Below are positions 1 to 64,000 of a stretch of DNA of 64,000 nt, piece by piece (within the stretch, counting starts at the first letter, position 1; every line of letters starts with the position of its first letter). This DNA comes from Vicinamibacterales bacterium (GTDB lineage Bacteria > Acidobacteriota > Vicinamibacteria > Vicinamibacterales > JAMQPK01): assembly GCA_035281225.1 (NCBI GenBank), contig DATEEI010000106.1, positions 29,122 to 93,121 on the forward strand, in the 5' to 3' direction. The position numbers and the translations under genes are program-made. The notes beneath the pieces were generated by a model. The model was not told the origin of the DNA and made no database searches. It worked only from the letters and a program-made list of their open reading frames with translations.

Positions 1-43
1 GGACCCTACGTACGGAAACACGTTACGTACAAACAGCACGTAG

Positions 44-63
44 GGCGCGGCTTTAGCCGCGCC
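44..63 (-). terminator. GC hairpin GGCGCGGC-TTTA-GCCGCGCC just downstream of the cbpA-like stop; REP-like element or possible terminator
   Basis: Perfect 8-bp stem and 4-nt loop read directly. No clean U-tract follows. The same GGC-TTTR-GCC hairpin architecture recurs at 18482, 31298, 31341, 31386 and 31902. Confidence 0.4.
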
Positions 64-71
64 ATCACCGT

Positions 72-1082
72 TCAAGCAGCCGAGCTCTTGCCTGCGGCGA
101 GGCGGGCAAGCGCTTCGTAGTGCGTGCGCTCTTCCGGTGTGAGCTGCCGTGGCAGCTCCGCTTCGACCGTGGCGTACAGGTCGCCATGCTCTCCTGGCTT
201 ACCTACCAAAGGCATGCCATGTCCCTTTAGACGAAAGACCTGGCCGTTTTGGGTCCCAGCTGGAATCTTGAGCCGCAGCGGCTTACCCCCGAGATTCGGC
301 ACCTCGCCCTCGCCCCCGAGCACCGCTGTCGTCACAGGCACCCGCACTTTTGCGTGCAAATCTTGGCCTTTGCGCTCGAATCGGGAATCGGGCGTTACGT
401 GCACGCGCAGGTAAAGGTCGCCCGCGGCGGCGCCTCCGGATCCCTTCTCACCCTCACCAGCGACGCGCACCCGCGATCCTTCAGCGACCCCTGCAGGAAT
501 GCGGACGTCGACCGTTCGCGATTGCCCATCATGCTTCATCGTGAATCGCCGGGTCGATCCCCTGTACGCGTCCTCGAGCGACAGATCGAGTGGATGCTCG
601 ACGTCACGCCCCTGCTGCACCCGCGGCGATCGTGTGCCCGCGCGCCCTCCACGCCCACGGATTTCGGGCTCCCCGCCGCCCGAGAAAAACGCGTGAAAAA
701 AATCGGAGAAGGGATCTTCATTGCCGAATAAATCGCGCATTTCCTCGGGAGTCATCGTCCGGTAGTTGCCCTGAGCGCCGCTACTGCCGGTGTGCACGTT
801 CCACTGGCTCGGATCGAAGCCGCCAGCGCCTCCGCGTTGTTGCTGCGCCTGCTCGTACATCTTCCAGTTCGATCCGAGCTCATCGTATTTCCTGCGCTTC
901 TCGGGATCGCCGACAACCTCGTACGCTTCGTTGATTTCCTTGAAGCGGGATTCGGCCGATTTGTCGCCTGGATTGACGTCTGGATGGTACTTGCGCGCCA
1001 TCTTGCGGAAGGCCTGCTTTATCTCCTTCTCGCTGGCCGTTTTGGCGACGCCGAGGGTTGCGTAGTAGTCCTTAAAGTCCAT
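72..1082 (-). CDS. cbpA: CbpA-type J-domain co-chaperone (DnaJ-like, lacking the zinc-finger domain)
   Basis: J domain DYYATLGV...KYHPDVNP...AYEVVGDPEKRRKYD with the HPD motif, a Gly-rich linker and DnaJ C-terminal beta domains. No CxxCxGxG repeats. Start set at Met16 (MDFKDYY, ATG 1082) rather than the ORF-track start at 1127. Confidence 0.85.
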   Translation of the reverse strand: MDFKDYYATLGVAKTASEKEIKQAFRKMARKYHPDVNPGDKSAESRFKEINEAYEVVGDPEKRRKYDELGSNWKMYEQAQQQRGGAGGFDPSQWNVHTGSSGAQGNYRTMTPEEMRDLFGNEDPFSDFFHAFFSGGGEPEIRGRGGRAGTRSPRVQQGRDVEHPLDLSLEDAYRGSTRRFTMKHDGQSRTVDVRIPAGVAEGSRVRVAGEGEKGSGGAAAGDLYLRVHVTPDSRFERKGQDLHAKVRVPVTTAVLGGEGEVPNLGGKPLRLKIPAGTQNGQVFRLKGHGMPLVGKPGEHGDLYATVEAELPRQLTPEERTHYEALARLAAGKSSAA

Positions 1083-1146
1083 CTCTGATGTCTGCCGTGG
1101 TGGCCCTCCGAAAGGATAGCGCCTCAATCACGGCGCTAATTCATCA

Positions 1147-1152
1147 TATGAT
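1147..1152 (+). promoter_or_regulatory. -10-like hexamer TATGAT 9 nt upstream of the terC ATG (possible leaderless transcript); lies inside the 10-bp palindrome ATCATATGAT
   Basis: Sequence read directly. The spacing matches four other genes in the window. Confidence 0.3.
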
Positions 1153-1161
1153 AGGCGCCGC

Positions 1162-1902
1162 ATGTTTGAATGGCATGACCTCGTTACGATTGTCCTTCTT
1201 GTTCTGCTCGAAGGCCTTCTAAGTGCTGATAACGCGTTGGTTCTGGCGGTGCTCGTCCTCGGACTTCCCAAGGAGCAGCGGAAGCAGGCCCTTCGTTACG
1301 GAATCCTTGGCGCGTTCTTCTTTCGCGCCGTGGCCACACTCCTCGCGGTGTATCTGATTCAGCTGAGCTGGGTCAAGCTCATCGGGGCGGCTTATTTGTT
1401 GTATCTCCCGTACTCTCACTTCTTCCGCGGCGAAGAGGGACACGATCGACGCACGCCGCCGCCGGCCAGGGCGATGTTTGGCCTCACCGCGTTCTGGGCA
1501 ACCGTGGTTAAAGTCGAGTTGACGGATATCGTGTTTGCAATCGACTCGATTCTCGTGGCCGTCGCGATGTCGAACAAGACCTGGGTGATCCTGACGGGCG
1601 GCGTGCTTGGGATCATCGCGATGCGGATTGTCATCGGCAAACTGCTGACGCTCGTTCAGCAGTACCCGGCGCTGGTGGATGGCGCTTTTATCATCATCGC
1701 GTGGGTGGGCATCAAGCTGCTGCTGGAGTTTGCCCATCAGCAGGGCTGGGTGCACTTCGAGATTCCGAAGTGGCTGGCTCTTGGATTGATTGTGGTGATC
1801 TTCGCAATCGCATTTCTGTACGCGCGCAAGCATCCGCACTTGGAAGTCGAGGAAGAGGCCGCGGCGCGCGATGTCGACAAGCTCGAAAACGATCTGCTTT
1901 AG
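1162..1902 (+). CDS. TerC/Alx family integral membrane protein
   Basis: Multi-TM protein with the family-typical LLSADNALVLAVLV and FAIDSILVAVAM segments. Confidence 0.8.
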   Translation: MFEWHDLVTIVLLVLLEGLLSADNALVLAVLVLGLPKEQRKQALRYGILGAFFFRAVATLLAVYLIQLSWVKLIGAAYLLYLPYSHFFRGEEGHDRRTPPPARAMFGLTAFWATVVKVELTDIVFAIDSILVAVAMSNKTWVILTGGVLGIIAMRIVIGKLLTLVQQYPALVDGAFIIIAWVGIKLLLEFAHQQGWVHFEIPKWLALGLIVVIFAIAFLYARKHPHLEVEEEAAARDVDKLENDLL

Positions 1903-2288
1903 CGTCCCTTCAATTTTCTGATTGCCCGCCGCTCCCGCTTATCGGGCGTGTGGGAGCGCTGCATCCCCTCGCGATAGATGCGCTCGAGCCTGCGTAGATC
2001 CTTCTCTGCTTCCGAGATGGGCGGTGTGGTGTCGCGGTAGAGGAGTCGGGCGTCAGCCTTTGCCATGTGACGATCGGCCAGTCCAACGACGGTCACGGTC
2101 TGCTTGCGGCCGAATGGTCGACTGAGGCGAATCTCATCACCGATTCGGAGCAAGCGGTGCGACTTGCTGCGCTGCCGGTTGACCTCGACCTTGCCACCCT
2201 GGCAGGCACGCTGCGCTTCGGATCTCGTCCTGTAGAGGCACGCGATGTCGAGCCACACGTCGAGCCTGACTGTCGCAGTTTGATTCAT
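1899..2288 (-). CDS. S4-domain RNA-binding protein (Hsp15/HslR-like)
   Basis: N-terminal S4 motif VRLDVWL...RTRSEAQRACQGGKVEVNRQRSKSHRLLRIGDEIRL followed by a basic C-terminal tail. Confidence 0.7.
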   Translation of the reverse strand: MNQTATVRLDVWLDIACLYRTRSEAQRACQGGKVEVNRQRSKSHRLLRIGDEIRLSRPFGRKQTVTVVGLADRHMAKADARLLYRDTTPPISEAEKDLRRLERIYREGMQRSHTPDKRERRAIRKLKGR

Positions 2289-2423
2289 CGCCTAATCATG
2301 TCGCATTCCACGTCAGTGCTCAGCCCAATTCGATGATTTGCGGACAAAAAATGACCGCATCATTCTGCAGACCGTTGGATAAGCTGGCATTCAGGCTGCA
2401 AAGCAGGCCATCCTTAGTCCCCA

Positions 2424-5400
2424 GTGCACCCAAGCGAAGCTCCACCGACAACTATTCCCGACGCCGACGACGATTTCCCCGGAGCAAGGGCGCCTCTCCC
2501 GCTCGAACAGCTCGAGTCGCACGCAAGGCAGCTTGCGGTGGAGCACCGAGAGACCGGCGGTGGTGGGCCCCGGCGTGAGCTGCTGGCCAGGCTCGATCGC
2601 AACGCCGATCGTCTCGAGAACATCTACAAGAAATTATCCGAAGAAGGTTTCACCTCCAAGCCCGAAACACCATCGGAGGAGTGGCTCCGCGACAACCACT
2701 ATGTCGTCCGCGTGCAACTGCTCGAGATTCGTCGCAACCTGCCTCGAAAATATTACGAAGAGCTGCCGACGCTGACGGCAGGACGGTGGCGGCGCTACCC
2801 GCGCGTCTACGTGTTTGCGCGCAACTTCGTCACTCATACGGCCGGCCGGTTCGATCAGGAGTCGCTTCGCCGGTTCGCCGATGCCTATCAGGACGTGACG
2901 CCGCTGACGATCGGCGAGCTATGGGCGATTCCCATCATGCTGCGGCTCGCCCTCGTCGAAAATCTCTGCGGTCTGGCGGTGGGGACGCTTCGTGCGAAGC
3001 AGGAACGGGAGGCGGCACGAAAGTTCGCGGCCAAGCTTCTGAGCTTGCCCGACAAGACGCAACCGCCGTTGCATTTGGCGGCGAAGACATCGGCCACATT
3101 CGTCGTGGAGATCCTGCACAACCTGCGCGATCAGTCGGTCGCATCGACGACGGCATGGCGATGGCTGCAGACCAGGTTGGGCGCGCGTGGACAGTCGCCC
3201 GACGAAGTGCTGCGGCTGGAGCAGCACCGCGAAGCCATCGACCAGCTCTCGATCGCCAACATCATCACGACCATGCGCGTGCTGTCGGCGCTGGATTGGC
3301 CGGCGTTCGTCGAAGGCGTCAGCCGCGTCGAGCGGATTCTGCGCCGCGATCCGGCCGGCGCGTACGCCGATATGGACCAGCCGACGCGAGATCGATACAG
3401 GAAATCGGTCGAGCAACTGTCGAGGCGCTCGGGGGCGGACGAGCTCGACGTGGCGGAGCGCGCTGTGAGGCTTGCGGAAACCGCTCAGCGAGAACACCCG
3501 GATGCCGATCGCCGGCATCATGTCGGGTATTACCTGATTTCGCGCGGGCGCTTCGAGCTGGAGAGGGCCCTGCGCTATTTTCCGACGGTCCCGGAGCGGC
3601 TCAGTCGCCTAATCTTCAAACATCCCGCCATCAGCTATCTGGGCAGCGTCGCGCTCACGACCGTGGTGTTCGAAGCGAGTCTTCTTATTTACGCGCGCAA
3701 CAGTGGCGCCTCCGTACCGATGATGCTGCTGGTGGCCCTGGTGACCATCCTGCCGGTCAGCGAGCTCGCCCTCAGCTTTCTCAATACGATTCTCACGACG
3801 ATTATTCCGCCACGGCCGCTGCCGAAACTGGCGCTGCGACACGGCATTCCCGACCACTTGCGCACGATTGTGGCGGTGCCGACGATTCTTTCTTCTGAGG
3901 GGCGAATACGAGAGCTCGTCGACGCCCTCGAAGTGCGCTCGCTTGCCAATCACGATGACAACCTGCGCTTTGCGCTCTTGAGCGATTTCGTCGATGCCGA
4001 TAGCGAGACGCTGCCGGACGACAAAGCGCTCGTCGAGCTCGCGATTGAGCTCATCACGACGCTCAATGTGCAGCATGGAGCCGAGCGGTTCTACCTCCTT
4101 CACAGGAATCGGCGGTGGAACGCCTCGGAAGGGAAGTGGATGGGATGGGAGCGCAAACGCGGCAAGCTGCACGAGCTCAACCGGCTGTTGAGGGGGGCGC
4201 AGGATACGAGCTTCGCGGTGCAGATCGGGAATGTCGATCTGCTTCAGTCCATGCGCTATGTCATCACGCTCGATTCAGATACCGACCTTCCGCTCGATGT
4301 CGGGTTGAAGCTCGTCGGGACGCTGGCTCATCCGTTGAATCGCGCCCGCTTCGATGCGATCTCCGGGCGCGTCACCGAAGGCTACAGCGTGCTTCAGCCG
4401 CGGGTGGCGATTGGAGCTGTCAGCGCCTCGGCAACAAGCTTCTCGGAAGTGTTTTCGGGCCACGTCGGCATCGATCCGTACACGAGCGCCGTCTCGGACG
4501 TGTACCAGGATTTGTTCGGCGAGGGCAGCTATGTCGGCAAGGGCATCTACGACATCGACGCCTTCGAACGTGCGCTTCAGAATCGCGTACCAGAGAACGC
4601 GCTCCTGAGTCATGACCTCTTCGAAGGGCTGTTCGCGAGAGTCGCGCTCTGTACGGATGTGGAAGTCATCGACGATTTCCCGACTCACTACGTCACGTGG
4701 ATCGCCCGTCTACATCGGTGGGTTCGCGGCGACTGGCAGCTGGTGCCCTGGCTGGGTGGGAAGGCGATGCTGCCGGCCATTGCACGCTGGAAGATCTTCG
4801 ACAACCTCCGGCGGAGCCTTCTCCCGCCGGCCTTGGTCGCCTTGCTGGCCGCGGGATGGCTTGTTCTTCCGGGCGGCCCCTCACTGTGGACGGGCACCGC
4901 CTTTCTCGTGCTGTTTTTCCCCGCGTATGTTCAGTGGGGGCAGACATTTACCAACCGCGCCCGCGGCGTCCGCTTTCGCGATCATCTCCGGGCCGAGCAG
5001 GCGAACCTACTTGCGAGCCTGCACCAGGTGCTGTTGACGAGTGCGTTCCTCCTGCATCAATCGGCCGTGATGGTCGATGCGATCGGCCGCACGCTCATGC
5101 GGCTGTTTACGAAGAAGCATCTGCTGGAGTGGGTGACCGCGGCGGACTCAGCTGAACGATTGAGCGGTGAGCGGGCCAATGTGCTGCGGCATATGTGGAG
5201 CGCGCCGGTACTAGCCTTCGCGCTGGCGCTGGCCGTGGCAGTGCTTGCGCCGGCTAGCCTGGGATGGGCCGTTCCGGTGGTCGTGCTGTGGGGCAGTTCC
5301 CCGTTTCTTGCCTACGAGACCGGGTTGCCCCGTGAAGATCGCAGGCGTTCACTCGACACGCGCGATCGTCGGCAGTTCCGTAAGGTCGCCCGCCTCACGT

Positions 5401-8400
5401 GGCGATTCTTCGAAGAGCTGCTGACGCCCGGCGACAACTGGCTGGTTCCTGACAACTATCAGGAAGGCCGATCGGATCCGATCGCGCATCGCACCTCGCC
5501 GACGAACATCGGCCTCCAGATGATGGCGATCGTCTCGGCGTGGGACCTCGGTTATATCTCGAGAACCCAATGCCTCACGAGATTGGAGCGCACCTTCGAG
5601 TCGCTTCTGCGTCTGCCGAAGTACCGTGGCCATCTATTCAACTGGTACGACACCCAGAGTCTCGTCCCGCTGGCGCCGCTCTACGTCTCGACGGTGGATA
5701 GCGGCAATCTGCTCGGCTATCTCCTGACGCTGAAGGCCGCATTGGCGGCGATGGTCGAAGAGCCGCCTGTCATCGATCGGCGTGTTCAGGAGGGACTCTG
5801 CGACACCATCGACGCATTCGAGCGTGAAGGTGCTGCGCCGCTGGCCACCCTGGGACGAGAAGCCGCGCGTGACCTCCGGAACGACCTCCGTCGGCTGCGG
5901 ATCGAGCTCGACGCGCTGCCCACAACCGTGGAATCGTCGGCAAAGTGGTTGCTGCGAATATCCGATGAGCTGGCGGTGCTCGCCTCGCGCGTCCACGACG
6001 CCGAAGATCGCATGCCCGCTTCGGCATCCCAGTTGGCGTCGGCCGCTTGGTGGCTCGATGCCGCCGCATCCATTATCACAGAGCAACGACGCGAGCTTGC
6101 CGCGATGTCGAAGGCTCCGGACGACACGCGCGAGGCGCTCCGCGGAACGGCGCACAGGCTAGCCGCGGCCGCAGACGCGTTTGCGGAAGAGACCGAACTG
6201 GAGTTTCTCTTCGACCGGCAGCGGCACCTGTTCGCGATCGGCTACAACGTGACGGAGGGTCGCCGTGACTCGACGTTTTATGACGCGCTGGCTTCAGAAG
6301 CACGGCTGGCCAGTTTTATTGCCATCGCGATGCGCCACGTGTCGCAGGAGCACTGGTTCAAGCTGGGGCGTCTGATGACCCCGGTCGGTCCTCATCGCGC
6401 GCTGGTGTCGTGGAGTGCATCGATGTTCGAGTACTTGATGCCGCTGCTGATCATGCGCACGTATCCGCGCACGCTGCTCAACGAGACGTACGAAGCGGTC
6501 GTGACCCGTCACATCGAATACGCGTCACGCCTCGGCGTGCCGTGGGGTATCTCCGAGTCGGCCTACAACGTACAGGACACAGCGGGCAACTACCAGTACC
6601 GCGCGTTCGGTGTACCCGGCATCGGATTGAAGCGCGGACTGGCCGACGACCTTGTCGTCGCCCCGTATGCCAGCCTGCTGGCGGCGCCCTTCAGGCCAAG
6701 AGAAGTGCTCGCAAACCTCGAGTATCTGGACTCGGAGGGGGCGCTCGGGCCGATGGGGTACTACGAGGCGATCGACTACACGAGCGACCGTGTCGAACCA
6801 GGAGAGCGCCGCGCGGTTATCAGGACGTACATGGCGCATCACCATGGAATGAGCCTGGTGGCGTTGAACAACTGCTTGAACGGGAACATCATGCAGGCGC
6901 GTTTCCACGCCGAGCCGCGAGTGCAGGCCGCGGAGCTGCTGCTGCAGGAGCGCAGCCCGCATCTGGTTCCGCTCGATCGGCCTCCTGAAGAACACAAGGT
7001 TCAGGAAGCGCCGGGGCGCGTCGCGCAAGCCCTCGTGCGCCGCTACGTCACGCCGCATACCGTCACGCCGCGCGCGCATGTGCTGTCGAATGGTTCGATG
7101 AGCGTCATGGTGACCAACTCGGGCGGCGGCTATACGCGCTGGCGCGACGTCGCCGTCACGCGCTGGCGCGAGGACGCCACTTGCGACGGGTGGGGCAGCT
7201 TCTGCTACATCCGCGACGTCGAGACGCTCGCCTTCTGGTCGGCTGGCTTCCAACCCAGCGGACGCGAGGCCGATAGCTACGAAGTGACGTTCGCGCCCGA
7301 TCGCGCGGTCATCCGGCGACGCGACGAAGATATCGAGACCTTCACCGAAGTGACGGTCTCGCCGGAAGACGATGCGGAGATTCGACGGGTGTCGGTGACC
7401 AACCACTCGCGCGTCCTCCGGGAGCTCGAGCTGACGAGTTATATGGAAGTCGTGCTCGCCCCGCAGGCCTCCGACGTCGCGCATCCGGTCTTCAGCAATC
7501 TCTTCATCGCAACGATGCGGGTGCCCGAGCACCAGGCGATTCTCTGCGCACGACGTCCGCGGTCTCGCGAGCGGCGCTTGTACATGGGTCACGTGCTGGC
7601 CAGCCGAGGACGGATCGGCGAAGAGGTGCAGTTCGAAACCGATCGCGAGCATTTTGTCGGGCGCGGCGGCACCATCGGTTCACCCGTGGCCCTCATGGCG
7701 GATAAACCGCTCTCGGGCGCCACCGGAGCGGTGCTCGATCCGATCGCGAGCCTTCGAGTGCGCGTGAAAGTGCCTCCTGGCGTTACGGTCAGACTGTCGT
7801 TCGCGACAGTCGTGGGGGAGAACGAGGACGGCGTACGCGCCTTGATCGAGAAGTACCACGACCCGCAGGTATCGGCGCGCGCTTTCGCGCTCGCCAGCAC
7901 ACATAGCGAGATCGAGCTCCGCTACCTGGGTGTGAGCCGGGAAGATGAAGCGCGATATCAAAGGTTGGCGGCGCGAGTCATCTATGCGGATCCACGGCTG
8001 CGCTCGCCGGAGGCTGTTCTGCGGAACACAGGTACGCCCCCTGATCTCTGGAAGTACGGCATTTCGGGCGACCTTCCAATCGTCCTGGTGACGGTGGCCG
8101 ACGGCGGCGAAGTGGGGCTGGCGAAAGAGTTGCTGCGCGGGCAGGAATACCTGCGCGCGCGAGGGTTTGTCTTCGACCTGGTGATCCTCAACGAGCTCCC
8201 GACGAGTTACCGCCAGGACGTGCAGGACGAGCTGCAGCGAATGGCGGAATCAGGTCCTTCGCATGCGTGGATCGACCGACCGGGCGGTCTGTTCCTGAGA
8301 CGTGCCGACAGCATGACCGAGCCGGATCGAGTGCTGCTGCGCGCAGTCGCGCGAGCCATCTTTGAAGGATCGCGCGGCGGGTTCGAAGTGCAGCTGCGGC

Positions 8401-10883
8401 GACCACTGCTTCCGCCGGTTCCTCCTCGTCCGCTCGTCACCGTCACGAAGAAGCCTCAGGCCGGCGCCCGCGATTCCGCCGGTGGTGATCGAGCCTCACT
8501 CGCATTCTTCAATGGTTACGGCGGGTTCACACAGGACGGCCGCGAATATCATGTCTCTGCGCGCCCACCGGCGCCGTGGTCGAACATCGTCGCCAACGCG
8601 CAGTTTGGTTTCGTCGCGACCGAGTCCAGCCTCGGGAATACGTGGTCTCAGAACAGCTACCAGAACCGGCTGACGCCCTGGAATAACGATCCGATCGTCG
8701 ATCCGCCCGGCGAAGTCGTGTACGTGCGCGAAGACACGAGCGGAGAGTTCTGGAGTGCGACCGCCTCACCGGCGGGGCGAGGTATCGCGTACAACGCACG
8801 CTTCGGTCAGGGCTACGTGGTCTACGAACACACACACCGGAAGCTGGCGATCGATCTCAGCGTCTTCGTACCGGTCAACGATCCCGTCAAGGTTCTGCGC
8901 CTTCGCGTGCGGAACGAAGGATCGGAGCCCAGGGAATTGAGCATCTGCTACTACGTCGACTGGTGTCTCTCCGACAACCGCTCGCGCTCGGCGGCACACA
9001 TCTTCACCTCGATCGACCAGGTGTGCGGCGCGTTGTTCGCGCGCAACGCGTTCCGCGCCGGTTTCGGCCAGCGGGTCGCGTTTCTTGACACGTCCTCGTC
9101 GACGCGGACCATCACCGGCGATCGAACAAGCTTCATCGGTCGCAACGGCACGCTCCGCGATCCGTCGGCCATGCGTTTCGCCCATTTGCCCGGACGCGTG
9201 GGCGCCGGTCTCGATCCCTGCGGTGCCATCCAGGCGAACGTGATCGTGCCTGTGGGGGAGACGACCGAGGTGACGTTCGTTCTCGGCGACGGGGCAGAAG
9301 AGGGGGCGGCTCGTGAGCTCGTCGCCAAATATCGCGCGTCCGGTGCCGTTGATGCCGAGTTCGATCGGGTCAGGCAACTCTGGAATGAGCGGCTGGGCGC
9401 CGTCGAAGTGCGGACTCCCGATCGCGCGCTCGATGTGCTGACGAATCGATGGCTGGCGTATCAGACGCTCAGCTGCCGCTTCCATGCGCGATCGGCGTTC
9501 TACCAGTCGGGAGGCGCGTTCGGCTTCCGAGATCAGCTGCAGGACGTGCTGTCGCTCCTGCACTGCGAGCCCGGTATCGCACGCGAGCACATCCTTCGAG
9601 CCGCGGGGCGGCAGTTTGCCGAAGGGGACGCGCAACATTGGTGGCATGAGCCGTTCGGGGAGGGCGTACGCACGCGGATCCAGGACGATCGCCTCTGGCT
9701 CGTCTATGCCACGCTCCACTACGCGCGCGTGACAGGGGATTGGGACATCCTCGACGTGAAGGCACCCCTCATCGACCAGCGAGCCCCAGGGCCCGACGAG
9801 CACAGCGTGTACGAGCGTCCTGTGGTGCTGCCGGTCGAGATCTCGCTCTACGAACATTGTGTGCGTGCGATCGGCCGTTCGCTTGATACGGGCGCACACG
9901 GGCTCCCGCTCATGGGGACTGGCGATTGGAATGACGGAATGGACGAGGTCGGCGCCCATGGCCAGGGAGAAAGCGTCTGGCTTGGGTGGTTTCTCGCCTC
10001 GCTTCTATCTCCGTTCGCGGCGATCATGGAAGCCCGCGGCGATATTCAGCACGCCACCCTGTATCGCGCGCATGCGGCCCGCCTCGTCCATGCACTCGAG
10101 GAGTCGTGGGATGGCGAATGGTACCGCCGCGCGTACTTCGATGACGGCACGCCGCTCGGGTCGAGCCGCAACGCTGAGTGCCGTATCGACTCCATCGCGC
10201 AGAGCTGGTCCGTCATCTCCGGACTCGGCAACACCGAGCGTGCCAGGCAGGCGATGCAGTCGGTCGATCGGTGGCTCGTCGACCGCGACGCGAGACTGGT
10301 GCTGCTCTTGACGCCGCCGTTCGACAAAGCCGAACCGACTCCGGGCTATATTCGCGGCTACGTGCCGGGCGTGCGCGAGAACGGCGGACAGTACACGCAC
10401 GCAGCGCTCTGGGTTGTGCTGGCTCAAGCCCTACTGGGCCGTGGCGATGCAGCTCACGAGCTGCTCAGCTTCATCAATCCGATCAACCGCACCGCCGATC
10501 TCGACCGCACGAAGGTGTACCGAGTGGAACCCTACGCCGTGGCGGCCGATATCTATTCAGCGCCCGGTCATGTCGGCCGCGGCGGCTGGACCTGGTACAC
10601 GGGCGCCGCTGGTTGGATGTACCGCGTGACCATTGAACACATTCTGGGGATTAGGCGCGAAGGCGAGTGGTTGCTCATCAATCCCTGTGTGCCGGCCGAA
10701 TGGCCAGAGTACCAGGTGACGCTTCGTATTCCCGGCGCGGAATATCGCATCGAGGTCGAGAATCCAGAGAAGACGGGCTGCGGTGTGCGGGCGGTCGAAC
10801 TGGACGGCCAGCCCGTCGACGCCCAGCGTGTCAGGCTCGAACCCAGCAGCGGCCCCCACGTCGTGCGCGTCAGGTTGGGCTGA
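2424..10883 (+). CDS. ndvB: Cyclic beta-1,2-glucan synthase (NdvB/ChvB/Cgs-like; membrane GT84 domain plus C-terminal GH94-like phosphorylase domain)
   Basis: 2819-aa single ORF. GT motifs ITLDSDTDLP, LSHDLFEG and HRWVRGDWQ, plus internal TM clusters. C-terminal GH94-type motifs GFRDQLQD and GTGDWNDGMD. GTG start, so the N-terminus is uncertain. Confidence 0.85.
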   Translation: MHPSEAPPTTIPDADDDFPGARAPLPLEQLESHARQLAVEHRETGGGGPRRELLARLDRNADRLENIYKKLSEEGFTSKPETPSEEWLRDNHYVVRVQLLEIRRNLPRKYYEELPTLTAGRWRRYPRVYVFARNFVTHTAGRFDQESLRRFADAYQDVTPLTIGELWAIPIMLRLALVENLCGLAVGTLRAKQEREAARKFAAKLLSLPDKTQPPLHLAAKTSATFVVEILHNLRDQSVASTTAWRWLQTRLGARGQSPDEVLRLEQHREAIDQLSIANIITTMRVLSALDWPAFVEGVSRVERILRRDPAGAYADMDQPTRDRYRKSVEQLSRRSGADELDVAERAVRLAETAQREHPDADRRHHVGYYLISRGRFELERALRYFPTVPERLSRLIFKHPAISYLGSVALTTVVFEASLLIYARNSGASVPMMLLVALVTILPVSELALSFLNTILTTIIPPRPLPKLALRHGIPDHLRTIVAVPTILSSEGRIRELVDALEVRSLANHDDNLRFALLSDFVDADSETLPDDKALVELAIELITTLNVQHGAERFYLLHRNRRWNASEGKWMGWERKRGKLHELNRLLRGAQDTSFAVQIGNVDLLQSMRYVITLDSDTDLPLDVGLKLVGTLAHPLNRARFDAISGRVTEGYSVLQPRVAIGAVSASATSFSEVFSGHVGIDPYTSAVSDVYQDLFGEGSYVGKGIYDIDAFERALQNRVPENALLSHDLFEGLFARVALCTDVEVIDDFPTHYVTWIARLHRWVRGDWQLVPWLGGKAMLPAIARWKIFDNLRRSLLPPALVALLAAGWLVLPGGPSLWTGTAFLVLFFPAYVQWGQTFTNRARGVRFRDHLRAEQANLLASLHQVLLTSAFLLHQSAVMVDAIGRTLMRLFTKKHLLEWVTAADSAERLSGERANVLRHMWSAPVLAFALALAVAVLAPASLGWAVPVVVLWGSSPFLAYETGLPREDRRRSLDTRDRRQFRKVARLTWRFFEELLTPGDNWLVPDNYQEGRSDPIAHRTSPTNIGLQMMAIVSAWDLGYISRTQCLTRLERTFESLLRLPKYRGHLFNWYDTQSLVPLAPLYVSTVDSGNLLGYLLTLKAALAAMVEEPPVIDRRVQEGLCDTIDAFEREGAAPLATLGREAARDLRNDLRRLRIELDALPTTVESSAKWLLRISDELAVLASRVHDAEDRMPASASQLASAAWWLDAAASIITEQRRELAAMSKAPDDTREALRGTAHRLAAAADAFAEETELEFLFDRQRHLFAIGYNVTEGRRDSTFYDALASEARLASFIAIAMRHVSQEHWFKLGRLMTPVGPHRALVSWSASMFEYLMPLLIMRTYPRTLLNETYEAVVTRHIEYASRLGVPWGISESAYNVQDTAGNYQYRAFGVPGIGLKRGLADDLVVAPYASLLAAPFRPREVLANLEYLDSEGALGPMGYYEAIDYTSDRVEPGERRAVIRTYMAHHHGMSLVALNNCLNGNIMQARFHAEPRVQAAELLLQERSPHLVPLDRPPEEHKVQEAPGRVAQALVRRYVTPHTVTPRAHVLSNGSMSVMVTNSGGGYTRWRDVAVTRWREDATCDGWGSFCYIRDVETLAFWSAGFQPSGREADSYEVTFAPDRAVIRRRDEDIETFTEVTVSPEDDAEIRRVSVTNHSRVLRELELTSYMEVVLAPQASDVAHPVFSNLFIATMRVPEHQAILCARRPRSRERRLYMGHVLASRGRIGEEVQFETDREHFVGRGGTIGSPVALMADKPLSGATGAVLDPIASLRVRVKVPPGVTVRLSFATVVGENEDGVRALIEKYHDPQVSARAFALASTHSEIELRYLGVSREDEARYQRLAARVIYADPRLRSPEAVLRNTGTPPDLWKYGISGDLPIVLVTVADGGEVGLAKELLRGQEYLRARGFVFDLVILNELPTSYRQDVQDELQRMAESGPSHAWIDRPGGLFLRRADSMTEPDRVLLRAVARAIFEGSRGGFEVQLRRPLLPPVPPRPLVTVTKKPQAGARDSAGGDRASLAFFNGYGGFTQDGREYHVSARPPAPWSNIVANAQFGFVATESSLGNTWSQNSYQNRLTPWNNDPIVDPPGEVVYVREDTSGEFWSATASPAGRGIAYNARFGQGYVVYEHTHRKLAIDLSVFVPVNDPVKVLRLRVRNEGSEPRELSICYYVDWCLSDNRSRSAAHIFTSIDQVCGALFARNAFRAGFGQRVAFLDTSSSTRTITGDRTSFIGRNGTLRDPSAMRFAHLPGRVGAGLDPCGAIQANVIVPVGETTEVTFVLGDGAEEGAARELVAKYRASGAVDAEFDRVRQLWNERLGAVEVRTPDRALDVLTNRWLAYQTLSCRFHARSAFYQSGGAFGFRDQLQDVLSLLHCEPGIAREHILRAAGRQFAEGDAQHWWHEPFGEGVRTRIQDDRLWLVYATLHYARVTGDWDILDVKAPLIDQRAPGPDEHSVYERPVVLPVEISLYEHCVRAIGRSLDTGAHGLPLMGTGDWNDGMDEVGAHGQGESVWLGWFLASLLSPFAAIMEARGDIQHATLYRAHAARLVHALEESWDGEWYRRAYFDDGTPLGSSRNAECRIDSIAQSWSVISGLGNTERARQAMQSVDRWLVDRDARLVLLLTPPFDKAEPTPGYIRGYVPGVRENGGQYTHAALWVVLAQALLGRGDAAHELLSFINPINRTADLDRTKVYRVEPYAVAADIYSAPGHVGRGGWTWYTGAAGWMYRVTIEHILGIRREGEWLLINPCVPAEWPEYQVTLRIPGAEYRIEVENPEKTGCGVRAVELDGQPVDAQRVRLEPSSGPHVVRVRLG

Positions 10884-10973
10884 CACCGCAGACGGCGCGA
10901 GTACTCATATCCTTCCACGCTTCCTCCGAGCCGATTCTCAGACCGTTTGCGCATACAGGGGAGAGGAGGCTAA

Positions 10974-11621
10974 ATGCGGCTGTTTATCCCTGTTCTTTTC
11001 TGTGTGGCATTCCCGGCGTGGAGCGAGGCCCAGATAGCGCTCCCCCGTAACGACGCCACCTTCTCCATCGGCTGGGCGGGCTCCGAGCACGGGCTCAGCG
11101 ACTATGACAGGTGGGACGCAAGCCTGTTTCTGGGCGCTGGCGGCGGTCACTACTGGACCGATCATCTGAAAACAGAGGTCGAAGCCGGTTGGCACCATAC
11201 AGTCGACAAAGAAACGTACTCGGAAATCATCATCGGCGGGCTTCGAACATCGGGGCACTCGAGACACCGGACCCGCGATGTCCGGCTCGCCGTGGGGCAG
11301 TCGTACCAGTTCGGCCGTAACGAGTGGATGCATCCTTATGTCGGGGCCGGTGCCGATGTCATCCGGCGCACCATCGACCTCGACCGTCCGGCCCAAACCG
11401 GCTACGTGTATGGCAACACGGCACCGAGCCGGCCGCCGACCAATGTCCTGATCCCGGCGCTGCGTACCAGCGAGACGAGCACGCTCGTTCGCCCATTTAT
11501 CAAAGCCGGCGCGAAGATGTATGCCTCCGAACGGCTGTTCTTCGTGACGGACCTCAAACTCGGATTCGACCGCGATGTCGATCACGTGCTGTGGAAGATC
11601 GGCGTGGGGTTCGACTTCTGA
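10974..11621 (+). CDS. Small outer-membrane beta-barrel protein (module A, copy 1)
   Basis: Signal peptide MRLFIPVLFCVAFPAWSEAQ, alternating beta-strand pattern and C-terminal ...WKIGVGFDF (terminal Phe). GGAGAGGAGG Shine-Dalgarno sequence upstream. Paralog at 12086. Confidence 0.55.
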   Translation: MRLFIPVLFCVAFPAWSEAQIALPRNDATFSIGWAGSEHGLSDYDRWDASLFLGAGGGHYWTDHLKTEVEAGWHHTVDKETYSEIIIGGLRTSGHSRHRTRDVRLAVGQSYQFGRNEWMHPYVGAGADVIRRTIDLDRPAQTGYVYGNTAPSRPPTNVLIPALRTSETSTLVRPFIKAGAKMYASERLFFVTDLKLGFDRDVDHVLWKIGVGFDF

Positions 11622-11633
11622 AGGAGACCTGAC

Positions 11634-12023
11634 ATGAGACGAGTCATATCAGCCATCGTGATGGTGGCAATCCTGGTGCCGGGCATCGCGCTTGGCGCTC
11701 AGCATACCGACCCGGGGCAACGCTCCCGCGAGTACTGGTTCGCATACGCCTCGAAGCTGCCGATTGGCTCGACGGTCCGCGTGCGGACAGCCGATGGCAA
11801 ACGCCAGACCGCCGTCTTGGCCATGGTGGACGCGGAGGGCATTACGCTCGAGCCGAAGGCGCGAGTTCCGGAACCGCCGCGCCGTGTGCCGTTCGAGCAA
11901 CTGCAGCAACTCGAGTTGAAGCAGAATGGGTCGAATGTCGGAAAGACGATCGCAATTGGCGCGGGCATCGGCGCCGCCACCTTCTTCGCCATCGTTCTCG
12001 CCTTTGCGGCGGCGTTGGACTGA
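11634..12023 (+). CDS. Small secreted/anchored protein (module B, copy 1): signal peptide, beta-rich domain, C-terminal Gly-zipper hydrophobic helix
   Basis: MRRVISAIVMVAILVPGIALGAQ signal peptide and C-terminal GAGIGAATFFAIVLAFAAALD. Two paralogs follow downstream. No family recognised. Confidence 0.5.
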   Translation: MRRVISAIVMVAILVPGIALGAQHTDPGQRSREYWFAYASKLPIGSTVRVRTADGKRQTAVLAMVDAEGITLEPKARVPEPPRRVPFEQLQQLELKQNGSNVGKTIAIGAGIGAATFFAIVLAFAAALD

Positions 12024-12047
12024 AGATATTTGGTATCTAGGGAACGG

Positions 12048-12064
12048 GTGATCTAGTGAACTGG
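12048..12064 (+). repeat. 17-bp motif GTGATCTAGTGAACTGG (copy 1), identical to 14494-14510
   Basis: Exact 17/17 match read directly. AT-rich and CTAG/GATC-containing in a GC-rich context. Confidence 0.9.
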
Positions 12065-12085
12065 AGCATTCAAGGAAGAGGTTCA

Positions 12086-12697
12086 ATGCGGGTGTTCATC
12101 GCTATTGTCTGCTGCGTGGCATTCCCGGTTTGGAGCGAGGCCCAAGCGATGCTCCCTCGCAATGACGCCGCCTTCTCCATCGGCTGGGCTGGTTCTCAGA
12201 TCCGGTTCCCCCACACGGACCCACGGCGCCCAAGCTACGAGTTATGGCGCTCAAGCCTGCTTCTCGGCGTCAGCGGCGGTCACTACTGGACCGACCACTT
12301 GAAGACAGACGTCGAAGCCGGCTGGTACCGCACGCCGGAGAGGGAGAACTATCAGGATGTCGTTATCGACGGACGTCGCACACTCGTGTCTTCGACGTAT
12401 CGCATCCGCGATGCTCGGTTGGCAATAGGGCAGTCGTTCCAATTCGGTCGTAACGCCTCAGTGCATCCCTATGTCGGGGCCGGTGCGGAGATCAGTCGAC
12501 GAAGCGTCGACCTCGAGCCGGTCCTGCCCGGCCGCACGCCGATCGTCGAGACGAGCACGCTCGTCCGCCCGTTTGTCAAAGCCGGCGCGAAGATGTACGC
12601 CTCCGAGAAGTTGTTCTTCGTGACGGATCTCAAAGTCGGATTCAACCGCGATCTCGACCACGTCCTGTGGAAGATCGGCGTGGGCTTCGACTTCTGA
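12086..12697 (+). CDS. Small outer-membrane beta-barrel protein (module A, copy 2)
   Basis: Clear paralog of 10974-11621, sharing GGHYWTDHLKT.VEAGW, STLVRPF.KAGAKMYASE.LFFVTDLK and HVLWKIGVGFDF. Start set at ATG 12086 (MRVFIAIV...). Confidence 0.55.
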   Translation: MRVFIAIVCCVAFPVWSEAQAMLPRNDAAFSIGWAGSQIRFPHTDPRRPSYELWRSSLLLGVSGGHYWTDHLKTDVEAGWYRTPERENYQDVVIDGRRTLVSSTYRIRDARLAIGQSFQFGRNASVHPYVGAGAEISRRSVDLEPVLPGRTPIVETSTLVRPFVKAGAKMYASEKLFFVTDLKVGFNRDLDHVLWKIGVGFDF

Positions 12698-12708
12698 AGG
12701 AGATATGC

Positions 12709-13092
12709 ATGAGACGATTCATCGTCGCGCTCGTGACGGTGGCGATCGTGAGCTCGAGCGTCGCTCTTGGTGCTCAGCTGCGCGAACCGATGCAACGTTC
12801 GGACGAGTTCTGGTTTGCGTACGCGTCAAAGGTGCCGATCGGATCGACGATCCGTGTGAAAACCATCGACGGCAGGCGCGAGACGGCGGTGCTGACCGTC
12901 GTGGACGCAGAGGGCATCACACTCGAGCCGAAGGCGAGAGTCCCGACACCGCCGTACCGCGTGCGGTTCGAGCACTTGGAGCAGCTCGAACTGAAGCAGA
13001 ACGGGTCGAGTGTGTGGAAAGCGATCGCCGTTGGTGCTGGAATTGGCGCCACCGCCTTCCTCGGCCTCCTCCTGCTTGGGATTAGCGATTAG
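12709..13092 (+). CDS. Small secreted/anchored protein (module B, copy 2)
   Basis: Paralog of 11634-12023, sharing FWFAYASK.PIGST.RV.T.DG.R.TAVL..VDAEGITLEPKARVP. Start at ATG 12709. Confidence 0.5.
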   Translation: MRRFIVALVTVAIVSSSVALGAQLREPMQRSDEFWFAYASKVPIGSTIRVKTIDGRRETAVLTVVDAEGITLEPKARVPTPPYRVRFEHLEQLELKQNGSSVWKAIAVGAGIGATAFLGLLLLGISD

Positions 13093-13103
13093 GGAGTAGT
13101 GAC

Positions 13104-13490
13104 ATGAGACGATTCATATCAGCCCTCGTGACGGTGGCAATCGTGAGCTCGAGCGTTGCGCTTGGTGCTCAGCAGCGCGACGCGGTGCAACGCTCGCGCG
13201 ACTTCTGGTTTGCGCACGCGTCACGATTGACAGTCGGTTCGACGATTCGCGTGAGGACGATCGACGGCAGACGCGTGACGGCTGTGCTGGCCATCGTGGA
13301 TGCGGAAGGCATCACGCTCGAGCCAAAGACGAGAGTCGCGGAACCGCCCTACCGGATTCGGTTCGAGCACCTGCAAGAGCTGGAGCTGAAGCAAGCCGGC
13401 GGGTGGATAGGGGCGACGATCGGCGCGGCGGCCGGCGTCGGCACGTTCCTCGGGCTTCTGGCGATTGTCTTTTTTACGGGCATGGATTAG
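13104..13490 (+). CDS. Small secreted/anchored protein (module B, copy 3)
   Basis: Third paralog, with no cognate barrel gene in front of it. Confidence 0.5.
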   Translation: MRRFISALVTVAIVSSSVALGAQQRDAVQRSRDFWFAHASRLTVGSTIRVRTIDGRRVTAVLAIVDAEGITLEPKTRVAEPPYRIRFEHLQELELKQAGGWIGATIGAAAGVGTFLGLLAIVFFTGMD

Positions 13491-13576
13491 GGGAAGATGG
13501 AAGGTGACAAGTGATCTGGTGATGTGGATGCGATATAGTTATGAACCGCCGCACGTTGATTCCTGCTGCTGGACAT

Positions 13577-13652
13577 GGCCAAGTAGCTCAGTTGGTAGAG
13601 CATACGACTGAAAATCGTAGTGTCGACAGTTCGATTCTGTCCTTGGCCACCA
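13577..13652 (+). tRNA. tRNA-Phe (anticodon GAA), CCA-encoded
   Basis: GGCCAAGTAGCTCAGTTGGTAGAGC D-arm, anticodon loop ACTGAAAAT, GTTCGATTC T-arm, and acceptor stem GGCCAAG/CTTGGCC followed by ACCA. Confidence 0.9.
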
Positions 13653-13660
13653 CTTCACAA

Positions 13661-13702
13661 CTAGTGAACTCGAGAACTAGTGATCTAATGATCTGGAGCT
13701 AG
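13661..13702 (+). repeat. Degenerate, rearranged copies of the TGATCT/CTAGTGAACT motif immediately 3' of tRNA-Phe
   Basis: CTAGTGAACTCGAGAACTAGTGATCTAATGATCTGGAGCTAG shares CTAGTGAACT, GTGATCT and CTGGAGC with the 17-mer loci. A further GTGATCTGGTGAT sits at 13511. Confidence 0.6.
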
Positions 13703-13873
13703 TCGCGCTGTATTCTGACTCGCAGATCGTGTTTCACTGAAGTCGTGTGCAGTTGCGTGCAGTTCGGCCGCAACGAATACGCGGATCATGCTTGCGGCAT
13801 CTGCAAACATGATTGACAATGCGGCGATTGACGTAGCTTTTGTGTCGAAACGAGTCTGAGTGGAGGATTGCCC

Positions 13874-14497
13874 ATGAAATGCCGATTGGTTCTACTACTG
13901 CTGCTTACGCTGGCTGTCTCAGCGCTCCCGCTGCAGGCCGCACCAATTGTCTTTACGGCGACGCTCAGCGGCGACAACGAGGCTCCGCCAAACGTGTCAC
14001 CGGCGACGGGGTCCGCGACCGTGACTATCGACGACGTCCTTCACATCATGCATGTGCAAGTGGACTTCCTGGGTCTCACTTCGAATAACACCGCAGCTCA
14101 CATCCACGTGATCAATGGGCCCGGAGACAGCAATACCAGCGACACCATCGGTCCGGTTGCGACGACGACCCCGACGTTTCCTGGGTTTCCTTCAGGCGTC
14201 ACAGCGGGAACATACGACCTGTTCTTCGGTACGCTTCTGGGTTTAACCTACCGCGCCGGCTGGGTCACAGACAGCGGCGGGACCTTGGCGCTCGCCGAAG
14301 CAGCGTTTTTCGCAGGACTAACTGAAGGCAGGGCGTATCTGAACATTCATACATCCACTTTTCCAGGTGGTGAGATTCGCGGTTTCCTGCAGTCGCCCGC
14401 GAGTAGTCCCGTTCCCGAGCCAGGCTCGTTGGTTCTGCTTGGCACCGGCCTCGCAGGGCTTGTCACGCGGCGCTATAGACGGAGATCGATCTCGTGA
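13874..14497 (+). CDS. CHRD-domain secreted protein with C-terminal PEP-CTERM sorting signal
   Basis: Signal peptide. CHRD-like LSGDNEAPPN...ATGSATV...AAHIHV and YLNIHTSTFPGGEIRGFL. C-terminal VPEPGSLVLLGTGLAGLVTRRYRRR. GGAGGA Shine-Dalgarno sequence 6 nt before ATG 13874. Confidence 0.75.
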   Translation: MKCRLVLLLLLTLAVSALPLQAAPIVFTATLSGDNEAPPNVSPATGSATVTIDDVLHIMHVQVDFLGLTSNNTAAHIHVINGPGDSNTSDTIGPVATTTPTFPGFPSGVTAGTYDLFFGTLLGLTYRAGWVTDSGGTLALAEAAFFAGLTEGRAYLNIHTSTFPGGEIRGFLQSPASSPVPEPGSLVLLGTGLAGLVTRRYRRRSIS

Positions 14498-14510
14498 TCT
14501 AGTGAACTGG
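14494..14510 (+). repeat. 17-bp motif GTGATCTAGTGAACTGG (copy 2); GTGATCTAG is repeated again at 14510-14518
   Basis: Exact match to 12048-12064. Overlaps the CHRD gene stop codon. Confidence 0.9.
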
Positions 14511-14518
14511 TGATCTAG

Positions 14519-14549
14519 AGCCGGGGATCCGACGCGAGAGCGCCCGGCT
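14519..14549 (+). terminator. Possible terminator hairpin (AGCCGGG...CCCGGCT) followed by a T/C-rich tract
   Basis: 7-bp stem, a large 17-nt loop, then TTCTTTCCCTTCTT. Confidence 0.3.
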
Positions 14550-14557
14550 TTCTTTCC

Positions 14558-14599
14558 CTTCTTACTTCTGCCTTCTTACTTCCTACTTCTTACTTCCTA
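14558..14599. repeat. 14-nt pyrimidine-rich tandem repeat (CTTCTTACTTCNNN) x3
   Basis: Copies start at 14558, 14572 and 14586. Lies between convergent genes and runs into the PAP2 stop codon. Confidence 0.7.
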
Positions 14600-15144
14600 C
14601 TTTCAAGGTAGCTCCACTGCGTTCCACCTACTACAAACGCGGCTCCGCCAAGCCCCAGCAGGCAACCCACGACGACATCGCCGGGATAGTGCACGCCAAG
14701 GTAGACGCGCGATACCGCGACGAGCATCGCGAACACCCAGAAAATGGCCCGCCCCTCGGGTGCCAAGCGCGTCAGCGCGTAGGCGGCCGCGATGGCGTTC
14801 GCGGCATGGCCAGAAGGCAGCGATCGCGTGGTCGGTCTGTATCCGTACACGCGAGTTTCGGTGTAGCTCTCGAATGGGCGCGCGCGATTGAAGAAAGGCT
14901 TGGCCACCGTGTCGGCCAGTAGATGCGACATACCAATAGCCAAGAGCACTTGGGTGACGGCTGGCCAACGCCTGGGATGCAGTATCCCGATAAGGACGGC
15001 GAGGACGACCCAGAGCGCGCCACCGCGCGTGACATCGCTCAGGCTGGCCATCAAAGTGTCGATTGACGGAGAGTGATAGGCCCGAAGCCATTGGAAGGCG
15101 GCGGCATCCAGCCTCCCAATGGCATTCAGCAGTTCTGCGGACAT
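14590..15144 (-). CDS. PAP2-family membrane phosphatase (undecaprenyl-diphosphatase / phosphatidic acid phosphatase type)
   Basis: PAP2 motifs KPFFNRARP, PSGHA and SRVYLGVHYPGD; multi-TM. Confidence 0.8.
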   Translation of the reverse strand: MSAELLNAIGRLDAAAFQWLRAYHSPSIDTLMASLSDVTRGGALWVVLAVLIGILHPRRWPAVTQVLLAIGMSHLLADTVAKPFFNRARPFESYTETRVYGYRPTTRSLPSGHAANAIAAAYALTRLAPEGRAIFWVFAMLVAVSRVYLGVHYPGDVVVGCLLGLGGAAFVVGGTQWSYLESRK

Positions 15145-15158
15145 CGGCGTGCCGCGCT

Positions 15159-16208
15159 CTAAACGGGGGCGACCTCTGCGTCTCGCGTGAGGCCGAGCTC
15201 CTTACGCACGCGTTCTTCGATTTTCTTGAACGTTTCCGGGTTCTCACGCAGGAACGTCTTGGCGTTTTCGCGGCCCTGTCCGAGACGCTCGCCGTTGTAG
15301 GCAAACCACGTCCCGCTCTTTTCGACGATGCGCTTGTCAACCGCGAGGTCGAGGAGATCCCCTTCGCGCGAGATGCCTTCGCCGTACATGACGTCGAACT
15401 CGGCCTCGCGAAATGGGGGAGCGACCTTGTTCTTGACGATCTTGACGCGCGTTCGCCCACCGACGACGGCGTCGCCGTCCTTGATGCTGGCGATGCGCCG
15501 GATGTCGACGCGGACCGATGAGTAGAATTTCAGCGCGCGTCCGCCGGTCGTCGTCTCTGGGTTGCCGAACATGACGCCGATCTTTTCGCGCAGCTGGTTG
15601 ATGAAGATGAGGCAGGTCTTCGATTTCGAGACCACCCCGGTGAGCTTGCGCAGCGCCTGCGACATGAGCCGTGCCTGCATCCCCATCTGCGCGTCGCCCA
15701 TTTCGCCTTCGATCTCGGCGCGGGGCACGAGCGCGGCAACCGAGTCGACGACCACCACGTCAACGCCGCCCGACCGAATGAGCACCTCGACGATTTCCAG
15801 CGCTTGCTCACCGTTGTCCGGTTGCGACACGAGAAGGTTGTCGAGATCGACGCCAAGCTTCTTCGCGTATGCGGCATCGAGCGCATGCTCGGCGTCAACG
15901 AACGCAGAAATGCCGCCGAGCTTCTGCGCTTGCGCGATCACCTGCAGCGCGAGCGTGGTCTTGCCGGACGACTCGGGCCCGAAGATCTCGATGACGCGCC
16001 CACGAGGCATCCCGCCGACGCCGAGCGCGTAATCGATGCTGATGGAACCGGTGGGAATCGAGTCGATCGGCTGGATCGCGCCCTTCTGGCCGAGCCGCAT
16101 GATCGAGCCCTTGCCGAACTGCTTCTCGATCTGGCCGACCGCGAGCTCGACGGCCTTCCCGCGCTCGTTCTTCTCTTCCCGCTCTTGCTTCTCTGGTGAT
16201 GGGGGCAT
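15159..16208 (-). CDS. recA: Recombinase RecA
   Basis: Unambiguous RecA sequence ([12 protein letters not shown] Walker [23 protein letters not shown]). Confidence 0.97.
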
Positions 16209-16234
16209 ACGCGTTTCTCCTTTGACGTGACGGC

Positions 16235-16263
16235 ATTCTAGGGACGTGCCGGGAGAAAGTCAA
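16235..16263 (-). promoter_or_regulatory. Sigma70-like promoter for recA (TTGACT - 17 nt - TAGAAT), followed by an AAGGAG Shine-Dalgarno sequence
   Basis: Read on the minus strand: cgcTTGACTttctcccggcacgtcccTAGAATgccgtcacgtcaAAGGAGaaacgcgtATG. Confidence 0.5.
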
Positions 16264-16350
16264 GCGAAAATAGGAGTATGAATGCCGACAGATGGCTTAG
16301 TTTCAATTACTTACAGTCACTCACACTTTCGCCCATCGACTTGAGCGGTT

Positions 16351-16365
16351 GAACAGGTGCAGTTC
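16351..16365. promoter_or_regulatory. Palindrome GAAC-N7-GTTC between recA and the ydjM-like gene (candidate operator, possibly LexA-type)
   Basis: GAACAGGTGCAGTTC read directly, 56 nt upstream of ATG 16421. Confidence 0.2.
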
Positions 16366-16420
16366 CTGCCACCGTTGTCTTGAAGCGCATCGTCAAAAAC
16401 TGCCAGTATCTGGGCACTCG

Positions 16421-16978
16421 ATGCCGACCCCAGTTGGACATGCTATTGGTGGCCTTGCCGCCGTGTTGCTGACTCACGCCGGATCTCGCCGCCCATACTT
16501 ATTGTCGCCGGGGTTGCTGCTGGGTGGGGCAGTCGTGGCAATCCTCCCTGACTTGGATATTCTCATCGGCTCGCATCGCACCTACACGCACAGCGTCGGC
16601 GCGATCGTCATCTTCGGTCTGGTGAGCTGGGGGATTCTGCGACGGGGCAGCTCTAATGCCGGCATCGGGACGGCGGCCATGATGGCGGCGTACGCCTCGC
16701 ATCTATTCCTCGATTGGCTCGGCAAGGACACCTCACGCCCGCCGGGCCTGATGATGCTGTGGCCGTTCTCTTCAACGTATTTCCTGTCCGGCTTCGACAT
16801 CTTTGGCGAAGTGTCTCGGCGTTACTGGCGGCTGGACGAATTCATCTTCGGCAACCTCCGCGCGCTGGGATGGGAGATGTTGGTACTCATGCCGGTGCTG
16901 ATAATGGGGTGGGTGGTGTGGAGCAGGAGAACAGTCCAGAGTCCAGAGTCGAGCGTCCAGAGTCCAGGATTTAGATGA
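16421..16978 (+). CDS. YdjM/DUF457-like membrane-bound metal-dependent hydrolase
   Basis: N-terminal MPTPVGHAIGG, LPDLD...HRTYTHS and ASHLFLDWL motifs; multi-TM. Start set at Met25 of the ORF. Confidence 0.65.
   Translation: MPTPVGHAIGGLAAVLLTHAGSRRPYLLSPGLLLGGAVVAILPDLDILIGSHRTYTHSVGAIVIFGLVSWGILRRGSSNAGIGTAAMMAAYASHLFLDWLGKDTSRPPGLMMLWPFSSTYFLSGFDIFGEVSRRYWRLDEFIFGNLRALGWEMLVLMPVLIMGWVVWSRRTVQSPESSVQSPGFR
16934..16968 (+). repeat. Heptanucleotide tandem repeat (GTCCAGA-like x5) in the 3' end of the ydjM-like gene
   Basis: GTCCAGA GTCCAGA GTCGAGC GTCCAGA GTCCAGG, encoding QSPESSVQSP. Confidence 0.7.
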
Positions 16979-17015
16979 GCTGACTGCCGATCGACGATTG
17001 CCGATCGCCGATCGA

Positions 17016-18194
17016 CTAGATTTCGACCGCCATCGCGACTCCGTTCCCTCCGCCCAGACAGAGCGACGCCACGCCGCGCTTGGCGCCGCGTTGTTGCATG
17101 GCATACAACAGCGTCGTCAGCACGCGGGCGCCGCTGGCGCCGATCGGATGGCCGAGCGCGATCGCGCCGCCGTTGACGTTGACGCGCGCGGGGTCGAGGC
17201 CGAACTCCTTGATGATGGCGACCATCTGAGCGGCGAACGCCTCATTGATCTCGAACAGATCCACATCTTCAAGCTTCCAGCCGACCTTTCTCAGTAGCTT
17301 TCTGATCGACTCGATCGGTGTCATTAAAACCAGCTTCGGCGCAAGCCCACTGGTGGCGTAGCCGGCGATGCGCGCCATGGGCACCGCGTTCAACGAAGCT
17401 GCGCGATCCTCGGCCATCACGACGAGCGCTGCCGCTCCGTCGTTGACCCCGGGCGCATTTCCGGCCGTGACCGAGCCGTCTTTCTTAAAGGCAGGCTTCA
17501 GGCGGTTTAACGAATCAGGTGTGGAATCCGGGCGAATCGTCTCATCCTGATCCATGATGATCGCCGCGGCCTTTGGCTGAGGGATCTCGACCGGTATGAT
17601 CTCTGCCTTGAACCGCCCTTCGGCCGCCGCGCGCGCAGCCTTCTGATGACTCTCTGCCGCGTAGGTGTCCTGCGCCTCTCTCGATACACCGAACTGTTCC
17701 GCGACGTACTCGCCGGAGACTCCCATGTGGCAATGCTCGAACGCGCACCACAAGCCGTCGTGAATCATGGCGTCTATCATCGTGGCGTCGCCCATCCGGA
17801 GCCCTTCACGCACGCGGGGTAGCAGATAGGGCGTGTTGCTCATCGATTCCATTCCGCCCGCGACGGCGATCTCGATATCGCCCAGCGAAATGGCCTGTGC
17901 GGCGAGCATCACGGCCTTCAAACCCGATCCGCAGACCTTATTGACGGTGAGCGCGCCCACGTTCTCGTTCAGGCCTCCGTTCAGGGCCGCCTGCCGAGCG
18001 GGGTTCTGTCCGAGACCGGCGGAAATGACGTTGCCGAAGATGCACTCCTCGACGAGCGCCGTGTCGATCCCCGCACGCGCGACGGCATCACGCACGGCTA
18101 TCGCACCGAGCTCGGTCGCTTGAAAGCCTTTCAGCTTGCCGAGAAATTTTCCGGTGGGCAGCCGGGCCGCGCTGACGATAACAGTTGTTCGCAT
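17016..18194 (-). CDS. Acetyl-CoA C-acetyltransferase (thiolase II)
   Basis: [10 protein letters not shown] active-site Cys region, [29 protein letters not shown] and C-terminal [13 protein letters not shown]. Confidence 0.92.
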
Positions 18195-18195
18195 C

Positions 18196-18471
18196 TCACT
18201 TCACGACAAGACGTGTGACGCTGTTGGCTCCGAGCAGCGCATGCAGGCGGCTCAGGATCATGGAAGACGATCGCTTCAGCTCCTTGTGCCATCGCTGATC
18301 GGATGGCTGGACCTCGACAGATCCATCGGGCTGCAGTCGGACCGTGCTGACGCGGCAGAGCGCATCGCCAACCGCGACACGCCAGGCGACCTCGAGCTTG
18401 CCCTGCGATATCGGTCCGCGACTGAACAAGTCAGCGAGCGCGCGCGGGACGAGAGTGTGAATGGCGTCCAT
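18196..18471 (-). CDS. DUF721/DciA-like small protein
   Basis: About 90 aa, with the pattern W..AVG..L...T..V.L..DGSV.V...S..W..EL......IL.RL resembling DUF721. Recognition is moderate. Confidence 0.45.
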
Positions 18472-18509
18472 TGCGGTAGTGCGGGCCTTTAGGCCGGTCG
18501 TCTGCAGTG

Positions 18510-18515
18510 TAACAT
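18510..18515 (+). promoter_or_regulatory. -10-like hexamer TAACAT 9 nt upstream of the maf ATG (possible leaderless transcript)
   Basis: Read directly: tgTAACATtgcgctgctATG. Confidence 0.3.
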
Positions 18516-18524
18516 TGCGCTGCT

Positions 18525-19109
18525 ATGCGCCTGATTCTCGCATCGGCATCGCCGCGACGTGCAGAACTGCTGCGCGCCGCCGGCATTTCGTTCGATGTTT
18601 TCCCGGTCGAGATCGATGAGCGCTTCCATGAGCGCGAGAGGCCGGAACAGGCCGTCGCGCGGGTCGCCGAAGCGAAAGCCCGAACCGCGGCCGCACTCCA
18701 TCCCGATAGTGTCGTGCTCGGCGCCGACACGACGGTCGTCATTCGTGGCGAAGTGTTGGGCAAACCGGCTGATGCGCCCGACGCCGCCCGGATGCTCAGG
18801 TTGCTGTCGGGATGCACGCACGATGTGCTGACGGGCCTCTGCGTGTTCGCGCAGGAGCGCCATCTGGTTCACGTCGAGCCGACTCGCGTACGGATGGCCA
18901 GCTTGAGCGACGCGGAAATCGCCTGGTACGTATCCACAGGAGAAGCCGCCGACAAAGCCGGCGCGTACGCCATTCAGGGCCTCGCGTCGCGGTTTATCGA
19001 GGGAATCGAGGGCTCGTACTCGAACGTCGTCGGGCTGCCGATCTCCCGCGTCTGCGAGCTTTTGAGGCAGCTTGGCTGTGATATTCTGGGAACGACGAAA
19101 ACCCAGTAA
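18525..19109 (+). CDS. maf: Maf-like nucleoside triphosphate pyrophosphatase
   Basis: MRLILASASPRRAELL..., GADTVV, KAGAYAIQG and SNVVGLP motifs. Confidence 0.9.
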   Translation: MRLILASASPRRAELLRAAGISFDVFPVEIDERFHERERPEQAVARVAEAKARTAAALHPDSVVLGADTTVVIRGEVLGKPADAPDAARMLRLLSGCTHDVLTGLCVFAQERHLVHVEPTRVRMASLSDAEIAWYVSTGEAADKAGAYAIQGLASRFIEGIEGSYSNVVGLPISRVCELLRQLGCDILGTTKTQ

Positions 19110-19131
19110 AAGCGCAGATTCAAGACAGTTC

Positions 19132-19578
19132 ATGGCAAATAAATTTGCGAAGATTGCTGTCACGGCCGTTGTTCTTCTTTCAGCCTTCGGCGGGCTGCTG
19201 TGGTACTCCCTCCGGCAGGACGCTGCCTACTACATGCATGTGGACGAGGTGATGGTCAGCCCCGGCCAGTGGCGGGGCAAGTCGCTTCAGCTTCACGGCT
19301 TTGTCGTGAAGGGCACGTGGATGCAGAAGCCCAACACGCTGGAGTATCAGTTCAAGGTCGAGAACAAAGGCAGCGTCGTGCACGCGGCCTATACGGGAAT
19401 TCTGCCGGATACCTTCAAAGACGAAGCCGAAGTCGTCCTCAAAGGGCGGCTCGTCAGCGATAGCAGTTTCCAGGTGGAACCGAACGGCGTCATGGCGAAG
19501 TGCCCCTCGAAGTACGAAGAAGCGAAACCTGGATACGACCTGAAGTCGAAGGAACCCGCGACCAGCACGAGCAACTGA
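19132..19578 (+). CDS. ccmE: Cytochrome c maturation haem chaperone CcmE, Cys-type (CxxxY) variant
   Basis: N-terminal anchor, OB-fold core (LQLHGFVVKG...VVHAAYTGILPDTFKDEAEVVLKGRL). The haem-binding site reads MAKCPSKYEE, where classical CcmE has LAKHDENY. Confidence 0.85.
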   Translation: MANKFAKIAVTAVVLLSAFGGLLWYSLRQDAAYYMHVDEVMVSPGQWRGKSLQLHGFVVKGTWMQKPNTLEYQFKVENKGSVVHAAYTGILPDTFKDEAEVVLKGRLVSDSSFQVEPNGVMAKCPSKYEEAKPGYDLKSKEPATSTSN

Positions 19579-19582
19579 TCAC

Positions 19583-22060
19583 ATGGCCACCCTCGGATAC
19601 TTCGTTCTTCTGTCGACATTCGTCGTCTGCAGTTATGCCGTGGCAGCCTCGGTTGCCGGCGCACGACGCGGCTCGAAAAGGCTCGTGGACAGTGGCATCG
19701 GCGCGTTCCACCTCGTGACCGCGCTGATGGTGATGGCGTCCGTGCTGATGGTGCAGGCGTTCGTCACGGACGATTTCTCCATCAGGTACGTCTGGAAATA
19801 TTCGGATTCCGTGCAGCCGCTGTTCTTCAAGATCACTTCCTACTGGGGTGGCCTCGACGGCTCCATCATGTTCTGGGTGTTCCTGCTGGCGTGCTTCGGC
19901 AGCGTGGCGGTACAGGTCAACCGCGACAGCCATCGCGAGCTCATTCCCTACGTTGTGGCGGTGATTGCAGGGGTGCAGATGTTCTTTCTGTTCCTCATGC
20001 TCATCCACAACAACCCGTTCGACACGTTCCTCACCGCAGTGCCGCCGGACGGCAAGGGACTGAACCCGCTGCTGCAGAACGTGTACATGGTGATTCACCC
20101 GCCGTCGCTCTATATCGGGTTGGTCGGCATGACCATCCCGTTCGCATTCGGCATGGCCGCGCTCATCACGGGGCACCTCGACGATGCCTGGCTGCGCGCG
20201 GTGCGGCGCTGGACGATGTTCGCGTGGATCTTCCTGTCGTTCGGCCTCACGCTCGGTATGATCTGGGCGTACGAAGAGCTCGGCTGGGGCGGGTTCTGGG
20301 GCTGGGATCCCGTGGAGAACGCAGGCCTGCTGCCGTGGTTTACGGCGACGGCCTTCTTCCATTCGGTGATGGTGCAGGAGCGTCGCAGCATGCTGCGCGT
20401 GTGGAACGTCACGCTCGTGATCCTCACGTTCTTTCTGACGATTTTCGCCACGTTCATGACGCGCTCGGGCATCGTGCAGTCGGTGCACTCGTTCGGCGAG
20501 AACCCCGAGCTGGCGATGATGTTCAGCGTCTTCATGATCGTGGTGCTGGTGTTCAGCTTCGGGCTCGTGATCTACAGATTGCCGCTGCTGCGCGCGAGCA
20601 ACGAGCTCGACTCGTGGGCGTCGCGCGAAGCGGCGTTCTTGGTGAACAACTGGATTCTGCTGTTCTGCGCGTTCTTCGTGCTGTTCGCGACCATGTTTCC
20701 CACGATTAGCGAGGCCTTGACGGGGGAGCGGCTGACTGTAGGCCCGCCGTTCTTCAACCGGTGGATGCTCCCGATCGGCCTCATGCTCCTGCTGCTGACC
20801 GGCATCGGACCGCTGCTCGCCTGGCGGAAATCGAGCGTCGAGAATCTCCGGTATCAGTTTCTCTGGCCGACGGTTTGTGGGGCGACGACTGCGGTGCTCG
20901 TCCTCGCCTTGGGCGTGCGAGTCTGGTCGTCGGGAATCTGCTTCGCCTTTTCAGCCTTCGTGCTTGGAACGATCAGCCAGGAATTCTGGCGGGGCGCCGT
21001 GATCCGCCGCAAGAGCACCGGTACCGATCTGTTCACGGCAGCGATTGGCCTGGTCGGGCGTTCGCGGCGTCGCTACGGCGGCTACATCGTCCACGTCGGC
21101 ATCGTCCTCATGTTTCTGGGCTTCGCAGGGCAGGGCTTCAAGAAGTCCGAGCAGGTGCTGCTGAAGCCGGGGCAGCAAACCACCGTCGGGGACTACACCG
21201 TCCGCATGGACGCGCTACGTATCACCCAGGACGACTCGAAGCAGATGGTAACGGGGCATTTCACGGCGTTCAAGAACGGAAAAGAAATTGGCAAGATGTA
21301 TCCCGCTCGCTGGCTCTTCCATAAGCACGAGGAACCGACGACCGAAGTGGCGATTCGCCGGATGTGGGACGAGGACCTCTACCTTGTGCTGCCGTCCTAT
21401 CAGGTGAACACTCAGTCGGCCAGCGTGGATATTGTCGTCAACCCGCTGATCAACTGGATCTGGGTCGGCTTCGCCGTGATGGCGTTCGGAACGACGATTG
21501 TCTTGCTCCCCGAGCGGACGTTCGCGTTCGCGATGGCGAAGTTCCCGGCTGAAGCCGCGACTACAGCCGGCATGCTGCTGCTGATGGCGAGTCTTGCTGG
21601 CCCGGCGTTCGCACAGCACGTAGAAACCGAGACGAACGTTCCTCTCGCGATCTATTCTCCGCTGGAGCGGGAGCTGCACGGAGACATCATCTGCATGTGC
21701 GGAACCTGCGGCCGCAAGAATCTGGCAGAGTGTACCTGCAGTAAAGCTGCTGATATGCGCGCCGAGATCACAGGTCTCGTAAAAGAAGGCAAGAATCACG
21801 AAGACGTTATTCAGTACTACGTTGCCAAGTACGGCAGTCAGGAACCGCTCGCGTCGCCCATCGACAAAGGCTTCAATCGGTTGGCCTGGTTGTTTCCGTA
21901 TGCCATCGGCGGTTTCGGCGCTGTTGCTGGAGCGTTCGTGGTGAGGAAGTGGTCCCGCCGAAGCGAGACTTCCGTGCCGGTCTTGGCGACGGCACCAGCG
22001 TCCGCCGATGATGCGGCGCTTCAGGCGCGCCTCGACCGCGAGCTCGAAAATCTCGATTAA
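19583..22060 (+). CDS. ccmF: CcmF haem lyase fused to a C-terminal CcmH-like thiol-oxidoreductase domain
   Basis: WWD motif WGGFWGWDPVENAGLLPWF and about 15 TM segments. The C-terminal ~150 aa carry ICMCGTCGRKNLAECTC...VIQYYVAKYGSQEPLASP plus a TM segment, which matches the CcmH family pattern. Confidence 0.85.
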   Translation: MATLGYFVLLSTFVVCSYAVAASVAGARRGSKRLVDSGIGAFHLVTALMVMASVLMVQAFVTDDFSIRYVWKYSDSVQPLFFKITSYWGGLDGSIMFWVFLLACFGSVAVQVNRDSHRELIPYVVAVIAGVQMFFLFLMLIHNNPFDTFLTAVPPDGKGLNPLLQNVYMVIHPPSLYIGLVGMTIPFAFGMAALITGHLDDAWLRAVRRWTMFAWIFLSFGLTLGMIWAYEELGWGGFWGWDPVENAGLLPWFTATAFFHSVMVQERRSMLRVWNVTLVILTFFLTIFATFMTRSGIVQSVHSFGENPELAMMFSVFMIVVLVFSFGLVIYRLPLLRASNELDSWASREAAFLVNNWILLFCAFFVLFATMFPTISEALTGERLTVGPPFFNRWMLPIGLMLLLLTGIGPLLAWRKSSVENLRYQFLWPTVCGATTAVLVLALGVRVWSSGICFAFSAFVLGTISQEFWRGAVIRRKSTGTDLFTAAIGLVGRSRRRYGGYIVHVGIVLMFLGFAGQGFKKSEQVLLKPGQQTTVGDYTVRMDALRITQDDSKQMVTGHFTAFKNGKEIGKMYPARWLFHKHEEPTTEVAIRRMWDEDLYLVLPSYQVNTQSASVDIVVNPLINWIWVGFAVMAFGTTIVLLPERTFAFAMAKFPAEAATTAGMLLLMASLAGPAFAQHVETETNVPLAIYSPLERELHGDIICMCGTCGRKNLAECTCSKAADMRAEITGLVKEGKNHEDVIQYYVAKYGSQEPLASPIDKGFNRLAWLFPYAIGGFGAVAGAFVVRKWSRRSETSVPVLATAPASADDAALQARLDRELENLD

Positions 22061-23879
22061 TCCCTTGCCTCCAACCTCACCGACGTCCGACCAGCTGCGG
22101 CCGTGGCAATTCTTCACACTTGGCGGGCTCGTTTGCGCGACCGTCGCCGTGTTCGTGATTCGCGGTACCAGCGCGGAAAATCTCATCCTGGTTTGTCTCG
22201 GCGTCTTTGCGGCCGCCCTCGTTGGACTCGCGGCGCTCAACGCGCTGCGTCCGCTTGTGACGGGCGAAACGCGTGAGCCCGAGATGGTTGGCGGAAACAC
22301 GCGCGCAGCCATCGAACGCGAGAAGAACCTCGTGCTGCGGTCCATCAAAGAGCTGGAGTTCGACCACGCGATGGGCAAGGTCGCGGAGGGCGACTACGAA
22401 GAAATGGTCGGCCGGCTCCGCTCGCGCGCCGTGCGACTGCTGGAGCAACTCGACAAGTCGGGCAGCGGATACCGGGAGATCATCGAGCGAGAGCTCGCGA
22501 GCCGGCTGGTGAAGGCTGGGACAACCTCGCTCCGTGACGCTGATGCCTCAAGGCAGATGGCAGAGGGCAAAGGGCAGGAAACGGCGGCCCAGGACTTCAG
22601 TCCTGGCATCTGTGCGCAGTGCGGCACCTCAAACGACGCCGACGCGCGTTTCTGCAAATCCTGCGGCACGAAGGTGCTGGCGCTGTTCCTCGCCCTCTTT
22701 ATTCCTTTTTCCTTCTTCCTTTTTCCTTTCACCACCCCAGCCTTCGCGCAGCTCCAGATGCCGGATCCCAAACAGATGTCCGGCATTCCGAGGCCGGTCA
22801 CAGATCTCCCCACAGGGCACGTGTCCGTTCGGCTGATTCGCGGGCAGCTCTCGAACAACATTCAAGGTCACCCCGTGGAAATACACGCGGGTGGAAAGAT
22901 CCTCACCATCAAGACCGATGAGAACGGGCGCGCGCAGTTCAGCGGCGTTGCCACGGGGACGACCGTCAAGGCCGTGGCTGTCGTAGACGGCGAGCGTCTC
23001 GAGTCGCAGGATTTTCCGTGGCCGGGTGATGGCGGCATTCGCGTGATGCTGGTCGCAACGGCGAAGGGCGGCGAAGCCCCGCTGCCGGTCTTCCAGCCGG
23101 TGGCAGGTAACGTCATGCTCGGCGATCAGACGCGGGTCATCATCGATCCGGAAGACGGCTCGCTACAGGTGTATTACATCCTCGATATTCAGAACAGCGC
23201 GCGTGCGCCGGTCAATCCATCCTCCGCGGTGTTCATGGACATGCCGACGGGTGCACAAACCACGACGATTCTGCGCGGCGGACCTCAGGCGGTCGCGCGG
23301 GGCGATCGCGTAACCGTTACCGGGCCGTTCGCCCCAGGGGCAACACCGGTGGAGGTGGCCTATCGCATGCCGTTCGACACGGGCGACGTCACCATTCAGC
23401 AAACGATGTCGCTTCCCGTTCCCGGTCTCGCTGTGCTCATCAAGAAGGTCGGCGATCTGGGCATGACGTCGCCCCAATTGCCGAACGTCCAGGAGCGCGA
23501 GTTCGACGGCGAGCGGTACATCCTTGGACAAGGTCCGGCGATTCCAGCGGGCGGCATTCTGACATTGAACATCTCCGGACTCCCGCACAAGAGTCCCATC
23601 CCGCGCCGGCTTGCGCTGGTCCTGGCCCTTCTCATGATCGGGGGAGGGACCTGGGCAGCGACGAGAACGCCATCCAAGAGCGCCGATACCGGACGGACAA
23701 AGCAGTTGACGACCCGGCGCGAGAAACTATTCGGCGATCTCGTCCGTCTCGAACAGCAGAAGCGGGCGGGCGACGTCGACGCGGCGCGATACGCCGAACG
23801 CCGCACGACGCTGATCGCTCAACTCGAACGCGTCTATCGCGATCTGGACGCCCAGGGCGGCCAGGGCGCTGTCGCGTGA
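22008..23879 (+). CDS. Membrane protein with zinc-ribbon and carboxypeptidase-regulatory-like domain, embedded in the ccm operon (function unknown)
   Basis: Two N-terminal TM segments, coiled region REKNLVLRSIKELEFDHAMGKVAEGDYEEM, zinc ribbon CAQCGTSNDADARFCKSCG, a Phe-rich TM segment, a beta-rich ectodomain, and a C-terminal TM followed by a second coiled region. The start is uncertain: ATG 22008 overlaps ccmF, and TTG 22065 is 5 nt after the ccmF stop. Confidence 0.5.
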   Translation: MMRRFRRASTASSKISINPLPPTSPTSDQLRPWQFFTLGGLVCATVAVFVIRGTSAENLILVCLGVFAAALVGLAALNALRPLVTGETREPEMVGGNTRAAIEREKNLVLRSIKELEFDHAMGKVAEGDYEEMVGRLRSRAVRLLEQLDKSGSGYREIIERELASRLVKAGTTSLRDADASRQMAEGKGQETAAQDFSPGICAQCGTSNDADARFCKSCGTKVLALFLALFIPFSFFLFPFTTPAFAQLQMPDPKQMSGIPRPVTDLPTGHVSVRLIRGQLSNNIQGHPVEIHAGGKILTIKTDENGRAQFSGVATGTTVKAVAVVDGERLESQDFPWPGDGGIRVMLVATAKGGEAPLPVFQPVAGNVMLGDQTRVIIDPEDGSLQVYYILDIQNSARAPVNPSSAVFMDMPTGAQTTTILRGGPQAVARGDRVTVTGPFAPGATPVEVAYRMPFDTGDVTIQQTMSLPVPGLAVLIKKVGDLGMTSPQLPNVQEREFDGERYILGQGPAIPAGGILTLNISGLPHKSPIPRRLALVLALLMIGGGTWAATRTPSKSADTGRTKQLTTRREKLFGDLVRLEQQKRAGDVDAARYAERRTTLIAQLERVYRDLDAQGGQGAVA

Positions 23880-24595
23880 GCGTCGACTTCCTCGATCTCT
23901 CCATCCGCGAGCTGAGCCGCAATTTCGCCCGTCGCCGCGCGCTTTCGCGCGTGACGTTCGACTGTCGTGCCGGTGAAATCGTTGGCCTGCTTGGGCCGAA
24001 CGGCGCCGGCAAGTCGACGCTGCTGTCGATCGTGTCGACGCTGATGAGCCCGTCTTCCGGCGATGTGCGTTATGGGACCCTCACGGCAGGCGAGGGCGGC
24101 GCGGATCTTCGCAGCAGACTGGGTGTCCTCTCACACGATCTGCACCTGTACTCCGAGCTGACCGCGCGCGAGAACCTGGCCTTCTTCGCTGCGTTGTATG
24201 ACGTCGCCGATGCTGACGCGAGGATTGCCCGAGCGCTGGACCGTGCGCGCCTGGCAGATCGCGCCGATGATACGGTGCAGCGTTTTTCGCGGGGGATGCG
24301 GCAGCGTCTCGCGCTGGAGCGGGCGCTGCTGCATGCGCCGAGGCTGCTGCTGCTCGACGAGCCATTCACCGGTCTCGACGATCGCTCGACGCAGACGCTG
24401 ATAGAACGGCTCGGCGCGCTCAAGGCTGAGGGATGTATCACGTTGCTCGCCACGCACGACCTTGATGTGGCCGAAGCGGTTCTCGATCGCGCGGTCGTCT
24501 TGAACGATGGCCGGCTCGTGGCGGTAGAGACAGACGTCAAGGACCTCCGCCGGCGTTACCGCGCACACGTTCAGCGGCCTGTGCACGTCTCATGA
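23876..24595 (+). CDS. ccmA: Haem exporter ATP-binding protein CcmA
   Basis: Walker A GPNGAGKST, ABC signature FSRGMRQRL, Walker B LLLDEPFTGLD. Start/stop overlap (GTGA) with the upstream gene. Confidence 0.85.
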   Translation: MSVDFLDLSIRELSRNFARRRALSRVTFDCRAGEIVGLLGPNGAGKSTLLSIVSTLMSPSSGDVRYGTLTAGEGGADLRSRLGVLSHDLHLYSELTARENLAFFAALYDVADADARIARALDRARLADRADDTVQRFSRGMRQRLALERALLHAPRLLLLDEPFTGLDDRSTQTLIERLGALKAEGCITLLATHDLDVAEAVLDRAVVLNDGRLVAVETDVKDLRRRYRAHVQRPVHVS

Positions 24596-25275
24596 GGGCC
24601 TTCTGGAGAACCGCGTGGCTGATCGTGCGCAAGGACTTGACGATCGAGCTTCGAAGCCGCGAGATCCTGGCGATGACGACCTTCTTCGCCGTGGCCTGCA
24701 TTCTGATGTTTGCCGTGGCGTTCGTGAAGGACGGGCGGGCGTTGCTCGATGCAGCCGCCGGCATCCTGTGGATAGCGGTGTTCTTCGCGGGCACGCTGGC
24801 GCTCGGACGCACGTTCGAGCGCGAACGCCACGGTGACACCGTTCGCGCGCTGTTGCTGGCACCCGCGCCACGTCCGGCGATCTACGTCGGCAAGCTGCTG
24901 GGGATGCTCGTGCTGCTTGGAGTGACGGAACTGCTGGTGGTGCCGCTGATCGCGCTGTTGTTTCAGGCGCCGCTGTTCGATCACCTCCTCCTTCTCGTGG
25001 CGCTGCTGACCACTGGCACGATCGGCTTCTGCGCAGTTGGGACGTTGTTTGCGGCGATGCTCGTGCGCACGCGCGGGAGGGACGTGTGGCTACCCATCCT
25101 GTTGTATCCCATTACGATTCCAGTCATTATTGCAGGCGTTCGCGGCACGGTGGCGTTGATCGAACCCGAAGCGGATCTTGTGATGGCGCGCTTCTGGATT
25201 CTCGTGTTGTTCTTCTTCGACGTGGTGTTCGTGACACTCTCTCTGTGGACGTTCGAGCCGCTGATGACTGACTGA
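24592..25275 (+). CDS. ccmB: Haem exporter permease CcmB
   Basis: Six-TM protein; FERERHGDTVRALLLAP matches the CcmB E.E...GTL..L pattern. Position in the operon supports the call. Confidence 0.8.
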   Translation: MRAFWRTAWLIVRKDLTIELRSREILAMTTFFAVACILMFAVAFVKDGRALLDAAAGILWIAVFFAGTLALGRTFERERHGDTVRALLLAPAPRPAIYVGKLLGMLVLLGVTELLVVPLIALLFQAPLFDHLLLLVALLTTGTIGFCAVGTLFAAMLVRTRGRDVWLPILLYPITIPVIIAGVRGTVALIEPEADLVMARFWILVLFFFDVVFVTLSLWTFEPLMTD

Positions 25276-25281
25276 CGACAG

Positions 25282-25941
25282 ATGCGACAACTGTTTGCTC
25301 CGCTGGTCTTTCTCTTGATGGCGCTGTTCGCATTCGCGCCTGTATACATCGCGAGCGCGCCCTACGAGTCCACGATGGGGCTCGTGCAGAAGATCTTCTA
25401 TTTTCACGTACCGTCCTGGTTCGCAATGTTCACGGCCGTGTTCCTCTGCGGCGTCGCCAGCGTGATGTTTCTGGTCCGCGGCGACGCCAAGTGGGATCGC
25501 GTGGCGCGATCGGCTGCCGAGCTCGCGTTTCTCTTCGGGTTGATGGGCCTTGTCACCGGGCCACTGTGGGGCCGGAAGGCGTGGGGTGTATGGTGGCAGT
25601 GGGACGCGAAGCTAACCGTCGCGCTGTTGCTGGAGCTGACCTTCGGCGCCTATCTGCTGCTGCGCAGCTTCGCGGGTCCCGGCTCAGAGAAACTGGCGGC
25701 GGGGCTGGCCATCTTCGGCATGGCTAACGTGCCATTCGTCTACTACGCGGCGCACCTGTGGCGCACCGTGCATCCCACGACCAACGTGGTCCCGACGCTG
25801 GTCGCCGGCATGCGTGGGCCGTTCTGGTATGCAGTGCTGTGCTACATGCTCCTCTTGGCAGCGCTGCTGACAATGCGTATGCGGATTGAGGAGCAACACG
25901 CAGACCTTGACCGGTTGTATCTCGAGAGCGACGACCAATGA
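25282..25941 (+). CDS. ccmC: Haem exporter protein CcmC
   Basis: WWD motif WGVWWQWDAKLT, six TM segments, IFYFHVP. Confidence 0.9.
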   Translation: MRQLFAPLVFLLMALFAFAPVYIASAPYESTMGLVQKIFYFHVPSWFAMFTAVFLCGVASVMFLVRGDAKWDRVARSAAELAFLFGLMGLVTGPLWGRKAWGVWWQWDAKLTVALLLELTFGAYLLLRSFAGPGSEKLAAGLAIFGMANVPFVYYAAHLWRTVHPTTNVVPTLVAGMRGPFWYAVLCYMLLLAALLTMRMRIEEQHADLDRLYLESDDQ

Positions 25942-26165
25942 AAACGCTGTTACTGAGCTTGATGCTGCAACCCGGCCAGTCGGAGTTCAGGCCGGTCACC
26001 GAAATTCCTGCCAGCGAGCAGCTGCCGTCCGCTCCGCTGCTGATTGCGGCGTACGCCTTCGTCTGGATCGCCGTTTTTGCCTACGTGTGGCTCATGTGGC
26101 GCCGGCTTGGAAAAGTCGAGCGCGAGCTCAAGGCATTGTCCGCCCGTGTTCCCGCGAAGCGCTGA
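25938..26165 (+). CDS. ccmD: CcmD-like small membrane protein
   Basis: Single TM LLIAAYAFVWIAVFAYVWLMWRRL followed by a basic tail. 4-nt overlap with ccmC. Confidence 0.6.
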   Translation: MKTLLLSLMLQPGQSEFRPVTEIPASEQLPSAPLLIAAYAFVWIAVFAYVWLMWRRLGKVERELKALSARVPAKR

Positions 26166-26177
26166 CGAGCTACGCTC

Positions 26178-26327
26178 ATGAACTTCGCCAACATGACGTC
26201 GGCGCACTTCATCTTCATTCCGGTCGTGCTGTTGGTCGGAATTGTGATCGGCTGGATCCTGGGCTCCCGCGCCGCGCAGGACGCGTTCGCGATGGAAATG
26301 AAGAAACGAGAACGGCGACAGGGGTGA
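26178..26327 (+). CDS. 49-aa single-TM ORF directly after ccmD (not in the supplied ORF track)
   Basis: Hand translation gives MNFANMTSAHFIFIPVVLLVGIVIGWILGSRAAQDAFAMEMKKRERRQG*. Starts 12 nt after the ccmD stop and is followed by a strong hairpin. Confidence 0.35.
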   Translation: MNFANMTSAHFIFIPVVLLVGIVIGWILGSRAAQDAFAMEMKKRERRQG

Positions 26328-26339
26328 GGGGCGAGGGGA

Positions 26340-26373
26340 GAGGGAAGAAAAAGACAACGGTTGTTCTTCCCTC
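26340..26373. terminator. Bidirectional terminator-like hairpin between the ccm operon and the convergent aroA-aroK-phosphoesterase operon
   Basis: GAGGGAAGA...ACAAC-G-GTTGT...TCTTCCCTC nested stems, flanked by purine-rich and pyrimidine-rich tracts. Confidence 0.45.
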
Positions 26374-26407
26374 ATCCTTCTTCCCTCTTCCCTACATGTA
26401 TCAGGTT

Positions 26408-27154
26408 CTACCGTCCCATCCCCAGTCGGTGCGCCAGCGGCGGCGGCAGCCCGGCTTCCAGAATTTTCTTCTGCGCCACGGCGATCGGATACGCCACCCG
26501 ATAGAGCGTCACGGTTCGCGCGTCCATGTCTGCCACCGCATAGGCCGCGCGCGCGTCGCCGTCGCGGGGTTGCCCCACTGACCCCGGATTGACGAGATAC
26601 TTCGCATCCCGGTCGAGTGACGTTTCAAAGGCAGGGTGTCCATCGGGCGTGTCGACTTCAAATCGCTGCTGCGAATCCATTTTGGCGGTGAGAGCGACGT
26701 GAGTATGGCCGAACAAGCAGAGCGGCCGCCTCGCCACGGCGATCGACCGCGCGGCATCGAGATCGGCGACGACGTAAAGGTCTTCGTCGAGCGGAGAGCC
26801 GTGACAGATCTCGATGTCGGCGTCGACGATCTTCGGCCCGATCGGCAGCTCGCGCAGATACTCCAGCGCGGCCGGTGTGAGCGCCTCGCGCGTCCAGTTG
26901 GCGGCAGCTCTGGCCATGGAGTTGAAGTCTTCCGCCGTATCGAGTCCCGCTGCTACCTTGTCGTGGTTGCCGCGCACCGACGCGATCGGGTTGAGCACGC
27001 GCACTCTTTCGACGACGGCATTGGGGTCGGCTCCGTAGCCGACCAGGTCGCCGAGGAGCAAAACAGCGTTGTATTTGTGCGCAGAGGCGGCGGTAAGCAC
27101 TGCGTTGAGTGCTTCAAGGTTGCTGTGGATGTCGCTGAGGACGAGGTAGCGCAT
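26408..27154 (-). CDS. Metallophosphoesterase (YfcE/MJ0936-type calcineurin-like phosphoesterase)
   Basis: LSDIHSN, LLGDLVGYGADP, VRGNHD and FGHTH motifs. Confidence 0.8.
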   Translation of the reverse strand: MRYLVLSDIHSNLEALNAVLTAASAHKYNAVLLLGDLVGYGADPNAVVERVRVLNPIASVRGNHDKVAAGLDTAEDFNSMARAAANWTREALTPAALEYLRELPIGPKIVDADIEICHGSPLDEDLYVVADLDAARSIAVARRPLCLFGHTHVALTAKMDSQQRFEVDTPDGHPAFETSLDRDAKYLVNPGSVGQPRDGDARAAYAVADMDARTVTLYRVAYPIAVAQKKILEAGLPPPLAHRLGMGR

Positions 27155-27156
27155 CG

Positions 27157-27654
27157 TTATTCGAGCTGTTCGACGAGTTGTTCGACGAGCTCTTCGGCGC
27201 GCGCGTGAGAGGCATCGAGGCGCATCTGTGCCTGCTGGTAGGCGAGGCGGCGGCTCTCGTAGAGCAGCGCCATCTGGACTCGATCGTTCGCCATCGGCCG
27301 CCGGCCGTCCGCCGGGATTCTGTTCAAGAGCACCTCGAGCGGCACGTCAATCCAGACCGACACGCCGTCCGCGTTGATCGCCGCCCGATTATCCGGATCG
27401 ATGAACGTGCCCCCGCCGGTTGCGACCACCGTATGGCGCTGCGGCAGCAGCCCCCAGACCACCTGCCGCTCGACGGAGCGGAAATAGGGTTCGCCGTCGC
27501 GGGCGAAGATCTCGGCGACCGTGCGCCGTTCGCGCGCCTCAATCAGCACATCCACGTCTTCCGAGCGCCAGCCCAGACGCCGCGCGAGCGCTTGCGCCAG
27601 CGTGGTCTTGCCCGCGGCCATGAACCCGACGAGATAGATCTTGTCCGTCTTCAA
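27157..27654 (-). CDS. aroK: Shikimate kinase
   Basis: KIYLVGFMAAGKTT Walker A, RSEDVDVLIE...TVAEIF...GEPYFR.VE, ATGGG. The ORF-track N-terminal extension overlaps aroA and was trimmed to TTG 27654, so the start is uncertain. Confidence 0.8.
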   Translation of the reverse strand: MKTDKIYLVGFMAAGKTTLAQALARRLGWRSEDVDVLIEARERRTVAEIFARDGEPYFRSVERQVVWGLLPQRHTVVATGGGTFIDPDNRAAINADGVSVWIDVPLEVLLNRIPADGRRPMANDRVQMALLYESRRLAYQQAQMRLDASHARAEELVEQLVEQLE

Positions 27655-27664
27655 GGGGAGATCG

Positions 27665-28981
27665 TCAGCTCGTCGAAGGGTCGCAGAGTGAGTCCAATGT
27701 GGTGAAGAACTCGGGGTAGGAGATGGCCACCGAGTCAGCACCGCTGATGACCGAGGGCTCGTCCGCTCCCAGCGCCGCGATGGCGAATGCCATGGCGAGT
27801 CGATGATCGCCGGCGGCATCTGCCTGTCCGCCCTTGAGGCGCCGCGAGCCGCGGAGGTGAAAGCCGTCGGTGAACTCCTCAACATCTGCTCCGAGCGACC
27901 GAAACCCACGGACGAGCGCGCTAATTCGGTCGCTCTCCTTGACACGCAGCTCGCTCGCGCCGGTGACGTGCAGCTCGCCTCCGTGGGCCGCCCAAGCTGC
28001 CAGCGCCGGAATCTCGTCAATCAGGAAAGGAACGTCCTGCGCTCCTAGAGTCAACGACCGCGGGGGGCCATACCGAACACGCACCGTTCCCGACGGCTCG
28101 CCACCGGCCTCGCGCTCGATATGTTCGTCGATGGTCGCCCCGGCCCGTCGCAGTACGTTCAGTAAAGCGGTGCGGGTCGGATTAAGTCCCACATTGTGGA
28201 TTTCGACATCGGATCCGGGGACTGCGGCGGCAGCGGCCAGCCAGAAGGCAGCCGAGGAGATATCGCCGGGGACGACGAAGTCACCGCCGCGCAGGGGCTG
28301 TCCGCCCGCGAGGGTCACGGTGGTTCCGTCAACGGTCACGGTCGCTCCGAAGGCGCGTAGCGCGAGCTCGGTATGGTTCCGCGTCGCGACGTCCTCTTCC
28401 ACGACTGTCGTACCGTCGCTCTGGAGTCCCGCAAGCAGGATCGCGCTCTTGACCTGAGCACTCGGCACCTCGGTGCGGTAGCGGATGCCTGTCAATTCGC
28501 TGCCGTGAATGGTGAGCGGCGGCCTCTTATCGTGCGACTCGATGCGCGCGCCCATCTGCTCGAGAGGAACAATGACCCGCCCCATCGGGCGGTTGGTGAG
28601 CGACGTGTCCCCCTTGAGCACGGAGGTAAACGGGTGCGCAGCCAGTACACCTGACAGCAGGCGCATGGTCGTCCCCGAGTTGCAGGCGTCGAGAGACAAC
28701 GTAGGAGGCCGAAGCCCGCGCAGTCCTCGGCCAGAGATCTCGACGGTCAGCCCACTTTCGGGCGATCGGGTCTTCGTGATCTCGACGCCGGCATTGATCA
28801 GGCAGTCCAGTGTCGCTGCGCAGTCGGCGCCGAGCGAGAACTGGGAGATTCTGGTGCGGCCAGCGGCCAGGGCGCCGAGCAGCGCGTAACGATGTGAAAT
28901 CGATTTATCACCGGCGAGCCCGACCGTCCCCCTGACGCGACGAGCAGGCCTCACCGTCTTCGCGGCGATGGATGAAGCCAT
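27665..28981 (-). CDS. aroA: 3-phosphoshikimate 1-carboxyvinyltransferase (EPSP synthase)
   Basis: LAGDKSISHRYALLGALA, CNSGTTMRLLSG, VKESDRI and DHRLAMAFAIAAL motifs. Confidence 0.93.
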   Translation of the reverse strand: MASSIAAKTVRPARRVRGTVGLAGDKSISHRYALLGALAAGRTRISQFSLGADCAATLDCLINAGVEITKTRSPESGLTVEISGRGLRGLRPPTLSLDACNSGTTMRLLSGVLAAHPFTSVLKGDTSLTNRPMGRVIVPLEQMGARIESHDKRPPLTIHGSELTGIRYRTEVPSAQVKSAILLAGLQSDGTTVVEEDVATRNHTELALRAFGATVTVDGTTVTLAGGQPLRGGDFVVPGDISSAAFWLAAAAAVPGSDVEIHNVGLNPTRTALLNVLRRAGATIDEHIEREAGGEPSGTVRVRYGPPRSLTLGAQDVPFLIDEIPALAAWAAHGGELHVTGASELRVKESDRISALVRGFRSLGADVEEFTDGFHLRGSRRLKGGQADAAGDHRLAMAFAIAALGADEPSVISGADSVAISYPEFFTTLDSLCDPSTS

Positions 28982-29007
28982 CGGGAGACTATACTACGTC
29001 GGACACG

Positions 29008-29448
29008 ATGCCCCGTGGTTTCCAGGATGTGCATCTCGAAATCCACAGCACGATTGAGGCGCTGGACCAGGTTCAGGCGGTCACCGAACACATCGCGCGG
29101 CAGCTCGGCATGGACGAAGAATCGGTCGGATGGGCCACCATGGCCGTGCGTGAGTCGGTCATCAACGCGGTCATGCACGGCAACCAGCGCGATCCCGCCA
29201 AGATCGTCTTCATCGATTTCGCAGCCCGGCCGGAATCCGAGCCTGTGGATCTGATCGTGCGTGTGCGCGACCAGGGTTCAGGATTCGATCCCGAGACGCT
29301 GACCGATTGCCTGACGCCCGAGAACGTGCTGCGATCGAGCGGCCGCGGCATTTTTCTCGTCAAACAATTCATGGATAACGTATCAATCGAGCGCTCGCCA
29401 AAGGGGGGCATGGAGGTGCGGATGGTGAAGCACATCCGCCCGAAGTAG
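29008..29448 (+). CDS. RsbW/SpoIIAB-like anti-sigma-factor serine kinase (HATPase_c_2 type ATP-binding protein)
   Basis: AVRESVINAVMHGN (N-box), VRDQGSGFDPE (G1) and GRGIFLVKQFMD (G2). Start at ATG 29008, or possibly 28972. Confidence 0.7.
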   Translation: MPRGFQDVHLEIHSTIEALDQVQAVTEHIARQLGMDEESVGWATMAVRESVINAVMHGNQRDPAKIVFIDFAARPESEPVDLIVRVRDQGSGFDPETLTDCLTPENVLRSSGRGIFLVKQFMDNVSIERSPKGGMEVRMVKHIRPK

Positions 29449-29450
29449 AC

Positions 29451-30254
29451 ATGCCAAAGAATCCGCTATTTCTCTCGACGGCCATCGAAGCCGTCATCAA
29501 GGCCGGCGAAATCCAGATGGGCTTCATCGATACCGGGTTTCAGGTGTCCCACAAGGGCGCCATCGACCTGGTGACGGAAGCAGACGTCGCGGTTGAAACG
29601 ATGTTTCGCAAGATGATCGCGGAGCGGTTTCCGGATCACACGATCCTCGCCGAAGAGTTTGGCGAGGATGCCGCGACGCGCGGCGCCTCTCATTGCTGGG
29701 TGTTCGATCCCATCGACGGCACCAACAATTACGCGCACGGCCTGCCGATCTTCTGCTCGTCACTGGCCCTCGAGATCGATGGGAAGGGGGAGATCGGCGC
29801 CGTGTACGATCCCACCCGCAAGGAGCTGTTCGTTGCGGAGCGGGGCGGTGGGGCGTTTCTCAATGGAAAGCCCATTCGGGTGTCCGATGCATCGACGCTG
29901 GTCGAGTCGATGCTCGTCACGGGGTTCCCGTACGACATTCACTCGCGCATTCCCGAAATCGTTGGGCTGTTTGGTGAGTTCGTCGGCCAGGCGCGGGCGG
30001 TGCGACGGCTGGGATCGGCGGCGCTCGACCTCTGCTATATCGCCTGTGGCCGCATGGATGGTTTCTGGGAGCAGGATCTCAAGCCCTGGGATATTGCGGC
30101 TGGAACGATCCTGGTTGAGGAAGCTGGCGGCAGGGTCACCGATTTTGCTGGCGAAGCATCTTCCTCTCGACGATCGCAGTTGCTGGCGACGAACGGCAAG
30201 ATCCACGACGACATGATCAAGATCACGCGGACCAGGCTGGCTGGTAGCCGGTAG
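29451..30254 (+). CDS. Inositol monophosphatase family protein (SuhB-like)
   Basis: LAEE, WVFDPIDGTNNYAHG and WDIAAG motifs. Confidence 0.88.
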   Translation: MPKNPLFLSTAIEAVIKAGEIQMGFIDTGFQVSHKGAIDLVTEADVAVETMFRKMIAERFPDHTILAEEFGEDAATRGASHCWVFDPIDGTNNYAHGLPIFCSSLALEIDGKGEIGAVYDPTRKELFVAERGGGAFLNGKPIRVSDASTLVESMLVTGFPYDIHSRIPEIVGLFGEFVGQARAVRRLGSAALDLCYIACGRMDGFWEQDLKPWDIAAGTILVEEAGGRVTDFAGEASSSRRSQLLATNGKIHDDMIKITRTRLAGSR

Positions 30255-30285
30255 CGGGTAGTCCAGACAGGCCACCGGCTACCAG
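30241..30285. terminator. Bidirectional hairpin between convergent genes (CTGGTAGCCGG ... CCGGCTACCAG), with an alternative stem 30246-30255/30286-30295
   Basis: 11-bp perfect stem read directly; built from repeated GGTAGC/GCTACC units. Confidence 0.45.
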
Positions 30286-31878
30286 CTACCGGCTGCTACC
30301 TTCAGCTTTATACAACACCACGCCGCCGCCGGCGCAGACACGCCTGAAGCCGGTGAGGAAGACCGATGATTCGCGCGTGCGGGCAGCGAGGACATCACCC
30401 CCTTCAGCCCGTTCTTCCACGAGAATCCAGCCTACATGGTCGTACGGCAGCGCGACGGCCTCCTGCCAGTAGGGGAGATTTCCTTCGTGTACGAAATCAC
30501 GGATGTTGATCCCGGCGTGCGACAGTTCCTGCATGTAATGCGCAAGCGAGCCCATGCTTGCGAGAATGCGTTCGCCTCTGTAATCGCGCGTGAAACACGC
30601 CGTGACATTCCTCCGTTCACGGCTGAAAGGGACGTCCCATTGCGCTTCCAGAACCATCGGCGCTTGAGGATCGAGCGGCCGGACAGTAGCGGCGAGCCAG
30701 GCGGCCACCGCTATTGCAACGGCGCCTCGACGCAATCCCGACAGCATCCCGATGGCGACGCCCGCGAGCACATATACGCCAACGGTCGGCGCGACCATGT
30801 AACGCATCCGAAAGGGATGCCCTTCATAGAAGGCGTAGGCGGGTAGCACCATAAAACCCGCCAGTGCGAGCACCACGAGAGATGCCGCGCGCTCTTGCCT
30901 CGAAAGTCCGTACCACAGCAATACGATGCCCCCCGCGAGCGCGACCAGGACAAGCGGCGTGCCGGCCAGAATGCGCATGCCGTACACGACGGCCATGATG
31001 GCTTTGAAGGGATTCGCCGTTGCCACGTTGTCGGGAACGAAGAATCCGCCGGTGACGAACCATGCGCCTGTCGTGAACCAGCTGTGAAAGAAGAAGCCGA
31101 CGATGGCGAGAACAGGATAGACCGCGAGCTGTGTCGTCGACTTCAGTGCGCCTGGTAGGGATCGTCCAGAGCGCCACAGCGCGACTGCGGCAAGCGCCAG
31201 GACCGCGGCTGTGACGAACCACGCCTCGTATCGCGTCAGGCAGGCTGCGACGAGCGTCCATCCCGCCCTGGCGCGTGCCCGGCTCTCGCGCTGGAGGACA
31301 GGGCTAAAGCCCTGTGCCACCGTTGAAACACTCTGACGAGCAGGGCTAAAGCCCTGTGCCACCGTTGGAGCACCATTCCAGTGGGACAGGGCTTCAGCCC
31401 TGTCGTGCGCCTCGACCCAGTCGTAGACGAAACTGATGGCCAGCAACGTCAAGCCAAACAGAAGCGGCTCGGTCATAGGCGTCGATTGCAGATAGAGCAC
31501 GTCTGGATCGGTCGCCACCATGATGACGCTGAGTACCGCCGCAACGCTCGACCCGGTGACACGCTGCACGAGATGCGCGACGGCGTAGCACGCAACGGCG
31601 AACGACAGCACCGAGATCGCCACGCCCGATGCGCCAGTCCGATAGAACGCGTCGATCTGAACTGGTAGGAGGTTCAGTAGGTGGGGAAGTGGAAGCCAGA
31701 CGGCGCCGATCTGCGAGTACTCGGGCGTCAGGCTGTCGAGAATTCTGCGCGCTACAACGAGGTGCGCCTTGGCGTCGTAGTGGCTCAGCGCGAGCCCTTG
31801 CCGATAGTAGAAGAGCGCCGCCGCGGTGCCTGTTGCCAGGCCGAGTGCTGCCAGCACTTTGGGAAAACGATCGGTCAT
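30286..31878 (-). CDS. Polytopic membrane protein, probable GT-C fold glycosyltransferase (ArnT/PMT-like)
   Basis: About 12 TM segments with an N-terminal loop YDAKAHLVVARRILDS...WLPLPH and a C-terminal soluble domain. Carries an in-frame hairpin-repeat insertion. The family assignment is by resemblance only. Confidence 0.5.
   Translation of the reverse strand: MTDRFPKVLAALGLATGTAAALFYYRQGLALSHYDAKAHLVVARRILDSLTPEYSQIGAVWLPLPHLLNLLPVQIDAFYRTGASGVAISVLSFAVACYAVAHLVQRVTGSSVAAVLSVIMVATDPDVLYLQSTPMTEPLLFGLTLLAISFVYDWVEAHDRAEALSHWNGAPTVAQGFSPARQSVSTVAQGFSPVLQRESRARARAGWTLVAACLTRYEAWFVTAAVLALAAVALWRSGRSLPGALKSTTQLAVYPVLAIVGFFFHSWFTTGAWFVTGGFFVPDNVATANPFKAIMAVVYGMRILAGTPLVLVALAGGIVLLWYGLSRQERAASLVVLALAGFMVLPAYAFYEGHPFRMRYMVAPTVGVYVLAGVAIGMLSGLRRGAVAIAVAAWLAATVRPLDPQAPMVLEAQWDVPFSRERRNVTACFTRDYRGERILASMGSLAHYMQELSHAGINIRDFVHEGNLPYWQEAVALPYDHVGWILVEERAEGGDVLAARTRESSVFLTGFRRVCAGGGVVLYKAEGSSR
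31297..31404. repeat. Three REP-like hairpins (ACAGGGC-TAAA/TTCA-GCCCTGT) inserted in-frame in the GT-C gene; the first two lie within a duplicated 27-bp unit
   Basis: Hairpins at 31298-31315, 31341-31358 and 31386-31403. CAGGGCTAAAGCCCTGTGCCACCGTTG occurs twice. Translates to TVAQGFSPARQSVSTVAQGFSPV on the gene strand. Confidence 0.85.
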
Positions 31879-31886
31879 TTCGCGAC

Positions 31887-31915
31887 TAGAATACTGAAAG
31901 TCCGGCCAAAGCCGG
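31887..31915 (+). promoter_or_regulatory. -10-like TAGAAT plus 5'-UTR hairpin CCGGC-CAAA-GCCGG upstream of the DedA-family gene
   Basis: Read directly in the 52-nt divergent intergenic region. Confidence 0.3.
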
Positions 31916-31930
31916 GTACCCCTCGACTAA

Positions 31931-32518
31931 ATGGCCCGAATCACAGCATGGATTGAGACCTTCGCGATCAGCGTCGGTGCCCCTGGACTCTTCATCATCG
32001 CGTTCCTCGACTCGTCGTTTCTCTCGTTCCCCGAAGTCAACGACATCCTCATCGTCCTCGCCGTCGTGAATCACCCGGAGCGGATGGTGCTCTACGCGAC
32101 GATGGCGACGCTCGGGTCGGTCGCCGGTTGCCTGGCCCTGTACTTCGTCGGCCGCAAGGGTGGCGAACGTCTGATGCGCAAACGATTCAGCGGAGGCAAC
32201 GTCGAGCGGGCATCCAATCTGATGCGGAAATACGGCGCCATGGCGTTGATCGTGCCGGCGCTGTTGCCTCCCCCTGCACCCTTCAAGATTTTCGTGCTCA
32301 TGGGTGGTGTGGCGAATATTCCACTGCCGACCTTTATCTGGGCCATCGCGGTAGGCCGTGGTGTCCGGTATTTCGGTGAAGGCATTCTGGCCGTGATGTA
32401 CGGCAAGCAGGCGCTCACCTACATTCACGAAAACGGAAAGATGGTTGGGCTCGCGCTTGCACTGCTGGTACTGGCTGGCGGTGTCGGCTACTACCTCTGG
32501 GCGCGGCGGCGCGTATAA
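31931..32518 (+). CDS. DedA/YqaA-family membrane protein
   Basis: LDSSFLSFPEVNDILIV..., LGSVAGCLALYFVGRKGGE and KYGAMALIVPALLPPPAPFKIFVLMGG, typical of the YqaA/DedA (SNARE-associated) family. Confidence 0.7.
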   Translation: MARITAWIETFAISVGAPGLFIIAFLDSSFLSFPEVNDILIVLAVVNHPERMVLYATMATLGSVAGCLALYFVGRKGGERLMRKRFSGGNVERASNLMRKYGAMALIVPALLPPPAPFKIFVLMGGVANIPLPTFIWAIAVGRGVRYFGEGILAVMYGKQALTYIHENGKMVGLALALLVLAGGVGYYLWARRRV

Positions 32519-32534
32519 TAGCGACTTCGATTGA

Positions 32535-33518
32535 ATGAACCCTGAGCTCTCGCTCGTCATTCCCATCCGCAACGAATCGCCGAATATCGGGGCCCTCTAC
32601 ACCGAACTCACGGAGGCGCTCGAACGGTGGGGGCGGAGCTACGAAGTCATTGCTGTTGATGACGGCAGCACCGACGACAGCTTCGAGTGCCTCGCACGAT
32701 GCCAGCAGCGAGATCCCCGCTGGCGCATCATCCGGTTCCGCCGAAACTTCGGGCAGACCGCTGCCTTTGCCGCTGGTTTCAGGCACGCACGCGGTCGTCT
32801 GATCGCAACCTCGGACGGCGATCTTCAGAACGATCCGCGCGATCTGCCCGACATGATTTGCCGCATCGAGGAGGGCAACGACATCGTCTGCGGCTGGCGG
32901 AAAGCGCGCAAGGACGCATGGCTGACGCGCCGCGTCCCCTCGGCTATGGCCAACATCCTCATCTCATGGTCGACCGGCGTGAAGCTGCACGACTATGGAT
33001 GTTCGCTGAAGGTCTTTCGATCGGAGGTGGTGAAGCCGATCAAGCTCTACGGAGAGATGCATCGATTCCTTCCCGCGATCGCGAGCGAAATGGGCGTGAA
33101 GATCGCCGAGGTCGTCGTCAACCATCGCGCGCGAAAGCACGGCACGTCGAACTACGGCCTCTCGAGGACGTTTCGCGTCGTGCTCGATCTCCTGACGGTG
33201 AAATTTCTCTTGAGTTACTCGACGCGCCCCCTGCAGATGTTCGGATTGATTGGCGTGCCGATGGGCCTGATCGGGTTTCTTATTGCGGTATTTCTTTCCT
33301 ACGAACGGTTGTTTGGATATGAGTCGATCGCCAACCGCCCGCTGCTGTTGCTCGCCGTACTGCTGATTTTCTCGGGTATTCAACTCCTTACGATGGGACT
33401 GCTGGCCGAAATCATGTCGCGGACCTATCACGAATCGCAAGACAAGCCCACCTACGTGATCAGGGAAGTGCGCGAGACCTCGCAGGGAGAAGCGCGCCCG
33501 CATTCGCTGAGCGTCTAG
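32535..33518 (+). CDS. GT2 polyprenol-phosphate glycosyltransferase (ArnC/GtrB/Ppm-like) with two C-terminal TM segments
   Basis: LSLVIPIRNE, VIAVDDGSTDDS, SDGDLQNDP (DxD) and YGEMHRFLP, plus C-terminal TM helices. Confidence 0.85.
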   Translation: MNPELSLVIPIRNESPNIGALYTELTEALERWGRSYEVIAVDDGSTDDSFECLARCQQRDPRWRIIRFRRNFGQTAAFAAGFRHARGRLIATSDGDLQNDPRDLPDMICRIEEGNDIVCGWRKARKDAWLTRRVPSAMANILISWSTGVKLHDYGCSLKVFRSEVVKPIKLYGEMHRFLPAIASEMGVKIAEVVVNHRARKHGTSNYGLSRTFRVVLDLLTVKFLLSYSTRPLQMFGLIGVPMGLIGFLIAVFLSYERLFGYESIANRPLLLLAVLLIFSGIQLLTMGLLAEIMSRTYHESQDKPTYVIREVRETSQGEARPHSLSV

Positions 33519-35626
33519 TCGTCCGAGACAAACGCGACCCAGGCGCCGAGCAGCCTGCGGTCACGGCTCTGTTCGATCTCCGCAGGCACGAAGCCTTCGC
33601 TCGTTCCGATTGTCAACGAAATGAACCGGTCCCCCTCCTTCGAGGGCACCACCACGCGTTCGGTTACGCCAGGCGTGAGCGCGAGTGTGTGCGACCATCC
33701 GCCCGTCGAGAGGGCGACGGCATTGGGCCGCGCGCCACTGTGAACGTCTATCGTCATGGCTGCACGGCTCGCATCTGGTTTCATCACTGTCATTCGTGCA
33801 CTGGCGCGTCCACTCACCCAGAATCCGCTCGGTTCCGGATATGCGTGCCCGTCGTGAAAGAAGACGGTCGCCGGCTCGAATGCGGCGGCCGACAGCACTG
33901 TTGCGGTCGGAAATCGCTTGCGCATCTCTACAACGCGCACCGGCGAGACGCGCAGTTCGGCAATCGCCGCCTCCACGTGGCGCGCGGCGCGAAACCCGAC
34001 GAATTCGGCGTCGAGCGGCACCTCGAATGTCTGCCGGATGCGCTCACCGGGAGCGAGCGCCAACCGCCATGTCTCAATCGGGCGACCTTCCCGGCCGATC
34101 TGCAATCCGATAGCGGCAGGGGGCACCAGCACACCTTGAGACGGTGCTCCTTTCAGTTCGAGCGTGTACGAGCCCGCAGGAAGGCGGAAGCGTGTGTTCA
34201 AGACCACGCGGACGGGCTGGCGGCCCGTGCGCTGCCCAGGAACGGCAGACAACACGAACACCGGAGGCAGCTCGTCTGGTCGAGCGACTGAAAATGGGTT
34301 ATAGCGAAGTGCAATGGGACGCGCGAGGGGATCGAAGGTTTCGAGAAGAGGGAACAGCCCGCGACCCTCGACATCGAACCGCTCGGTCTGGTTGGACGCG
34401 AAGGCAGCGGTTGCAGAAACGACGGCAACGGACAAGACCGCGACGGTGGCGGTGACCCATAGGGCGGCATGGCCAGCTGACGGAGCTTCGCGCCTGGAGA
34501 ATATCCACGCGGCAAATCCAAGCGCGCCCAGCCATACGACAACGCGAATTGAGGCGGCACGTTCGGCGCCTGCGACATAGCTCGGCGCCTCGTGCCATAG
34601 CTGCCACGTCGGCGACATCCCACGCAGGAACGACGACACACCGTCACCTTGCTGGGCGAGCGCTGCGCCCTGACCTTGAAGTGCGAGGCTCAGCGTAATG
34701 GCAATGCTGACAAGCAGCAGACATTGCATGCCGGCGCGTGACAGAGATGCAGGCGACGTGCGCGCATACAGCCACGCAATCGGCGGTACGAGGAACGGCA
34801 GCAGCAAGAGCACCGGACGACCGGGCATCATCGATCGGTGCCACCATGGGTCTACCGCCCCCGGAAGGGCCAAGAGAGCGACAGACGCAAGAACAAGCAG
34901 GGCTCCGAGTGGCCGGCGCCATCGTTCGCGCACCATGCCGGCAAGTCCGACAAACGCCAACAACAGCACGGGTGCGTAGAGCGTGATTCCGAACTCCTGA
35001 TCGAACACGACTCCTAGCGTGCCCGCCCGCCATGTCGACAGTCTCGCAGATGGCAATTCTCGAACGCGGCCGACGAGCTCGGCGAACGCATGCGGAAAGA
35101 CACGCGCGTTCAGAACGAACGGCGCGCTCAGAAAGACGGCGGCGCATGCGAAGATCCAGCCTGCGTGCGCAGGGTTGACTCCCAGCGGAGAAAACCCGAA
35201 ACGCTTGGCCAGGTCGGGAAGAATGAGCCACAAGACCTGCCCAATCACGACAAGCCACATCAGCCATCGGCCCGGTCCTGCGAACAGCCGTAGGGCGGGT
35301 AACCAGTCGGCAAGCCAGGGTAGATAGGGAAGCAGGAGGAACGACAGCCCAAACAAGGGCAGCAGCGCTGGTCGAACCGGACCCCAGAACGATCGCCGAT
35401 CGTCGCGATGCCGAAGCAGGGCCGCTATCCCGGCGGCGAATAGGAGCGTGAGAACGACGAGTCCCGCAAGCTCGGCGAGCGACGGCAGCATCGCCACACG
35501 CTCTGGCACCGCGGTTGTGCCCGCAACATCAAGTGATCCGCGGCTGATCCAGAGTGCCATCCCGGCGACGATGGCGGCTCCGACCGGGACGATGACATCT
35601 TGCCGAGTCTTGTTCTCGGAGGTCAC
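33515..35626 (-). CDS. Large polytopic membrane protein with a C-terminal ~330-aa extracytoplasmic domain (unknown function; last gene of the VTC/CotH operon)
   Basis: More than 10 predicted TM helices, then a soluble beta-rich domain. Start set at GTG 35626, which forms a GTGA overlap with the upstream stop and follows GGGAGA. ATG 35662 is the alternative. The ORF-track N-terminal extension was rejected. Confidence 0.5.
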   Translation of the reverse strand: MTSENKTRQDVIVPVGAAIVAGMALWISRGSLDVAGTTAVPERVAMLPSLAELAGLVVLTLLFAAGIAALLRHRDDRRSFWGPVRPALLPLFGLSFLLLPYLPWLADWLPALRLFAGPGRWLMWLVVIGQVLWLILPDLAKRFGFSPLGVNPAHAGWIFACAAVFLSAPFVLNARVFPHAFAELVGRVRELPSARLSTWRAGTLGVVFDQEFGITLYAPVLLLAFVGLAGMVRERWRRPLGALLVLASVALLALPGAVDPWWHRSMMPGRPVLLLLPFLVPPIAWLYARTSPASLSRAGMQCLLLVSIAITLSLALQGQGAALAQQGDGVSSFLRGMSPTWQLWHEAPSYVAGAERAASIRVVVWLGALGFAAWIFSRREAPSAGHAALWVTATVAVLSVAVVSATAAFASNQTERFDVEGRGLFPLLETFDPLARPIALRYNPFSVARPDELPPVFVLSAVPGQRTGRQPVRVVLNTRFRLPAGSYTLELKGAPSQGVLVPPAAIGLQIGREGRPIETWRLALAPGERIRQTFEVPLDAEFVGFRAARHVEAAIAELRVSPVRVVEMRKRFPTATVLSAAAFEPATVFFHDGHAYPEPSGFWVSGRASARMTVMKPDASRAAMTIDVHSGARPNAVALSTGGWSHTLALTPGVTERVVVPSKEGDRFISLTIGTSEGFVPAEIEQSRDRRLLGAWVAFVSDD

Positions 35627-37860
35627 CGAGAGGATCTCCCGTCTTGGTTGGCCCGAACGCATCTGAAGCCGACGTAGAGATTGTGTCGTCCTCTGCGTGA
35701 AAGAGCCGCCCGTTCCGATACGCGGAGCCGTGGAATGAGGTTGTCCCAGCCGCCTCCTTTGATCGTCCGCAGGTCGTATCCGGTACGCCCTGGCTCTGAC
35801 GCATGGGTCGGTCGAAATTCGCTGGCGGTCCATTCCCACACGTTGCCCGCCATGTCGTGCAATCCAAAGCTGTTCGCCGGAAACGATGCCACAGGCGCAG
35901 TGACGTCGAACCGCTCCGTTCGCAGAGTGTGGCGGCCGTTCGCCTGCCCCGTAAACTCGTCGCCCCACGGAAACAGTTTTCCGTCGAGCCCGCCTCGCGC
36001 GGCGTATTCCCATTCCTGTTCTGTCGGCAGGCGGCCGCCGACCCACCCGCAATAGGCGGATGCCTCATCCCATGTGACGTTGACGACAGGGTGCGTACCA
36101 TCGGCATACGACTCGGGCTGGCGTGGCATCTGTCGTGAGGTAGTGGAGGCGAACGCGCGAAAGTCGTCAGCCGAAACCTCCCGATCGAGCATGTCGAACG
36201 GATGGGCGAACGTGATGCGCACCCGCGGGAGCTCTGCCTCGCTGCAACGGTCATCACCCGGGACGCAGCCCATCCAGGAGTCGCCGGGCGGAATCGTTCG
36301 CCATGCCACGCGCGCAGGCGGAACCGGCCCACGTGGAAGAGGCATAAGTGGGGAAACGGTGCTCCGAGCCGGAGTGCTCTCAAAGAGCGCTTCGATTTGC
36401 GTGGCCTGCTCTGCTTTGAATTTCAAGGGTCCCGCGCCCCGAATCAGGCGGCCGTTGAGTGTCCATCCCGAAAACCCCGAGCGGTGTTCGTCGGCGATCT
36501 CCGCTGTCAATTCGAGGTCGGGAAAATAGAGCCCTTCATATCCGTCATTGACCGCCACACCCTCGATCAGCACTCGAACTCCTCGTGGTGCTGCGATGCT
36601 GACGCGCTGGCTCGGCGGTGTGTTCAGCCACTGTTCCGTTATGTGTCTGAAGTAGGTACGGCGCCGCTCCAGAAATCTCCGCAGCCGCGGAAGGTAATCG
36701 AGACGCCGCACTTCCATGTGGGTCGCTATTGTCAGGTAGTGCTCGTACCGCTCCATCAGGAACGCATCGGTGAGCTGATGGTTGAGCGCGCCCTGGACGA
36801 CGCGCTTGAGGTACTCGCGATACTGCGCGTCTTCTGCAATGAGCTGCGACAGGATAACCGCGCGCGGCTCGGCGCGATTTCGTCCCCGCCGACCCTCGGC
36901 CACGCGCTCGAGCAAATATTGGTAGCTGTCGTGATTCCAGTCGCGAAAGCTCTGGTCCATGTCCCAGTTGACCCAGAACCAGCCGGCGGTCTTCTTGGTC
37001 TGATCTAGGAACTGCCCCGGTCCTTGATACGCGTCCCGCGTGGCCGAAAATGCCACGGCGACAAACCATCGCGTGAGATTGTCGATGTTGACGCGCTCCG
37101 ACACATTCGCCATCGTCAGCGGACGAGTGTTACGCACCCACGCGAACAGCTTGTCCATCTCATCCTGGCTCAGCAGGATGTCGTCGTAACCCCAGTGCGC
37201 GGCAAAGAAGCGCTGGTCGAACCGCTCCGTCAGCACAAACGGGCCGTAGTACTCGCCGTTCAGATAGAAGCGCACCGGCTGCGTTTCGGGAGCAATCGCG
37301 CCAATGGCTCGGGCGATGTCGTACGCGAGCGGGTTGACGAAGTACCAGTTCACTTTGCCGTCACGCCGCACATCGTCGTGCACGACGATGCGACGAACGG
37401 GCTGTGCGGCCGGACTGAAGAACACGCCGGGCGACGCCGCTCGAGGACCATACTGCCTCCGGAAGTACAACCGGAATCCAGGCCGTGGGGACGTAATACG
37501 GCTTCCTCCTCCATGGATGCGCACGCCGACCCCCGAGGCAAAGACGAGCTTGCTGTTCTCGAAGTACGACATGCTGCCTTCGCGTTCCCACTGTCGGCCA
37601 TGCTCCGCCTTGTTGGGCAGAATGCCTCTGACGGGATCGTTCAGATCGGCGTCGTCGAGGGTGAGCGACAGCACAGGCCGGCCGCTGGCGATTTCCCTCA
37701 TGGGGACCGCGCTCGAGCTCGGCAGGGCCTCGGGGCTCCACTGCACCGCGAATCGCCACAACGGGAAGAGGTTGGCTGATTCGAGCTTCACCATGGCAAC
37801 GCACGTCGCCACGGTCGCGACGATGAGCAGCCACGAGGGGATCCGCCGCCGCGAAGGCAT
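35623..37860 (-). CDS. Signal-anchored CotH-family atypical kinase fused to a C-terminal FGE-sulfatase (SUMF1-like) domain
   Basis: N-terminal anchor MPSRRRIPSWLLIVATVATCVAMV. CotH-like VGVRIHGGGSRITSPRPGFRLYFRRQYG...YDIARAIG...VRFYLNGEYYGPFVLTERFD. FGE-like HPVVNVTWDEASAYCGWVGGRLPTEQEWEYAARGG...GLHDMAGNVWEWT...IKGGGWD...VGFRCVR. Confidence 0.7.
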   Translation of the reverse strand: MPSRRRIPSWLLIVATVATCVAMVKLESANLFPLWRFAVQWSPEALPSSSAVPMREIASGRPVLSLTLDDADLNDPVRGILPNKAEHGRQWEREGSMSYFENSKLVFASGVGVRIHGGGSRITSPRPGFRLYFRRQYGPRAASPGVFFSPAAQPVRRIVVHDDVRRDGKVNWYFVNPLAYDIARAIGAIAPETQPVRFYLNGEYYGPFVLTERFDQRFFAAHWGYDDILLSQDEMDKLFAWVRNTRPLTMANVSERVNIDNLTRWFVAVAFSATRDAYQGPGQFLDQTKKTAGWFWVNWDMDQSFRDWNHDSYQYLLERVAEGRRGRNRAEPRAVILSQLIAEDAQYREYLKRVVQGALNHQLTDAFLMERYEHYLTIATHMEVRRLDYLPRLRRFLERRRTYFRHITEQWLNTPPSQRVSIAAPRGVRVLIEGVAVNDGYEGLYFPDLELTAEIADEHRSGFSGWTLNGRLIRGAGPLKFKAEQATQIEALFESTPARSTVSPLMPLPRGPVPPARVAWRTIPPGDSWMGCVPGDDRCSEAELPRVRITFAHPFDMLDREVSADDFRAFASTTSRQMPRQPESYADGTHPVVNVTWDEASAYCGWVGGRLPTEQEWEYAARGGLDGKLFPWGDEFTGQANGRHTLRTERFDVTAPVASFPANSFGLHDMAGNVWEWTASEFRPTHASEPGRTGYDLRTIKGGGWDNLIPRLRVSERAALSRRGRHNLYVGFRCVRANQDGRSSR

Positions 37861-38556
37861 TTACAGCGCGCCTGGTCTGTTGAAGAAGACGTTATACGAC
37901 GAAGGGCCTGTCGCGGCGTCGAGATCGGCTTGCAGCCCGGTGAGCGCGTCGGTCGCGATGTCCTGGAAGTTGTAGGACACCACCGTTTCGCCGTTGGACT
38001 GCGACACGCTTTCGAGCCTGGCTTTCGGGAGTCGCCTGCGTAGTACCGCTGTCACAGCTGCCGGATCGGCCGGCCGTCCATTCGCGGGGAAGGAGATGAC
38101 GATGATGCCATCCGAATCGGCGCCCATGAAACGCCGTGTCAGCACCTGGCCGAACAGGGCGGCGAGCCCGACGACCAGGATGATGCCGACGAACGCCAGC
38201 TTGAACGTGGCGACAGCGATCGACGAGGCGATGACCAGCATGATGAAGCCGATCTCCTCGGGTTCTTTGATCGGCGTGCGGAAGCGGACGATTGACAGGG
38301 CTCCGAGCAGGCCGAGCGAAAGGGGGAGCGAGAATTGAATCGCAATGAAGATCGCAGTGATCGAGATGCTCAGCAACGGAAAGGCTCGATGCACCTGACT
38401 GCCGGTGGCCCGGTTCGAATAGAAGTGCACGTAGAGGTACGCGATGAACAGCGATGAGAGCAGCGAGACACCCATCAGCATGAGGAACGCCAGCGGCGTC
38501 ACTTGCGGGCCGGTGCCCTGTGCGAACGTGCCAAATAAGTTGTTCAGCCGCTCCAT
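37861..38556 (-). CDS. DUF4956-family membrane protein
   Basis: Four TM segments with the family-typical GLLGALSIVRFRTPIKEPEEIGF core and a C-terminal soluble domain. Abuts the CotH gene. Confidence 0.6.
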   Translation of the reverse strand: MERLNNLFGTFAQGTGPQVTPLAFLMLMGVSLLSSLFIAYLYVHFYSNRATGSQVHRAFPLLSISITAIFIAIQFSLPLSLGLLGALSIVRFRTPIKEPEEIGFIMLVIASSIAVATFKLAFVGIILVVGLAALFGQVLTRRFMGADSDGIIVISFPANGRPADPAAVTAVLRRRLPKARLESVSQSNGETVVSYNFQDIATDALTGLQADLDAATGPSSYNVFFNRPGAL

Positions 38557-38560
38557 GACG

Positions 38561-39286
38561 TTAGAGAACCTCGCGCATCATATGTGCGTACACAGTCAGA
38601 AACTTCGAGAACGAGCGCTTGTGGATTCCGAGGTGCAGCAACGGTTTCAACGTGCGCGGAAGGCGATCGCCCGAACCTTTCACTTCGAGCACCGCCGACG
38701 CCAGCGGCGATCGATCCCCCGGCACGAGCCGCGGATGCACGGCGACGCCCGCGATGTCCGCGTCGAGACTGACCCGCGAGCGGGTCGGTAGATCGAGGAA
38801 CCGGTCGCGGCGGTAGCGGAGGAGCATCAGCGGTTGCCACGATTCGTGGCCGAGAATGCCGTGCTGACGTAACAGAGACGGGATAGTCAACAGGCGCGAG
38901 TCCTGAAGGCTCCACTGTGCGATCTCGCCGGCCGCCCACGACAGCCGTTCGCGCACTTTCGAACGGCGCGTCCCCACGCGAAGTTTGGCTTCGACGAATG
39001 CCGGTCCTGATACGCGGCCGTGCAAATCGGAATACCACCGAATCCTGATCTTCCGCTTCAGGTAGTCGCTGTTGATCTTTCCCGCCAGCGAAACGAGAGC
39101 GGGCGTGTCGTAATAAATCGTCCAGACGATGGCCGCCGGAAACTCGGGATCGCGCCGGCAAACGCGTTCGAGCCAGCGGCGTGCGAGGTGCACTCGTCCG
39201 ATTGGCAACGCGAACTTGAGCTCGCGCTCATCTTCGCCGGAGACGTGCGGGGCGGGAGCATTCTGCGTCGCCTCGGGACTAAGCAT
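38561..39286 (-). CDS. VTC-domain (CYTH-like polyphosphate polymerase tunnel domain) protein
   Basis: ERELKFALP..., WTIYYDTPAL...YLKRKIRIRWY...FVEAKLRVGTRRSKVR and VLEVKG follow the pattern of the VTC/CYTH fold. Start set at Met69 (ATG 39286), avoiding overlap with the upstream gene. Confidence 0.6.
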   Translation of the reverse strand: MLSPEATQNAPAPHVSGEDERELKFALPIGRVHLARRWLERVCRRDPEFPAAIVWTIYYDTPALVSLAGKINSDYLKRKIRIRWYSDLHGRVSGPAFVEAKLRVGTRRSKVRERLSWAAGEIAQWSLQDSRLLTIPSLLRQHGILGHESWQPLMLLRYRRDRFLDLPTRSRVSLDADIAGVAVHPRLVPGDRSPLASAVLEVKGSGDRLPRTLKPLLHLGIHKRSFSKFLTVYAHMMREVL

Positions 39287-39317
39287 CGACAACTTGAAGG
39301 CTGCAGTATAGCAAGGT

Positions 39318-41387
39318 TCAGGGCGCGAAAATGATGTCGCGCGTCTGTACGCCGAGTAGCCGTCCCGTTCCGCGAGGCCGCCATGGTGGCTCGATCTTGA
39401 CGTGCACCCAGTTGACATCGGGATTCTTCGGCGGGGGCAGCGCATGCTTGAGGGTGACCCATGACTGGTCCTTGAGAGCGAAGACGCCAAGGACCCGATC
39501 GCCGGCCGACACGGTGACGGTCTGAGGAATGGCGGCGATCGATCGGACCTTCATCTCGAACACACGCGTGCCGGGACGCACGTGAAAGAAGACATTCGGC
39601 ATGCTCCACCGATATTCGACACCCGATCGGCTTCGATGCGTTTCATAGAGGCCGCGTGCGCGTGCAGCCTCGGTCGCGGCCCCGGCGTAGATGGTCTCAA
39701 TAAGCTTCCAGTTCGCGCCGTCGAGCACGCGGCCGTCAATCTGGAGAATATCCAGCGTGTCGAAGTACTGCTGGCTCCAGTCCTCGTGCTCCCAGTCATA
39801 CATGGCCCATGCACGAGAACGTGGCGCATGGTCGGCGAGTGTCAACGCAGGTACACCGGGCAGTGCGTGTGCGACGCCAATGCCCTCGAGCACGGTGCCG
39901 GGGATGTCGGTAATCGACGTGGGCGCTTCAGACACTCGCACCGGGCCTTGACTGTCGAGCGGTTTCACGACCAGAAGCGCCATTGCCTTGCCTGCGAGGG
40001 TCGACAACTGACCCGCAGGCGTCGGCCTGTCGTTCTCGAAACTCGGAGGGGCGAACCCGATGCCATGGTCCGACGAGATGACGACGAACGTCTTGTCGTA
40101 GACGCCCATCTCCTTCAGGCGATCCAGAATCGCCGCCGTTCTCCTCACCGCGCATCGTGCCTGCTCTTTGTACGAATCGCGCGTGGCCCGGACGACGCCG
40201 ATGAACTGACAGTCGGCGTTTACGGCGACTGGCTGGTGGGGGATGCCGACATGAATGAACTTATAGAGCGGTTCGTCCGTGCCGAGCGTCAACCGGCGCG
40301 CGAAATCGCGGAGGACCACCGCTCCGTTGACAGGATGATGTCGGCGCGTGCGGGTGTCCCCGGGGCCGAACCGCGTCTGCAGCCGCCATGACTGTTCGTT
40401 GTAAATCGACGGTCGCAGGATGTGAGGTGCATGCCTGAAGAGTGACAGGTCGGCCAGTTGCCACGCGGTGAACTGTGTGTAGTCCTCGTAGCTCACGTAC
40501 GGGCGCGGCATTCGATAGTAGTTCGTGGCCGATTCCTTATCGTGGTGCATGCCGGTCACGCTGTCGACACGATACGCACCGGCGCGGAGCGACTTGAAGA
40601 GCGATCCCTGTTGGAAGACGTTGCGGACGTAGGTCTGCAACCCTCGCTCGTTGCGATACACCCGCCCCGTGAGCATCGCCGGAATGCTGGCGATCGTGGT
40701 GGGAAACGCGCCTGTGTGATTGGCGAAGAACACGGCACCCGACAGGCTGCGGTCGAGCGCGCGGCGCTCCTCAGCGAGAATCTCGCCGAATACATCGGAC
40801 TGAAATCCGTCGAGGACGATATGAAGGACGTTCTGCTTTCTGGAAAGCTCGAACATGGAGTCGGACAGACCGTCCCATTTCGCCGGAGTTGCCCGATCGG
40901 CGCGTACCGCAGATGCGACGAGGACTGCCAGCTGCAGCGCCACGAGAGCGCCGCTGGCGAACGGTGCGATCGGGAACGTGTGCCGCGCCGCGACAACCGA
41001 CAGCGCTGGGACGGCAATCCAGAGCGCCATCTCGTACGGATTGCGCCACGATTCGATCGTCCAGTCGATGACGGCGCCCGTAAATGGGCCGTAGTCGGCC
41101 ACGAGAAAATTGCCCTGTATCCACAGCACGAGGCCGAGACCGAACAGCAGCGACACGTACGGGCGAAATAGCATGTTCGGGAGCACGACCGCCAGCGCGA
41201 CAAGGACGAGCACAAGACCGGCGCCCGTGAACAGTAGCGGACGAACGAGCACCCAGAACGGCGCGTTGAACTCTGCTTCGTTGCCAGAGAAAATCGTGAA
41301 GGGACCGAACAGGCAGAGCGGCAGCACGACGAGCAGGGCGGGGACGAGCGAGCTCGTCAGCCGTTTCTTCCAATTGTGCTCCGTCAT
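39318..41387 (-). CDS. Membrane-anchored alkaline-phosphatase-superfamily transferase (LtaS/EptA/MdoB-like 'sulfatase' fold)
   Basis: Five to six N-terminal TM segments. VLHIVLDGFQSDVF metal site, HTGAFPTTIASIPAMLTG (Thr where true sulfatases have C/S-x-P-x-R) and VVISSDHG. Confidence 0.7.
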   Translation of the reverse strand: MTEHNWKKRLTSSLVPALLVVLPLCLFGPFTIFSGNEAEFNAPFWVLVRPLLFTGAGLVLVLVALAVVLPNMLFRPYVSLLFGLGLVLWIQGNFLVADYGPFTGAVIDWTIESWRNPYEMALWIAVPALSVVAARHTFPIAPFASGALVALQLAVLVASAVRADRATPAKWDGLSDSMFELSRKQNVLHIVLDGFQSDVFGEILAEERRALDRSLSGAVFFANHTGAFPTTIASIPAMLTGRVYRNERGLQTYVRNVFQQGSLFKSLRAGAYRVDSVTGMHHDKESATNYYRMPRPYVSYEDYTQFTAWQLADLSLFRHAPHILRPSIYNEQSWRLQTRFGPGDTRTRRHHPVNGAVVLRDFARRLTLGTDEPLYKFIHVGIPHQPVAVNADCQFIGVVRATRDSYKEQARCAVRRTAAILDRLKEMGVYDKTFVVISSDHGIGFAPPSFENDRPTPAGQLSTLAGKAMALLVVKPLDSQGPVRVSEAPTSITDIPGTVLEGIGVAHALPGVPALTLADHAPRSRAWAMYDWEHEDWSQQYFDTLDILQIDGRVLDGANWKLIETIYAGAATEAARARGLYETHRSRSGVEYRWSMPNVFFHVRPGTRVFEMKVRSIAAIPQTVTVSAGDRVLGVFALKDQSWVTLKHALPPPKNPDVNWVHVKIEPPWRPRGTGRLLGVQTRDIIFAP

Positions 41388-42373
41388 CGCGCGGATTCCA
41401 GGGCCGTAAAACGACGAAGGCTTGTTGTTCGCATATCGTAGCGGCGCACGATCTCCTCTCTGAACGCCTCTGCGATCCTGGTCTGGCCTTCAGCGGTCGG
41501 ATGGAGTCCATCCTGGCCGATCAGCGTCATGTTTGCCTCGAAGATCGAGAACAGATCGACAACCGGTCCGGTATTCAGCTCGGCCGCAATCTGGAAGATG
41601 CGGTCGTTGAGAGCGCGAATCCGTGACATGGAGCCCACATGTCCGTCAGCCTCCCACTGCGGCGTGACCGGCATCACCGTGGCGAGGATCACCTCCACCT
41701 GTCGCAGTTGTGCGGTCTGAACCATGCTCCGGATCGCGTCAGCCTGTCGCGATGTCGACAGCAACCAGACGGCGTTGACCCCCTCGAGTATCAGGACCAC
41801 GTCCGGTTTGTCGGTGTCCAGCACCCCTGGAAGGCGTAGCGCGCCGCGATCCGTTCGCTCTGCGGCGGCGCCGCTGTTTAGCACTACGACCGGCTGTGCG
41901 GGATATCGCTGCTGAAGCATCTGTTCCAGCTTGTAGGGGTAGGTTTCGGGTTCGGCCAAGCTCCTCAGCGGGGCCAGCGAAATTGTGCCCTGCGTGATGC
42001 TGTCGCCGAAGGCTGTGAACTTGGTCTTCGCAAGGGTTTGGGAAACGCGCACGGTCACCCCGAATCCGCACGAGACCTGTATCGATTTCTCGTCCGTTGC
42101 CGTGCAGCGAACCGTGTTGTCGCCGATGGGGAAGACGCTGCCCGAACCCGGGTCGCACTGAACGTGGTAGGGAGGTCGCCCCCCCGTTGGCGTCAGCGGG
42201 TCGAAGTGGACGTCGGTCCCCTGTGGGCTCGTCGCCTCACGAATCACGTTGTCCGGGCACAAAAGCTGCAAGATAGGATCGGGAGGCGGCGGCTGGATGG
42301 GCGTTTTTCCACCGCACCCTGTGACGGTCATCAACGCCGCAACGAGAAATGCGAGACTTGGAAGAATGCGCAT
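41384..42373 (-). CDS. Lipoprotein with an HYR-like Ig domain and an SGNH/GDSL hydrolase domain
   Basis: Lipobox MTVTGC. HYR-like ATSPQGTDVHFDPLTPTGG...VQCDPGSGSVFPIGDNTVRCTATD. SGNH block I FGDSITQG and C-terminal DGLHPT. Confidence 0.7.
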   Translation of the reverse strand: MRILPSLAFLVAALMTVTGCGGKTPIQPPPPDPILQLLCPDNVIREATSPQGTDVHFDPLTPTGGRPPYHVQCDPGSGSVFPIGDNTVRCTATDEKSIQVSCGFGVTVRVSQTLAKTKFTAFGDSITQGTISLAPLRSLAEPETYPYKLEQMLQQRYPAQPVVVLNSGAAAERTDRGALRLPGVLDTDKPDVVLILEGVNAVWLLSTSRQADAIRSMVQTAQLRQVEVILATVMPVTPQWEADGHVGSMSRIRALNDRIFQIAAELNTGPVVDLFSIFEANMTLIGQDGLHPTAEGQTRIAEAFREEIVRRYDMRTTSLRRFTALESAR

Positions 42374-43652
42374 GAATTACGCCGCTGTCCTACTCATCGG
42401 CCTGATGACCCTTCAACAGGGCGCCGCAGCGGCGCGGACGGGCCAGGTACGCGCTGAGGGCCGGGCCGTCGCCGACGCAGCGGGACCCTTCAACGCGCTC
42501 GGAGCCACGTTGTTCTGGGGCGCATGGGGTTACAAGTTCGACCGAGCCAGGCTCGAACGTAATCTCGCGGTCCTCAGCGCCGCCGGTATCGACTATGTGC
42601 GTGTCCTCGGATCAGTCGGTGGCGACTCGTGGGAAGACAGACAGACCGATCCGAGGTGGCCAGATTATGACGCGAATATCGCCGGGATGACAGATCTGGC
42701 CTACGACCGCTACGGAATGCGCGTGCAGTGGACGATCTTCGGCGGTTCGCCGTTTACCCCGAGCAGGGCCTCGCGCGCGGCCCTAGTCGACCGTTTTGCC
42801 GCGATGGCGAAGGGGCGCGAGCACAAGATCTTCGCCTTCGAGATTGCCAACGAGGCGTGGCAGAACGGCTTTAGCGGTCCCGAAGGGATGACGGAGCTGC
42901 GGCGACTCGGCAAGCGGCTCAACAACCAGACCACGGTCCTGGTCGCGCTGAGCGCGCCAGCGCAGGGCGCTGCCTGCGAGACATACGCGGGGTCGGGCGC
43001 CAACGCGATGACCGTGCACTACGAGCGGGGATTCGAGGGCGAAGGACCGTCGCTGCCACTACGGCAGCCATGGGGTTTCCCCGCCGCGCACGACCGCGCA
43101 TGCCGCGGCCAGCTTCCGGCGATCGTGTTCAACAACGAGCCGATCGGCCCCGAGAGCTCGGTGCAGCAGGACGACTCGGCGTCGCGAATCGCCGCCGGTT
43201 ACGTTTTGACGTTTCTCGCGGGCAACGCGAGCTACGTGCTTCACGCCGGTCCCGGCATTCGCGGTGGTGGTGCCGCCGACAGGTCGGCAAAGCTTCTGCG
43301 CCACGCACATTTCGACGAGTTGCCGTCCTTCGCGCCCATCACGGCGGCGCTCGGAGCAGCAAAGCGGTACTTGCCGCCTGGGGTTGCGAACTGGACGCGT
43401 CACGCACCGAATACGGCAACCGCGCCGATTCGCGGATTCGATTACGTGTATACGGTGGCGTCGAAAGGACGGTTTATCGCACTAGCCGTCGGGATCGAGC
43501 AGCCCGTGACCGTCCGTGCGCAGGTGAATGCCACCATCGACATCAGGGAGTTGGAGACCGGGAAGGTTGTCAGGCGCCTGAAAGTCTCTTCGGGCGACAG
43601 CATCGACCTGAGTGGCTACGAAGAGCTCGTCATCATTGGGCGTGGTACATGA
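42366..43652 (+). CDS. Secreted TIM-barrel glycoside hydrolase-like protein (clan GH-A / GH5-like)
   Basis: Signal peptide MRMNYAAVLLIGLMTLQQGAAAA. FEIANEAWQNG (NE acid/base-like) and VFNNEPIG. The family assignment is tentative. Confidence 0.4.
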   Translation: MRMNYAAVLLIGLMTLQQGAAAARTGQVRAEGRAVADAAGPFNALGATLFWGAWGYKFDRARLERNLAVLSAAGIDYVRVLGSVGGDSWEDRQTDPRWPDYDANIAGMTDLAYDRYGMRVQWTIFGGSPFTPSRASRAALVDRFAAMAKGREHKIFAFEIANEAWQNGFSGPEGMTELRRLGKRLNNQTTVLVALSAPAQGAACETYAGSGANAMTVHYERGFEGEGPSLPLRQPWGFPAAHDRACRGQLPAIVFNNEPIGPESSVQQDDSASRIAAGYVLTFLAGNASYVLHAGPGIRGGGAADRSAKLLRHAHFDELPSFAPITAALGAAKRYLPPGVANWTRHAPNTATAPIRGFDYVYTVASKGRFIALAVGIEQPVTVRAQVNATIDIRELETGKVVRRLKVSSGDSIDLSGYEELVIIGRGT

Positions 43653-45027
43653 TGCGCGTCCCCGATCCGAGCGGCTGCCGCTTCGCAATCCGGAACCTCG
43701 CCGCAAGCTCGCGCTCGAACACGTCTTCATCGTAATCGGTGTAGTGATCTTCTTTGTTGCGCAGCAGCGTGACGACCATCGGATCCTTGCGCGTCACGAA
43801 CTCGATCACCAACTCCCCGCCAAGGTCGCGCAGCCATTGAACGAACTCCGCCATCGGAATGTTGCCGCCGATGACGACATGATGGATCAGCGCCAGCGCG
43901 AGGATGAGCTCGGGCCGCCCACGCTCGTCGATGCGCTTGCGCTCCATGTTCCGCCAACCGAGATTCGGCGACGGATCGGTCACATTGACGACGAGCGGGA
44001 GAATATTCGTCACCTTCTCAGCCTTGAGCGCCAGATACAGCTTGTCGATCGCGAGATGGTCTAAATCCATGGCGACGACGTGCGTCGTCCGCTCCGCGAG
44101 AATGCGGGAAAAGACGCCGACGTTGCAGCCGATGTCCCACGCCAGGCTCCGGTCGCGAGTGCCGGCGACACCGCGAACGAACTCGCGCTTCTGCTCGGCA
44201 TCCGACGCCTCGTAGTGGCCGCATTTCAGGTAGTCGGACCATGTGGACTGTTTCGGCTTCCACTGGAGGCCCGCCACGAGCGCGCGAAGGCCCTCGGCGT
44301 TGGTCTTGATGATCCGTTTGTCGAATCCCGCCTTGGTCAGATCCTTCCGCACGTCACGCGTCGTGGCGTTGTACGCCTTCTGTGCTTTCGCCTGCAGGTA
44401 CACGTGCGCGAGCACGCCGGCGCGCACGTAATCGCGCGCGCTCAGCAGGTTCAAGCAGACCTCGGCGTCCATGCCGTCGATGTTGCCCCGCATCCAAGGC
44501 TGGAAGGGCACATCGCGATATGCCTGCAGGAGGAGCGGGTAGAGGAACATCTGGCAGAACTGCCGGTAGCCCACCCAGGGCTCGCCTTCGGCGCGCGTGT
44601 AGAAGGACGCCACATCGACGAAGACCGGTGACGCGCCTTTCCACTGGAGGTTGTAGGCCGATGCGTCCTTCAGGCCGATGCCTTCTTCCAGCCCGGCCAG
44701 CACGAGGTCGAGTTGAAGCAGCGCGGCGTCTCTGAGCATCTCGAACGACCATTCGTACGGGTAGGAGACGAACGGCAACTTCTCGTGCTCGAGCACCCCG
44801 GCCCATTGCTGACCGGTTGACGAGAGAGGGAGGGACGCGAGATCGCGCTGCTGTGTCGGCACGATCGCGCCGCTGCCCGAGAAGCGCCGAAAGAAGCTAG
44901 TGGCCGAGAGCGCCTGCCATTCCTTGAGCGCCGTTTCGTTGAGACCGCGGAAGATTTTTCCGTCGTGATAGAAAACCCTGGCCGTCCGATCCCGGAACGA
45001 ACCGGGCTCGAGCGCAATGTCACTCAT
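43633..45027 (-). CDS. Two-domain protein: C-terminal class I SAM-dependent methyltransferase with an N-terminal domain of unknown (possibly kinase-like) fold
   Basis: Motif I LAWDIGCNVGVFS and post-I VVAMDLD. The N-terminal domain contains LKDASAYNLQW...VFVDVASF. Confidence 0.65.
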   Translation of the reverse strand: MSDIALEPGSFRDRTARVFYHDGKIFRGLNETALKEWQALSATSFFRRFSGSGAIVPTQQRDLASLPLSSTGQQWAGVLEHEKLPFVSYPYEWSFEMLRDAALLQLDLVLAGLEEGIGLKDASAYNLQWKGASPVFVDVASFYTRAEGEPWVGYRQFCQMFLYPLLLQAYRDVPFQPWMRGNIDGMDAEVCLNLLSARDYVRAGVLAHVYLQAKAQKAYNATTRDVRKDLTKAGFDKRIIKTNAEGLRALVAGLQWKPKQSTWSDYLKCGHYEASDAEQKREFVRGVAGTRDRSLAWDIGCNVGVFSRILAERTTHVVAMDLDHLAIDKLYLALKAEKVTNILPLVVNVTDPSPNLGWRNMERKRIDERGRPELILALALIHHVVIGGNIPMAEFVQWLRDLGGELVIEFVTRKDPMVVTLLRNKEDHYTDYDEDVFERELAARFRIAKRQPLGSGTRIMYHAQ

Positions 45028-45232
45028 TCGGCTTCGTCTGCTTCGACTTGGAGGAGCGGAAGATGTCTTTGAATCGCTCCCACCCGAGCTTCATGATGAC
45101 CGCAGCGCCCGCGACACCGCCGAGCAACAGCTGCACAAGCATGCTGCCGCTGCCGGGGTCGAGGTAAGCATGCACCTGGCTCTGCGACATCCAGACGAAA
45201 CACAGCACGAGAAGGATTGAGGCGTTTTTCAT
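45020..45232 (-). CDS. Small membrane protein with a YLDPGSGS motif
   Basis: MKNASILLVLCFVWMSQSQVHAYLDPGSGSMLVQLLLGGVAGAAVIM...; 8-nt overlap with the methyltransferase gene. Confidence 0.4.
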   Translation of the reverse strand: MKNASILLVLCFVWMSQSQVHAYLDPGSGSMLVQLLLGGVAGAAVIMKLGWERFKDIFRSSKSKQTKPNE

Positions 45233-45371
45233 GGAGTCTCCGTAAGCGTGCGGCACATTCTAGCATCCATCGGAGCTCCTGGGCAGCCCCGATCTCGTTA
45301 CTGATGTACGGTTTGCGGTATAATGACGCCCTCGACGGCCCGATTCGCGGTCGTTCACCCGATAGAAAAAA

Positions 45372-46262
45372 ATGCATCGCGTAGTCATAGGCGCGCTCGT
45401 CGCGGCTGCGATCGGCTGCAGCGGTCCCGTTGGGCCTGATCCCGTGCCACCGCCCGATCCTGGCCCCATCACGAGTAATACGCCCCCGGTTGTGACCAGT
45501 ATTCGTGTGCAGGGTACCCGCGTGAACCAGCCGGCTGGGATGGCCGATGTGCTCGAAGACGTCGCGGTGACAGCGACGGTGATCGACGCGGAGACGCCCG
45601 TGACGGGCCTCAAGTTCATCTGGACCGCAAACGCAGGGACGTTCATCGGAACGGGCCCGATCGTCACGTGGCGGGCGCCGGCGCAGGCGGTGGCCCCGAC
45701 CACGGTCCGAATCGATCTCGCTGTCGTGGAGCCGTATACGTCGCAAGGTCGTGCGGCCGAGAACAGAGTTACGGCGTTCGCGACGGTCGCGCTTCATGAC
45801 TCGATACGCGAAGTCGGCGACCTGTCGCGGCAGTTCCTGCTGGATTTTTCAGACTCGAGACTGAGCGTGGAGCACGTCATGCGCAATTTCCAGCCCGGGT
45901 GTTATGGAACACCCTTGGAGATCGGTGATGTGACGAGGAACCGAGAAGATTTCACGATTCAGGAGTCCTCGGTGGGGGCGGCAACCACGACTGTAGCGTT
46001 TGGCGGTACGTGCCCCTTCCGCGGGCGCAAAGGCGACGCATGCGCGCGCGTGCCGGTCTTCTGGCGATCCGAGGCAAAACGGGATCTTTACAATTCTGCG
46101 GGACAGCTGATCCTTAAAAAAGGCGAGTCGACGACCGCCCAAGGCGTCGATCAGGTCGCAGCGGTGTATGACCGCGATCAGAAACTGTGGAAGCTGTGCG
46201 ACAGCGCGTTTGATTCCGGCGCCACGTCACTGGCAGAACCCCTCCGGGGCCTCGTACCGTAA
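45372..46262 (+). CDS. Lipoprotein of unknown function
   Basis: Lipobox AAIGC followed by a Pro-rich linker. TATAAT at 45319-45324 upstream. Confidence 0.5.
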   Translation: MHRVVIGALVAAAIGCSGPVGPDPVPPPDPGPITSNTPPVVTSIRVQGTRVNQPAGMADVLEDVAVTATVIDAETPVTGLKFIWTANAGTFIGTGPIVTWRAPAQAVAPTTVRIDLAVVEPYTSQGRAAENRVTAFATVALHDSIREVGDLSRQFLLDFSDSRLSVEHVMRNFQPGCYGTPLEIGDVTRNREDFTIQESSVGAATTTVAFGGTCPFRGRKGDACARVPVFWRSEAKRDLYNSAGQLILKKGESTTAQGVDQVAAVYDRDQKLWKLCDSAFDSGATSLAEPLRGLVP

Positions 46263-46288
46263 GCTCTCTGGCAATCGGGTTTCCGTCT

Positions 46289-48016
46289 TCAGACGCGAGG
46301 CGTCGTGCGGCGGAAGATGTAGACCCGGGGGTGATCGAAGAGCCGATAGGTGAACTCCGCATCCTCATCGTAGATCGTCACGCCCAAGATCTTCGGGTAC
46401 ACCTTGAAGGTCTGAACCATCTCAAAGCCCAGCTTCCCGTCGAGCAGGTCCTTGTAGTGCTGCCTGACGACCGCGTGTTCGGGCCCTCGAAGCCGCTCGT
46501 ACCACTGCACGTACGTGTCGTCGATCACGATCCAGTCGACCAGAGCCAGACGCGAGGCCATGTACCGGCTCTTCTCCGCAGTGTCGTACCGGTCGCTATA
46601 GAGGTAGCGATATCCGTCGAACGTGAAGAGATGGTAGTAATCCTTGCGTTCGCGTTCGGCCTCGCGGCGCGATCGCCCGCCCCACAGCACATAGTCGCGC
46701 CGGAACTTCGTGTCGGTGTAGTAGGAGCCCATCGGCGGCGTGTTCTGCGATGGTTCGACGAGAATTCTCGCGCCTTCCGGTACATTATCGACGAGCCACT
46801 TTGACGCCTCGACGCGAGCGTCTGGCTGACGGAACACGTTCATGTAGGCAACTGCGTAGAGACCCGTGGTCACGACCGTCGCTCCGACGACAATCGCGGC
46901 AACGCCGCGCCATCGTGGGCGCGCCAGGAGATCGGCCCCAACGACACCTGCCGCGACGGCCAAGGCAGGGGCGAGGGGTAGCGTGTAGCGAATCATGGGT
47001 GCGACCGTCTGGCCGGCGACGATGTAGTAAATGACGGGGAACGACGCCACAACTGCCGCGCGCCTGTCCCGCCGCGCGATCAACCACACGACGCCCGCAA
47101 CGCTCATCACCTCGAGCATGGGGCCGAGACTCCACCAGAGGAGGTTCGTAAACCAATAGAGGCGGAAGTTGGTGATGTCGGCGAACTGTGCGAAGAAGAT
47201 CGGAGTGGTCACACCGGTGAGCGGATCGGTGACCTGCTGCTTGAAATCGAGCAGAAACTTCTCCGGATACCACAGCACGAGCGGATCCAGGATAGAGAAC
47301 GTGACAACGGCGACGGCGATGGGGACCATCCCACGCGCTACCCACGCCGCCCACGGCCCCAACGGACGGACGTGTTGCGGCCGGCGCGGCGCCAGGCAAT
47401 AGGCGACACCTACAACCCCGAGCGAGATGAGGCCGGTGTACTTCGACGCCACCGCGGCGCCGACGCTGGCGCCGGCACCGACGAGCGACATCCAGTCACC
47501 GCGCTCGGCCAATCGAACGGACCACCACACCGTCACGATGCAGAAAAAGACCATCGGCATGTCGGTCGTCGCGAAGTGCGCATCCCTGAGGTGCAGCACC
47601 GCGCATGCGAGAAAGAACGCCGCCAGCAGACCGGCCACGCGTCCGGCCACTCGGGTGGCGACGGCGTACGTGACGAGAATCGTCGCCGTGCTGAACATCG
47701 CCGCAATCGCGCGGCTCAGGACCATGTAGGTGACTTGATCTCGCGGAACGTTGAGATCGAGGGGGTGAAACAACATTTCGTACGCGCCGCGCACGACGTT
47801 GATGAGATACATCATCATTGGCGAGTACATGAAGAACTTCGAGCCCATCGCCGCCGCCCGCACGTCGCGGCGCAGCGTGTCCGCCGGCCCCAGCACGAAG
47901 TGCTCGTCCATGTGGAAGTGGTAGTACGGCGCGCCCCAGGCGAGATTGTAGAAGCGGAATGCGGCTCCAACCGCCACGATTGCCGTGAGGATCCAGAGGG
48001 CTCTGCGTCGGCTCAC
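46289..48016 (-). CDS. GT39/GT83-type (PMT_2/ArnT-like) polyprenol-phosphate-dependent membrane glycosyltransferase
   Basis: N-terminal FRFYNLAWG...HMDEHF loop, about 12 TM segments, ASKYTG, and a C-terminal soluble domain. Confidence 0.6.
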   Translation of the reverse strand: MSRRRALWILTAIVAVGAAFRFYNLAWGAPYYHFHMDEHFVLGPADTLRRDVRAAAMGSKFFMYSPMMMYLINVVRGAYEMLFHPLDLNVPRDQVTYMVLSRAIAAMFSTATILVTYAVATRVAGRVAGLLAAFFLACAVLHLRDAHFATTDMPMVFFCIVTVWWSVRLAERGDWMSLVGAGASVGAAVASKYTGLISLGVVGVAYCLAPRRPQHVRPLGPWAAWVARGMVPIAVAVVTFSILDPLVLWYPEKFLLDFKQQVTDPLTGVTTPIFFAQFADITNFRLYWFTNLLWWSLGPMLEVMSVAGVVWLIARRDRRAAVVASFPVIYYIVAGQTVAPMIRYTLPLAPALAVAAGVVGADLLARPRWRGVAAIVVGATVVTTGLYAVAYMNVFRQPDARVEASKWLVDNVPEGARILVEPSQNTPPMGSYYTDTKFRRDYVLWGGRSRREAERERKDYYHLFTFDGYRYLYSDRYDTAEKSRYMASRLALVDWIVIDDTYVQWYERLRGPEHAVVRQHYKDLLDGKLGFEMVQTFKVYPKILGVTIYDEDAEFTYRLFDHPRVYIFRRTTPRV

Positions 48017-48024
48017 GACAGATA

Positions 48025-49572
48025 TCAGGCGGTCGCGCCGGCGTTCTTCGCGGTCGGACCCGCACGCTTGTTGCGGATGCGGTGCGCGAGATCCTGCAGC
48101 GACTTATCGAGGCGAGACTCCTGACGGTGCTGCAGGAGGTTCTGCAGAATTCGAAACAGACGCCACGGCCGAATCGCGTACTGCGTGCCGTAGAACACGA
48201 GAAATCCGATGATGCGGTAGGTGTTGAGCCGTTGCGGGCTCAGCCCGTCGGTGAACGACACCGGATGGGAGAAATCCTTGTACGCGCCGAGGCCGAGAAA
48301 GTACTCGTCCGAGAGATCGGGAATGCGCCCGGACTTGACCAGGTCGTGATAGAGCTCCGATCCCGGATATGGCGAAAAGATCGAGATGCTCATATCGTGC
48401 ACACCGGCGCGCCCCATCCTGAACAGGAACTTGATGGTCTGTCGGAGCTCTTCGCGCGACTCACCGGGAAAGCCCATGATGATGTTGAGCTTGACGTTCA
48501 GCTTGCTCACCACGGCGCCACGAACCGAGGCTTCCAGCCGGTCGAGCTTGACGACCTTCTTGATGCGCTTGAGCACGGCAGGGGAGCCGCTCTCCGGCGC
48601 GTAGCTCATGTTCCGGCACCCTGACTCGTACAGCAGACGGCTGACTTCGGTATCGATGGCTTCGGATCGCGTGCCGCTCGGAAGCTGCCAGGTGAACTGC
48701 ATCTTCCTGTCGAGAATCATCTGCGTGAACTCGATGATCCAGCTGCGCTTCACAATCGCGGTGAGATCGTAAAAGTCGAAATTGGTCGCGCGATAGCGCT
48801 CCTGATACAACTGGATCTCATCCAGCACCTGGGCCGGCGCTCGCGCGATCCACCGGGTCGTCCACATCTCTGGGTTCGAGCAGAAGGTGCACTCGTACGG
48901 ACACCCGCGCGTGGCCAGCATCGGCATGCTGCGGCCCCGGTCGACTCCATACCCGAGCCCGTGGTCGAGATAGTGGTCGAGGGGTACAAGATCCCACGCG
49001 GGAAGGGGAATGTCGTCGATGGACCGGATGCGCGCCCGCGGCGCCGTGGCGCGTGTGCCCACCCCGTCTCGGACGACCAGCCCGGGAACGTTGTCGAACC
49101 CGGCGCGGGCATCAATCGCGTTCGCCAAATCCACGATGGTCTCTTCACCCTCGCCAATCGCACAGGCGTCGACTTCGGGCGTCGACCTGAGGGTGAAATC
49201 GGCAACGGCAGTGATGTGCTCGCCGCCCGCGACGATCGGAATGCCGGGGAATCGCTGGCGCGCGAGCCCGATCATGCGCCGTACTTCCGGCCAGTCCTGC
49301 GAGAACATGCAGCTGACCCCGATGAGATCGGTGTCGGGCTCGATGCGTTCGACGATTTCCTCGCTGCGCAGCCCGATGGCGGTCACCTTGTTGTTGTAGA
49401 GCGATGTGACCTCGAAGGGGTTTTCCCCAAGGCCGTCGATGATGCGCGGTGTATGCCCAGCCTGCCTCAGGCTGGCCGCGAGATACGCCGGCCCGATCGG
49501 AGGCGTCATCGGCCCGGAGTCCGACCAGGTCGGCACGAGGAGCGGTGGCCTGAGAATCGTGACGGTTGCCAT
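48025..49572 (-). CDS. B12-binding-domain radical SAM enzyme
   Basis: N-terminal cobalamin-binding-type domain (PPIGPAYLAASLRQAGH...IGVSC), radical SAM cluster motif CPYECTFC. Confidence 0.8.
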   Translation of the reverse strand: MATVTILRPPLLVPTWSDSGPMTPPIGPAYLAASLRQAGHTPRIIDGLGENPFEVTSLYNNKVTAIGLRSEEIVERIEPDTDLIGVSCMFSQDWPEVRRMIGLARQRFPGIPIVAGGEHITAVADFTLRSTPEVDACAIGEGEETIVDLANAIDARAGFDNVPGLVVRDGVGTRATAPRARIRSIDDIPLPAWDLVPLDHYLDHGLGYGVDRGRSMPMLATRGCPYECTFCSNPEMWTTRWIARAPAQVLDEIQLYQERYRATNFDFYDLTAIVKRSWIIEFTQMILDRKMQFTWQLPSGTRSEAIDTEVSRLLYESGCRNMSYAPESGSPAVLKRIKKVVKLDRLEASVRGAVVSKLNVKLNIIMGFPGESREELRQTIKFLFRMGRAGVHDMSISIFSPYPGSELYHDLVKSGRIPDLSDEYFLGLGAYKDFSHPVSFTDGLSPQRLNTYRIIGFLVFYGTQYAIRPWRLFRILQNLLQHRQESRLDKSLQDLAHRIRNKRAGPTAKNAGATA

Positions 49573-49590
49573 TCTGATCCCTATTATCGG

Positions 49591-50739
49591 CTATTCAAGC
49601 GCGCTGCCGAGCGATTCGGGCCGCGGACGGTTTCCAATCCACACATTGCGATAGGTCAGCCCGGGCCAGGAGCCCTCTTCCTCGCATATCCCCTGGTTGT
49701 TCGCACCGAGATACGCATGGTGATTGGGAGGGTTGTAGGTGCCACCGGTGGACACGCCGTAGTCGTAAATCGTGTTACCGCCAATTCTATCCTGCTGGAC
49801 CAGCAGATGGATACCGGCACTCCAGGTGGCTTTCCAATAGTAGGTGCGCGACGGGTCGAGCGACTGCACCGACTCGAGACGACGAGTCTTATTGGGCTCG
49901 TTCTTGAAATCTTCGTCCCCGAAAAGCGCCTTGAAGGAAAACGCATTGTCCGGATTGCCGGGGACGCCACGGTACTGCACGTTGAAGAGGAACTTGCTCT
50001 TGCAGAGATTGCCCGTCCCATCCATCATCGACAGGACTCGCATCTTGCCGCCAGGACCATTAGGATAGAGCCCCTCCACCTCAGCCGAAAACTCACCGTT
50101 GGTGATCGTCTGACGAAGGGGATAGCGGACGTACGAAAAACCGTTATTGATGCGAATGCCTTTGCCGTCGATGAACGTTGTGGAGCCAATTAGCTCACCA
50201 ACGGTCTCTCCATGGATGAGGGGGTCGTATAGCTCGCCTGCGCGGTTGTAGCCCATCAGCTTCGTCTTGAAGCTGCGTGCCTCGGACCAGTCCGACGTGG
50301 TCGTTCCCTGCGTCATGCGTGCGCGCCAGTAGAAGCGCGTCGTCGGTTGCAGGTCCTCGTCGAGCGTGTAGCTGGTCTTGCCGTCGCCCCCCTCCGCCAC
50401 ACCGCTCTTGCTGGCGACGACCAGAAATGCACCCGACGAGAGTGAGGCTCGCGACGCAAAGCCCGACACGGTGGCGAAATCGGCCCGGTCGGAAATTTGA
50501 AACTCATACGTGCGCGTGCCGGTCTGGTCTGAACCGCCGTTTGCCACGGTGAGCGTCGGACGGAGCGTGCTCAGTTGGCCTTGGTTGGCCGGTGAGTCGG
50601 GCGCCGGCGCCGTCAGCCGGACCGGACCCGTCGGCGTGGGCGTTGTCGGTACCGGACCCTCCGGCGTGGATTTCGATCCACAGCTGGAGATGAAAAGACA
50701 CGTGATAAGGACCATGGCCTTGCTTGTCGATGTTTGCAT
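49591..50739 (-). CDS. Lipoprotein family member P1 (Pro/Thr linker, FN3-like domain, jelly-roll/LamG-like domain)
   Basis: Lipobox ISSC, linker STPEGPVPTTPTPTGP, and YEFQISDRADF...FYWRARM...WSEARSFKT. Start at ATG 50739 preceded by GGGAGAG. Confidence 0.55.
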   Translation of the reverse strand: MQTSTSKAMVLITCLFISSCGSKSTPEGPVPTTPTPTGPVRLTAPAPDSPANQGQLSTLRPTLTVANGGSDQTGTRTYEFQISDRADFATVSGFASRASLSSGAFLVVASKSGVAEGGDGKTSYTLDEDLQPTTRFYWRARMTQGTTTSDWSEARSFKTKLMGYNRAGELYDPLIHGETVGELIGSTTFIDGKGIRINNGFSYVRYPLRQTITNGEFSAEVEGLYPNGPGGKMRVLSMMDGTGNLCKSKFLFNVQYRGVPGNPDNAFSFKALFGDEDFKNEPNKTRRLESVQSLDPSRTYYWKATWSAGIHLLVQQDRIGGNTIYDYGVSTGGTYNPPNHHAYLGANNQGICEEEGSWPGLTYRNVWIGNRPRPESLGSALE

Positions 50740-50789
50740 GAGCTCTCCCAGAGCTATGTGTTTCACACGCTAATCAGCTGAACATCCGT

Positions 50790-51899
50790 TCACCGGCGGA
50801 AGATGCGTACGTTTCTCCAGATGGCTCCGGTCATCGTCTCGCCGCGCGGATAGCACCCTAACGAGATCCGCAGCGAGGGGGGCGCGTACGCGCGGCCGCC
50901 GAATGAGCCGGCGAACCACTCGCGATCGCCGCTGAGGGTGCCGTCCGCATTCACCGTGCCCACGCGAATGCTGTAATCCGTCGGCGTCCACTGAAGGGTG
51001 AACCGGTAGACAACGCTGCTCCTCCAGTCGACCGTCGAGTCGTTTCGATGTTCGTGATCGCCGGGATTGCCATCGCCGACGCCGCCATTGCGCCAGATCA
51101 ACTTCATGCCCGTTCCGTTACCATCGCTGCGCTGTTCGAGGTGCATCTTCCAGATGTGGTTCCGGAAAATCGAAAAGTTTCCAAAGGTCGACGCATCGCC
51201 CATCGTGACCCATTTGTAATCCTTCATTTCAGATGCGCCGACCGCTTTACCGAAGTTCGTGACGTCGAACTCCATCGTGCAGCTGGTACACGATCCGAAG
51301 TCGTAGAACAGGCCGTCGGTATCCGACGTTGCCTGCCAACCTTGTCCGGCGACCATGCGTCCTCCGATGCGGTTTCCGACAGTCGAGCCATCGGTGAGCG
51401 GGTCATAGACTTCCTGGCCCGCAATAATGAATCCCTGTGTCCGCGTCCTGAAGGTTTCGGTCTGCGACCACTCGGTTGGAGCGGCCACGTTCGCGGCGGT
51501 CGCCCGGGCGCGCCAGAAATATTTGAAATTGGGCAGCAGATTGCTCGGCGGAGACCAGCTGGTCGTGCCGTCACCGCCCTGGGCAACATCCTTTGCAGAA
51601 CTGGTTCTGCTGCCCGCCGGAAACGAATCCAGTTCGGACACTTCGAACTCATACGTCACCGCGCCTACGGCCCCGGCTGTGACTGCGTTCGTCACCGAGA
51701 GCGTCGGCTTGATGACATCGAGCTGCTGGGCGGCAATCGGAGACCGCGGCGCTGGCGTCTCCAGCCTCAACGCGACGGGAGTTGGGACTTCAGGTGTGGG
51801 GGTCGGAGCGGCCGGGGTCTTGCTTCCGCACGCCGCGGCCGCAATGACAAGCGCGAGCGCCCATACGAGCGGCAGGAGACCAATACGCGAAGACTTCAT
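50790..51899 (-). CDS. Lipoprotein family member P2
   Basis: Lipobox AAAC, linker TPAAPTPTPEVPTP, and YEFEVSELDSF...YFWRARA...WSQTETFRT. The C-terminal domain is highly similar to P3 (WKMHLEQR.DGNGTGMKLIWRNG). Confidence 0.55.
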   Translation of the reverse strand: MKSSRIGLLPLVWALALVIAAAACGSKTPAAPTPTPEVPTPVALRLETPAPRSPIAAQQLDVIKPTLSVTNAVTAGAVGAVTYEFEVSELDSFPAGSRTSSAKDVAQGGDGTTSWSPPSNLLPNFKYFWRARATAANVAAPTEWSQTETFRTRTQGFIIAGQEVYDPLTDGSTVGNRIGGRMVAGQGWQATSDTDGLFYDFGSCTSCTMEFDVTNFGKAVGASEMKDYKWVTMGDASTFGNFSIFRNHIWKMHLEQRSDGNGTGMKLIWRNGGVGDGNPGDHEHRNDSTVDWRSSVVYRFTLQWTPTDYSIRVGTVNADGTLSGDREWFAGSFGGRAYAPPSLRISLGCYPRGETMTGAIWRNVRIFRR

Positions 51900-52017
51900 G
51901 CGAACTCCCAGGAAAGAGCCAAACGGCAAGGCGAAGATCGTACCGGAACCGGCAAACATTAGCAATTAATAATTCGACGTACCATATTTTTCGCGTTAAA
52001 AATAGAGGGAGATGCAC

Positions 52018-52023
52018 TACAAT
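52018..52023 (+). promoter_or_regulatory. -10 hexamer TACAAT 9 nt upstream of ATG 52033, inside a strikingly AT-rich intergenic region
   Basis: Read directly: gcacTACAATcggtgccgcATG. Confidence 0.35.
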
Positions 52024-52032
52024 CGGTGCCGC

Positions 52033-52569
52033 ATGAAGAGGCGCATCAGCGTTGCCGTACAGGGGCGCGGCCGACCCCGCAAATACGGCCGCCCGTCCCG
52101 CGCCATCACGGTCACGTTGCCCGAGGATGTGCTGGCCAGGCTGAGTCGCGTCGACACGGATCTCGGGCGCGCTATCGTGGGTCTGGTGGAGCGTCGCGCC
52201 GTGTCCCGGATGCCGGCCGTCAGACCGGCCGAGATCGCGAGTTACGGGAACCACGCCGTCATCGTCGTCACGCCTGTCAAAGCGCTGAAGCGCCTGCGTG
52301 GAGTACAGCTCGTGCCCATTGGCAACGGTCGCTGCCTGATTGCCCTCGAGCCGCCTCATTCGATTTCGCAGCTCGAGCTCGACATTCGCGATGTGCTCGC
52401 GCGCGACGACATGCCGCCGACCGAACGCGAGACGCTCGACTCCGTCGCTCAGATCCTTCGAAGCGCCCGCGTATCGCGCGACACGAGGCCTGAAGAGCGA
52501 ACGATTATCGTCCTCGAGCAGACGCGTTCGCGCCGTACAAACGGATCAGTACGGTCGGGGGAGCGTTAA
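52033..52569 (+). CDS. Putative DNA-binding protein (AT-hook-like GRGRPRKYGRP followed by a ribbon-helix-helix-like segment)
   Basis: MKRRISVAVQGRGRPRKYGRPSRAITVTLPEDVLARLSRVD... The remainder is not recognised. Confidence 0.4.
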   Translation: MKRRISVAVQGRGRPRKYGRPSRAITVTLPEDVLARLSRVDTDLGRAIVGLVERRAVSRMPAVRPAEIASYGNHAVIVVTPVKALKRLRGVQLVPIGNGRCLIALEPPHSISQLELDIRDVLARDDMPPTERETLDSVAQILRSARVSRDTRPEERTIIVLEQTRSRRTNGSVRSGER

Positions 52570-52584
52570 GACCAGAAGTTCAGA

Positions 52585-53262
52585 CTAGAAGAGGTTGCGG
52601 AGGAACGACCAGACGTACGCGACCCATAGCTTCCAGACCACCACTTTCGACGTACCCCAGCGGCGCTCGTATTCGTGGCTCGGGATTTCGGAGACGCGAA
52701 ATCCCTGCTTCAGCGCCTTCATCAGCATTTCCTGCTCGATGGTCGTCAGGTTCGACGTCAGTCCCAGCTTGCGGCCGACATCCCTGCGGATCGCACGAAA
52801 GCCGTTCTGACTGTCGGTGAGGCGCACATTCCACCGGTAGTTGATGGCGAGCATGATCAGTTGCGATCCGATGTAGCGGATGAGCTGGCCGACCGTACCG
52901 TGGAGCTCGTCGCTGCCACCCTTGCCGCGCGAACCCACCACCATGTCCGCCTCGCCGGCGAGAATCGGCGCGATCATGGCGGGAATATCTCGCGGCTCGT
53001 GCGAGCCATCCGCGTCGATGAACACGACGATGTCGCCCGCAGCTTCATCGAGCGCGAGGCGAATCGCGTCGCCTTTCCCCTTGCCGCGATCGAGGATGAC
53101 CCGGGCGCCGGCAGCCGTCGCAATCTCGCGAGTACGATCGCGGGAGTGACCGTCGACGACGAGGACCTCGTCGGCATACGCGCGAACAAACTGGATGATC
53201 TCTGCGATCAGGCCCTCTTCGTCCCGGGTCGGGATCACGACGCTGACTTGAGGCTTGGGCAC
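52585..53262 (-). CDS. Soluble GT2 glycosyltransferase (polyprenol-phosphate sugar synthase-like)
   Basis: VSVVIPTRDE, VVDGHSRDRT, GKGDA and FIDADGSHEP motifs. Confidence 0.8.
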   Translation of the reverse strand: MPKPQVSVVIPTRDEEGLIAEIIQFVRAYADEVLVVDGHSRDRTREIATAAGARVILDRGKGKGDAIRLALDEAAGDIVVFIDADGSHEPRDIPAMIAPILAGEADMVVGSRGKGGSDELHGTVGQLIRYIGSQLIMLAINYRWNVRLTDSQNGFRAIRRDVGRKLGLTSNLTTIEQEMLMKALKQGFRVSEIPSHEYERRWGTSKVVVWKLWVAYVWSFLRNLF

Positions 53263-53381
53263 TATCGAATGGAGTGGAGGCCGGAGATTGCCACGAACGC
53301 TCGCCCAATATAGAGGGATTGGCCCTCTGGGGTCAAGGGTTTATCGGCACTTTCGCGTTGCTGTCGCCGGTGGTGCGCTGC

Positions 53382-53387
53382 TACAAT
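53382..53387 (+). promoter_or_regulatory. -10 hexamer TACAAT 8 nt upstream of GTG 53396; TTGCTG lies 18 nt further upstream
   Basis: Read directly: TTGCTGtcgccggtggtgcgctgcTACAATaacgagacGTG. Confidence 0.35.
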
Positions 53388-53395
53388 AACGAGAC

Positions 53396-54493
53396 GTGAT
53401 CACCAAAGAAATCGGCCTGGGAAAGGCGATTCTCGCAGCCAATCTTCGCTCTCCCGCCCTCCCGTACAAAGTCACGTTCGTCGCGACGTATCACTGCAAC
53501 TTTCGCTGCGAGATGTGCAACATCTGGCAGAAGAAGAGCGTGAACGAGATGACGCCGGCCGAAGTCGAGCAGTTCTTCGGGCGCTACTCCCAGTTTCGCT
53601 GGGTGCATCTCACCGGCGGCGAGCTCTTCATGCGGCGCGACCTGGACGATCTCGTCGCGGCGATTCAAGGCAGCTGCCGGTCGCTCTTTCTGCTGAATTT
53701 TCCGACCACCGGTTGGTTCGGTGACAAGACCGTGGACCTGGTCGAACGGACGCTCAAGCGCGGGGTTGGACGGCTGATGGTGACCATTAGCATGGACGGC
53801 CCTAAAGCGCTGCACGAGGAAATGCGCGGCCTGCCCGGCAGCTGGGACCGCGCGATTGAGACGTACCGACGGCTCCGCGGCATCAAGCGCTCGAATTTTC
53901 AGACCGTGATCGGCATGACGCTGATGGAGAAGAATGCGACAAAAGTCGACGAGACGATTGCCGCGATCCAGCAGGTCATCCCCGATTTCAGCCGCAAAGA
54001 GCTGCATCTCAATATCGGCCACGAGTCAGGCCACTATTTCGCCAATCTCGGATACGGCGGCAATGCGCCGCATCACGCCAAAGTAATCGAAGCGGTCGAG
54101 CGCCATCGTCAGGCCAACGGCGGCTCGCTGCATCCCGTGCACTTTCTCGAGGACCGCTATCAGGCGTTGATCCGCAGGTATTACGAGACGGGGAAGTCGC
54201 CGCTGCCCTGCACGGCGCTGTCGTCCTCGTGCTTTATCGACGCGTACTGGAATCTGTTCGCATGCTCAATCTGGGATGCGAAGATCGGTAACCTTCGCGA
54301 CAATCAGTTCGATCTGGATGCGCTCTGGGCAAGCGACCGGCGCCGCGAAGTGCGGCAGGAAGTTGTCGAAGAGCGCTGCTCGCACTGTTGGACGCCTTGT
54401 GAGGCGTACCCGACCATTCTCGGAAATCTTGGCAAGGCCGCCATCTCGGCCACGCCATCGCTCAAGAAAGCACCTCTCCCCGTCAATTCCTAG
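53396..54493 (+). CDS. Radical SAM enzyme with a C-terminal SPASM/twitch-like Cys cluster
   Basis: CNFRCEMC cluster motif, GGELFMRRD, and C-terminal C..SSSC...C....IGNL...CSHCWTPC. Confidence 0.75.
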   Translation: MITKEIGLGKAILAANLRSPALPYKVTFVATYHCNFRCEMCNIWQKKSVNEMTPAEVEQFFGRYSQFRWVHLTGGELFMRRDLDDLVAAIQGSCRSLFLLNFPTTGWFGDKTVDLVERTLKRGVGRLMVTISMDGPKALHEEMRGLPGSWDRAIETYRRLRGIKRSNFQTVIGMTLMEKNATKVDETIAAIQQVIPDFSRKELHLNIGHESGHYFANLGYGGNAPHHAKVIEAVERHRQANGGSLHPVHFLEDRYQALIRRYYETGKSPLPCTALSSSCFIDAYWNLFACSIWDAKIGNLRDNQFDLDALWASDRRREVRQEVVEERCSHCWTPCEAYPTILGNLGKAAISATPSLKKAPLPVNS

Positions 54494-54607
54494 CGCCGAG
54501 ACCAGGACGGCCACTAGCTGGCCCGCGGATTGCTCTTTCTTCGGTTAGGCAGGCTGAAGATGTATCCAGTCGCGACAACCATGCGAGCGTTCAACTCAGG
54601 AGGCTCT

Positions 54608-55474
54608 ATGCGGAGAGTTCTAGCGGCCACCATTGTCATGCTGTGGGCGACGTTGAGCCTGGCGACGGCGGCAGAAGTGACCTTTGTAACGACCAGTGGT
54701 GACCGCCACACAGGACAGTTGTTTTATGACACCGGCACAAACATCGGCCTGATCGTCAACGGGCAGAAGAGGATGTTTCCGGTTCGGGACGTTGCCGTCA
54801 TCCTCTACGCACCTGGCGATCCTTCGCGGAACGAGCTCGGGCAGTTGCCGTCCTCCGATAGTCCCCCGGAGCTGGAGCGCCACACGCTGGTGATGCGGGA
54901 TGGCCGCATTCTCAAAGGAAAGGTCTATCACTGGGAGTCCGACACCGTGGCGTTCGACACCACCGCTGGACGGGCCACGTATCACGCGAATGACGTGGCG
55001 CGGCTGTATCTCAGCGGTCCGCCCGCACGGCGGGTGTTCCAGGCGATTCTCGATTCACCACAGGCAGCGGCGCCCGAGCGAGGCTTCGGCCGAGGACGAG
55101 GGAGAGGCTACGGAAGGGGCGAGCCGCAGGCGCGCGTGCGCGTGGAAGCCAACCAGCCCTGGACGGATACCGGTCTCGTCGTGCAGCCCGGGGAGCGGAT
55201 CGCGTTTGAGGCAGATGGTACCGTGACGTTTGGCCTCAACATGACCGCGGGAGCCGACGGCAACAAGGATATGCCGCCGAACGCCAACTATCCAGTTCGC
55301 ACCATGTCGGTCGGTGGGTTGATTGGACGCGTTGGCAACGGTCGGCCGTTCGCGATCGGATCGACGAGGACGCCGATCGAGATGCCCAATGGCGGCCGGT
55401 TGTTCCTCGGCGTCAACGACGATGAGCTGAAGGACAACAGCGACGGGTTCAACGTGGCGATCCACCGCCGATAG
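54608..55474 (+). CDS. Secreted protein with a C-terminal PA-IL/LecA-like beta-sandwich domain
   Basis: Signal peptide MRRVLAATIVMLWATLSLATAAEV, GRGRGRGYGRG linker, and C-terminal WTDTGLVVQPGERIAFEADG...GGLIGRVGNGRPFAIG...GRLFLGVNDDELKDNSDGFNVAI. AGGAGG Shine-Dalgarno sequence upstream. Confidence 0.5.
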   Translation: MRRVLAATIVMLWATLSLATAAEVTFVTTSGDRHTGQLFYDTGTNIGLIVNGQKRMFPVRDVAVILYAPGDPSRNELGQLPSSDSPPELERHTLVMRDGRILKGKVYHWESDTVAFDTTAGRATYHANDVARLYLSGPPARRVFQAILDSPQAAAPERGFGRGRGRGYGRGEPQARVRVEANQPWTDTGLVVQPGERIAFEADGTVTFGLNMTAGADGNKDMPPNANYPVRTMSVGGLIGRVGNGRPFAIGSTRTPIEMPNGGRLFLGVNDDELKDNSDGFNVAIHRR

Positions 55475-55504
55475 GAATCGTTCGACAGGAGTGATGCGAG
55501 AAGG

Positions 55505-55526
55505 GGCGGGGCCTTCGGGCTCCGCC
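55505..55526 (+). terminator. Hairpin GGCGGGGCC-TTCG-GGCTCCGCC after the secreted-protein gene
   Basis: 9-bp stem (one G-U pair) with a UUCG loop; no U-tract. Confidence 0.3.
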
Positions 55527-55549
55527 TGGCGCGCTCGACCGCGCGACGG

Positions 55550-55555
55550 TACAAT
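55550..55555 (+). promoter_or_regulatory. -10 hexamer TACAAT 9 nt upstream of the first in-frame start (TTG 55565)
   Basis: Read directly: gacggTACAATgtccgcgttTTG. Confidence 0.3.
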
Positions 55556-55564
55556 GTCCGCGTT

Positions 55565-57580
55565 TTGCTGACACGATCGACAGGCGGGGCAGTGGCAGGC
55601 GCGCTCGCCTGGATCGTGCTTCATCCTCTCCTCTTACGATTTCCGCTTTCGTTACGATTTTCTCTCGCCTGGGCGATCTTCACCATCGGCCCGGGAATCG
55701 TCCTGGGTGGACGCCTCACCCGTGACATCGATCCGCTACAACGCACCATTGTCCAACTCGGGCTCGGAAGCGCGGCGGTGCCGCTGCTGGTCGAGATCCT
55801 CGGTCGCGTGGGCCTCATTCAAGTATTCCCCTATGTCGTCTGCGCCCTTGCCGGGCTTGGATGGTCGATGGTGGGTCGAGAACCTGGGCGTGCCCGCGTG
55901 TCGCGCGCGGACGTTGCCGCGTGCGTTGGCATCACCGCTCTTGCACTGACGCTGGGAGCGATTGTGTTTGCGCATCGACTGGTCGATGGACCGCAAGGCA
56001 TCGCGGTCTACGGTGATTATGATTCCTACGATCTGAGCCACTACGCCGCGTGGGCGTCGGACGCGACACACACGATTCCACCGAAGGCGGCGTTCTATGC
56101 TGGCCACGGCCTCCATGCCGCCTACTACCCGCAACTTGTGCTGACCATGGCGCACCGGTTCGTCGACGTGCCGCTGCTACCCATCTATTTCGGCTACGCC
56201 TGGCCCGTATTTCTGACGCTCGGCGCACTCACCGCGTTCGTCCTGGTCCGGCGGATCGCGCCGACGGGAGCAGCGATGCTGGCGGCTGTGCTGCTGCTGG
56301 TTGGCAGCGACTTCTCGTACCTTGCGGCCTGGTTGCTGCCGGCCAAGACGTTTCAGTGGGACTACGTGTTGTGGCCGACGAACTTTCTTGCGCCCACCAT
56401 GGAGGTGCTGCACTTCAACACCTGGACTCCGTCGCTGCCGATTTTCTTTACGGCGCTCTATGCGCTCGCACGGAGCGTGCAGGGGGGGGCTTTCGGATGG
56501 ACGGTCGCAGGCGCATTCCTGATTGCGGTGCTGTTCCAGTTCAAGCCATTTGCGTACATCATCCTGATGGCCGGCGCGTGCGGGGCCTTCGTCTTTGCCG
56601 GCCGCGATTGGGCGTTGCGCCGCCGTCTCGGGATTCTCATCGGTCTCGCGGGACTGTTCACCATTCCGCTGATCTACAACGTGCTCACGCTACCGGTCGA
56701 GGATCGGCGCTCGCGCCTGGTGTTCGAGCTCTTCGTGCTGCCCGAGCGTATGCTGATCAAGCTGAACTTGACGGAAGCGTTTGCTCGCTTCGCGGCGAGT
56801 CTTGCCCCGGTCTCGCAACTGCAGCGGCCGATTCTTCTGCTGGCCGCCACGGCCCTGTTTCTCGCGGTGGGCCCTGGCATCCGATGGTTAGGTGCTGCAC
56901 GCATCTGGCGCGCGCTGAAGGGAGACACAACGGGAGATGGCGCTGTTTGGCGGACGCTCGGTTGGGTCGTTATTGCAGGTGTGGCCCTTCCGTTTGTGAT
57001 CGCGACCGAGCCATACGTCGACACACTGCAGTTCTACCAGACTGGACTGTATGTGTGGTGGATCTTCGCGGCCGCAGCGCTCTGGGAATTCGCGCGGGCT
57101 CACAGGGTGGCTGGCGCCGTCGCGATCGTAGTCGCGCTGGCGGTCTCGACACCCTCATCCGTCCACTACCTCGCACGCAAATGGTCGGATAACCAGCGGC
57201 CGGTGATGGCAGAGCTGAGCCAGGGCGAGCGACGCATCGCGGCATATCTGCAGACGCAGGATCCGGAGTCGACGGTGATTCTTCACAGCCGGCCGACCTC
57301 CCCCTCGCTGATGGCGATCGTCTCCAACCGGCGCGTGGTGCTCGGATGGGGGAGAGGACAGTACGCCGTTGGCAGCGAGGGGCGCGTTCGAGACATCAAC
57401 CGGTTCTTTACGTCTGCCAAACGCGACCCGCAGGAAGCGATCGACGCGCTCCATCGCTATCGAGTGACCCACGTCGTGGTGCGCGCCGACCGCGACCGCG
57501 TACACCCGCAGGTGCTTGCGCGTCTCACGCCTTTGATGGCGTTTCCGGATGCAGCGCTGTATGGCGCACCCGCCGAATGA
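55565..57580 (+). CDS. Large polytopic membrane protein (GT-C-like / polymerase-like; unknown family)
   Basis: About 14 TM helices plus a C-terminal ~130-aa soluble domain. No ATG is near the 5' end, so the start is uncertain. Confidence 0.45.
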   Translation: MLTRSTGGAVAGALAWIVLHPLLLRFPLSLRFSLAWAIFTIGPGIVLGGRLTRDIDPLQRTIVQLGLGSAAVPLLVEILGRVGLIQVFPYVVCALAGLGWSMVGREPGRARVSRADVAACVGITALALTLGAIVFAHRLVDGPQGIAVYGDYDSYDLSHYAAWASDATHTIPPKAAFYAGHGLHAAYYPQLVLTMAHRFVDVPLLPIYFGYAWPVFLTLGALTAFVLVRRIAPTGAAMLAAVLLLVGSDFSYLAAWLLPAKTFQWDYVLWPTNFLAPTMEVLHFNTWTPSLPIFFTALYALARSVQGGAFGWTVAGAFLIAVLFQFKPFAYIILMAGACGAFVFAGRDWALRRRLGILIGLAGLFTIPLIYNVLTLPVEDRRSRLVFELFVLPERMLIKLNLTEAFARFAASLAPVSQLQRPILLLAATALFLAVGPGIRWLGAARIWRALKGDTTGDGAVWRTLGWVVIAGVALPFVIATEPYVDTLQFYQTGLYVWWIFAAAALWEFARAHRVAGAVAIVVALAVSTPSSVHYLARKWSDNQRPVMAELSQGERRIAAYLQTQDPESTVILHSRPTSPSLMAIVSNRRVVLGWGRGQYAVGSEGRVRDINRFFTSAKRDPQEAIDALHRYRVTHVVVRADRDRVHPQVLARLTPLMAFPDAALYGAPAE

Positions 57581-58241
57581 TCGACGCCGCGAGGATGTCA
57601 GCCGATAGCGCGAGCGCCTGGCTGACGCGCAGGGGTGTCGTACGCACCTCCACGCGGCCGGCTCGAATCGCGTCACAGATCGATTCAGGATGTGCTTCCG
57701 CGTCAATCAGCGAATAGGTCGTGCCCAGCTGCGCAAGCCGATGTACATCGCCGTTGCCGACGAGCGGCTTGCCGTGCGCCGCAGCCCACGCGCGCGCTCG
57801 GGCATTGAAATCAACCCGTCGTACGTACATCGCGTTGATCTCGACGGCGTCGAATAGCGACGCGTGCCGATCGATCAGCGACCCCAAGCACAGCGAGAGG
57901 AGAAAGAACGGATGCGGCGCAATAACGAGACCAGCCGGCTCCGCCGCTTTGAGCCGAGCCACATCGTCGAATGTGTTGACCGCTCCGGCACGATCGCTGA
58001 AATTCAGGAGAAGGACGTGCCGTCCTTCGACCGTGCGCTCCAGCCCGGGAATGAGCACGATGCCGCGCTGGCTCGCGTATTCGCGGATCGGGCCGACGTC
58101 GAAGGGATGATCGTGGAGCGTGATGGCCAACACCCCGTAGCCGAGCTCGGCCGCACGATCGATCAGCTCCGTTGCCGTGTGCGGAATCGAGTCGTGGGGA
58201 TCGTCAGAGGTATGGCTATGGAGCTCCGCCTTCAGCAGCAC
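57525..58241 (-). CDS. PHP-domain metal-dependent phosphoesterase
   Basis: ELHSHTSDDPHD (HxH), ITLHD and GNGDVH motifs. The 3' end overlaps the convergent membrane gene by 56 nt. Confidence 0.75.
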   Translation of the reverse strand: MLLKAELHSHTSDDPHDSIPHTATELIDRAAELGYGVLAITLHDHPFDVGPIREYASQRGIVLIPGLERTVEGRHVLLLNFSDRAGAVNTFDDVARLKAAEPAGLVIAPHPFFLLSLCLGSLIDRHASLFDAVEINAMYVRRVDFNARARAWAAAHGKPLVGNGDVHRLAQLGTTYSLIDAEAHPESICDAIRAGRVEVRTTPLRVSQALALSADILAASIIRRVRHTALHPETPSKA

Positions 58242-58317
58242 GATGCTCTATTATCGGCGATGAGCGTACGCACACACACCAAGGCGCCGCCGAAGTGTTG
58301 TACTGTTTACGGCATTC

Positions 58318-59376
58318 ATGACCTCCTCGGATCCGCGCTCCGGGCGCACCGTGTTTGTCACCGGCGGCGCAGGGTTTCTGGGCATCAACCTCATACGGTA
58401 TCTGCTCGACAAAGGCGACGCCATTGTGTCGTTCGATATTGCCGCCTTCGACTATCCTGAGCGGGACCGCATCAGGGCCATCACGGGAGACATCAGGGCC
58501 CCCGACGTGCTGCGCCGTGCCATGCATGGCTGCGATGTCGTCGTCCACTGCGCGGCCGCCCTGCCTTCGTATACCACCGACGCGATCATGTCGACCGAGG
58601 TTGCGGGGACGAGGAACGTTCTGCAGGCCGCGTTCGACAACGGTATTTCGCGGGTCGTTCACATCTCCTCAACGGCCGTGTACGGGACGAAGGCCTCGGG
58701 CGCGACCGAGGGCAGCGAGATCGAAATCATCGGACCCTATGCCGAAGCGAAAGTACTGGCCGAGAACGAGTGTGCTCCGTTCCGCGACCAAGGGATGTGC
58801 GTGCCGGTTCTGAGGCCCAAGACATTTGTCGGCCCGGAGCGGCTCGGCGTGTGGTCGATTCTGTATGACTGGGCGCACGCCGGCAGCGGTTTTCCGCTCA
58901 TCGGCCGCGGCGACAACCACTATCAGCTCCTAGATGTCGACGATCTCTGCGACGCGATCCACGCGACGCTGGTAGACGAGCCAGCGAAGGTGAACACGGT
59001 GTTCAACGTCGGTGCGAAGGAATTCGGCACGATGCGCGAAGATTTTCAGGCCGTGCTCGATCATGCCGGCCACGGGCGCAAAGTGCGATCGCTGCCCGCC
59101 GGCCCCATCATCGCCGTGCTCAAGCTGCTGGAAGCGTTGAAGCTGTCACCCGTCTACGAGTGGGTGTACGAAACGGCGGTGGTGGACTCTTGGGTGTCGA
59201 CCGAACGGGCGGAGACGGTGCTGGGCTTCCGGCCACGATATTCCAATCGGGAGGCCTTGATCAGGAACTACGAGTGGTACGTCAGCCACCTGTCGAGCTT
59301 CCAACAGACGACCGGCATTTCGCACAGGACCCCGTGGAACCAGGGTCTGATTGGGCTGGGGAAGAAGATTTTCTAG
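58318..59376 (+). CDS. NAD-dependent epimerase/dehydratase (extended SDR)
   Basis: VFVTGGAGFLGINL Rossmann motif and catalytic YAEAK (YxxxK). Confidence 0.85.
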   Translation: MTSSDPRSGRTVFVTGGAGFLGINLIRYLLDKGDAIVSFDIAAFDYPERDRIRAITGDIRAPDVLRRAMHGCDVVVHCAAALPSYTTDAIMSTEVAGTRNVLQAAFDNGISRVVHISSTAVYGTKASGATEGSEIEIIGPYAEAKVLAENECAPFRDQGMCVPVLRPKTFVGPERLGVWSILYDWAHAGSGFPLIGRGDNHYQLLDVDDLCDAIHATLVDEPAKVNTVFNVGAKEFGTMREDFQAVLDHAGHGRKVRSLPAGPIIAVLKLLEALKLSPVYEWVYETAVVDSWVSTERAETVLGFRPRYSNREALIRNYEWYVSHLSSFQQTTGISHRTPWNQGLIGLGKKIF

Positions 59377-59390
59377 CCGAACGGGCGAAA

Positions 59391-59441
59391 CGACGGCATC
59401 GGGAAATTGCACCGCTGGGCGCAATCCTCCCGATGTCGTCG
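59391..59441. terminator. Long imperfect hairpin between convergent genes (CGACGGCATCGGGA...TCCCGATGTCGTCG with an inner ATTGC/GCAAT stem)
   Basis: About 20 paired positions, read directly. Confidence 0.45.
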
Positions 59442-59453
59442 CATCACTGAGAC

Positions 59454-60542
59454 TTACTTCGGCGGGCCCGGGTAGACCTTGAAGTTTCGGTAAATCCCTT
59501 CGAGCGTTTCTTGCCGCGAGCGCGTGCCGATCGAGATTCGATGGTTCGGCGGCGAGTAGGAGCGCGAAAAGGAACCGTTGAACCACACCTGGTTGCCGGT
59601 CACCGAACCGTCCGGCTGCACCTCTCCGACCGAAACTTCGTAACTGCGCGGAGACCAGGTTACCGTGAAGTGGAACACACCGGACTGACGCCAGTTGATC
59701 GTCGTCGGGTCGATCTTCTCATCGTGATCGCCTGGTTCGCCATCGCCATTCCTGCCGTTCCGCCAGATGAGCTTCATGCCAGTGCCGTTGCCATCGCCGC
59801 GCTGCTCCAGATGCATCTTCCAGACGTGGTTGCGGAAGGTGCCGAACGCGCCCCATGTGGTGCCATCGCCCATCGACAGCCACTTCAGGTCCTTGCTGAT
59901 GCCGCGACCTTCACCTTTGCCGAAACCGGTGACATCGAACTCGACCGTGCACGAATTGCACGTCGGGATGTCGTAATCGATCCCGTCGGATTGGCCGTTC
60001 GCCTTCCAGCCCTGTCCAGGGATGAACGTTCCACCGTATCGCGTGCCGACCGTCTGACCGTTGGTCAGTAAATCGTTGATTTCCTGGCCGCGCTGAAAGC
60101 TTCCTCTCAACGTCAGGAACGACTCGCGCGACGACCACGGACCGAGATCGCCGTCGAGCTCGGCCCTGACCTGCCAGGTATACCGCTTATCGAACTCGAG
60201 GGTCGAGGTCGGTGTCCAGCTCGGAGACGAGCGGAGGCCGGAATCCTGCACCAGCGCGTTTGCCTCATTGAACAACTGAAACCGGTACTGCGGCGTGATC
60301 GTTGCGCCCTCAGTCGGCTGTGCGGCGCTCGCGTTCAACGTGGGCGTGGTAAATGTTTCCAGTCGAACGTCGCTCACCGGAGCAAGCGGCGTCGGCGCGG
60401 TAATCTTCAATGTCGCACCCGCGGGCGGCGTGACAGGCGTCGCCGTCGGCACGGTTGGTGTCAGCGGTTCGGATTTCGAACAGCCGAACGCGAGCGCGAA
60501 AAGTACGAGACTGCAAGCTGCGGGCAAGAACCTGTGATGCAT
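59454..60542 (-). CDS. Lipoprotein family member P3
   Basis: Signal/lipobox LFALAFGC, linker EPLTPTVPTATPVTPP, an FN3-like domain, and a C-terminal domain close to P2. Start at ATG 60542. Confidence 0.55.
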   Translation of the reverse strand: MHHRFLPAACSLVLFALAFGCSKSEPLTPTVPTATPVTPPAGATLKITAPTPLAPVSDVRLETFTTPTLNASAAQPTEGATITPQYRFQLFNEANALVQDSGLRSSPSWTPTSTLEFDKRYTWQVRAELDGDLGPWSSRESFLTLRGSFQRGQEINDLLTNGQTVGTRYGGTFIPGQGWKANGQSDGIDYDIPTCNSCTVEFDVTGFGKGEGRGISKDLKWLSMGDGTTWGAFGTFRNHVWKMHLEQRGDGNGTGMKLIWRNGRNGDGEPGDHDEKIDPTTINWRQSGVFHFTVTWSPRSYEVSVGEVQPDGSVTGNQVWFNGSFSRSYSPPNHRISIGTRSRQETLEGIYRNFKVYPGPPK

Positions 60543-60766
60543 GTACGGCTCCCTGATGTTCGTGAAAGCGATTCTGGTGTGCGGGTACGACGTTCGCCGA
60601 ACGTCGCGTTTGATGATAACGGTCGGATCACGCGCTGTAAACTCAAAAATCACGGCATCTCAAAACGATTTTGCCGCGGCCTATCCATGTTACGATGTCG
60701 ACCGACAACTGGAACGCAATCCCAATTTCCTATATGACGTCACGTCAACCGACTCGAGGACATTCG

Positions 60767-61504
60767 ATGAACAAAACGATGATCCCCGCGGCCCTGGCTG
60801 CATTGCTCTGCGTCGTGGTCAGCTCGACCGCGGCGGCCCAGACTCAAGATCCCACGACATTCTTCCTCGACATCAATGCCGGCGGACAAACGCAGTCGCG
60901 TTCGTTCGAGACCACCACGAGCTTTCCGCTTCACGGCGAGACCGCAGTAATTAATACCGCGCAAGGCGTCTCCGGTGGAGGCATCTTCGATCTCAGCGTG
61001 GGGTATCGCTTCATGCGGAACTTCGCCGTCGGCCTCGGCGTCACGACGTTCAGCGACACCGGCGATGCATCGGTCGCCGCCTCCATTCCGAGTCCAGCGG
61101 CATTCAACCGGCCCGCCAGCGTGTCGACGTCGATGAGCGACCTTAAACACCGTGAAGTCGCCACACACCTGATGCTCGTCTACACGCGCCTGGTTCCCGC
61201 GATGGTCGTTCCCGGCAACCTCGAGGTCGCACTCAACGTTGGACCGTCGTTCTTCAATGTCAGTCAGGACCTCGTGACCGCCGCGGTCCCGACCGGTACA
61301 CAAAACCTCAACCTTAGTACCCACCGCGAACGGGCGACGGCCGTCGGCGCGAATATCGGGGTCAACGTCAACTACCTTCTGCGACCCAACTACGGAGCCG
61401 GTGTCTTCCTCAGATACGCCGGCGCATCGGCCGACTTCGACACCGCCGGCAAGCTGAAAGTCGGCGGGCTGCAGCTCGGCATCGGCCTGCGCCTGCGCTA
61501 CTGA
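60767..61504 (+). CDS. Outer-membrane beta-barrel protein
   Basis: Signal peptide MNKTMIPAALAALLCVVVSSTAAAQ, alternating beta-strand pattern, and C-terminal GLQLGIGLRLRY. Confidence 0.6.
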   Translation: MNKTMIPAALAALLCVVVSSTAAAQTQDPTTFFLDINAGGQTQSRSFETTTSFPLHGETAVINTAQGVSGGGIFDLSVGYRFMRNFAVGLGVTTFSDTGDASVAASIPSPAAFNRPASVSTSMSDLKHREVATHLMLVYTRLVPAMVVPGNLEVALNVGPSFFNVSQDLVTAAVPTGTQNLNLSTHRERATAVGANIGVNVNYLLRPNYGAGVFLRYAGASADFDTAGKLKVGGLQLGIGLRLRY

Positions 61505-61510
61505 GCCTGC

Positions 61511-62710
61511 TTACGGCAGGCTCGGATCGATCGCCGGCACATAGCGATCGGACTCGACGAAGCACTCGAGGTCGTTTTTGTCGAAACATTGTTGCCAGGA
61601 TGCAGCGTTCGAACCACCCGGACCTGCGTCGGACAGCACCTTCGCGAGGTTGCCATTCGGCAGCATGATTCGGCTGATCGACAAGCTTTTGCCGCGCCAC
61701 GTGATGATGTTCTCGCCGCCTGGCTTGAGCAGAAGGCCGTAGCCCTTGCCGCGAAGCAACCAGGCCACCCGCTTGGTGATATCGAACGCATTCTCAAGTG
61801 TGCTCTGGCGGTAGACGGCATTTCGCACGCACTCCACGATGGCTTTGCCAGGAGTCGAGCCACACGCGGTCCAATCGCCGTTCCCCGATGGGGGAGGAGC
61901 TGGGCCGCCTGGCTCTGGGCCTGGCGCGGGAGCCGGAGCCGCCGGCGTCCTGAAGGTCTGCACGGACGACCAGTTGCTCTGATCGATGCCGTCGGAGTTG
62001 TGCACGGCGCGCGCGCGCCAGTAGTACAGCTTGCCGTAAAGGAAAGAGTAACCCTGATCAATCCGCGTCTCAGGCCACGTTTCTTTTTGAATGAATGTCG
62101 CGGCGATGGACGAGAACGACGAATTGTTCGAGATCTGAACGGTGTACTCGAGCTCGGTTCTCACGCCGCTTCGATTGCCGGCTTTGATTTTGAACTCCGG
62201 GGTCAGGTCGGAAACTGTTGACCCATTTGCTGGCGAAGAGAGCGCGGGAGGACCCAGCACCACGTCGGCGAGCACGGTGAAGCTCTTCGGGGCAGCATAA
62301 GGACCGCTATTCGCGCCATCTTCGGCTCGAGTGCGCCACCAATAAGTACCTGCCGCAAGCTTGTCCGGCAGCTGAAACCGCGTGACGCCGCCGCTGTCGG
62401 GCTCAAGACCGGTGCGGGCAAACACGATGTTCTTGAAATCGGCATCTGTGGCGATGTCGAACGAGTACTTCAGCGGACGCACGCCGCTGGTACTGGCATT
62501 CTGAAAGAGCATCTTCAGGGGCTGGTCTGGTGCTCGCAGCTGCCAGTCCTGGCCAGGTTCGAGGATGTTTGGCGTCGAGATAACGACCCCTTCAATCGGC
62601 CCACCGACGGCGGGGCTTAGAGGATTCGCGCTCTTCTCTACTTGACACGCAGCAACCATCGCTGCGGCCATTCCGACAGCTAGTAGGCGAACAAACGGGG
62701 CATTCTTCAT
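61511..62710 (-). CDS. Lipoprotein family member P4 (two FN3-like repeats plus a distinct Cys-containing C-terminal domain)
   Basis: Lipobox MVAAC. Two repeats ending YWWRTRAEDG...FTV and YYWRARAVHN...WSSVQTFRT. Pro-rich linker TPAAPAPAPGPEPGGPAPPPSG. Start at ATG 62710. Confidence 0.5.
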   Translation of the reverse strand: MKNAPFVRLLAVGMAAAMVAACQVEKSANPLSPAVGGPIEGVVISTPNILEPGQDWQLRAPDQPLKMLFQNASTSGVRPLKYSFDIATDADFKNIVFARTGLEPDSGGVTRFQLPDKLAAGTYWWRTRAEDGANSGPYAAPKSFTVLADVVLGPPALSSPANGSTVSDLTPEFKIKAGNRSGVRTELEYTVQISNNSSFSSIAATFIQKETWPETRIDQGYSFLYGKLYYWRARAVHNSDGIDQSNWSSVQTFRTPAAPAPAPGPEPGGPAPPPSGNGDWTACGSTPGKAIVECVRNAVYRQSTLENAFDITKRVAWLLRGKGYGLLLKPGGENIITWRGKSLSISRIMLPNGNLAKVLSDAGPGGSNAASWQQCFDKNDLECFVESDRYVPAIDPSLP

Positions 62711-62903
62711 ATAGGGATCCCTGTACAAAAACCCATCACGGCCGAAAACGTGCTTCGGCACACGAGGGAGCTGGCCATACCTTGGCCTCAAGATGCTTAT
62801 CGGAACAATGGAGCCGTTGATTTACGGTTAGAGCTGGGAACCCTAGACCGCGCTACTGGAAGGTGCAAGTAGAGTACCGCGAGGGCATGTACCTGTCAAG
62901 GCC

Positions 62904-63905
62904 TCATTTAGGGGATCGCACGTCGCAACGTCGCCCAGAAAACGTACCTGCAATAACGAAAACCGCACCAGGGATATTACCAACGACCTGAAGCGCGACG
63001 AACAGCACCGAGAGCGCAAACGCTTCGTGCCCGGTGGTCCCTACTCGACTGAAAAACCAGATGAACGCGGCTTGTGACGTGCCGATGCCGTTGACCGTCA
63101 CTGGTAAGAGCATCACGAGCATGATCAGCGGCACGAACGCGAAGTAGGCCATCAGTGGCACTGACAGTCCGATGGCCGCACCGAGATAGTAGGCCTGGAG
63201 AATACGCAACACCTGAACAGCGACCGATGCGGCGAGGACGTTCCAGAGCGCTCCACGGTGCTGGCCGTACCGACGAAGCGCGGCGAGCACGGACAACGGG
63301 GCGCGGCGAACCCAGTTCCATGTCACTCGCCCGAGCAGCTTCTCAGCCATCGTCTCAGCGGCACTGGAGAAGATCAGAACAGACGCAATCGCGCAGGCCA
63401 GACCGGTCGCCGCCAAACCCACCTGAATGGCGCGGTCCGAGGCGAGCCCGTCGGCGAGCGACAGGCCCAGCAGGGCCATGAGAAACAGGGACAGGACGCC
63501 GAGCATTCGGTCGACAAAGACCGATGCGCTCGCAGCGGCTAACGGCACCCCGTGATTCGACAGGCTGTACGCGCGAACGGCATCGCCACCAATGCTCGCG
63601 GGCAGAAAGGTGCCGACAAAGGTGCTGACAAAGAAGATTCTCAGGATGGCGCCAAATGAGGGCAGACGTTCACGATCGAGCGGACGCAGCAGCACGAACC
63701 AGCGGCGTGCCATCAGCGCTCGGTCGATCAGGACAAGCGCCGTCACGAGGACGAGCGGCGGCCACCGCACCGTGGCAAACACCCGGGCCACGGCCAGCGG
63801 CTCGGCCTTGACGAGCAGGTACGCCAGCAGCGCGACGGCGAAGGTGAGCCGCAAGCCGGCGCTGAGACGAAACCCGGTGCGGGGCACAAACGTCCCCGGA
63901 CTCAC
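62904..63905 (-). CDS. UPF0104 / lysyl-PG-synthase-TM-region-like 'flippase-like' membrane protein
   Basis: Eight TM segments, with RRWFVLLRPL and GTFLPASIGGDAVRAYSL motifs typical of this family. The GTG start overlaps the upstream stop (GTGA). Confidence 0.6.
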   Translation of the reverse strand: MSPGTFVPRTGFRLSAGLRLTFAVALLAYLLVKAEPLAVARVFATVRWPPLVLVTALVLIDRALMARRWFVLLRPLDRERLPSFGAILRIFFVSTFVGTFLPASIGGDAVRAYSLSNHGVPLAAASASVFVDRMLGVLSLFLMALLGLSLADGLASDRAIQVGLAATGLACAIASVLIFSSAAETMAEKLLGRVTWNWVRRAPLSVLAALRRYGQHRGALWNVLAASVAVQVLRILQAYYLGAAIGLSVPLMAYFAFVPLIMLVMLLPVTVNGIGTSQAAFIWFFSRVGTTGHEAFALSVLFVALQVVGNIPGAVFVIAGTFSGRRCDVRSPK

Positions 63906-64000
63906 CGCGTCGTAGGCAGCGTTTCGAGATGCCGGCCGCGATCGTGTTTAACTTTGTACGCGCGCTGCAGGAATTTGACGTACGGCACGACTTGCTTCAT
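63902..64000 (-). CDS. 3' end of an ORF running off the window edge (unknown product)
   Basis: An open frame ...KQVVPYVKFLQRAYKVKHDRGRHLETLPTTR* ends at 63902 and is translationally coupled to the next gene. It cannot be identified from 32 codons. Confidence 0.25.
   Translation of the reverse strand: MKQVVPYVKFLQRAYKVKHDRGRHLETLPTTR

Follow-up and report, generated by a model that had tools for sequence, protein, structure and literature searches.

The window, a 64,000-nucleotide stretch from a Vicinamibacterales (Acidobacteriota) MAG whose host is described as a soil acidobacterium, carries six closely packed minus-strand genes (G1 to G6). These genes and their flanks are as follows.

31931..33518, plus strand: convergent two-gene unit of VTT/DedA-family and ArnC/PgfS-like genes
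31931-32518, plus strand: VTT/DedA-family membrane protein (VTT_dom 3.3e-13)
32535-33518, plus strand: ArnC/PgfS-like polyprenyl-phosphate glycosyltransferase (GT2 5e-30)
33515-35626, minus strand: G6, 703 aa from a GTG start with a GGGAG motif upstream, family-less polytopic membrane protein
35623-37860, minus strand: G5, 745 aa, CotH atypical kinase with an FGE-like domain
37861-38556, minus strand: G4, 231 aa, DUF4956 membrane protein
38561-39286, minus strand: G3, 241 aa from the ATG of the first-pass annotation, soluble cytoplasmic VTC-domain protein
39318-41387, minus strand: G2, 689 aa, membrane-anchored alkaline-phosphatase-superfamily (Sulfatase-family) enzyme of the LtaS/EptA/OpgB type
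41384-42373, minus strand: G1, 329 aa, HYR (Ig-like) and SGNH/GDSL hydrolase lipoprotein
42366..43652, plus strand: U1, conserved secreted protein of ~430 aa, family-less, divergent from G1
43633..45027, minus strand: 464 aa, methyltransferase-like (weak Methyltransf_23/12 matches)

Re-reading of the ORFs and junctions in the sequence gave the same coordinates and junctions for the six genes as the first-pass annotation. G1 and G2 overlap in ATGA, a 31-nt gap separates G2 from G3 and a 4-nt gap (TAA-cgtc-ATG) separates G3 from G4, G4 abuts G5 in TAAATG, and G5 overlaps G6 in GTGA. The six-gene order was found again in five related contigs (L002, L003/L004, L063, L064 and L065), whose VTC proteins are 65-72% identical; this recurrence indicates more than chance, and the order is thus kept within the lineage. 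The spacing and the synteny together suggest co-transcription of the six genes, while promoter and terminator scans for the operon gave matches at chance level.

The transcript may begin upstream of the six genes and the 5′ end of the operon is not fixed, since the start codon of G1 overlaps that of the divergent U1 in a common CATG (42371-42374), and since in L065, where U1 is missing, a 468-aa homologue of the 43633..45027 gene overlaps the start of the SGNH gene by 4 nt. A gene of 464-470 aa, matched by size and strand only, also lies upstream of U1 in L002, L063 and L064, and the 43633..45027 gene may be part of the operon's transcription unit. U1 displays a signal-peptide-like N-terminus by hydropathy and has no Pfam, NCBIfam or PDB match; its homologues occupy the same position in L002, L003, L063 and L064, and lie co-directionally upstream of HYR-SGNH in L009.

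Predicted products of G1, G2 and G6

Every Pfam domain call for G1-G5 lies above the Pfam curated cut-offs, so that the HYR, SGNH, Sulfatase, VTC, DUF4956, CotH and FGE assignments made from the sequence alone passed the HMM check, and the six earlier topology assignments were upheld by hydropathy. G1 matches Lipase_GDSL_2 (5e-24) and HYR (8.8e-5), and the Pfam matches together with a lipobox (LMTVTGC, with VTGC) bear out its reading as an HYR and SGNH lipoprotein; the catalytic blocks GDS, GVN and DGLH are seen in the translation.

G2 matches Sulfatase (1.9e-11) and begins with ~5 TM helices within residues 9-163 (hydropathy); next come the catalytic domain, which is periplasmic, and a C-terminal domain specific to the lineage. 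On alignment with phosphonate monoester hydrolase (4upk), the metal motifs DG...D and SSDHG are present and the Thr of PTTIASIP aligns with the Cys of CGPSR. G2 thus has Thr at the nucleophile position like EptA/LtaS-type enzymes, whereas sulfatases have Cys/formylglycine there; this residue and the N-terminal TM block support the proposal of a membrane-anchored LtaS/EptA-like enzyme. L002, L003 (where it is duplicated), L063, L064 and L065 carry a counterpart at this position.

G6, described earlier as a polytopic membrane protein of ~700 aa, indeed has 703 aa with ~10-12 TM helices followed by ~290 soluble residues (hydropathy), and is the final operon gene in every relative (L002, L003/L004, L063, L064 and L065). 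It belongs to no Pfam or NCBIfam family, and its homologues number only 163, with 44-62% identity among the matches listed. Foldseek of its AF2 model (pLDDT 77.8) matched the beta-sandwich part alone, to Vip3 CBM-like domains, SGBP-B and BcsB with low TM-scores. G6 is assigned as a lineage-restricted membrane protein with two predicted C-terminal beta-sandwich, CBM-like domains.

The VTC, DUF4956 and CotH proteins

G3 matches VTC (2.7e-18) and has zero hydrophobic segments by hydropathy, in agreement with the VTC assignment and the cytoplasmic location. On the catalytic domain of Vtc4 (3g3q) the VTC family profile scores 9e-10, and on inorganic triphosphatase 5a60 only 0.26. In the alignment to Vtc4 the RLRWY (R264/R266), ExK, YxR, SLDT, AVLEVK and FSK motifs line up, and the tunnel residues of these motifs are invariant among 56 diverse homologues. 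G3 is therefore predicted to have a triphosphate-tunnel fold of the polyP-polymerase-like type with its catalytic residues retained. Many TTM-fold enzymes are hydrolases rather than polymerases, which argues against polymerization, and synthesis of polyP by G3 is only slightly favoured.

G4 matches DUF4956 (5.6e-13) and has ~4 TM helices by hydropathy, as the four-TM assignment had it. In 26 sequences from many phyla, 22/28 positions of the core motif QFSLPLSLGLLGALSIVRFRTPIKEPEE are invariant; over the full protein length the set shows 41-60% identity to G4 of the window. Orthologue identity is ~80% for DUF4956 as against ~67% for VTC and ~58% for G6, and on sequence conservation DUF4956 is the most constrained triad member. 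The AF2 model of G4 is poor overall (pLDDT 60.7) and unreliable in the TM part; residues 148-226 are modelled as a beta-alpha-beta-beta-alpha-beta unit with matches to ACT-like folds, among them the C-terminal domain of MgtC (7qa5), and the C-terminus is predicted to be a ferredoxin/ACT-like domain. Sequence comparison relates DUF4956 detectably neither to the membrane domain of eukaryotic VTC nor to any solved channel, an observation that speaks against export of polyP; such a role is put forward tentatively.

G5 matches CotH (1.9e-26) and FGE-sulfatase (7.8e-51), and its single N-terminal anchor (residues 6-29, hydropathy) fits the signal-anchored CotH and FGE protein described earlier, the FGE fold being non-catalytic. 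A beta-sandwich linker joins CotH to a C-terminal FGE-like domain of the C-type-lectin fold. The CotH profile matches B. cereus CotH (5jd9) at 1.5e-13; D276 and D300 of G5 align with the catalytic and metal-binding Asp, both invariant in the CotH alignment, and judged by these residues the triad CotH looks active. D228Q abolishes the activity of B. subtilis CotH (PMC7821199). A formylglycine-generating role for the FGE domain was rejected, as both catalytic cysteines of the CxxxxC pair are absent on PDB comparison and the best PDB match is SUMF2 (1y4j), a non-catalytic paralogue; the domain is predicted to be a binding or scaffold fold. Characterised CotH and related Fam20 kinases use ATP as donor, which argues against polyP as donor, and we know of no CotH with polyP in this role; its use by G5 is doubtful.

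Conservation and context of the triad

A scan of GTDB species genomes with a single seed, the VTC peptide NSDYLKTK, yielded 58 loci, labelled Acidobacteriota, Verrucomicrobiota, Desulfobacterota-type deltaproteobacteria, Spirochaetota, Planctomycetota, Calditrichota, Aminicenantes, Polyangiaceae and others; the phyla are many and mostly Gram-negative. Among the 46 informative loci (those with ≥3.2 kb downstream of VTC), DUF4956 follows VTC immediately in 45, and VTC, DUF4956 and CotH are adjacent, in this order and on one strand, in 43, so that the order is kept across phyla. A basic-then-hydrophobic N-terminal anchor is present in 53/56 triad CotH proteins as against 1/40 VTC proteins, giving a cytoplasm, membrane and exterior pattern for VTC, DUF4956 and CotH, respectively. 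Accessory genes differ between loci and the triad is constant. The triad probably works as a single functional unit whose target is the envelope or a glycan, and the six-gene operon is best explained as a lineage-specific elaboration of this widespread three-gene cassette.

Most neighbours of the triad in the 58 loci are surface-glycan genes. Custom HMMs found GT2 near 20/58, SGNH near 16/58 and HYR near 13/58; ORF clusters (the 58 loci with L002 and L003) comprised epimerase (14), GT4 (11), hexapeptide acyltransferase (7), LPG_synthase_TM (7), Asn synthase (7) and PMT-type GT-C (4), and a separate nearest-neighbour scan gave identical gene families. These neighbours suggest a glycan as the target of the triad.

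The earlier statement that the bacterial triad has no established function agrees with the literature searched; to our knowledge, no bacterial VTC, DUF4956 or secreted CotH has been biochemically characterised. The triad itself is already published as a conserved, uncharacterised accessory module, both of pel operons in Gram-positive bacteria, for which S. intermedius mutant phenotypes are reported (PMC7112168, PMC12345266), and of C. perfringens NELoc-2 (PMC2879425). Gram-positive Pel loci combine the triad with pel genes, whereas the Vicinamibacterales locus has the triad and no pel genes. In S. intermedius, deletion of DUF4956 or CotH alters Pel levels (more Pel and less Pel, respectively) and lowers aggregation by >50%, and deletion of VTC has no aggregation phenotype (PMC12345266); this pattern looks more regulatory than linear. 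The authors liken the DUF4956 protein to MgtC, which regulates the homeostasis of phosphate and ATP, and their suggestion that polyP may remain cytoplasmic argues against its export.

Proposed mechanism and alternatives

We propose, with a probability of about 0.38, that the cassette works across the cytoplasmic membrane and adds phosphate to an extracytoplasmic glycan or glycoconjugate, polyP being made inside and passed via DUF4956 to CotH. The first-pass speculation that polyP or phosphoryl groups cross the membrane is consistent with the conserved topology. At the cytoplasmic face VTC would use ATP to make a polyphosphate chain inside its basic tunnel, like yeast Vtc4, and DUF4956, probably oligomeric, would take up the chain and conduct it across the inner membrane. 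Yeast VTC reportedly links the making of polyP to its passage through the membrane and requires the electrochemical gradient (Hothorn 2009; Gerasimaite 2014); here the membrane potential, positive outside, would favour export, by analogy with the vacuolar gradient of yeast. The bacterial periplasm has no ATP pool, and the CotH kinase domain, anchored to the membrane on that side, would use exported polyP, directly or by its chain ends, as phosphoryl donor for a surface polymer or carrier, with the FGE-like lectin-fold domain binding the substrate. If true, the cassette may reveal the means by which phosphorylation beyond the bacterial cytoplasm is energised.

It is unlikely, though best placed among the alternatives, that no phosphate crosses the membrane and the triad is regulatory: VTC would make or hydrolyse a cytoplasmic phosphate signal (polyP, PPPi), DUF4956 would sense it via its ACT-like domain and signal across the membrane, and CotH would be an ordinary protein kinase or pseudo-receptor tuning an exopolysaccharide machine. 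The ligand-binding ACT/ferredoxin-like fold with its MgtC match, the S. intermedius deletion phenotypes and their authors' MgtC comparison suit such a module, but it leaves the phosphoryl donor of an exoplasmic CotH with intact catalytic Asp unexplained, the near-fully conserved intramembrane and interfacial DUF4956 motif fits a transport or catalytic site better than it fits a sensor, and the polymerase-type tunnel residues of VTC are invariant.

PolyP may instead be the product, secreted by VTC and DUF4956 and anchored or covalently coupled to a glycan or protein by CotH working with lectin-like or FN3 domains, as a polyanionic coat that would bind cations, confer tolerance of desiccation or metals, or hold biofilms together. 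Surface-associated polyP occurs in some bacteria such as Neisseria, and synteny and topology fit as they do for the main model. The triad is also associated with EPS/biofilm loci (PMC7112168), and B. subtilis CotH heavily phosphorylates Ser-rich repeat proteins (PMC7821199). This is nevertheless quite unlikely: CotH transfer of polyP chains is without support, no polyP-binding-like surface protein lies at the locus, and the difference from the main model is solely the fate of the exported polymer, with every inferred step in common. Least probable are independent functions, with VTC as a cytoplasmic polymerase or phosphatase for polyP storage, CotH as a secreted ATP-dependent protein kinase (extracellular ATP is present in some biofilms) or, like the Mucorales proteins, an adhesin without enzyme activity (fungal CotH proteins are invasins), and adjacency as co-regulation in envelope-stress or biofilm programmes; cytoplasmic polyP, as suggested by the S. 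intermedius authors, would fit, but ordered adjacency with short gaps in 43/46 loci across phyla exceeds usual co-regulation, the invariant CotH catalytic residues speak against a role in adhesion alone, and the triad stays constant while accessory genes change.

Under the transmembrane phosphorylation model, the remaining genes of this lineage would act on the same polymer, the HYR-SGNH lipoprotein as an esterase or transferase for O-acyl groups, the LtaS/EptA-like enzyme by taking a phospho-alcohol head group off a donor lipid and transferring it, and G6 as a membrane protein with CBM-like domains. The sugar would probably be supplied by the adjacent DedA and ArnC-like polyprenyl-phosphate-sugar unit, whose stop overlaps that of G6 by 4 nt. 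Its glycosyltransferase matches the NCBIfam ArnC (3e-63) and PgfS (2.5e-44) models, both under the equivalog cut-offs, and has two C-terminal TM helices by hydropathy. The VTT/DedA and ArnC-like pair is also found downstream in L063, and ArnC-like GT2 genes lie immediately upstream of VTC in L007, L009 and L010.

The six-gene operon and its accessory products

The reading of the ORFs and of the sequence reproduces the layout put forward in the first-pass annotation, in which six minus-strand genes (G1 to G6) form a tightly coupled envelope operon; all six ORFs and all five junctions match.

G1: 41384-42373, minus strand, HYR+SGNH lipoprotein; ATGA overlap with G2
G2: 39318-41387, minus strand, Sulfatase-family protein; gap of 31 nt to G3
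G3: 38561-39286, minus strand, VTC protein; TAA-cgtc-ATG, a 4-nt gap to G4
G4: 37861-38556, minus strand, DUF4956 protein; TAAATG abutment with G5
G5: 35623-37860, minus strand, CotH+FGE protein; GTGA overlap with G6
G6: 33515-35626, minus strand, polytopic membrane protein; last gene of the operon

The domain calls made there (HYR+SGNH, Sulfatase, VTC, DUF4956 and CotH+FGE) all lie above the curated Pfam thresholds, the VTC, DUF4956, CotH, FGE-sulfatase, Sulfatase and SGNH models having all matched in profile-HMM searches. Hydropathy agrees with the predicted topology of all six products, as evident from a lipobox in G1, a block of about five TM helices in G2, none in G3, about four in G4, a single N-terminal anchor in G5, and about 10-12 TM helices ahead of a soluble stretch of about 290 residues in G6. 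The scan of the locus for promoters and terminators gave results at chance level, and the upstream Rfam scan revealed no regulatory RNA or riboswitch.

G3 (VTC), G4 (DUF4956) and G6 match proteins of a Vicinamibacterales MAG with 100% identity. Synteny in related genomes, also proposed earlier, is borne out by five further contigs (L002, L003/L004, L063, L064 and L065), the VTC proteins of which are 65-72% identical to G3. Their common order is SGNH, Sulfatase, VTC, DUF4956, CotH/FGE and a family-less membrane protein of about 700 aa, with the Sulfatase gene duplicated in one relative and L064 frameshifted. Since the same order recurs in these five contigs, the six-gene set is a conserved unit of the lineage, and this elaboration, including the CotH-FGE fusion and the orphan G6, is specific to that one lineage. 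Horizontal transfer was also considered; GC content and skew over the operon equal those of the flanks, and there is thus no sign of a recent event.

G1 matches PF13472 (SGNH) over its full length with 86.2 bits, and its translation contains FGDSIT, EGVNAV and QDGLHPT, which are the GDS(L) serine, Gly/Asn and DxxH blocks of that family. In G2, PTTIASIP aligns to NPCGPSRA of 4upk, so that a threonine stands at the cysteine position and P-x-R is absent, and the metal-binding motifs are kept. A formylglycine-dependent arylsulfatase was rejected for G2, as the C/S-x-P-x-R nucleophile motif is absent. The threonine at the nucleophile position and the metal motifs point instead to a transferase, and the first-pass LtaS/EptA-like reading stands, with an N-terminal TM block and a periplasmic alkaline-phosphatase-superfamily domain, features shared with the LtaS/EptA/OpgB/BcsG phospho-alcohol transferases together with the threonine nucleophile and the metal-binding Asp/His motifs. 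Unlike these enzymes, G2 carries an extra C-terminal domain of about 170 aa, and it is only weakly similar to characterised members, its best PDB match being no better than 9e-5, to sulfatases and phosphonate monoester hydrolase. G2 is accordingly classed, as judged from its motifs, as a putative LtaS/EptA/OpgB-type enzyme at the family level only; it has no NCBIfam equivalog match.

Neither Pfam nor NCBIfam assigns G6 to a family. Its structural model (pLDDT 77.8) consists of a helical membrane domain and two beta-sandwich domains, which in Foldseek resemble, with low TM-scores, the carbohydrate-binding modules of Vip3, SGBP-B and BcsB. A reading of G6 as a GT-C glycosyltransferase is not supported: no Pfam model matches at E up to 5, hhalign probability against the PMT_2 protein and a 530-aa polytopic protein of the window is at most 0.2%, and the top 50 Foldseek matches, dominated by the C-terminal beta-sandwich part, include no GT-C enzyme.

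The VTC, DUF4956 and CotH proteins

G3 belongs to PF09359 (66.8 bits against a cut-off of 23; model positions 4-234 of 235). The VTC family profile matches the Vtc4 catalytic domain (3g3q) at 9e-10, as compared to 0.26 for an inorganic triphosphatase, and RLRWY, ExK, YxR, SLDT, AVLEVK and FSK are aligned to 3g3q. Residues E22, K24, R81, R83, E99, K101, R160, E201, K203, S227 and K228 are invariant in 56 diverse homologues; G3 thus carries the catalytic tunnel residues of the Vtc4 type. The ExK of strand 1 presumably corresponds to K200, a pairing absent from the printed 3g3q alignment. As in the eukaryotic VTC complex (Vtc4 tunnel and Vtc1/2/3 pore; 3g3q, 7ytj, 8i6v), a homologous tunnel domain with its basic and acidic residues kept lies on the cytoplasmic side beside a small multi-TM protein, and the membrane polarity is equivalent, from the cytosol to an acidic, positive compartment. 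Unlike the eukaryotic complex, which combines SPX with a fused or partner Vtc1-type 3-TM pore domain, the 241 aa of G3 are a VTC domain alone, with no TM helices, no SPX and no fusion to a membrane domain, and its partner DUF4956 has no detectable homology to the Vtc1-type domain.

G4 matches PF16316 with 49.4 bits against a cut-off of 30.6. Its motif QFSLPLSLGLLGALSIVRFRTPIKEPEE spans 28 residues, of which 22 positions are invariant in 26 sequences from many phyla (G4 and 25 triad members) that are otherwise 41-60% identical to G4. This constraint is unusually strong for a small membrane protein, and DUF4956 is the most constrained part of the triad. Outside QFSLPLSLGLLGALSIVRFRTPIKEPEE, the DUF4956 protein and its partner proteins diverge to 35-60% identity (window 37861-38556; L005-L061). 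The AF2 model of G4 places an ACT/ferredoxin-like unit at the C-terminus, the only interpretable domain; the model is weak in the TM region (pLDDT 60.7), because the usable homologues were only 76-97% identical. Homology of DUF4956 to the Vtc1/Vtc4 membrane pore was rejected, as a diverse DUF4956 profile finds no PDB relative, with no Vtc1/3/4 chain even at E up to 10.

The CotH part of G5 matches PF08757 with 93.8 bits against a cut-off of 23.8, and a profile of triad-linked CotH domains matches B. cereus CotH (5jd9) at 1.5e-13. Invariant D276 and D300 of G5 align to the catalytic (Bs D228) and metal-binding (Bs D251) aspartates, of which we take D251 to be the metal-binding one on the 2016 account of Nguyen. 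Substitution D228Q abolishes the activity of B. subtilis CotH (PMC7821199). The fold and both aspartates are thus shared with Bacillus CotH, an enzyme whose targets are the coat proteins CotB and CotG and which uses ATP in the cytoplasm of the mother cell. Unlike it, G5 has a membrane anchor, a periplasmic location and extra beta-sandwich and FGE-like domains, and its host is not known to sporulate; in its predicted action topologically outside the cytosol G5 resembles the Fam20 kinases of the secretory pathway. A basic-then-hydrophobic N-terminal anchor is present in 53 of 56 triad CotH proteins as compared to 1 of 40 VTC proteins, so that the triad generally combines a tunnel enzyme in the cytoplasm with a membrane protein and an exoplasmic kinase. 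The anchor is followed almost everywhere (L002-L061) by an acidic residue, usually Glu (...VERL, ...IESA, ...LEKA), which may mark a conserved site of interaction or processing on the outer side of the membrane.

The FGE fold of G5 (PF03781, 173.6 bits) has GGGWDNLIPRLRVSERAAL where FGE/SUMF1 carries the catalytic copper-binding Cys pair (CxxxxC, near the C-terminus), a position presumably equivalent to that in human SUMF1; the pair is absent, and the best match of the domain is the non-catalytic SUMF2 (1y4j). A role of this domain as the activator of G2 was rejected, G5 being without the Cys pair and G2 having Thr, not Cys/Ser-x-P-x-R. PDB entry 5aoh, a 273-residue 'Spore coat protein CotH', matches G5 residues 608-681 within the FGE-like domain at 3e-8, which suggests that 5aoh is the lectin-fold domain of another CotH-FGE fusion, solved under the CotH name.

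Spread of the triad, its glycan context and a polyphosphate export model

The full-library search grouped the relatives of G3 into 860 clusters at 50% identity. A GTDB scan of one genome per species, restricted to VTC proteins with the exact motif NSDYLKTK (taken from a 13-sequence set, and thereby leaving out the window's own orthologues with NSDYLKRK), yielded 58 loci labelled as Acidobacteriota, Verrucomicrobiota, Desulfobacterales and other 'delta' lineages, Spirochaetota, Planctomycetota, Calditrichota, Aminicenantes, Polyangiaceae and several candidate groups. Mapping was done with HMMs seeded from the Pfam-verified window proteins, and 46 of the 58 loci have at least 3.2 kb after VTC. 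DUF4956 lies directly 3' of VTC in 45 of these 46, and VTC, DUF4956 and CotH follow in that order on one strand in 43, the three exceptions being rearrangements or the lack of CotH alone; triad synteny thus holds across phyla. Because the loci were selected on VTC alone, the co-occurrence is independent evidence of a functional unit, and this speaks against a rival reading in which the three proteins have independent functions. Of the 58 loci, 16 have SGNH, 8 have the FGE domain (all of Acidobacteriota type), 6 have Sulfatase and 1 has the membrane part of G6; the triad is the real unit, and genes of the G1, G2 and G6 type are accessories.

Variants of the layout were also observed. A second, divergent DUF4956-like gene stands between DUF4956 and CotH in L036, L040, L043 and L061 (Desulfobulbales-type), DUF4956-CotH is duplicated in tandem in L055, L026 has two VTC-DUF4956 pairs, and in L007 VTC-DUF4956 is flanked by CotH on both sides. 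Locus L008, labelled 'uncultured Bifidobacteriaceae', has triad coordinates and a layout nearly equal to those of the Vicinamibacterales locus L016, and its contig is probably mis-binned.

GT2 genes occur in 20 of the 58 GTDB loci, several of them ArnC-like and directly upstream of VTC. The other neighbour families were counted from ORF clusters over the 58 loci together with L002 and L003, and the same families came up when 132 nearest-neighbour ORFs of 44 non-redundant GTDB loci were scanned separately with Pfam.

Neighbour families of the triad other than GT2, with numbers of loci
NAD-dependent epimerase/dehydratase: 14
GT4: 11
Hexapeptide acyltransferase: 7
LPG_synthase_TM: 7
Asparagine synthase: 7
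PMT-type GT-C: 4

A PMT-type GT-C, an epimerase and an LPG_synthase_TM protein also lie near the operon in the window. The variable partners (SGNH, LtaS/EptA-like, ArnC-like GT2 and lectin-fold domains) point to a glycan substrate.

The same families are known from other settings. An accessory set of cotH, 'poly-phosphate polymerase', DUF4956 and DUF4832 lies beside Gram-positive pelDEADAFG operons (Whitfield et al. 2020, PMC7112168), and SIR_1594-1591 of S. intermedius are accessory genes of a Pel locus, in which deletion of DUF4956 raises Pel, deletion of cotH lowers it, either deletion cuts aggregation by more than 50% in sputum medium, deletion of VTC has no aggregation phenotype, and the DUF4832 protein is an active glycosidase (PMC12345266). 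As in these modules, the three families are adjacent amid exopolysaccharide genes, with a secreted or anchored CotH, a cytoplasmic VTC and a DUF4956 protein of four TM helices and an ACT-like domain. The window differs in its Gram-negative acidobacterial host, in the order VTC-DUF4956-CotH, in a CotH bearing an FGE-like domain rather than FN3, and in having an HYR-SGNH lipoprotein, an LtaS/EptA-like enzyme and an orphan membrane protein in place of the DUF4832 hydrolase. The triad of the window is not next to pelD/E/A/F/G, and Pel-specific families were found neither in Pfam scans of the window's larger ORFs nor among the top 25 families of the 132 nearest-neighbour ORFs. The authors of PMC12345266 state that they met this three-gene synteny in Pel loci only; the GTDB and window data contradict this remark.

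In C. perfringens NELoc-2, the same genes lie beside a GT2 synthase and a polysaccharide deacetylase (Lepp et al. 2010, PMC2879425). There too, a gene for a small membrane protein, about 225 aa long and annotated as tubulin/FtsZ, comes after each VTC-domain gene near CotH; NELoc-2 is a Firmicute pathogenicity locus with the VTC/membrane pair duplicated around a resolvase and, unlike the window, without SGNH, LtaS-like and G6 partners. The locus described here is a Gram-negative, Pel-independent form of a known but unsolved cassette, and it adds that the cassette is not limited to Pel loci or Gram-positives and that its topology is conserved. The first-pass reading of the finding is real and correct, including the statement that the bacterial triad has no established function: the literature search returned no paper assigning it a biochemical function and none combining 'DUF4956' with 'VTC'.

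In the model best supported by these observations, each biochemical step of which we infer, VTC would polymerise polyphosphate (polyP) from ATP at the inner membrane face, DUF4956 would conduct it outwards, and the anchored CotH would use it as the phosphoryl donor for a glycan or glycoconjugate of the periplasm or cell surface. In the lineage of the window, the SGNH lipoprotein, the LtaS/EptA-like transferase and G6 would also handle that polymer, and the lectin-fold FGE-like domain would bind it. The model explains why order and topology are strict, why an exoplasmic kinase without access to ATP keeps its catalytic residues, why DUF4956 is so extremely constrained and why the glycan-related partners vary. 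To our knowledge, extracytoplasmic phosphorylation without ATP has been solved only for special cases with lipid-linked donors (Und-PP, phospholipid head groups). Yeast VTC is reportedly a polymerase/translocase, as told of the work of Hothorn in 2009 and Gerasimaite in 2014, and is analogous, with the same membrane polarity. By this analogy, the triad could be a bacterial counterpart with an unrelated membrane subunit, exporting polyP to fuel an ATP-independent kinase outside the cytoplasmic membrane, a reading to which a probability of a little over one in four is given.

A trans-membrane regulatory module is a rival that agrees with the phenotypes of S. intermedius no less well than the export model does. 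Secreted polyP could also be the end product in itself. If the export model is true, the triad would be the first system dedicated to supplying the periplasm or cell surface with energy for phosphoryl transfer, and it would give many phyla, pathogens among them, a new chemical route for modifying exopolysaccharides. The cassette, in which an extremely conserved membrane protein joins a polyP-polymerase-like enzyme inside to a kinase outside, occurs in many phyla; in Streptococcus and Clostridium perfringens it belongs to loci associated with virulence or biofilms. It offers a concrete, testable case of what may be a new way of supplying energy or phosphoryl groups, and of a possible phosphate modification of surface glycans that has so far gone unrecognised. 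Its value lies in the open mechanism and the ease of testing, not in a first-of-kind locus.

The 5' boundary and the flanking genes

The following genes surround the operon in the window.

U1: 42366-43652, plus strand, conserved secreted protein of about 430 aa with no family, divergent from G1
31931-33518, plus strand, two-gene unit of a DedA/VTT-family protein and an ArnC/PgfS-like polyprenyl-phosphate glycosyltransferase, converging on G6
46289-48016, upstream region, PMT_2-type GT-C
48025-49572, upstream region, B12-binding radical SAM enzyme
53396-54493, upstream region, radical SAM/SPASM protein
2424-10883, plus strand, 2819-aa ORF with glucoamylase-like, GH94 supersandwich and GH94 catalytic domains

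The start codons of G1 and U1 share the palindrome CATG (window 42366-42374), and there is hence no intergenic promoter region between them. U1 also overlaps an upstream minus-strand 464-aa gene tail-to-tail by 20 nt (43633-43652), and so sits antisense, enclosed by two genes that share one direction. L065 has no U1; there, a 468-aa gene homologous to window 43633-45027 (minus) overlaps the SGNH gene by 4 nt. This coupling and the shared CATG indicate that the operon transcript may start further upstream and run antisense through U1, an arrangement which suggests antisense or transcriptional-interference control.

Two NE motifs, FEIANE and NNEPIGP, are conserved among the homologues of U1, with a spacing of about 95 residues in the family alignment. 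The pair is suggestive, as it calls to mind the two Glu residues that serve as acid/base and nucleophile in TIM-barrel glycosidases of clan GH-A, and U1 could parallel the DUF4832 glycosidase of the Gram-positive cassette. An assignment of U1 as a glycoside hydrolase was not adopted, as Pfam, NCBIfam and PDB give it no support, and it is kept as a lead only.

At the other end, the stop codons of G6 and of the converging DedA/ArnC-like unit overlap by 4 nt, with no terminator between them. In relatives (L002 16433-19215; L003 16494-19264; L065 16497-19221), G6 is separated from the ArnC-like GT2 by a block comprising GT2, NTP-transferase and a CofD-family (2-phospho-L-lactate-transferase-like) protein of 655-665 aa; this block is missing from the window and L063 and hints at an operon-associated pathway for a phosphodiester-linked substituent. 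The pair of B12-binding radical SAM enzyme and PMT is found upstream in L063 too. The 2819-aa ORF resembles a giant protein of the cyclic beta-1,2-glucan synthase (NdvB/Cgs) type.
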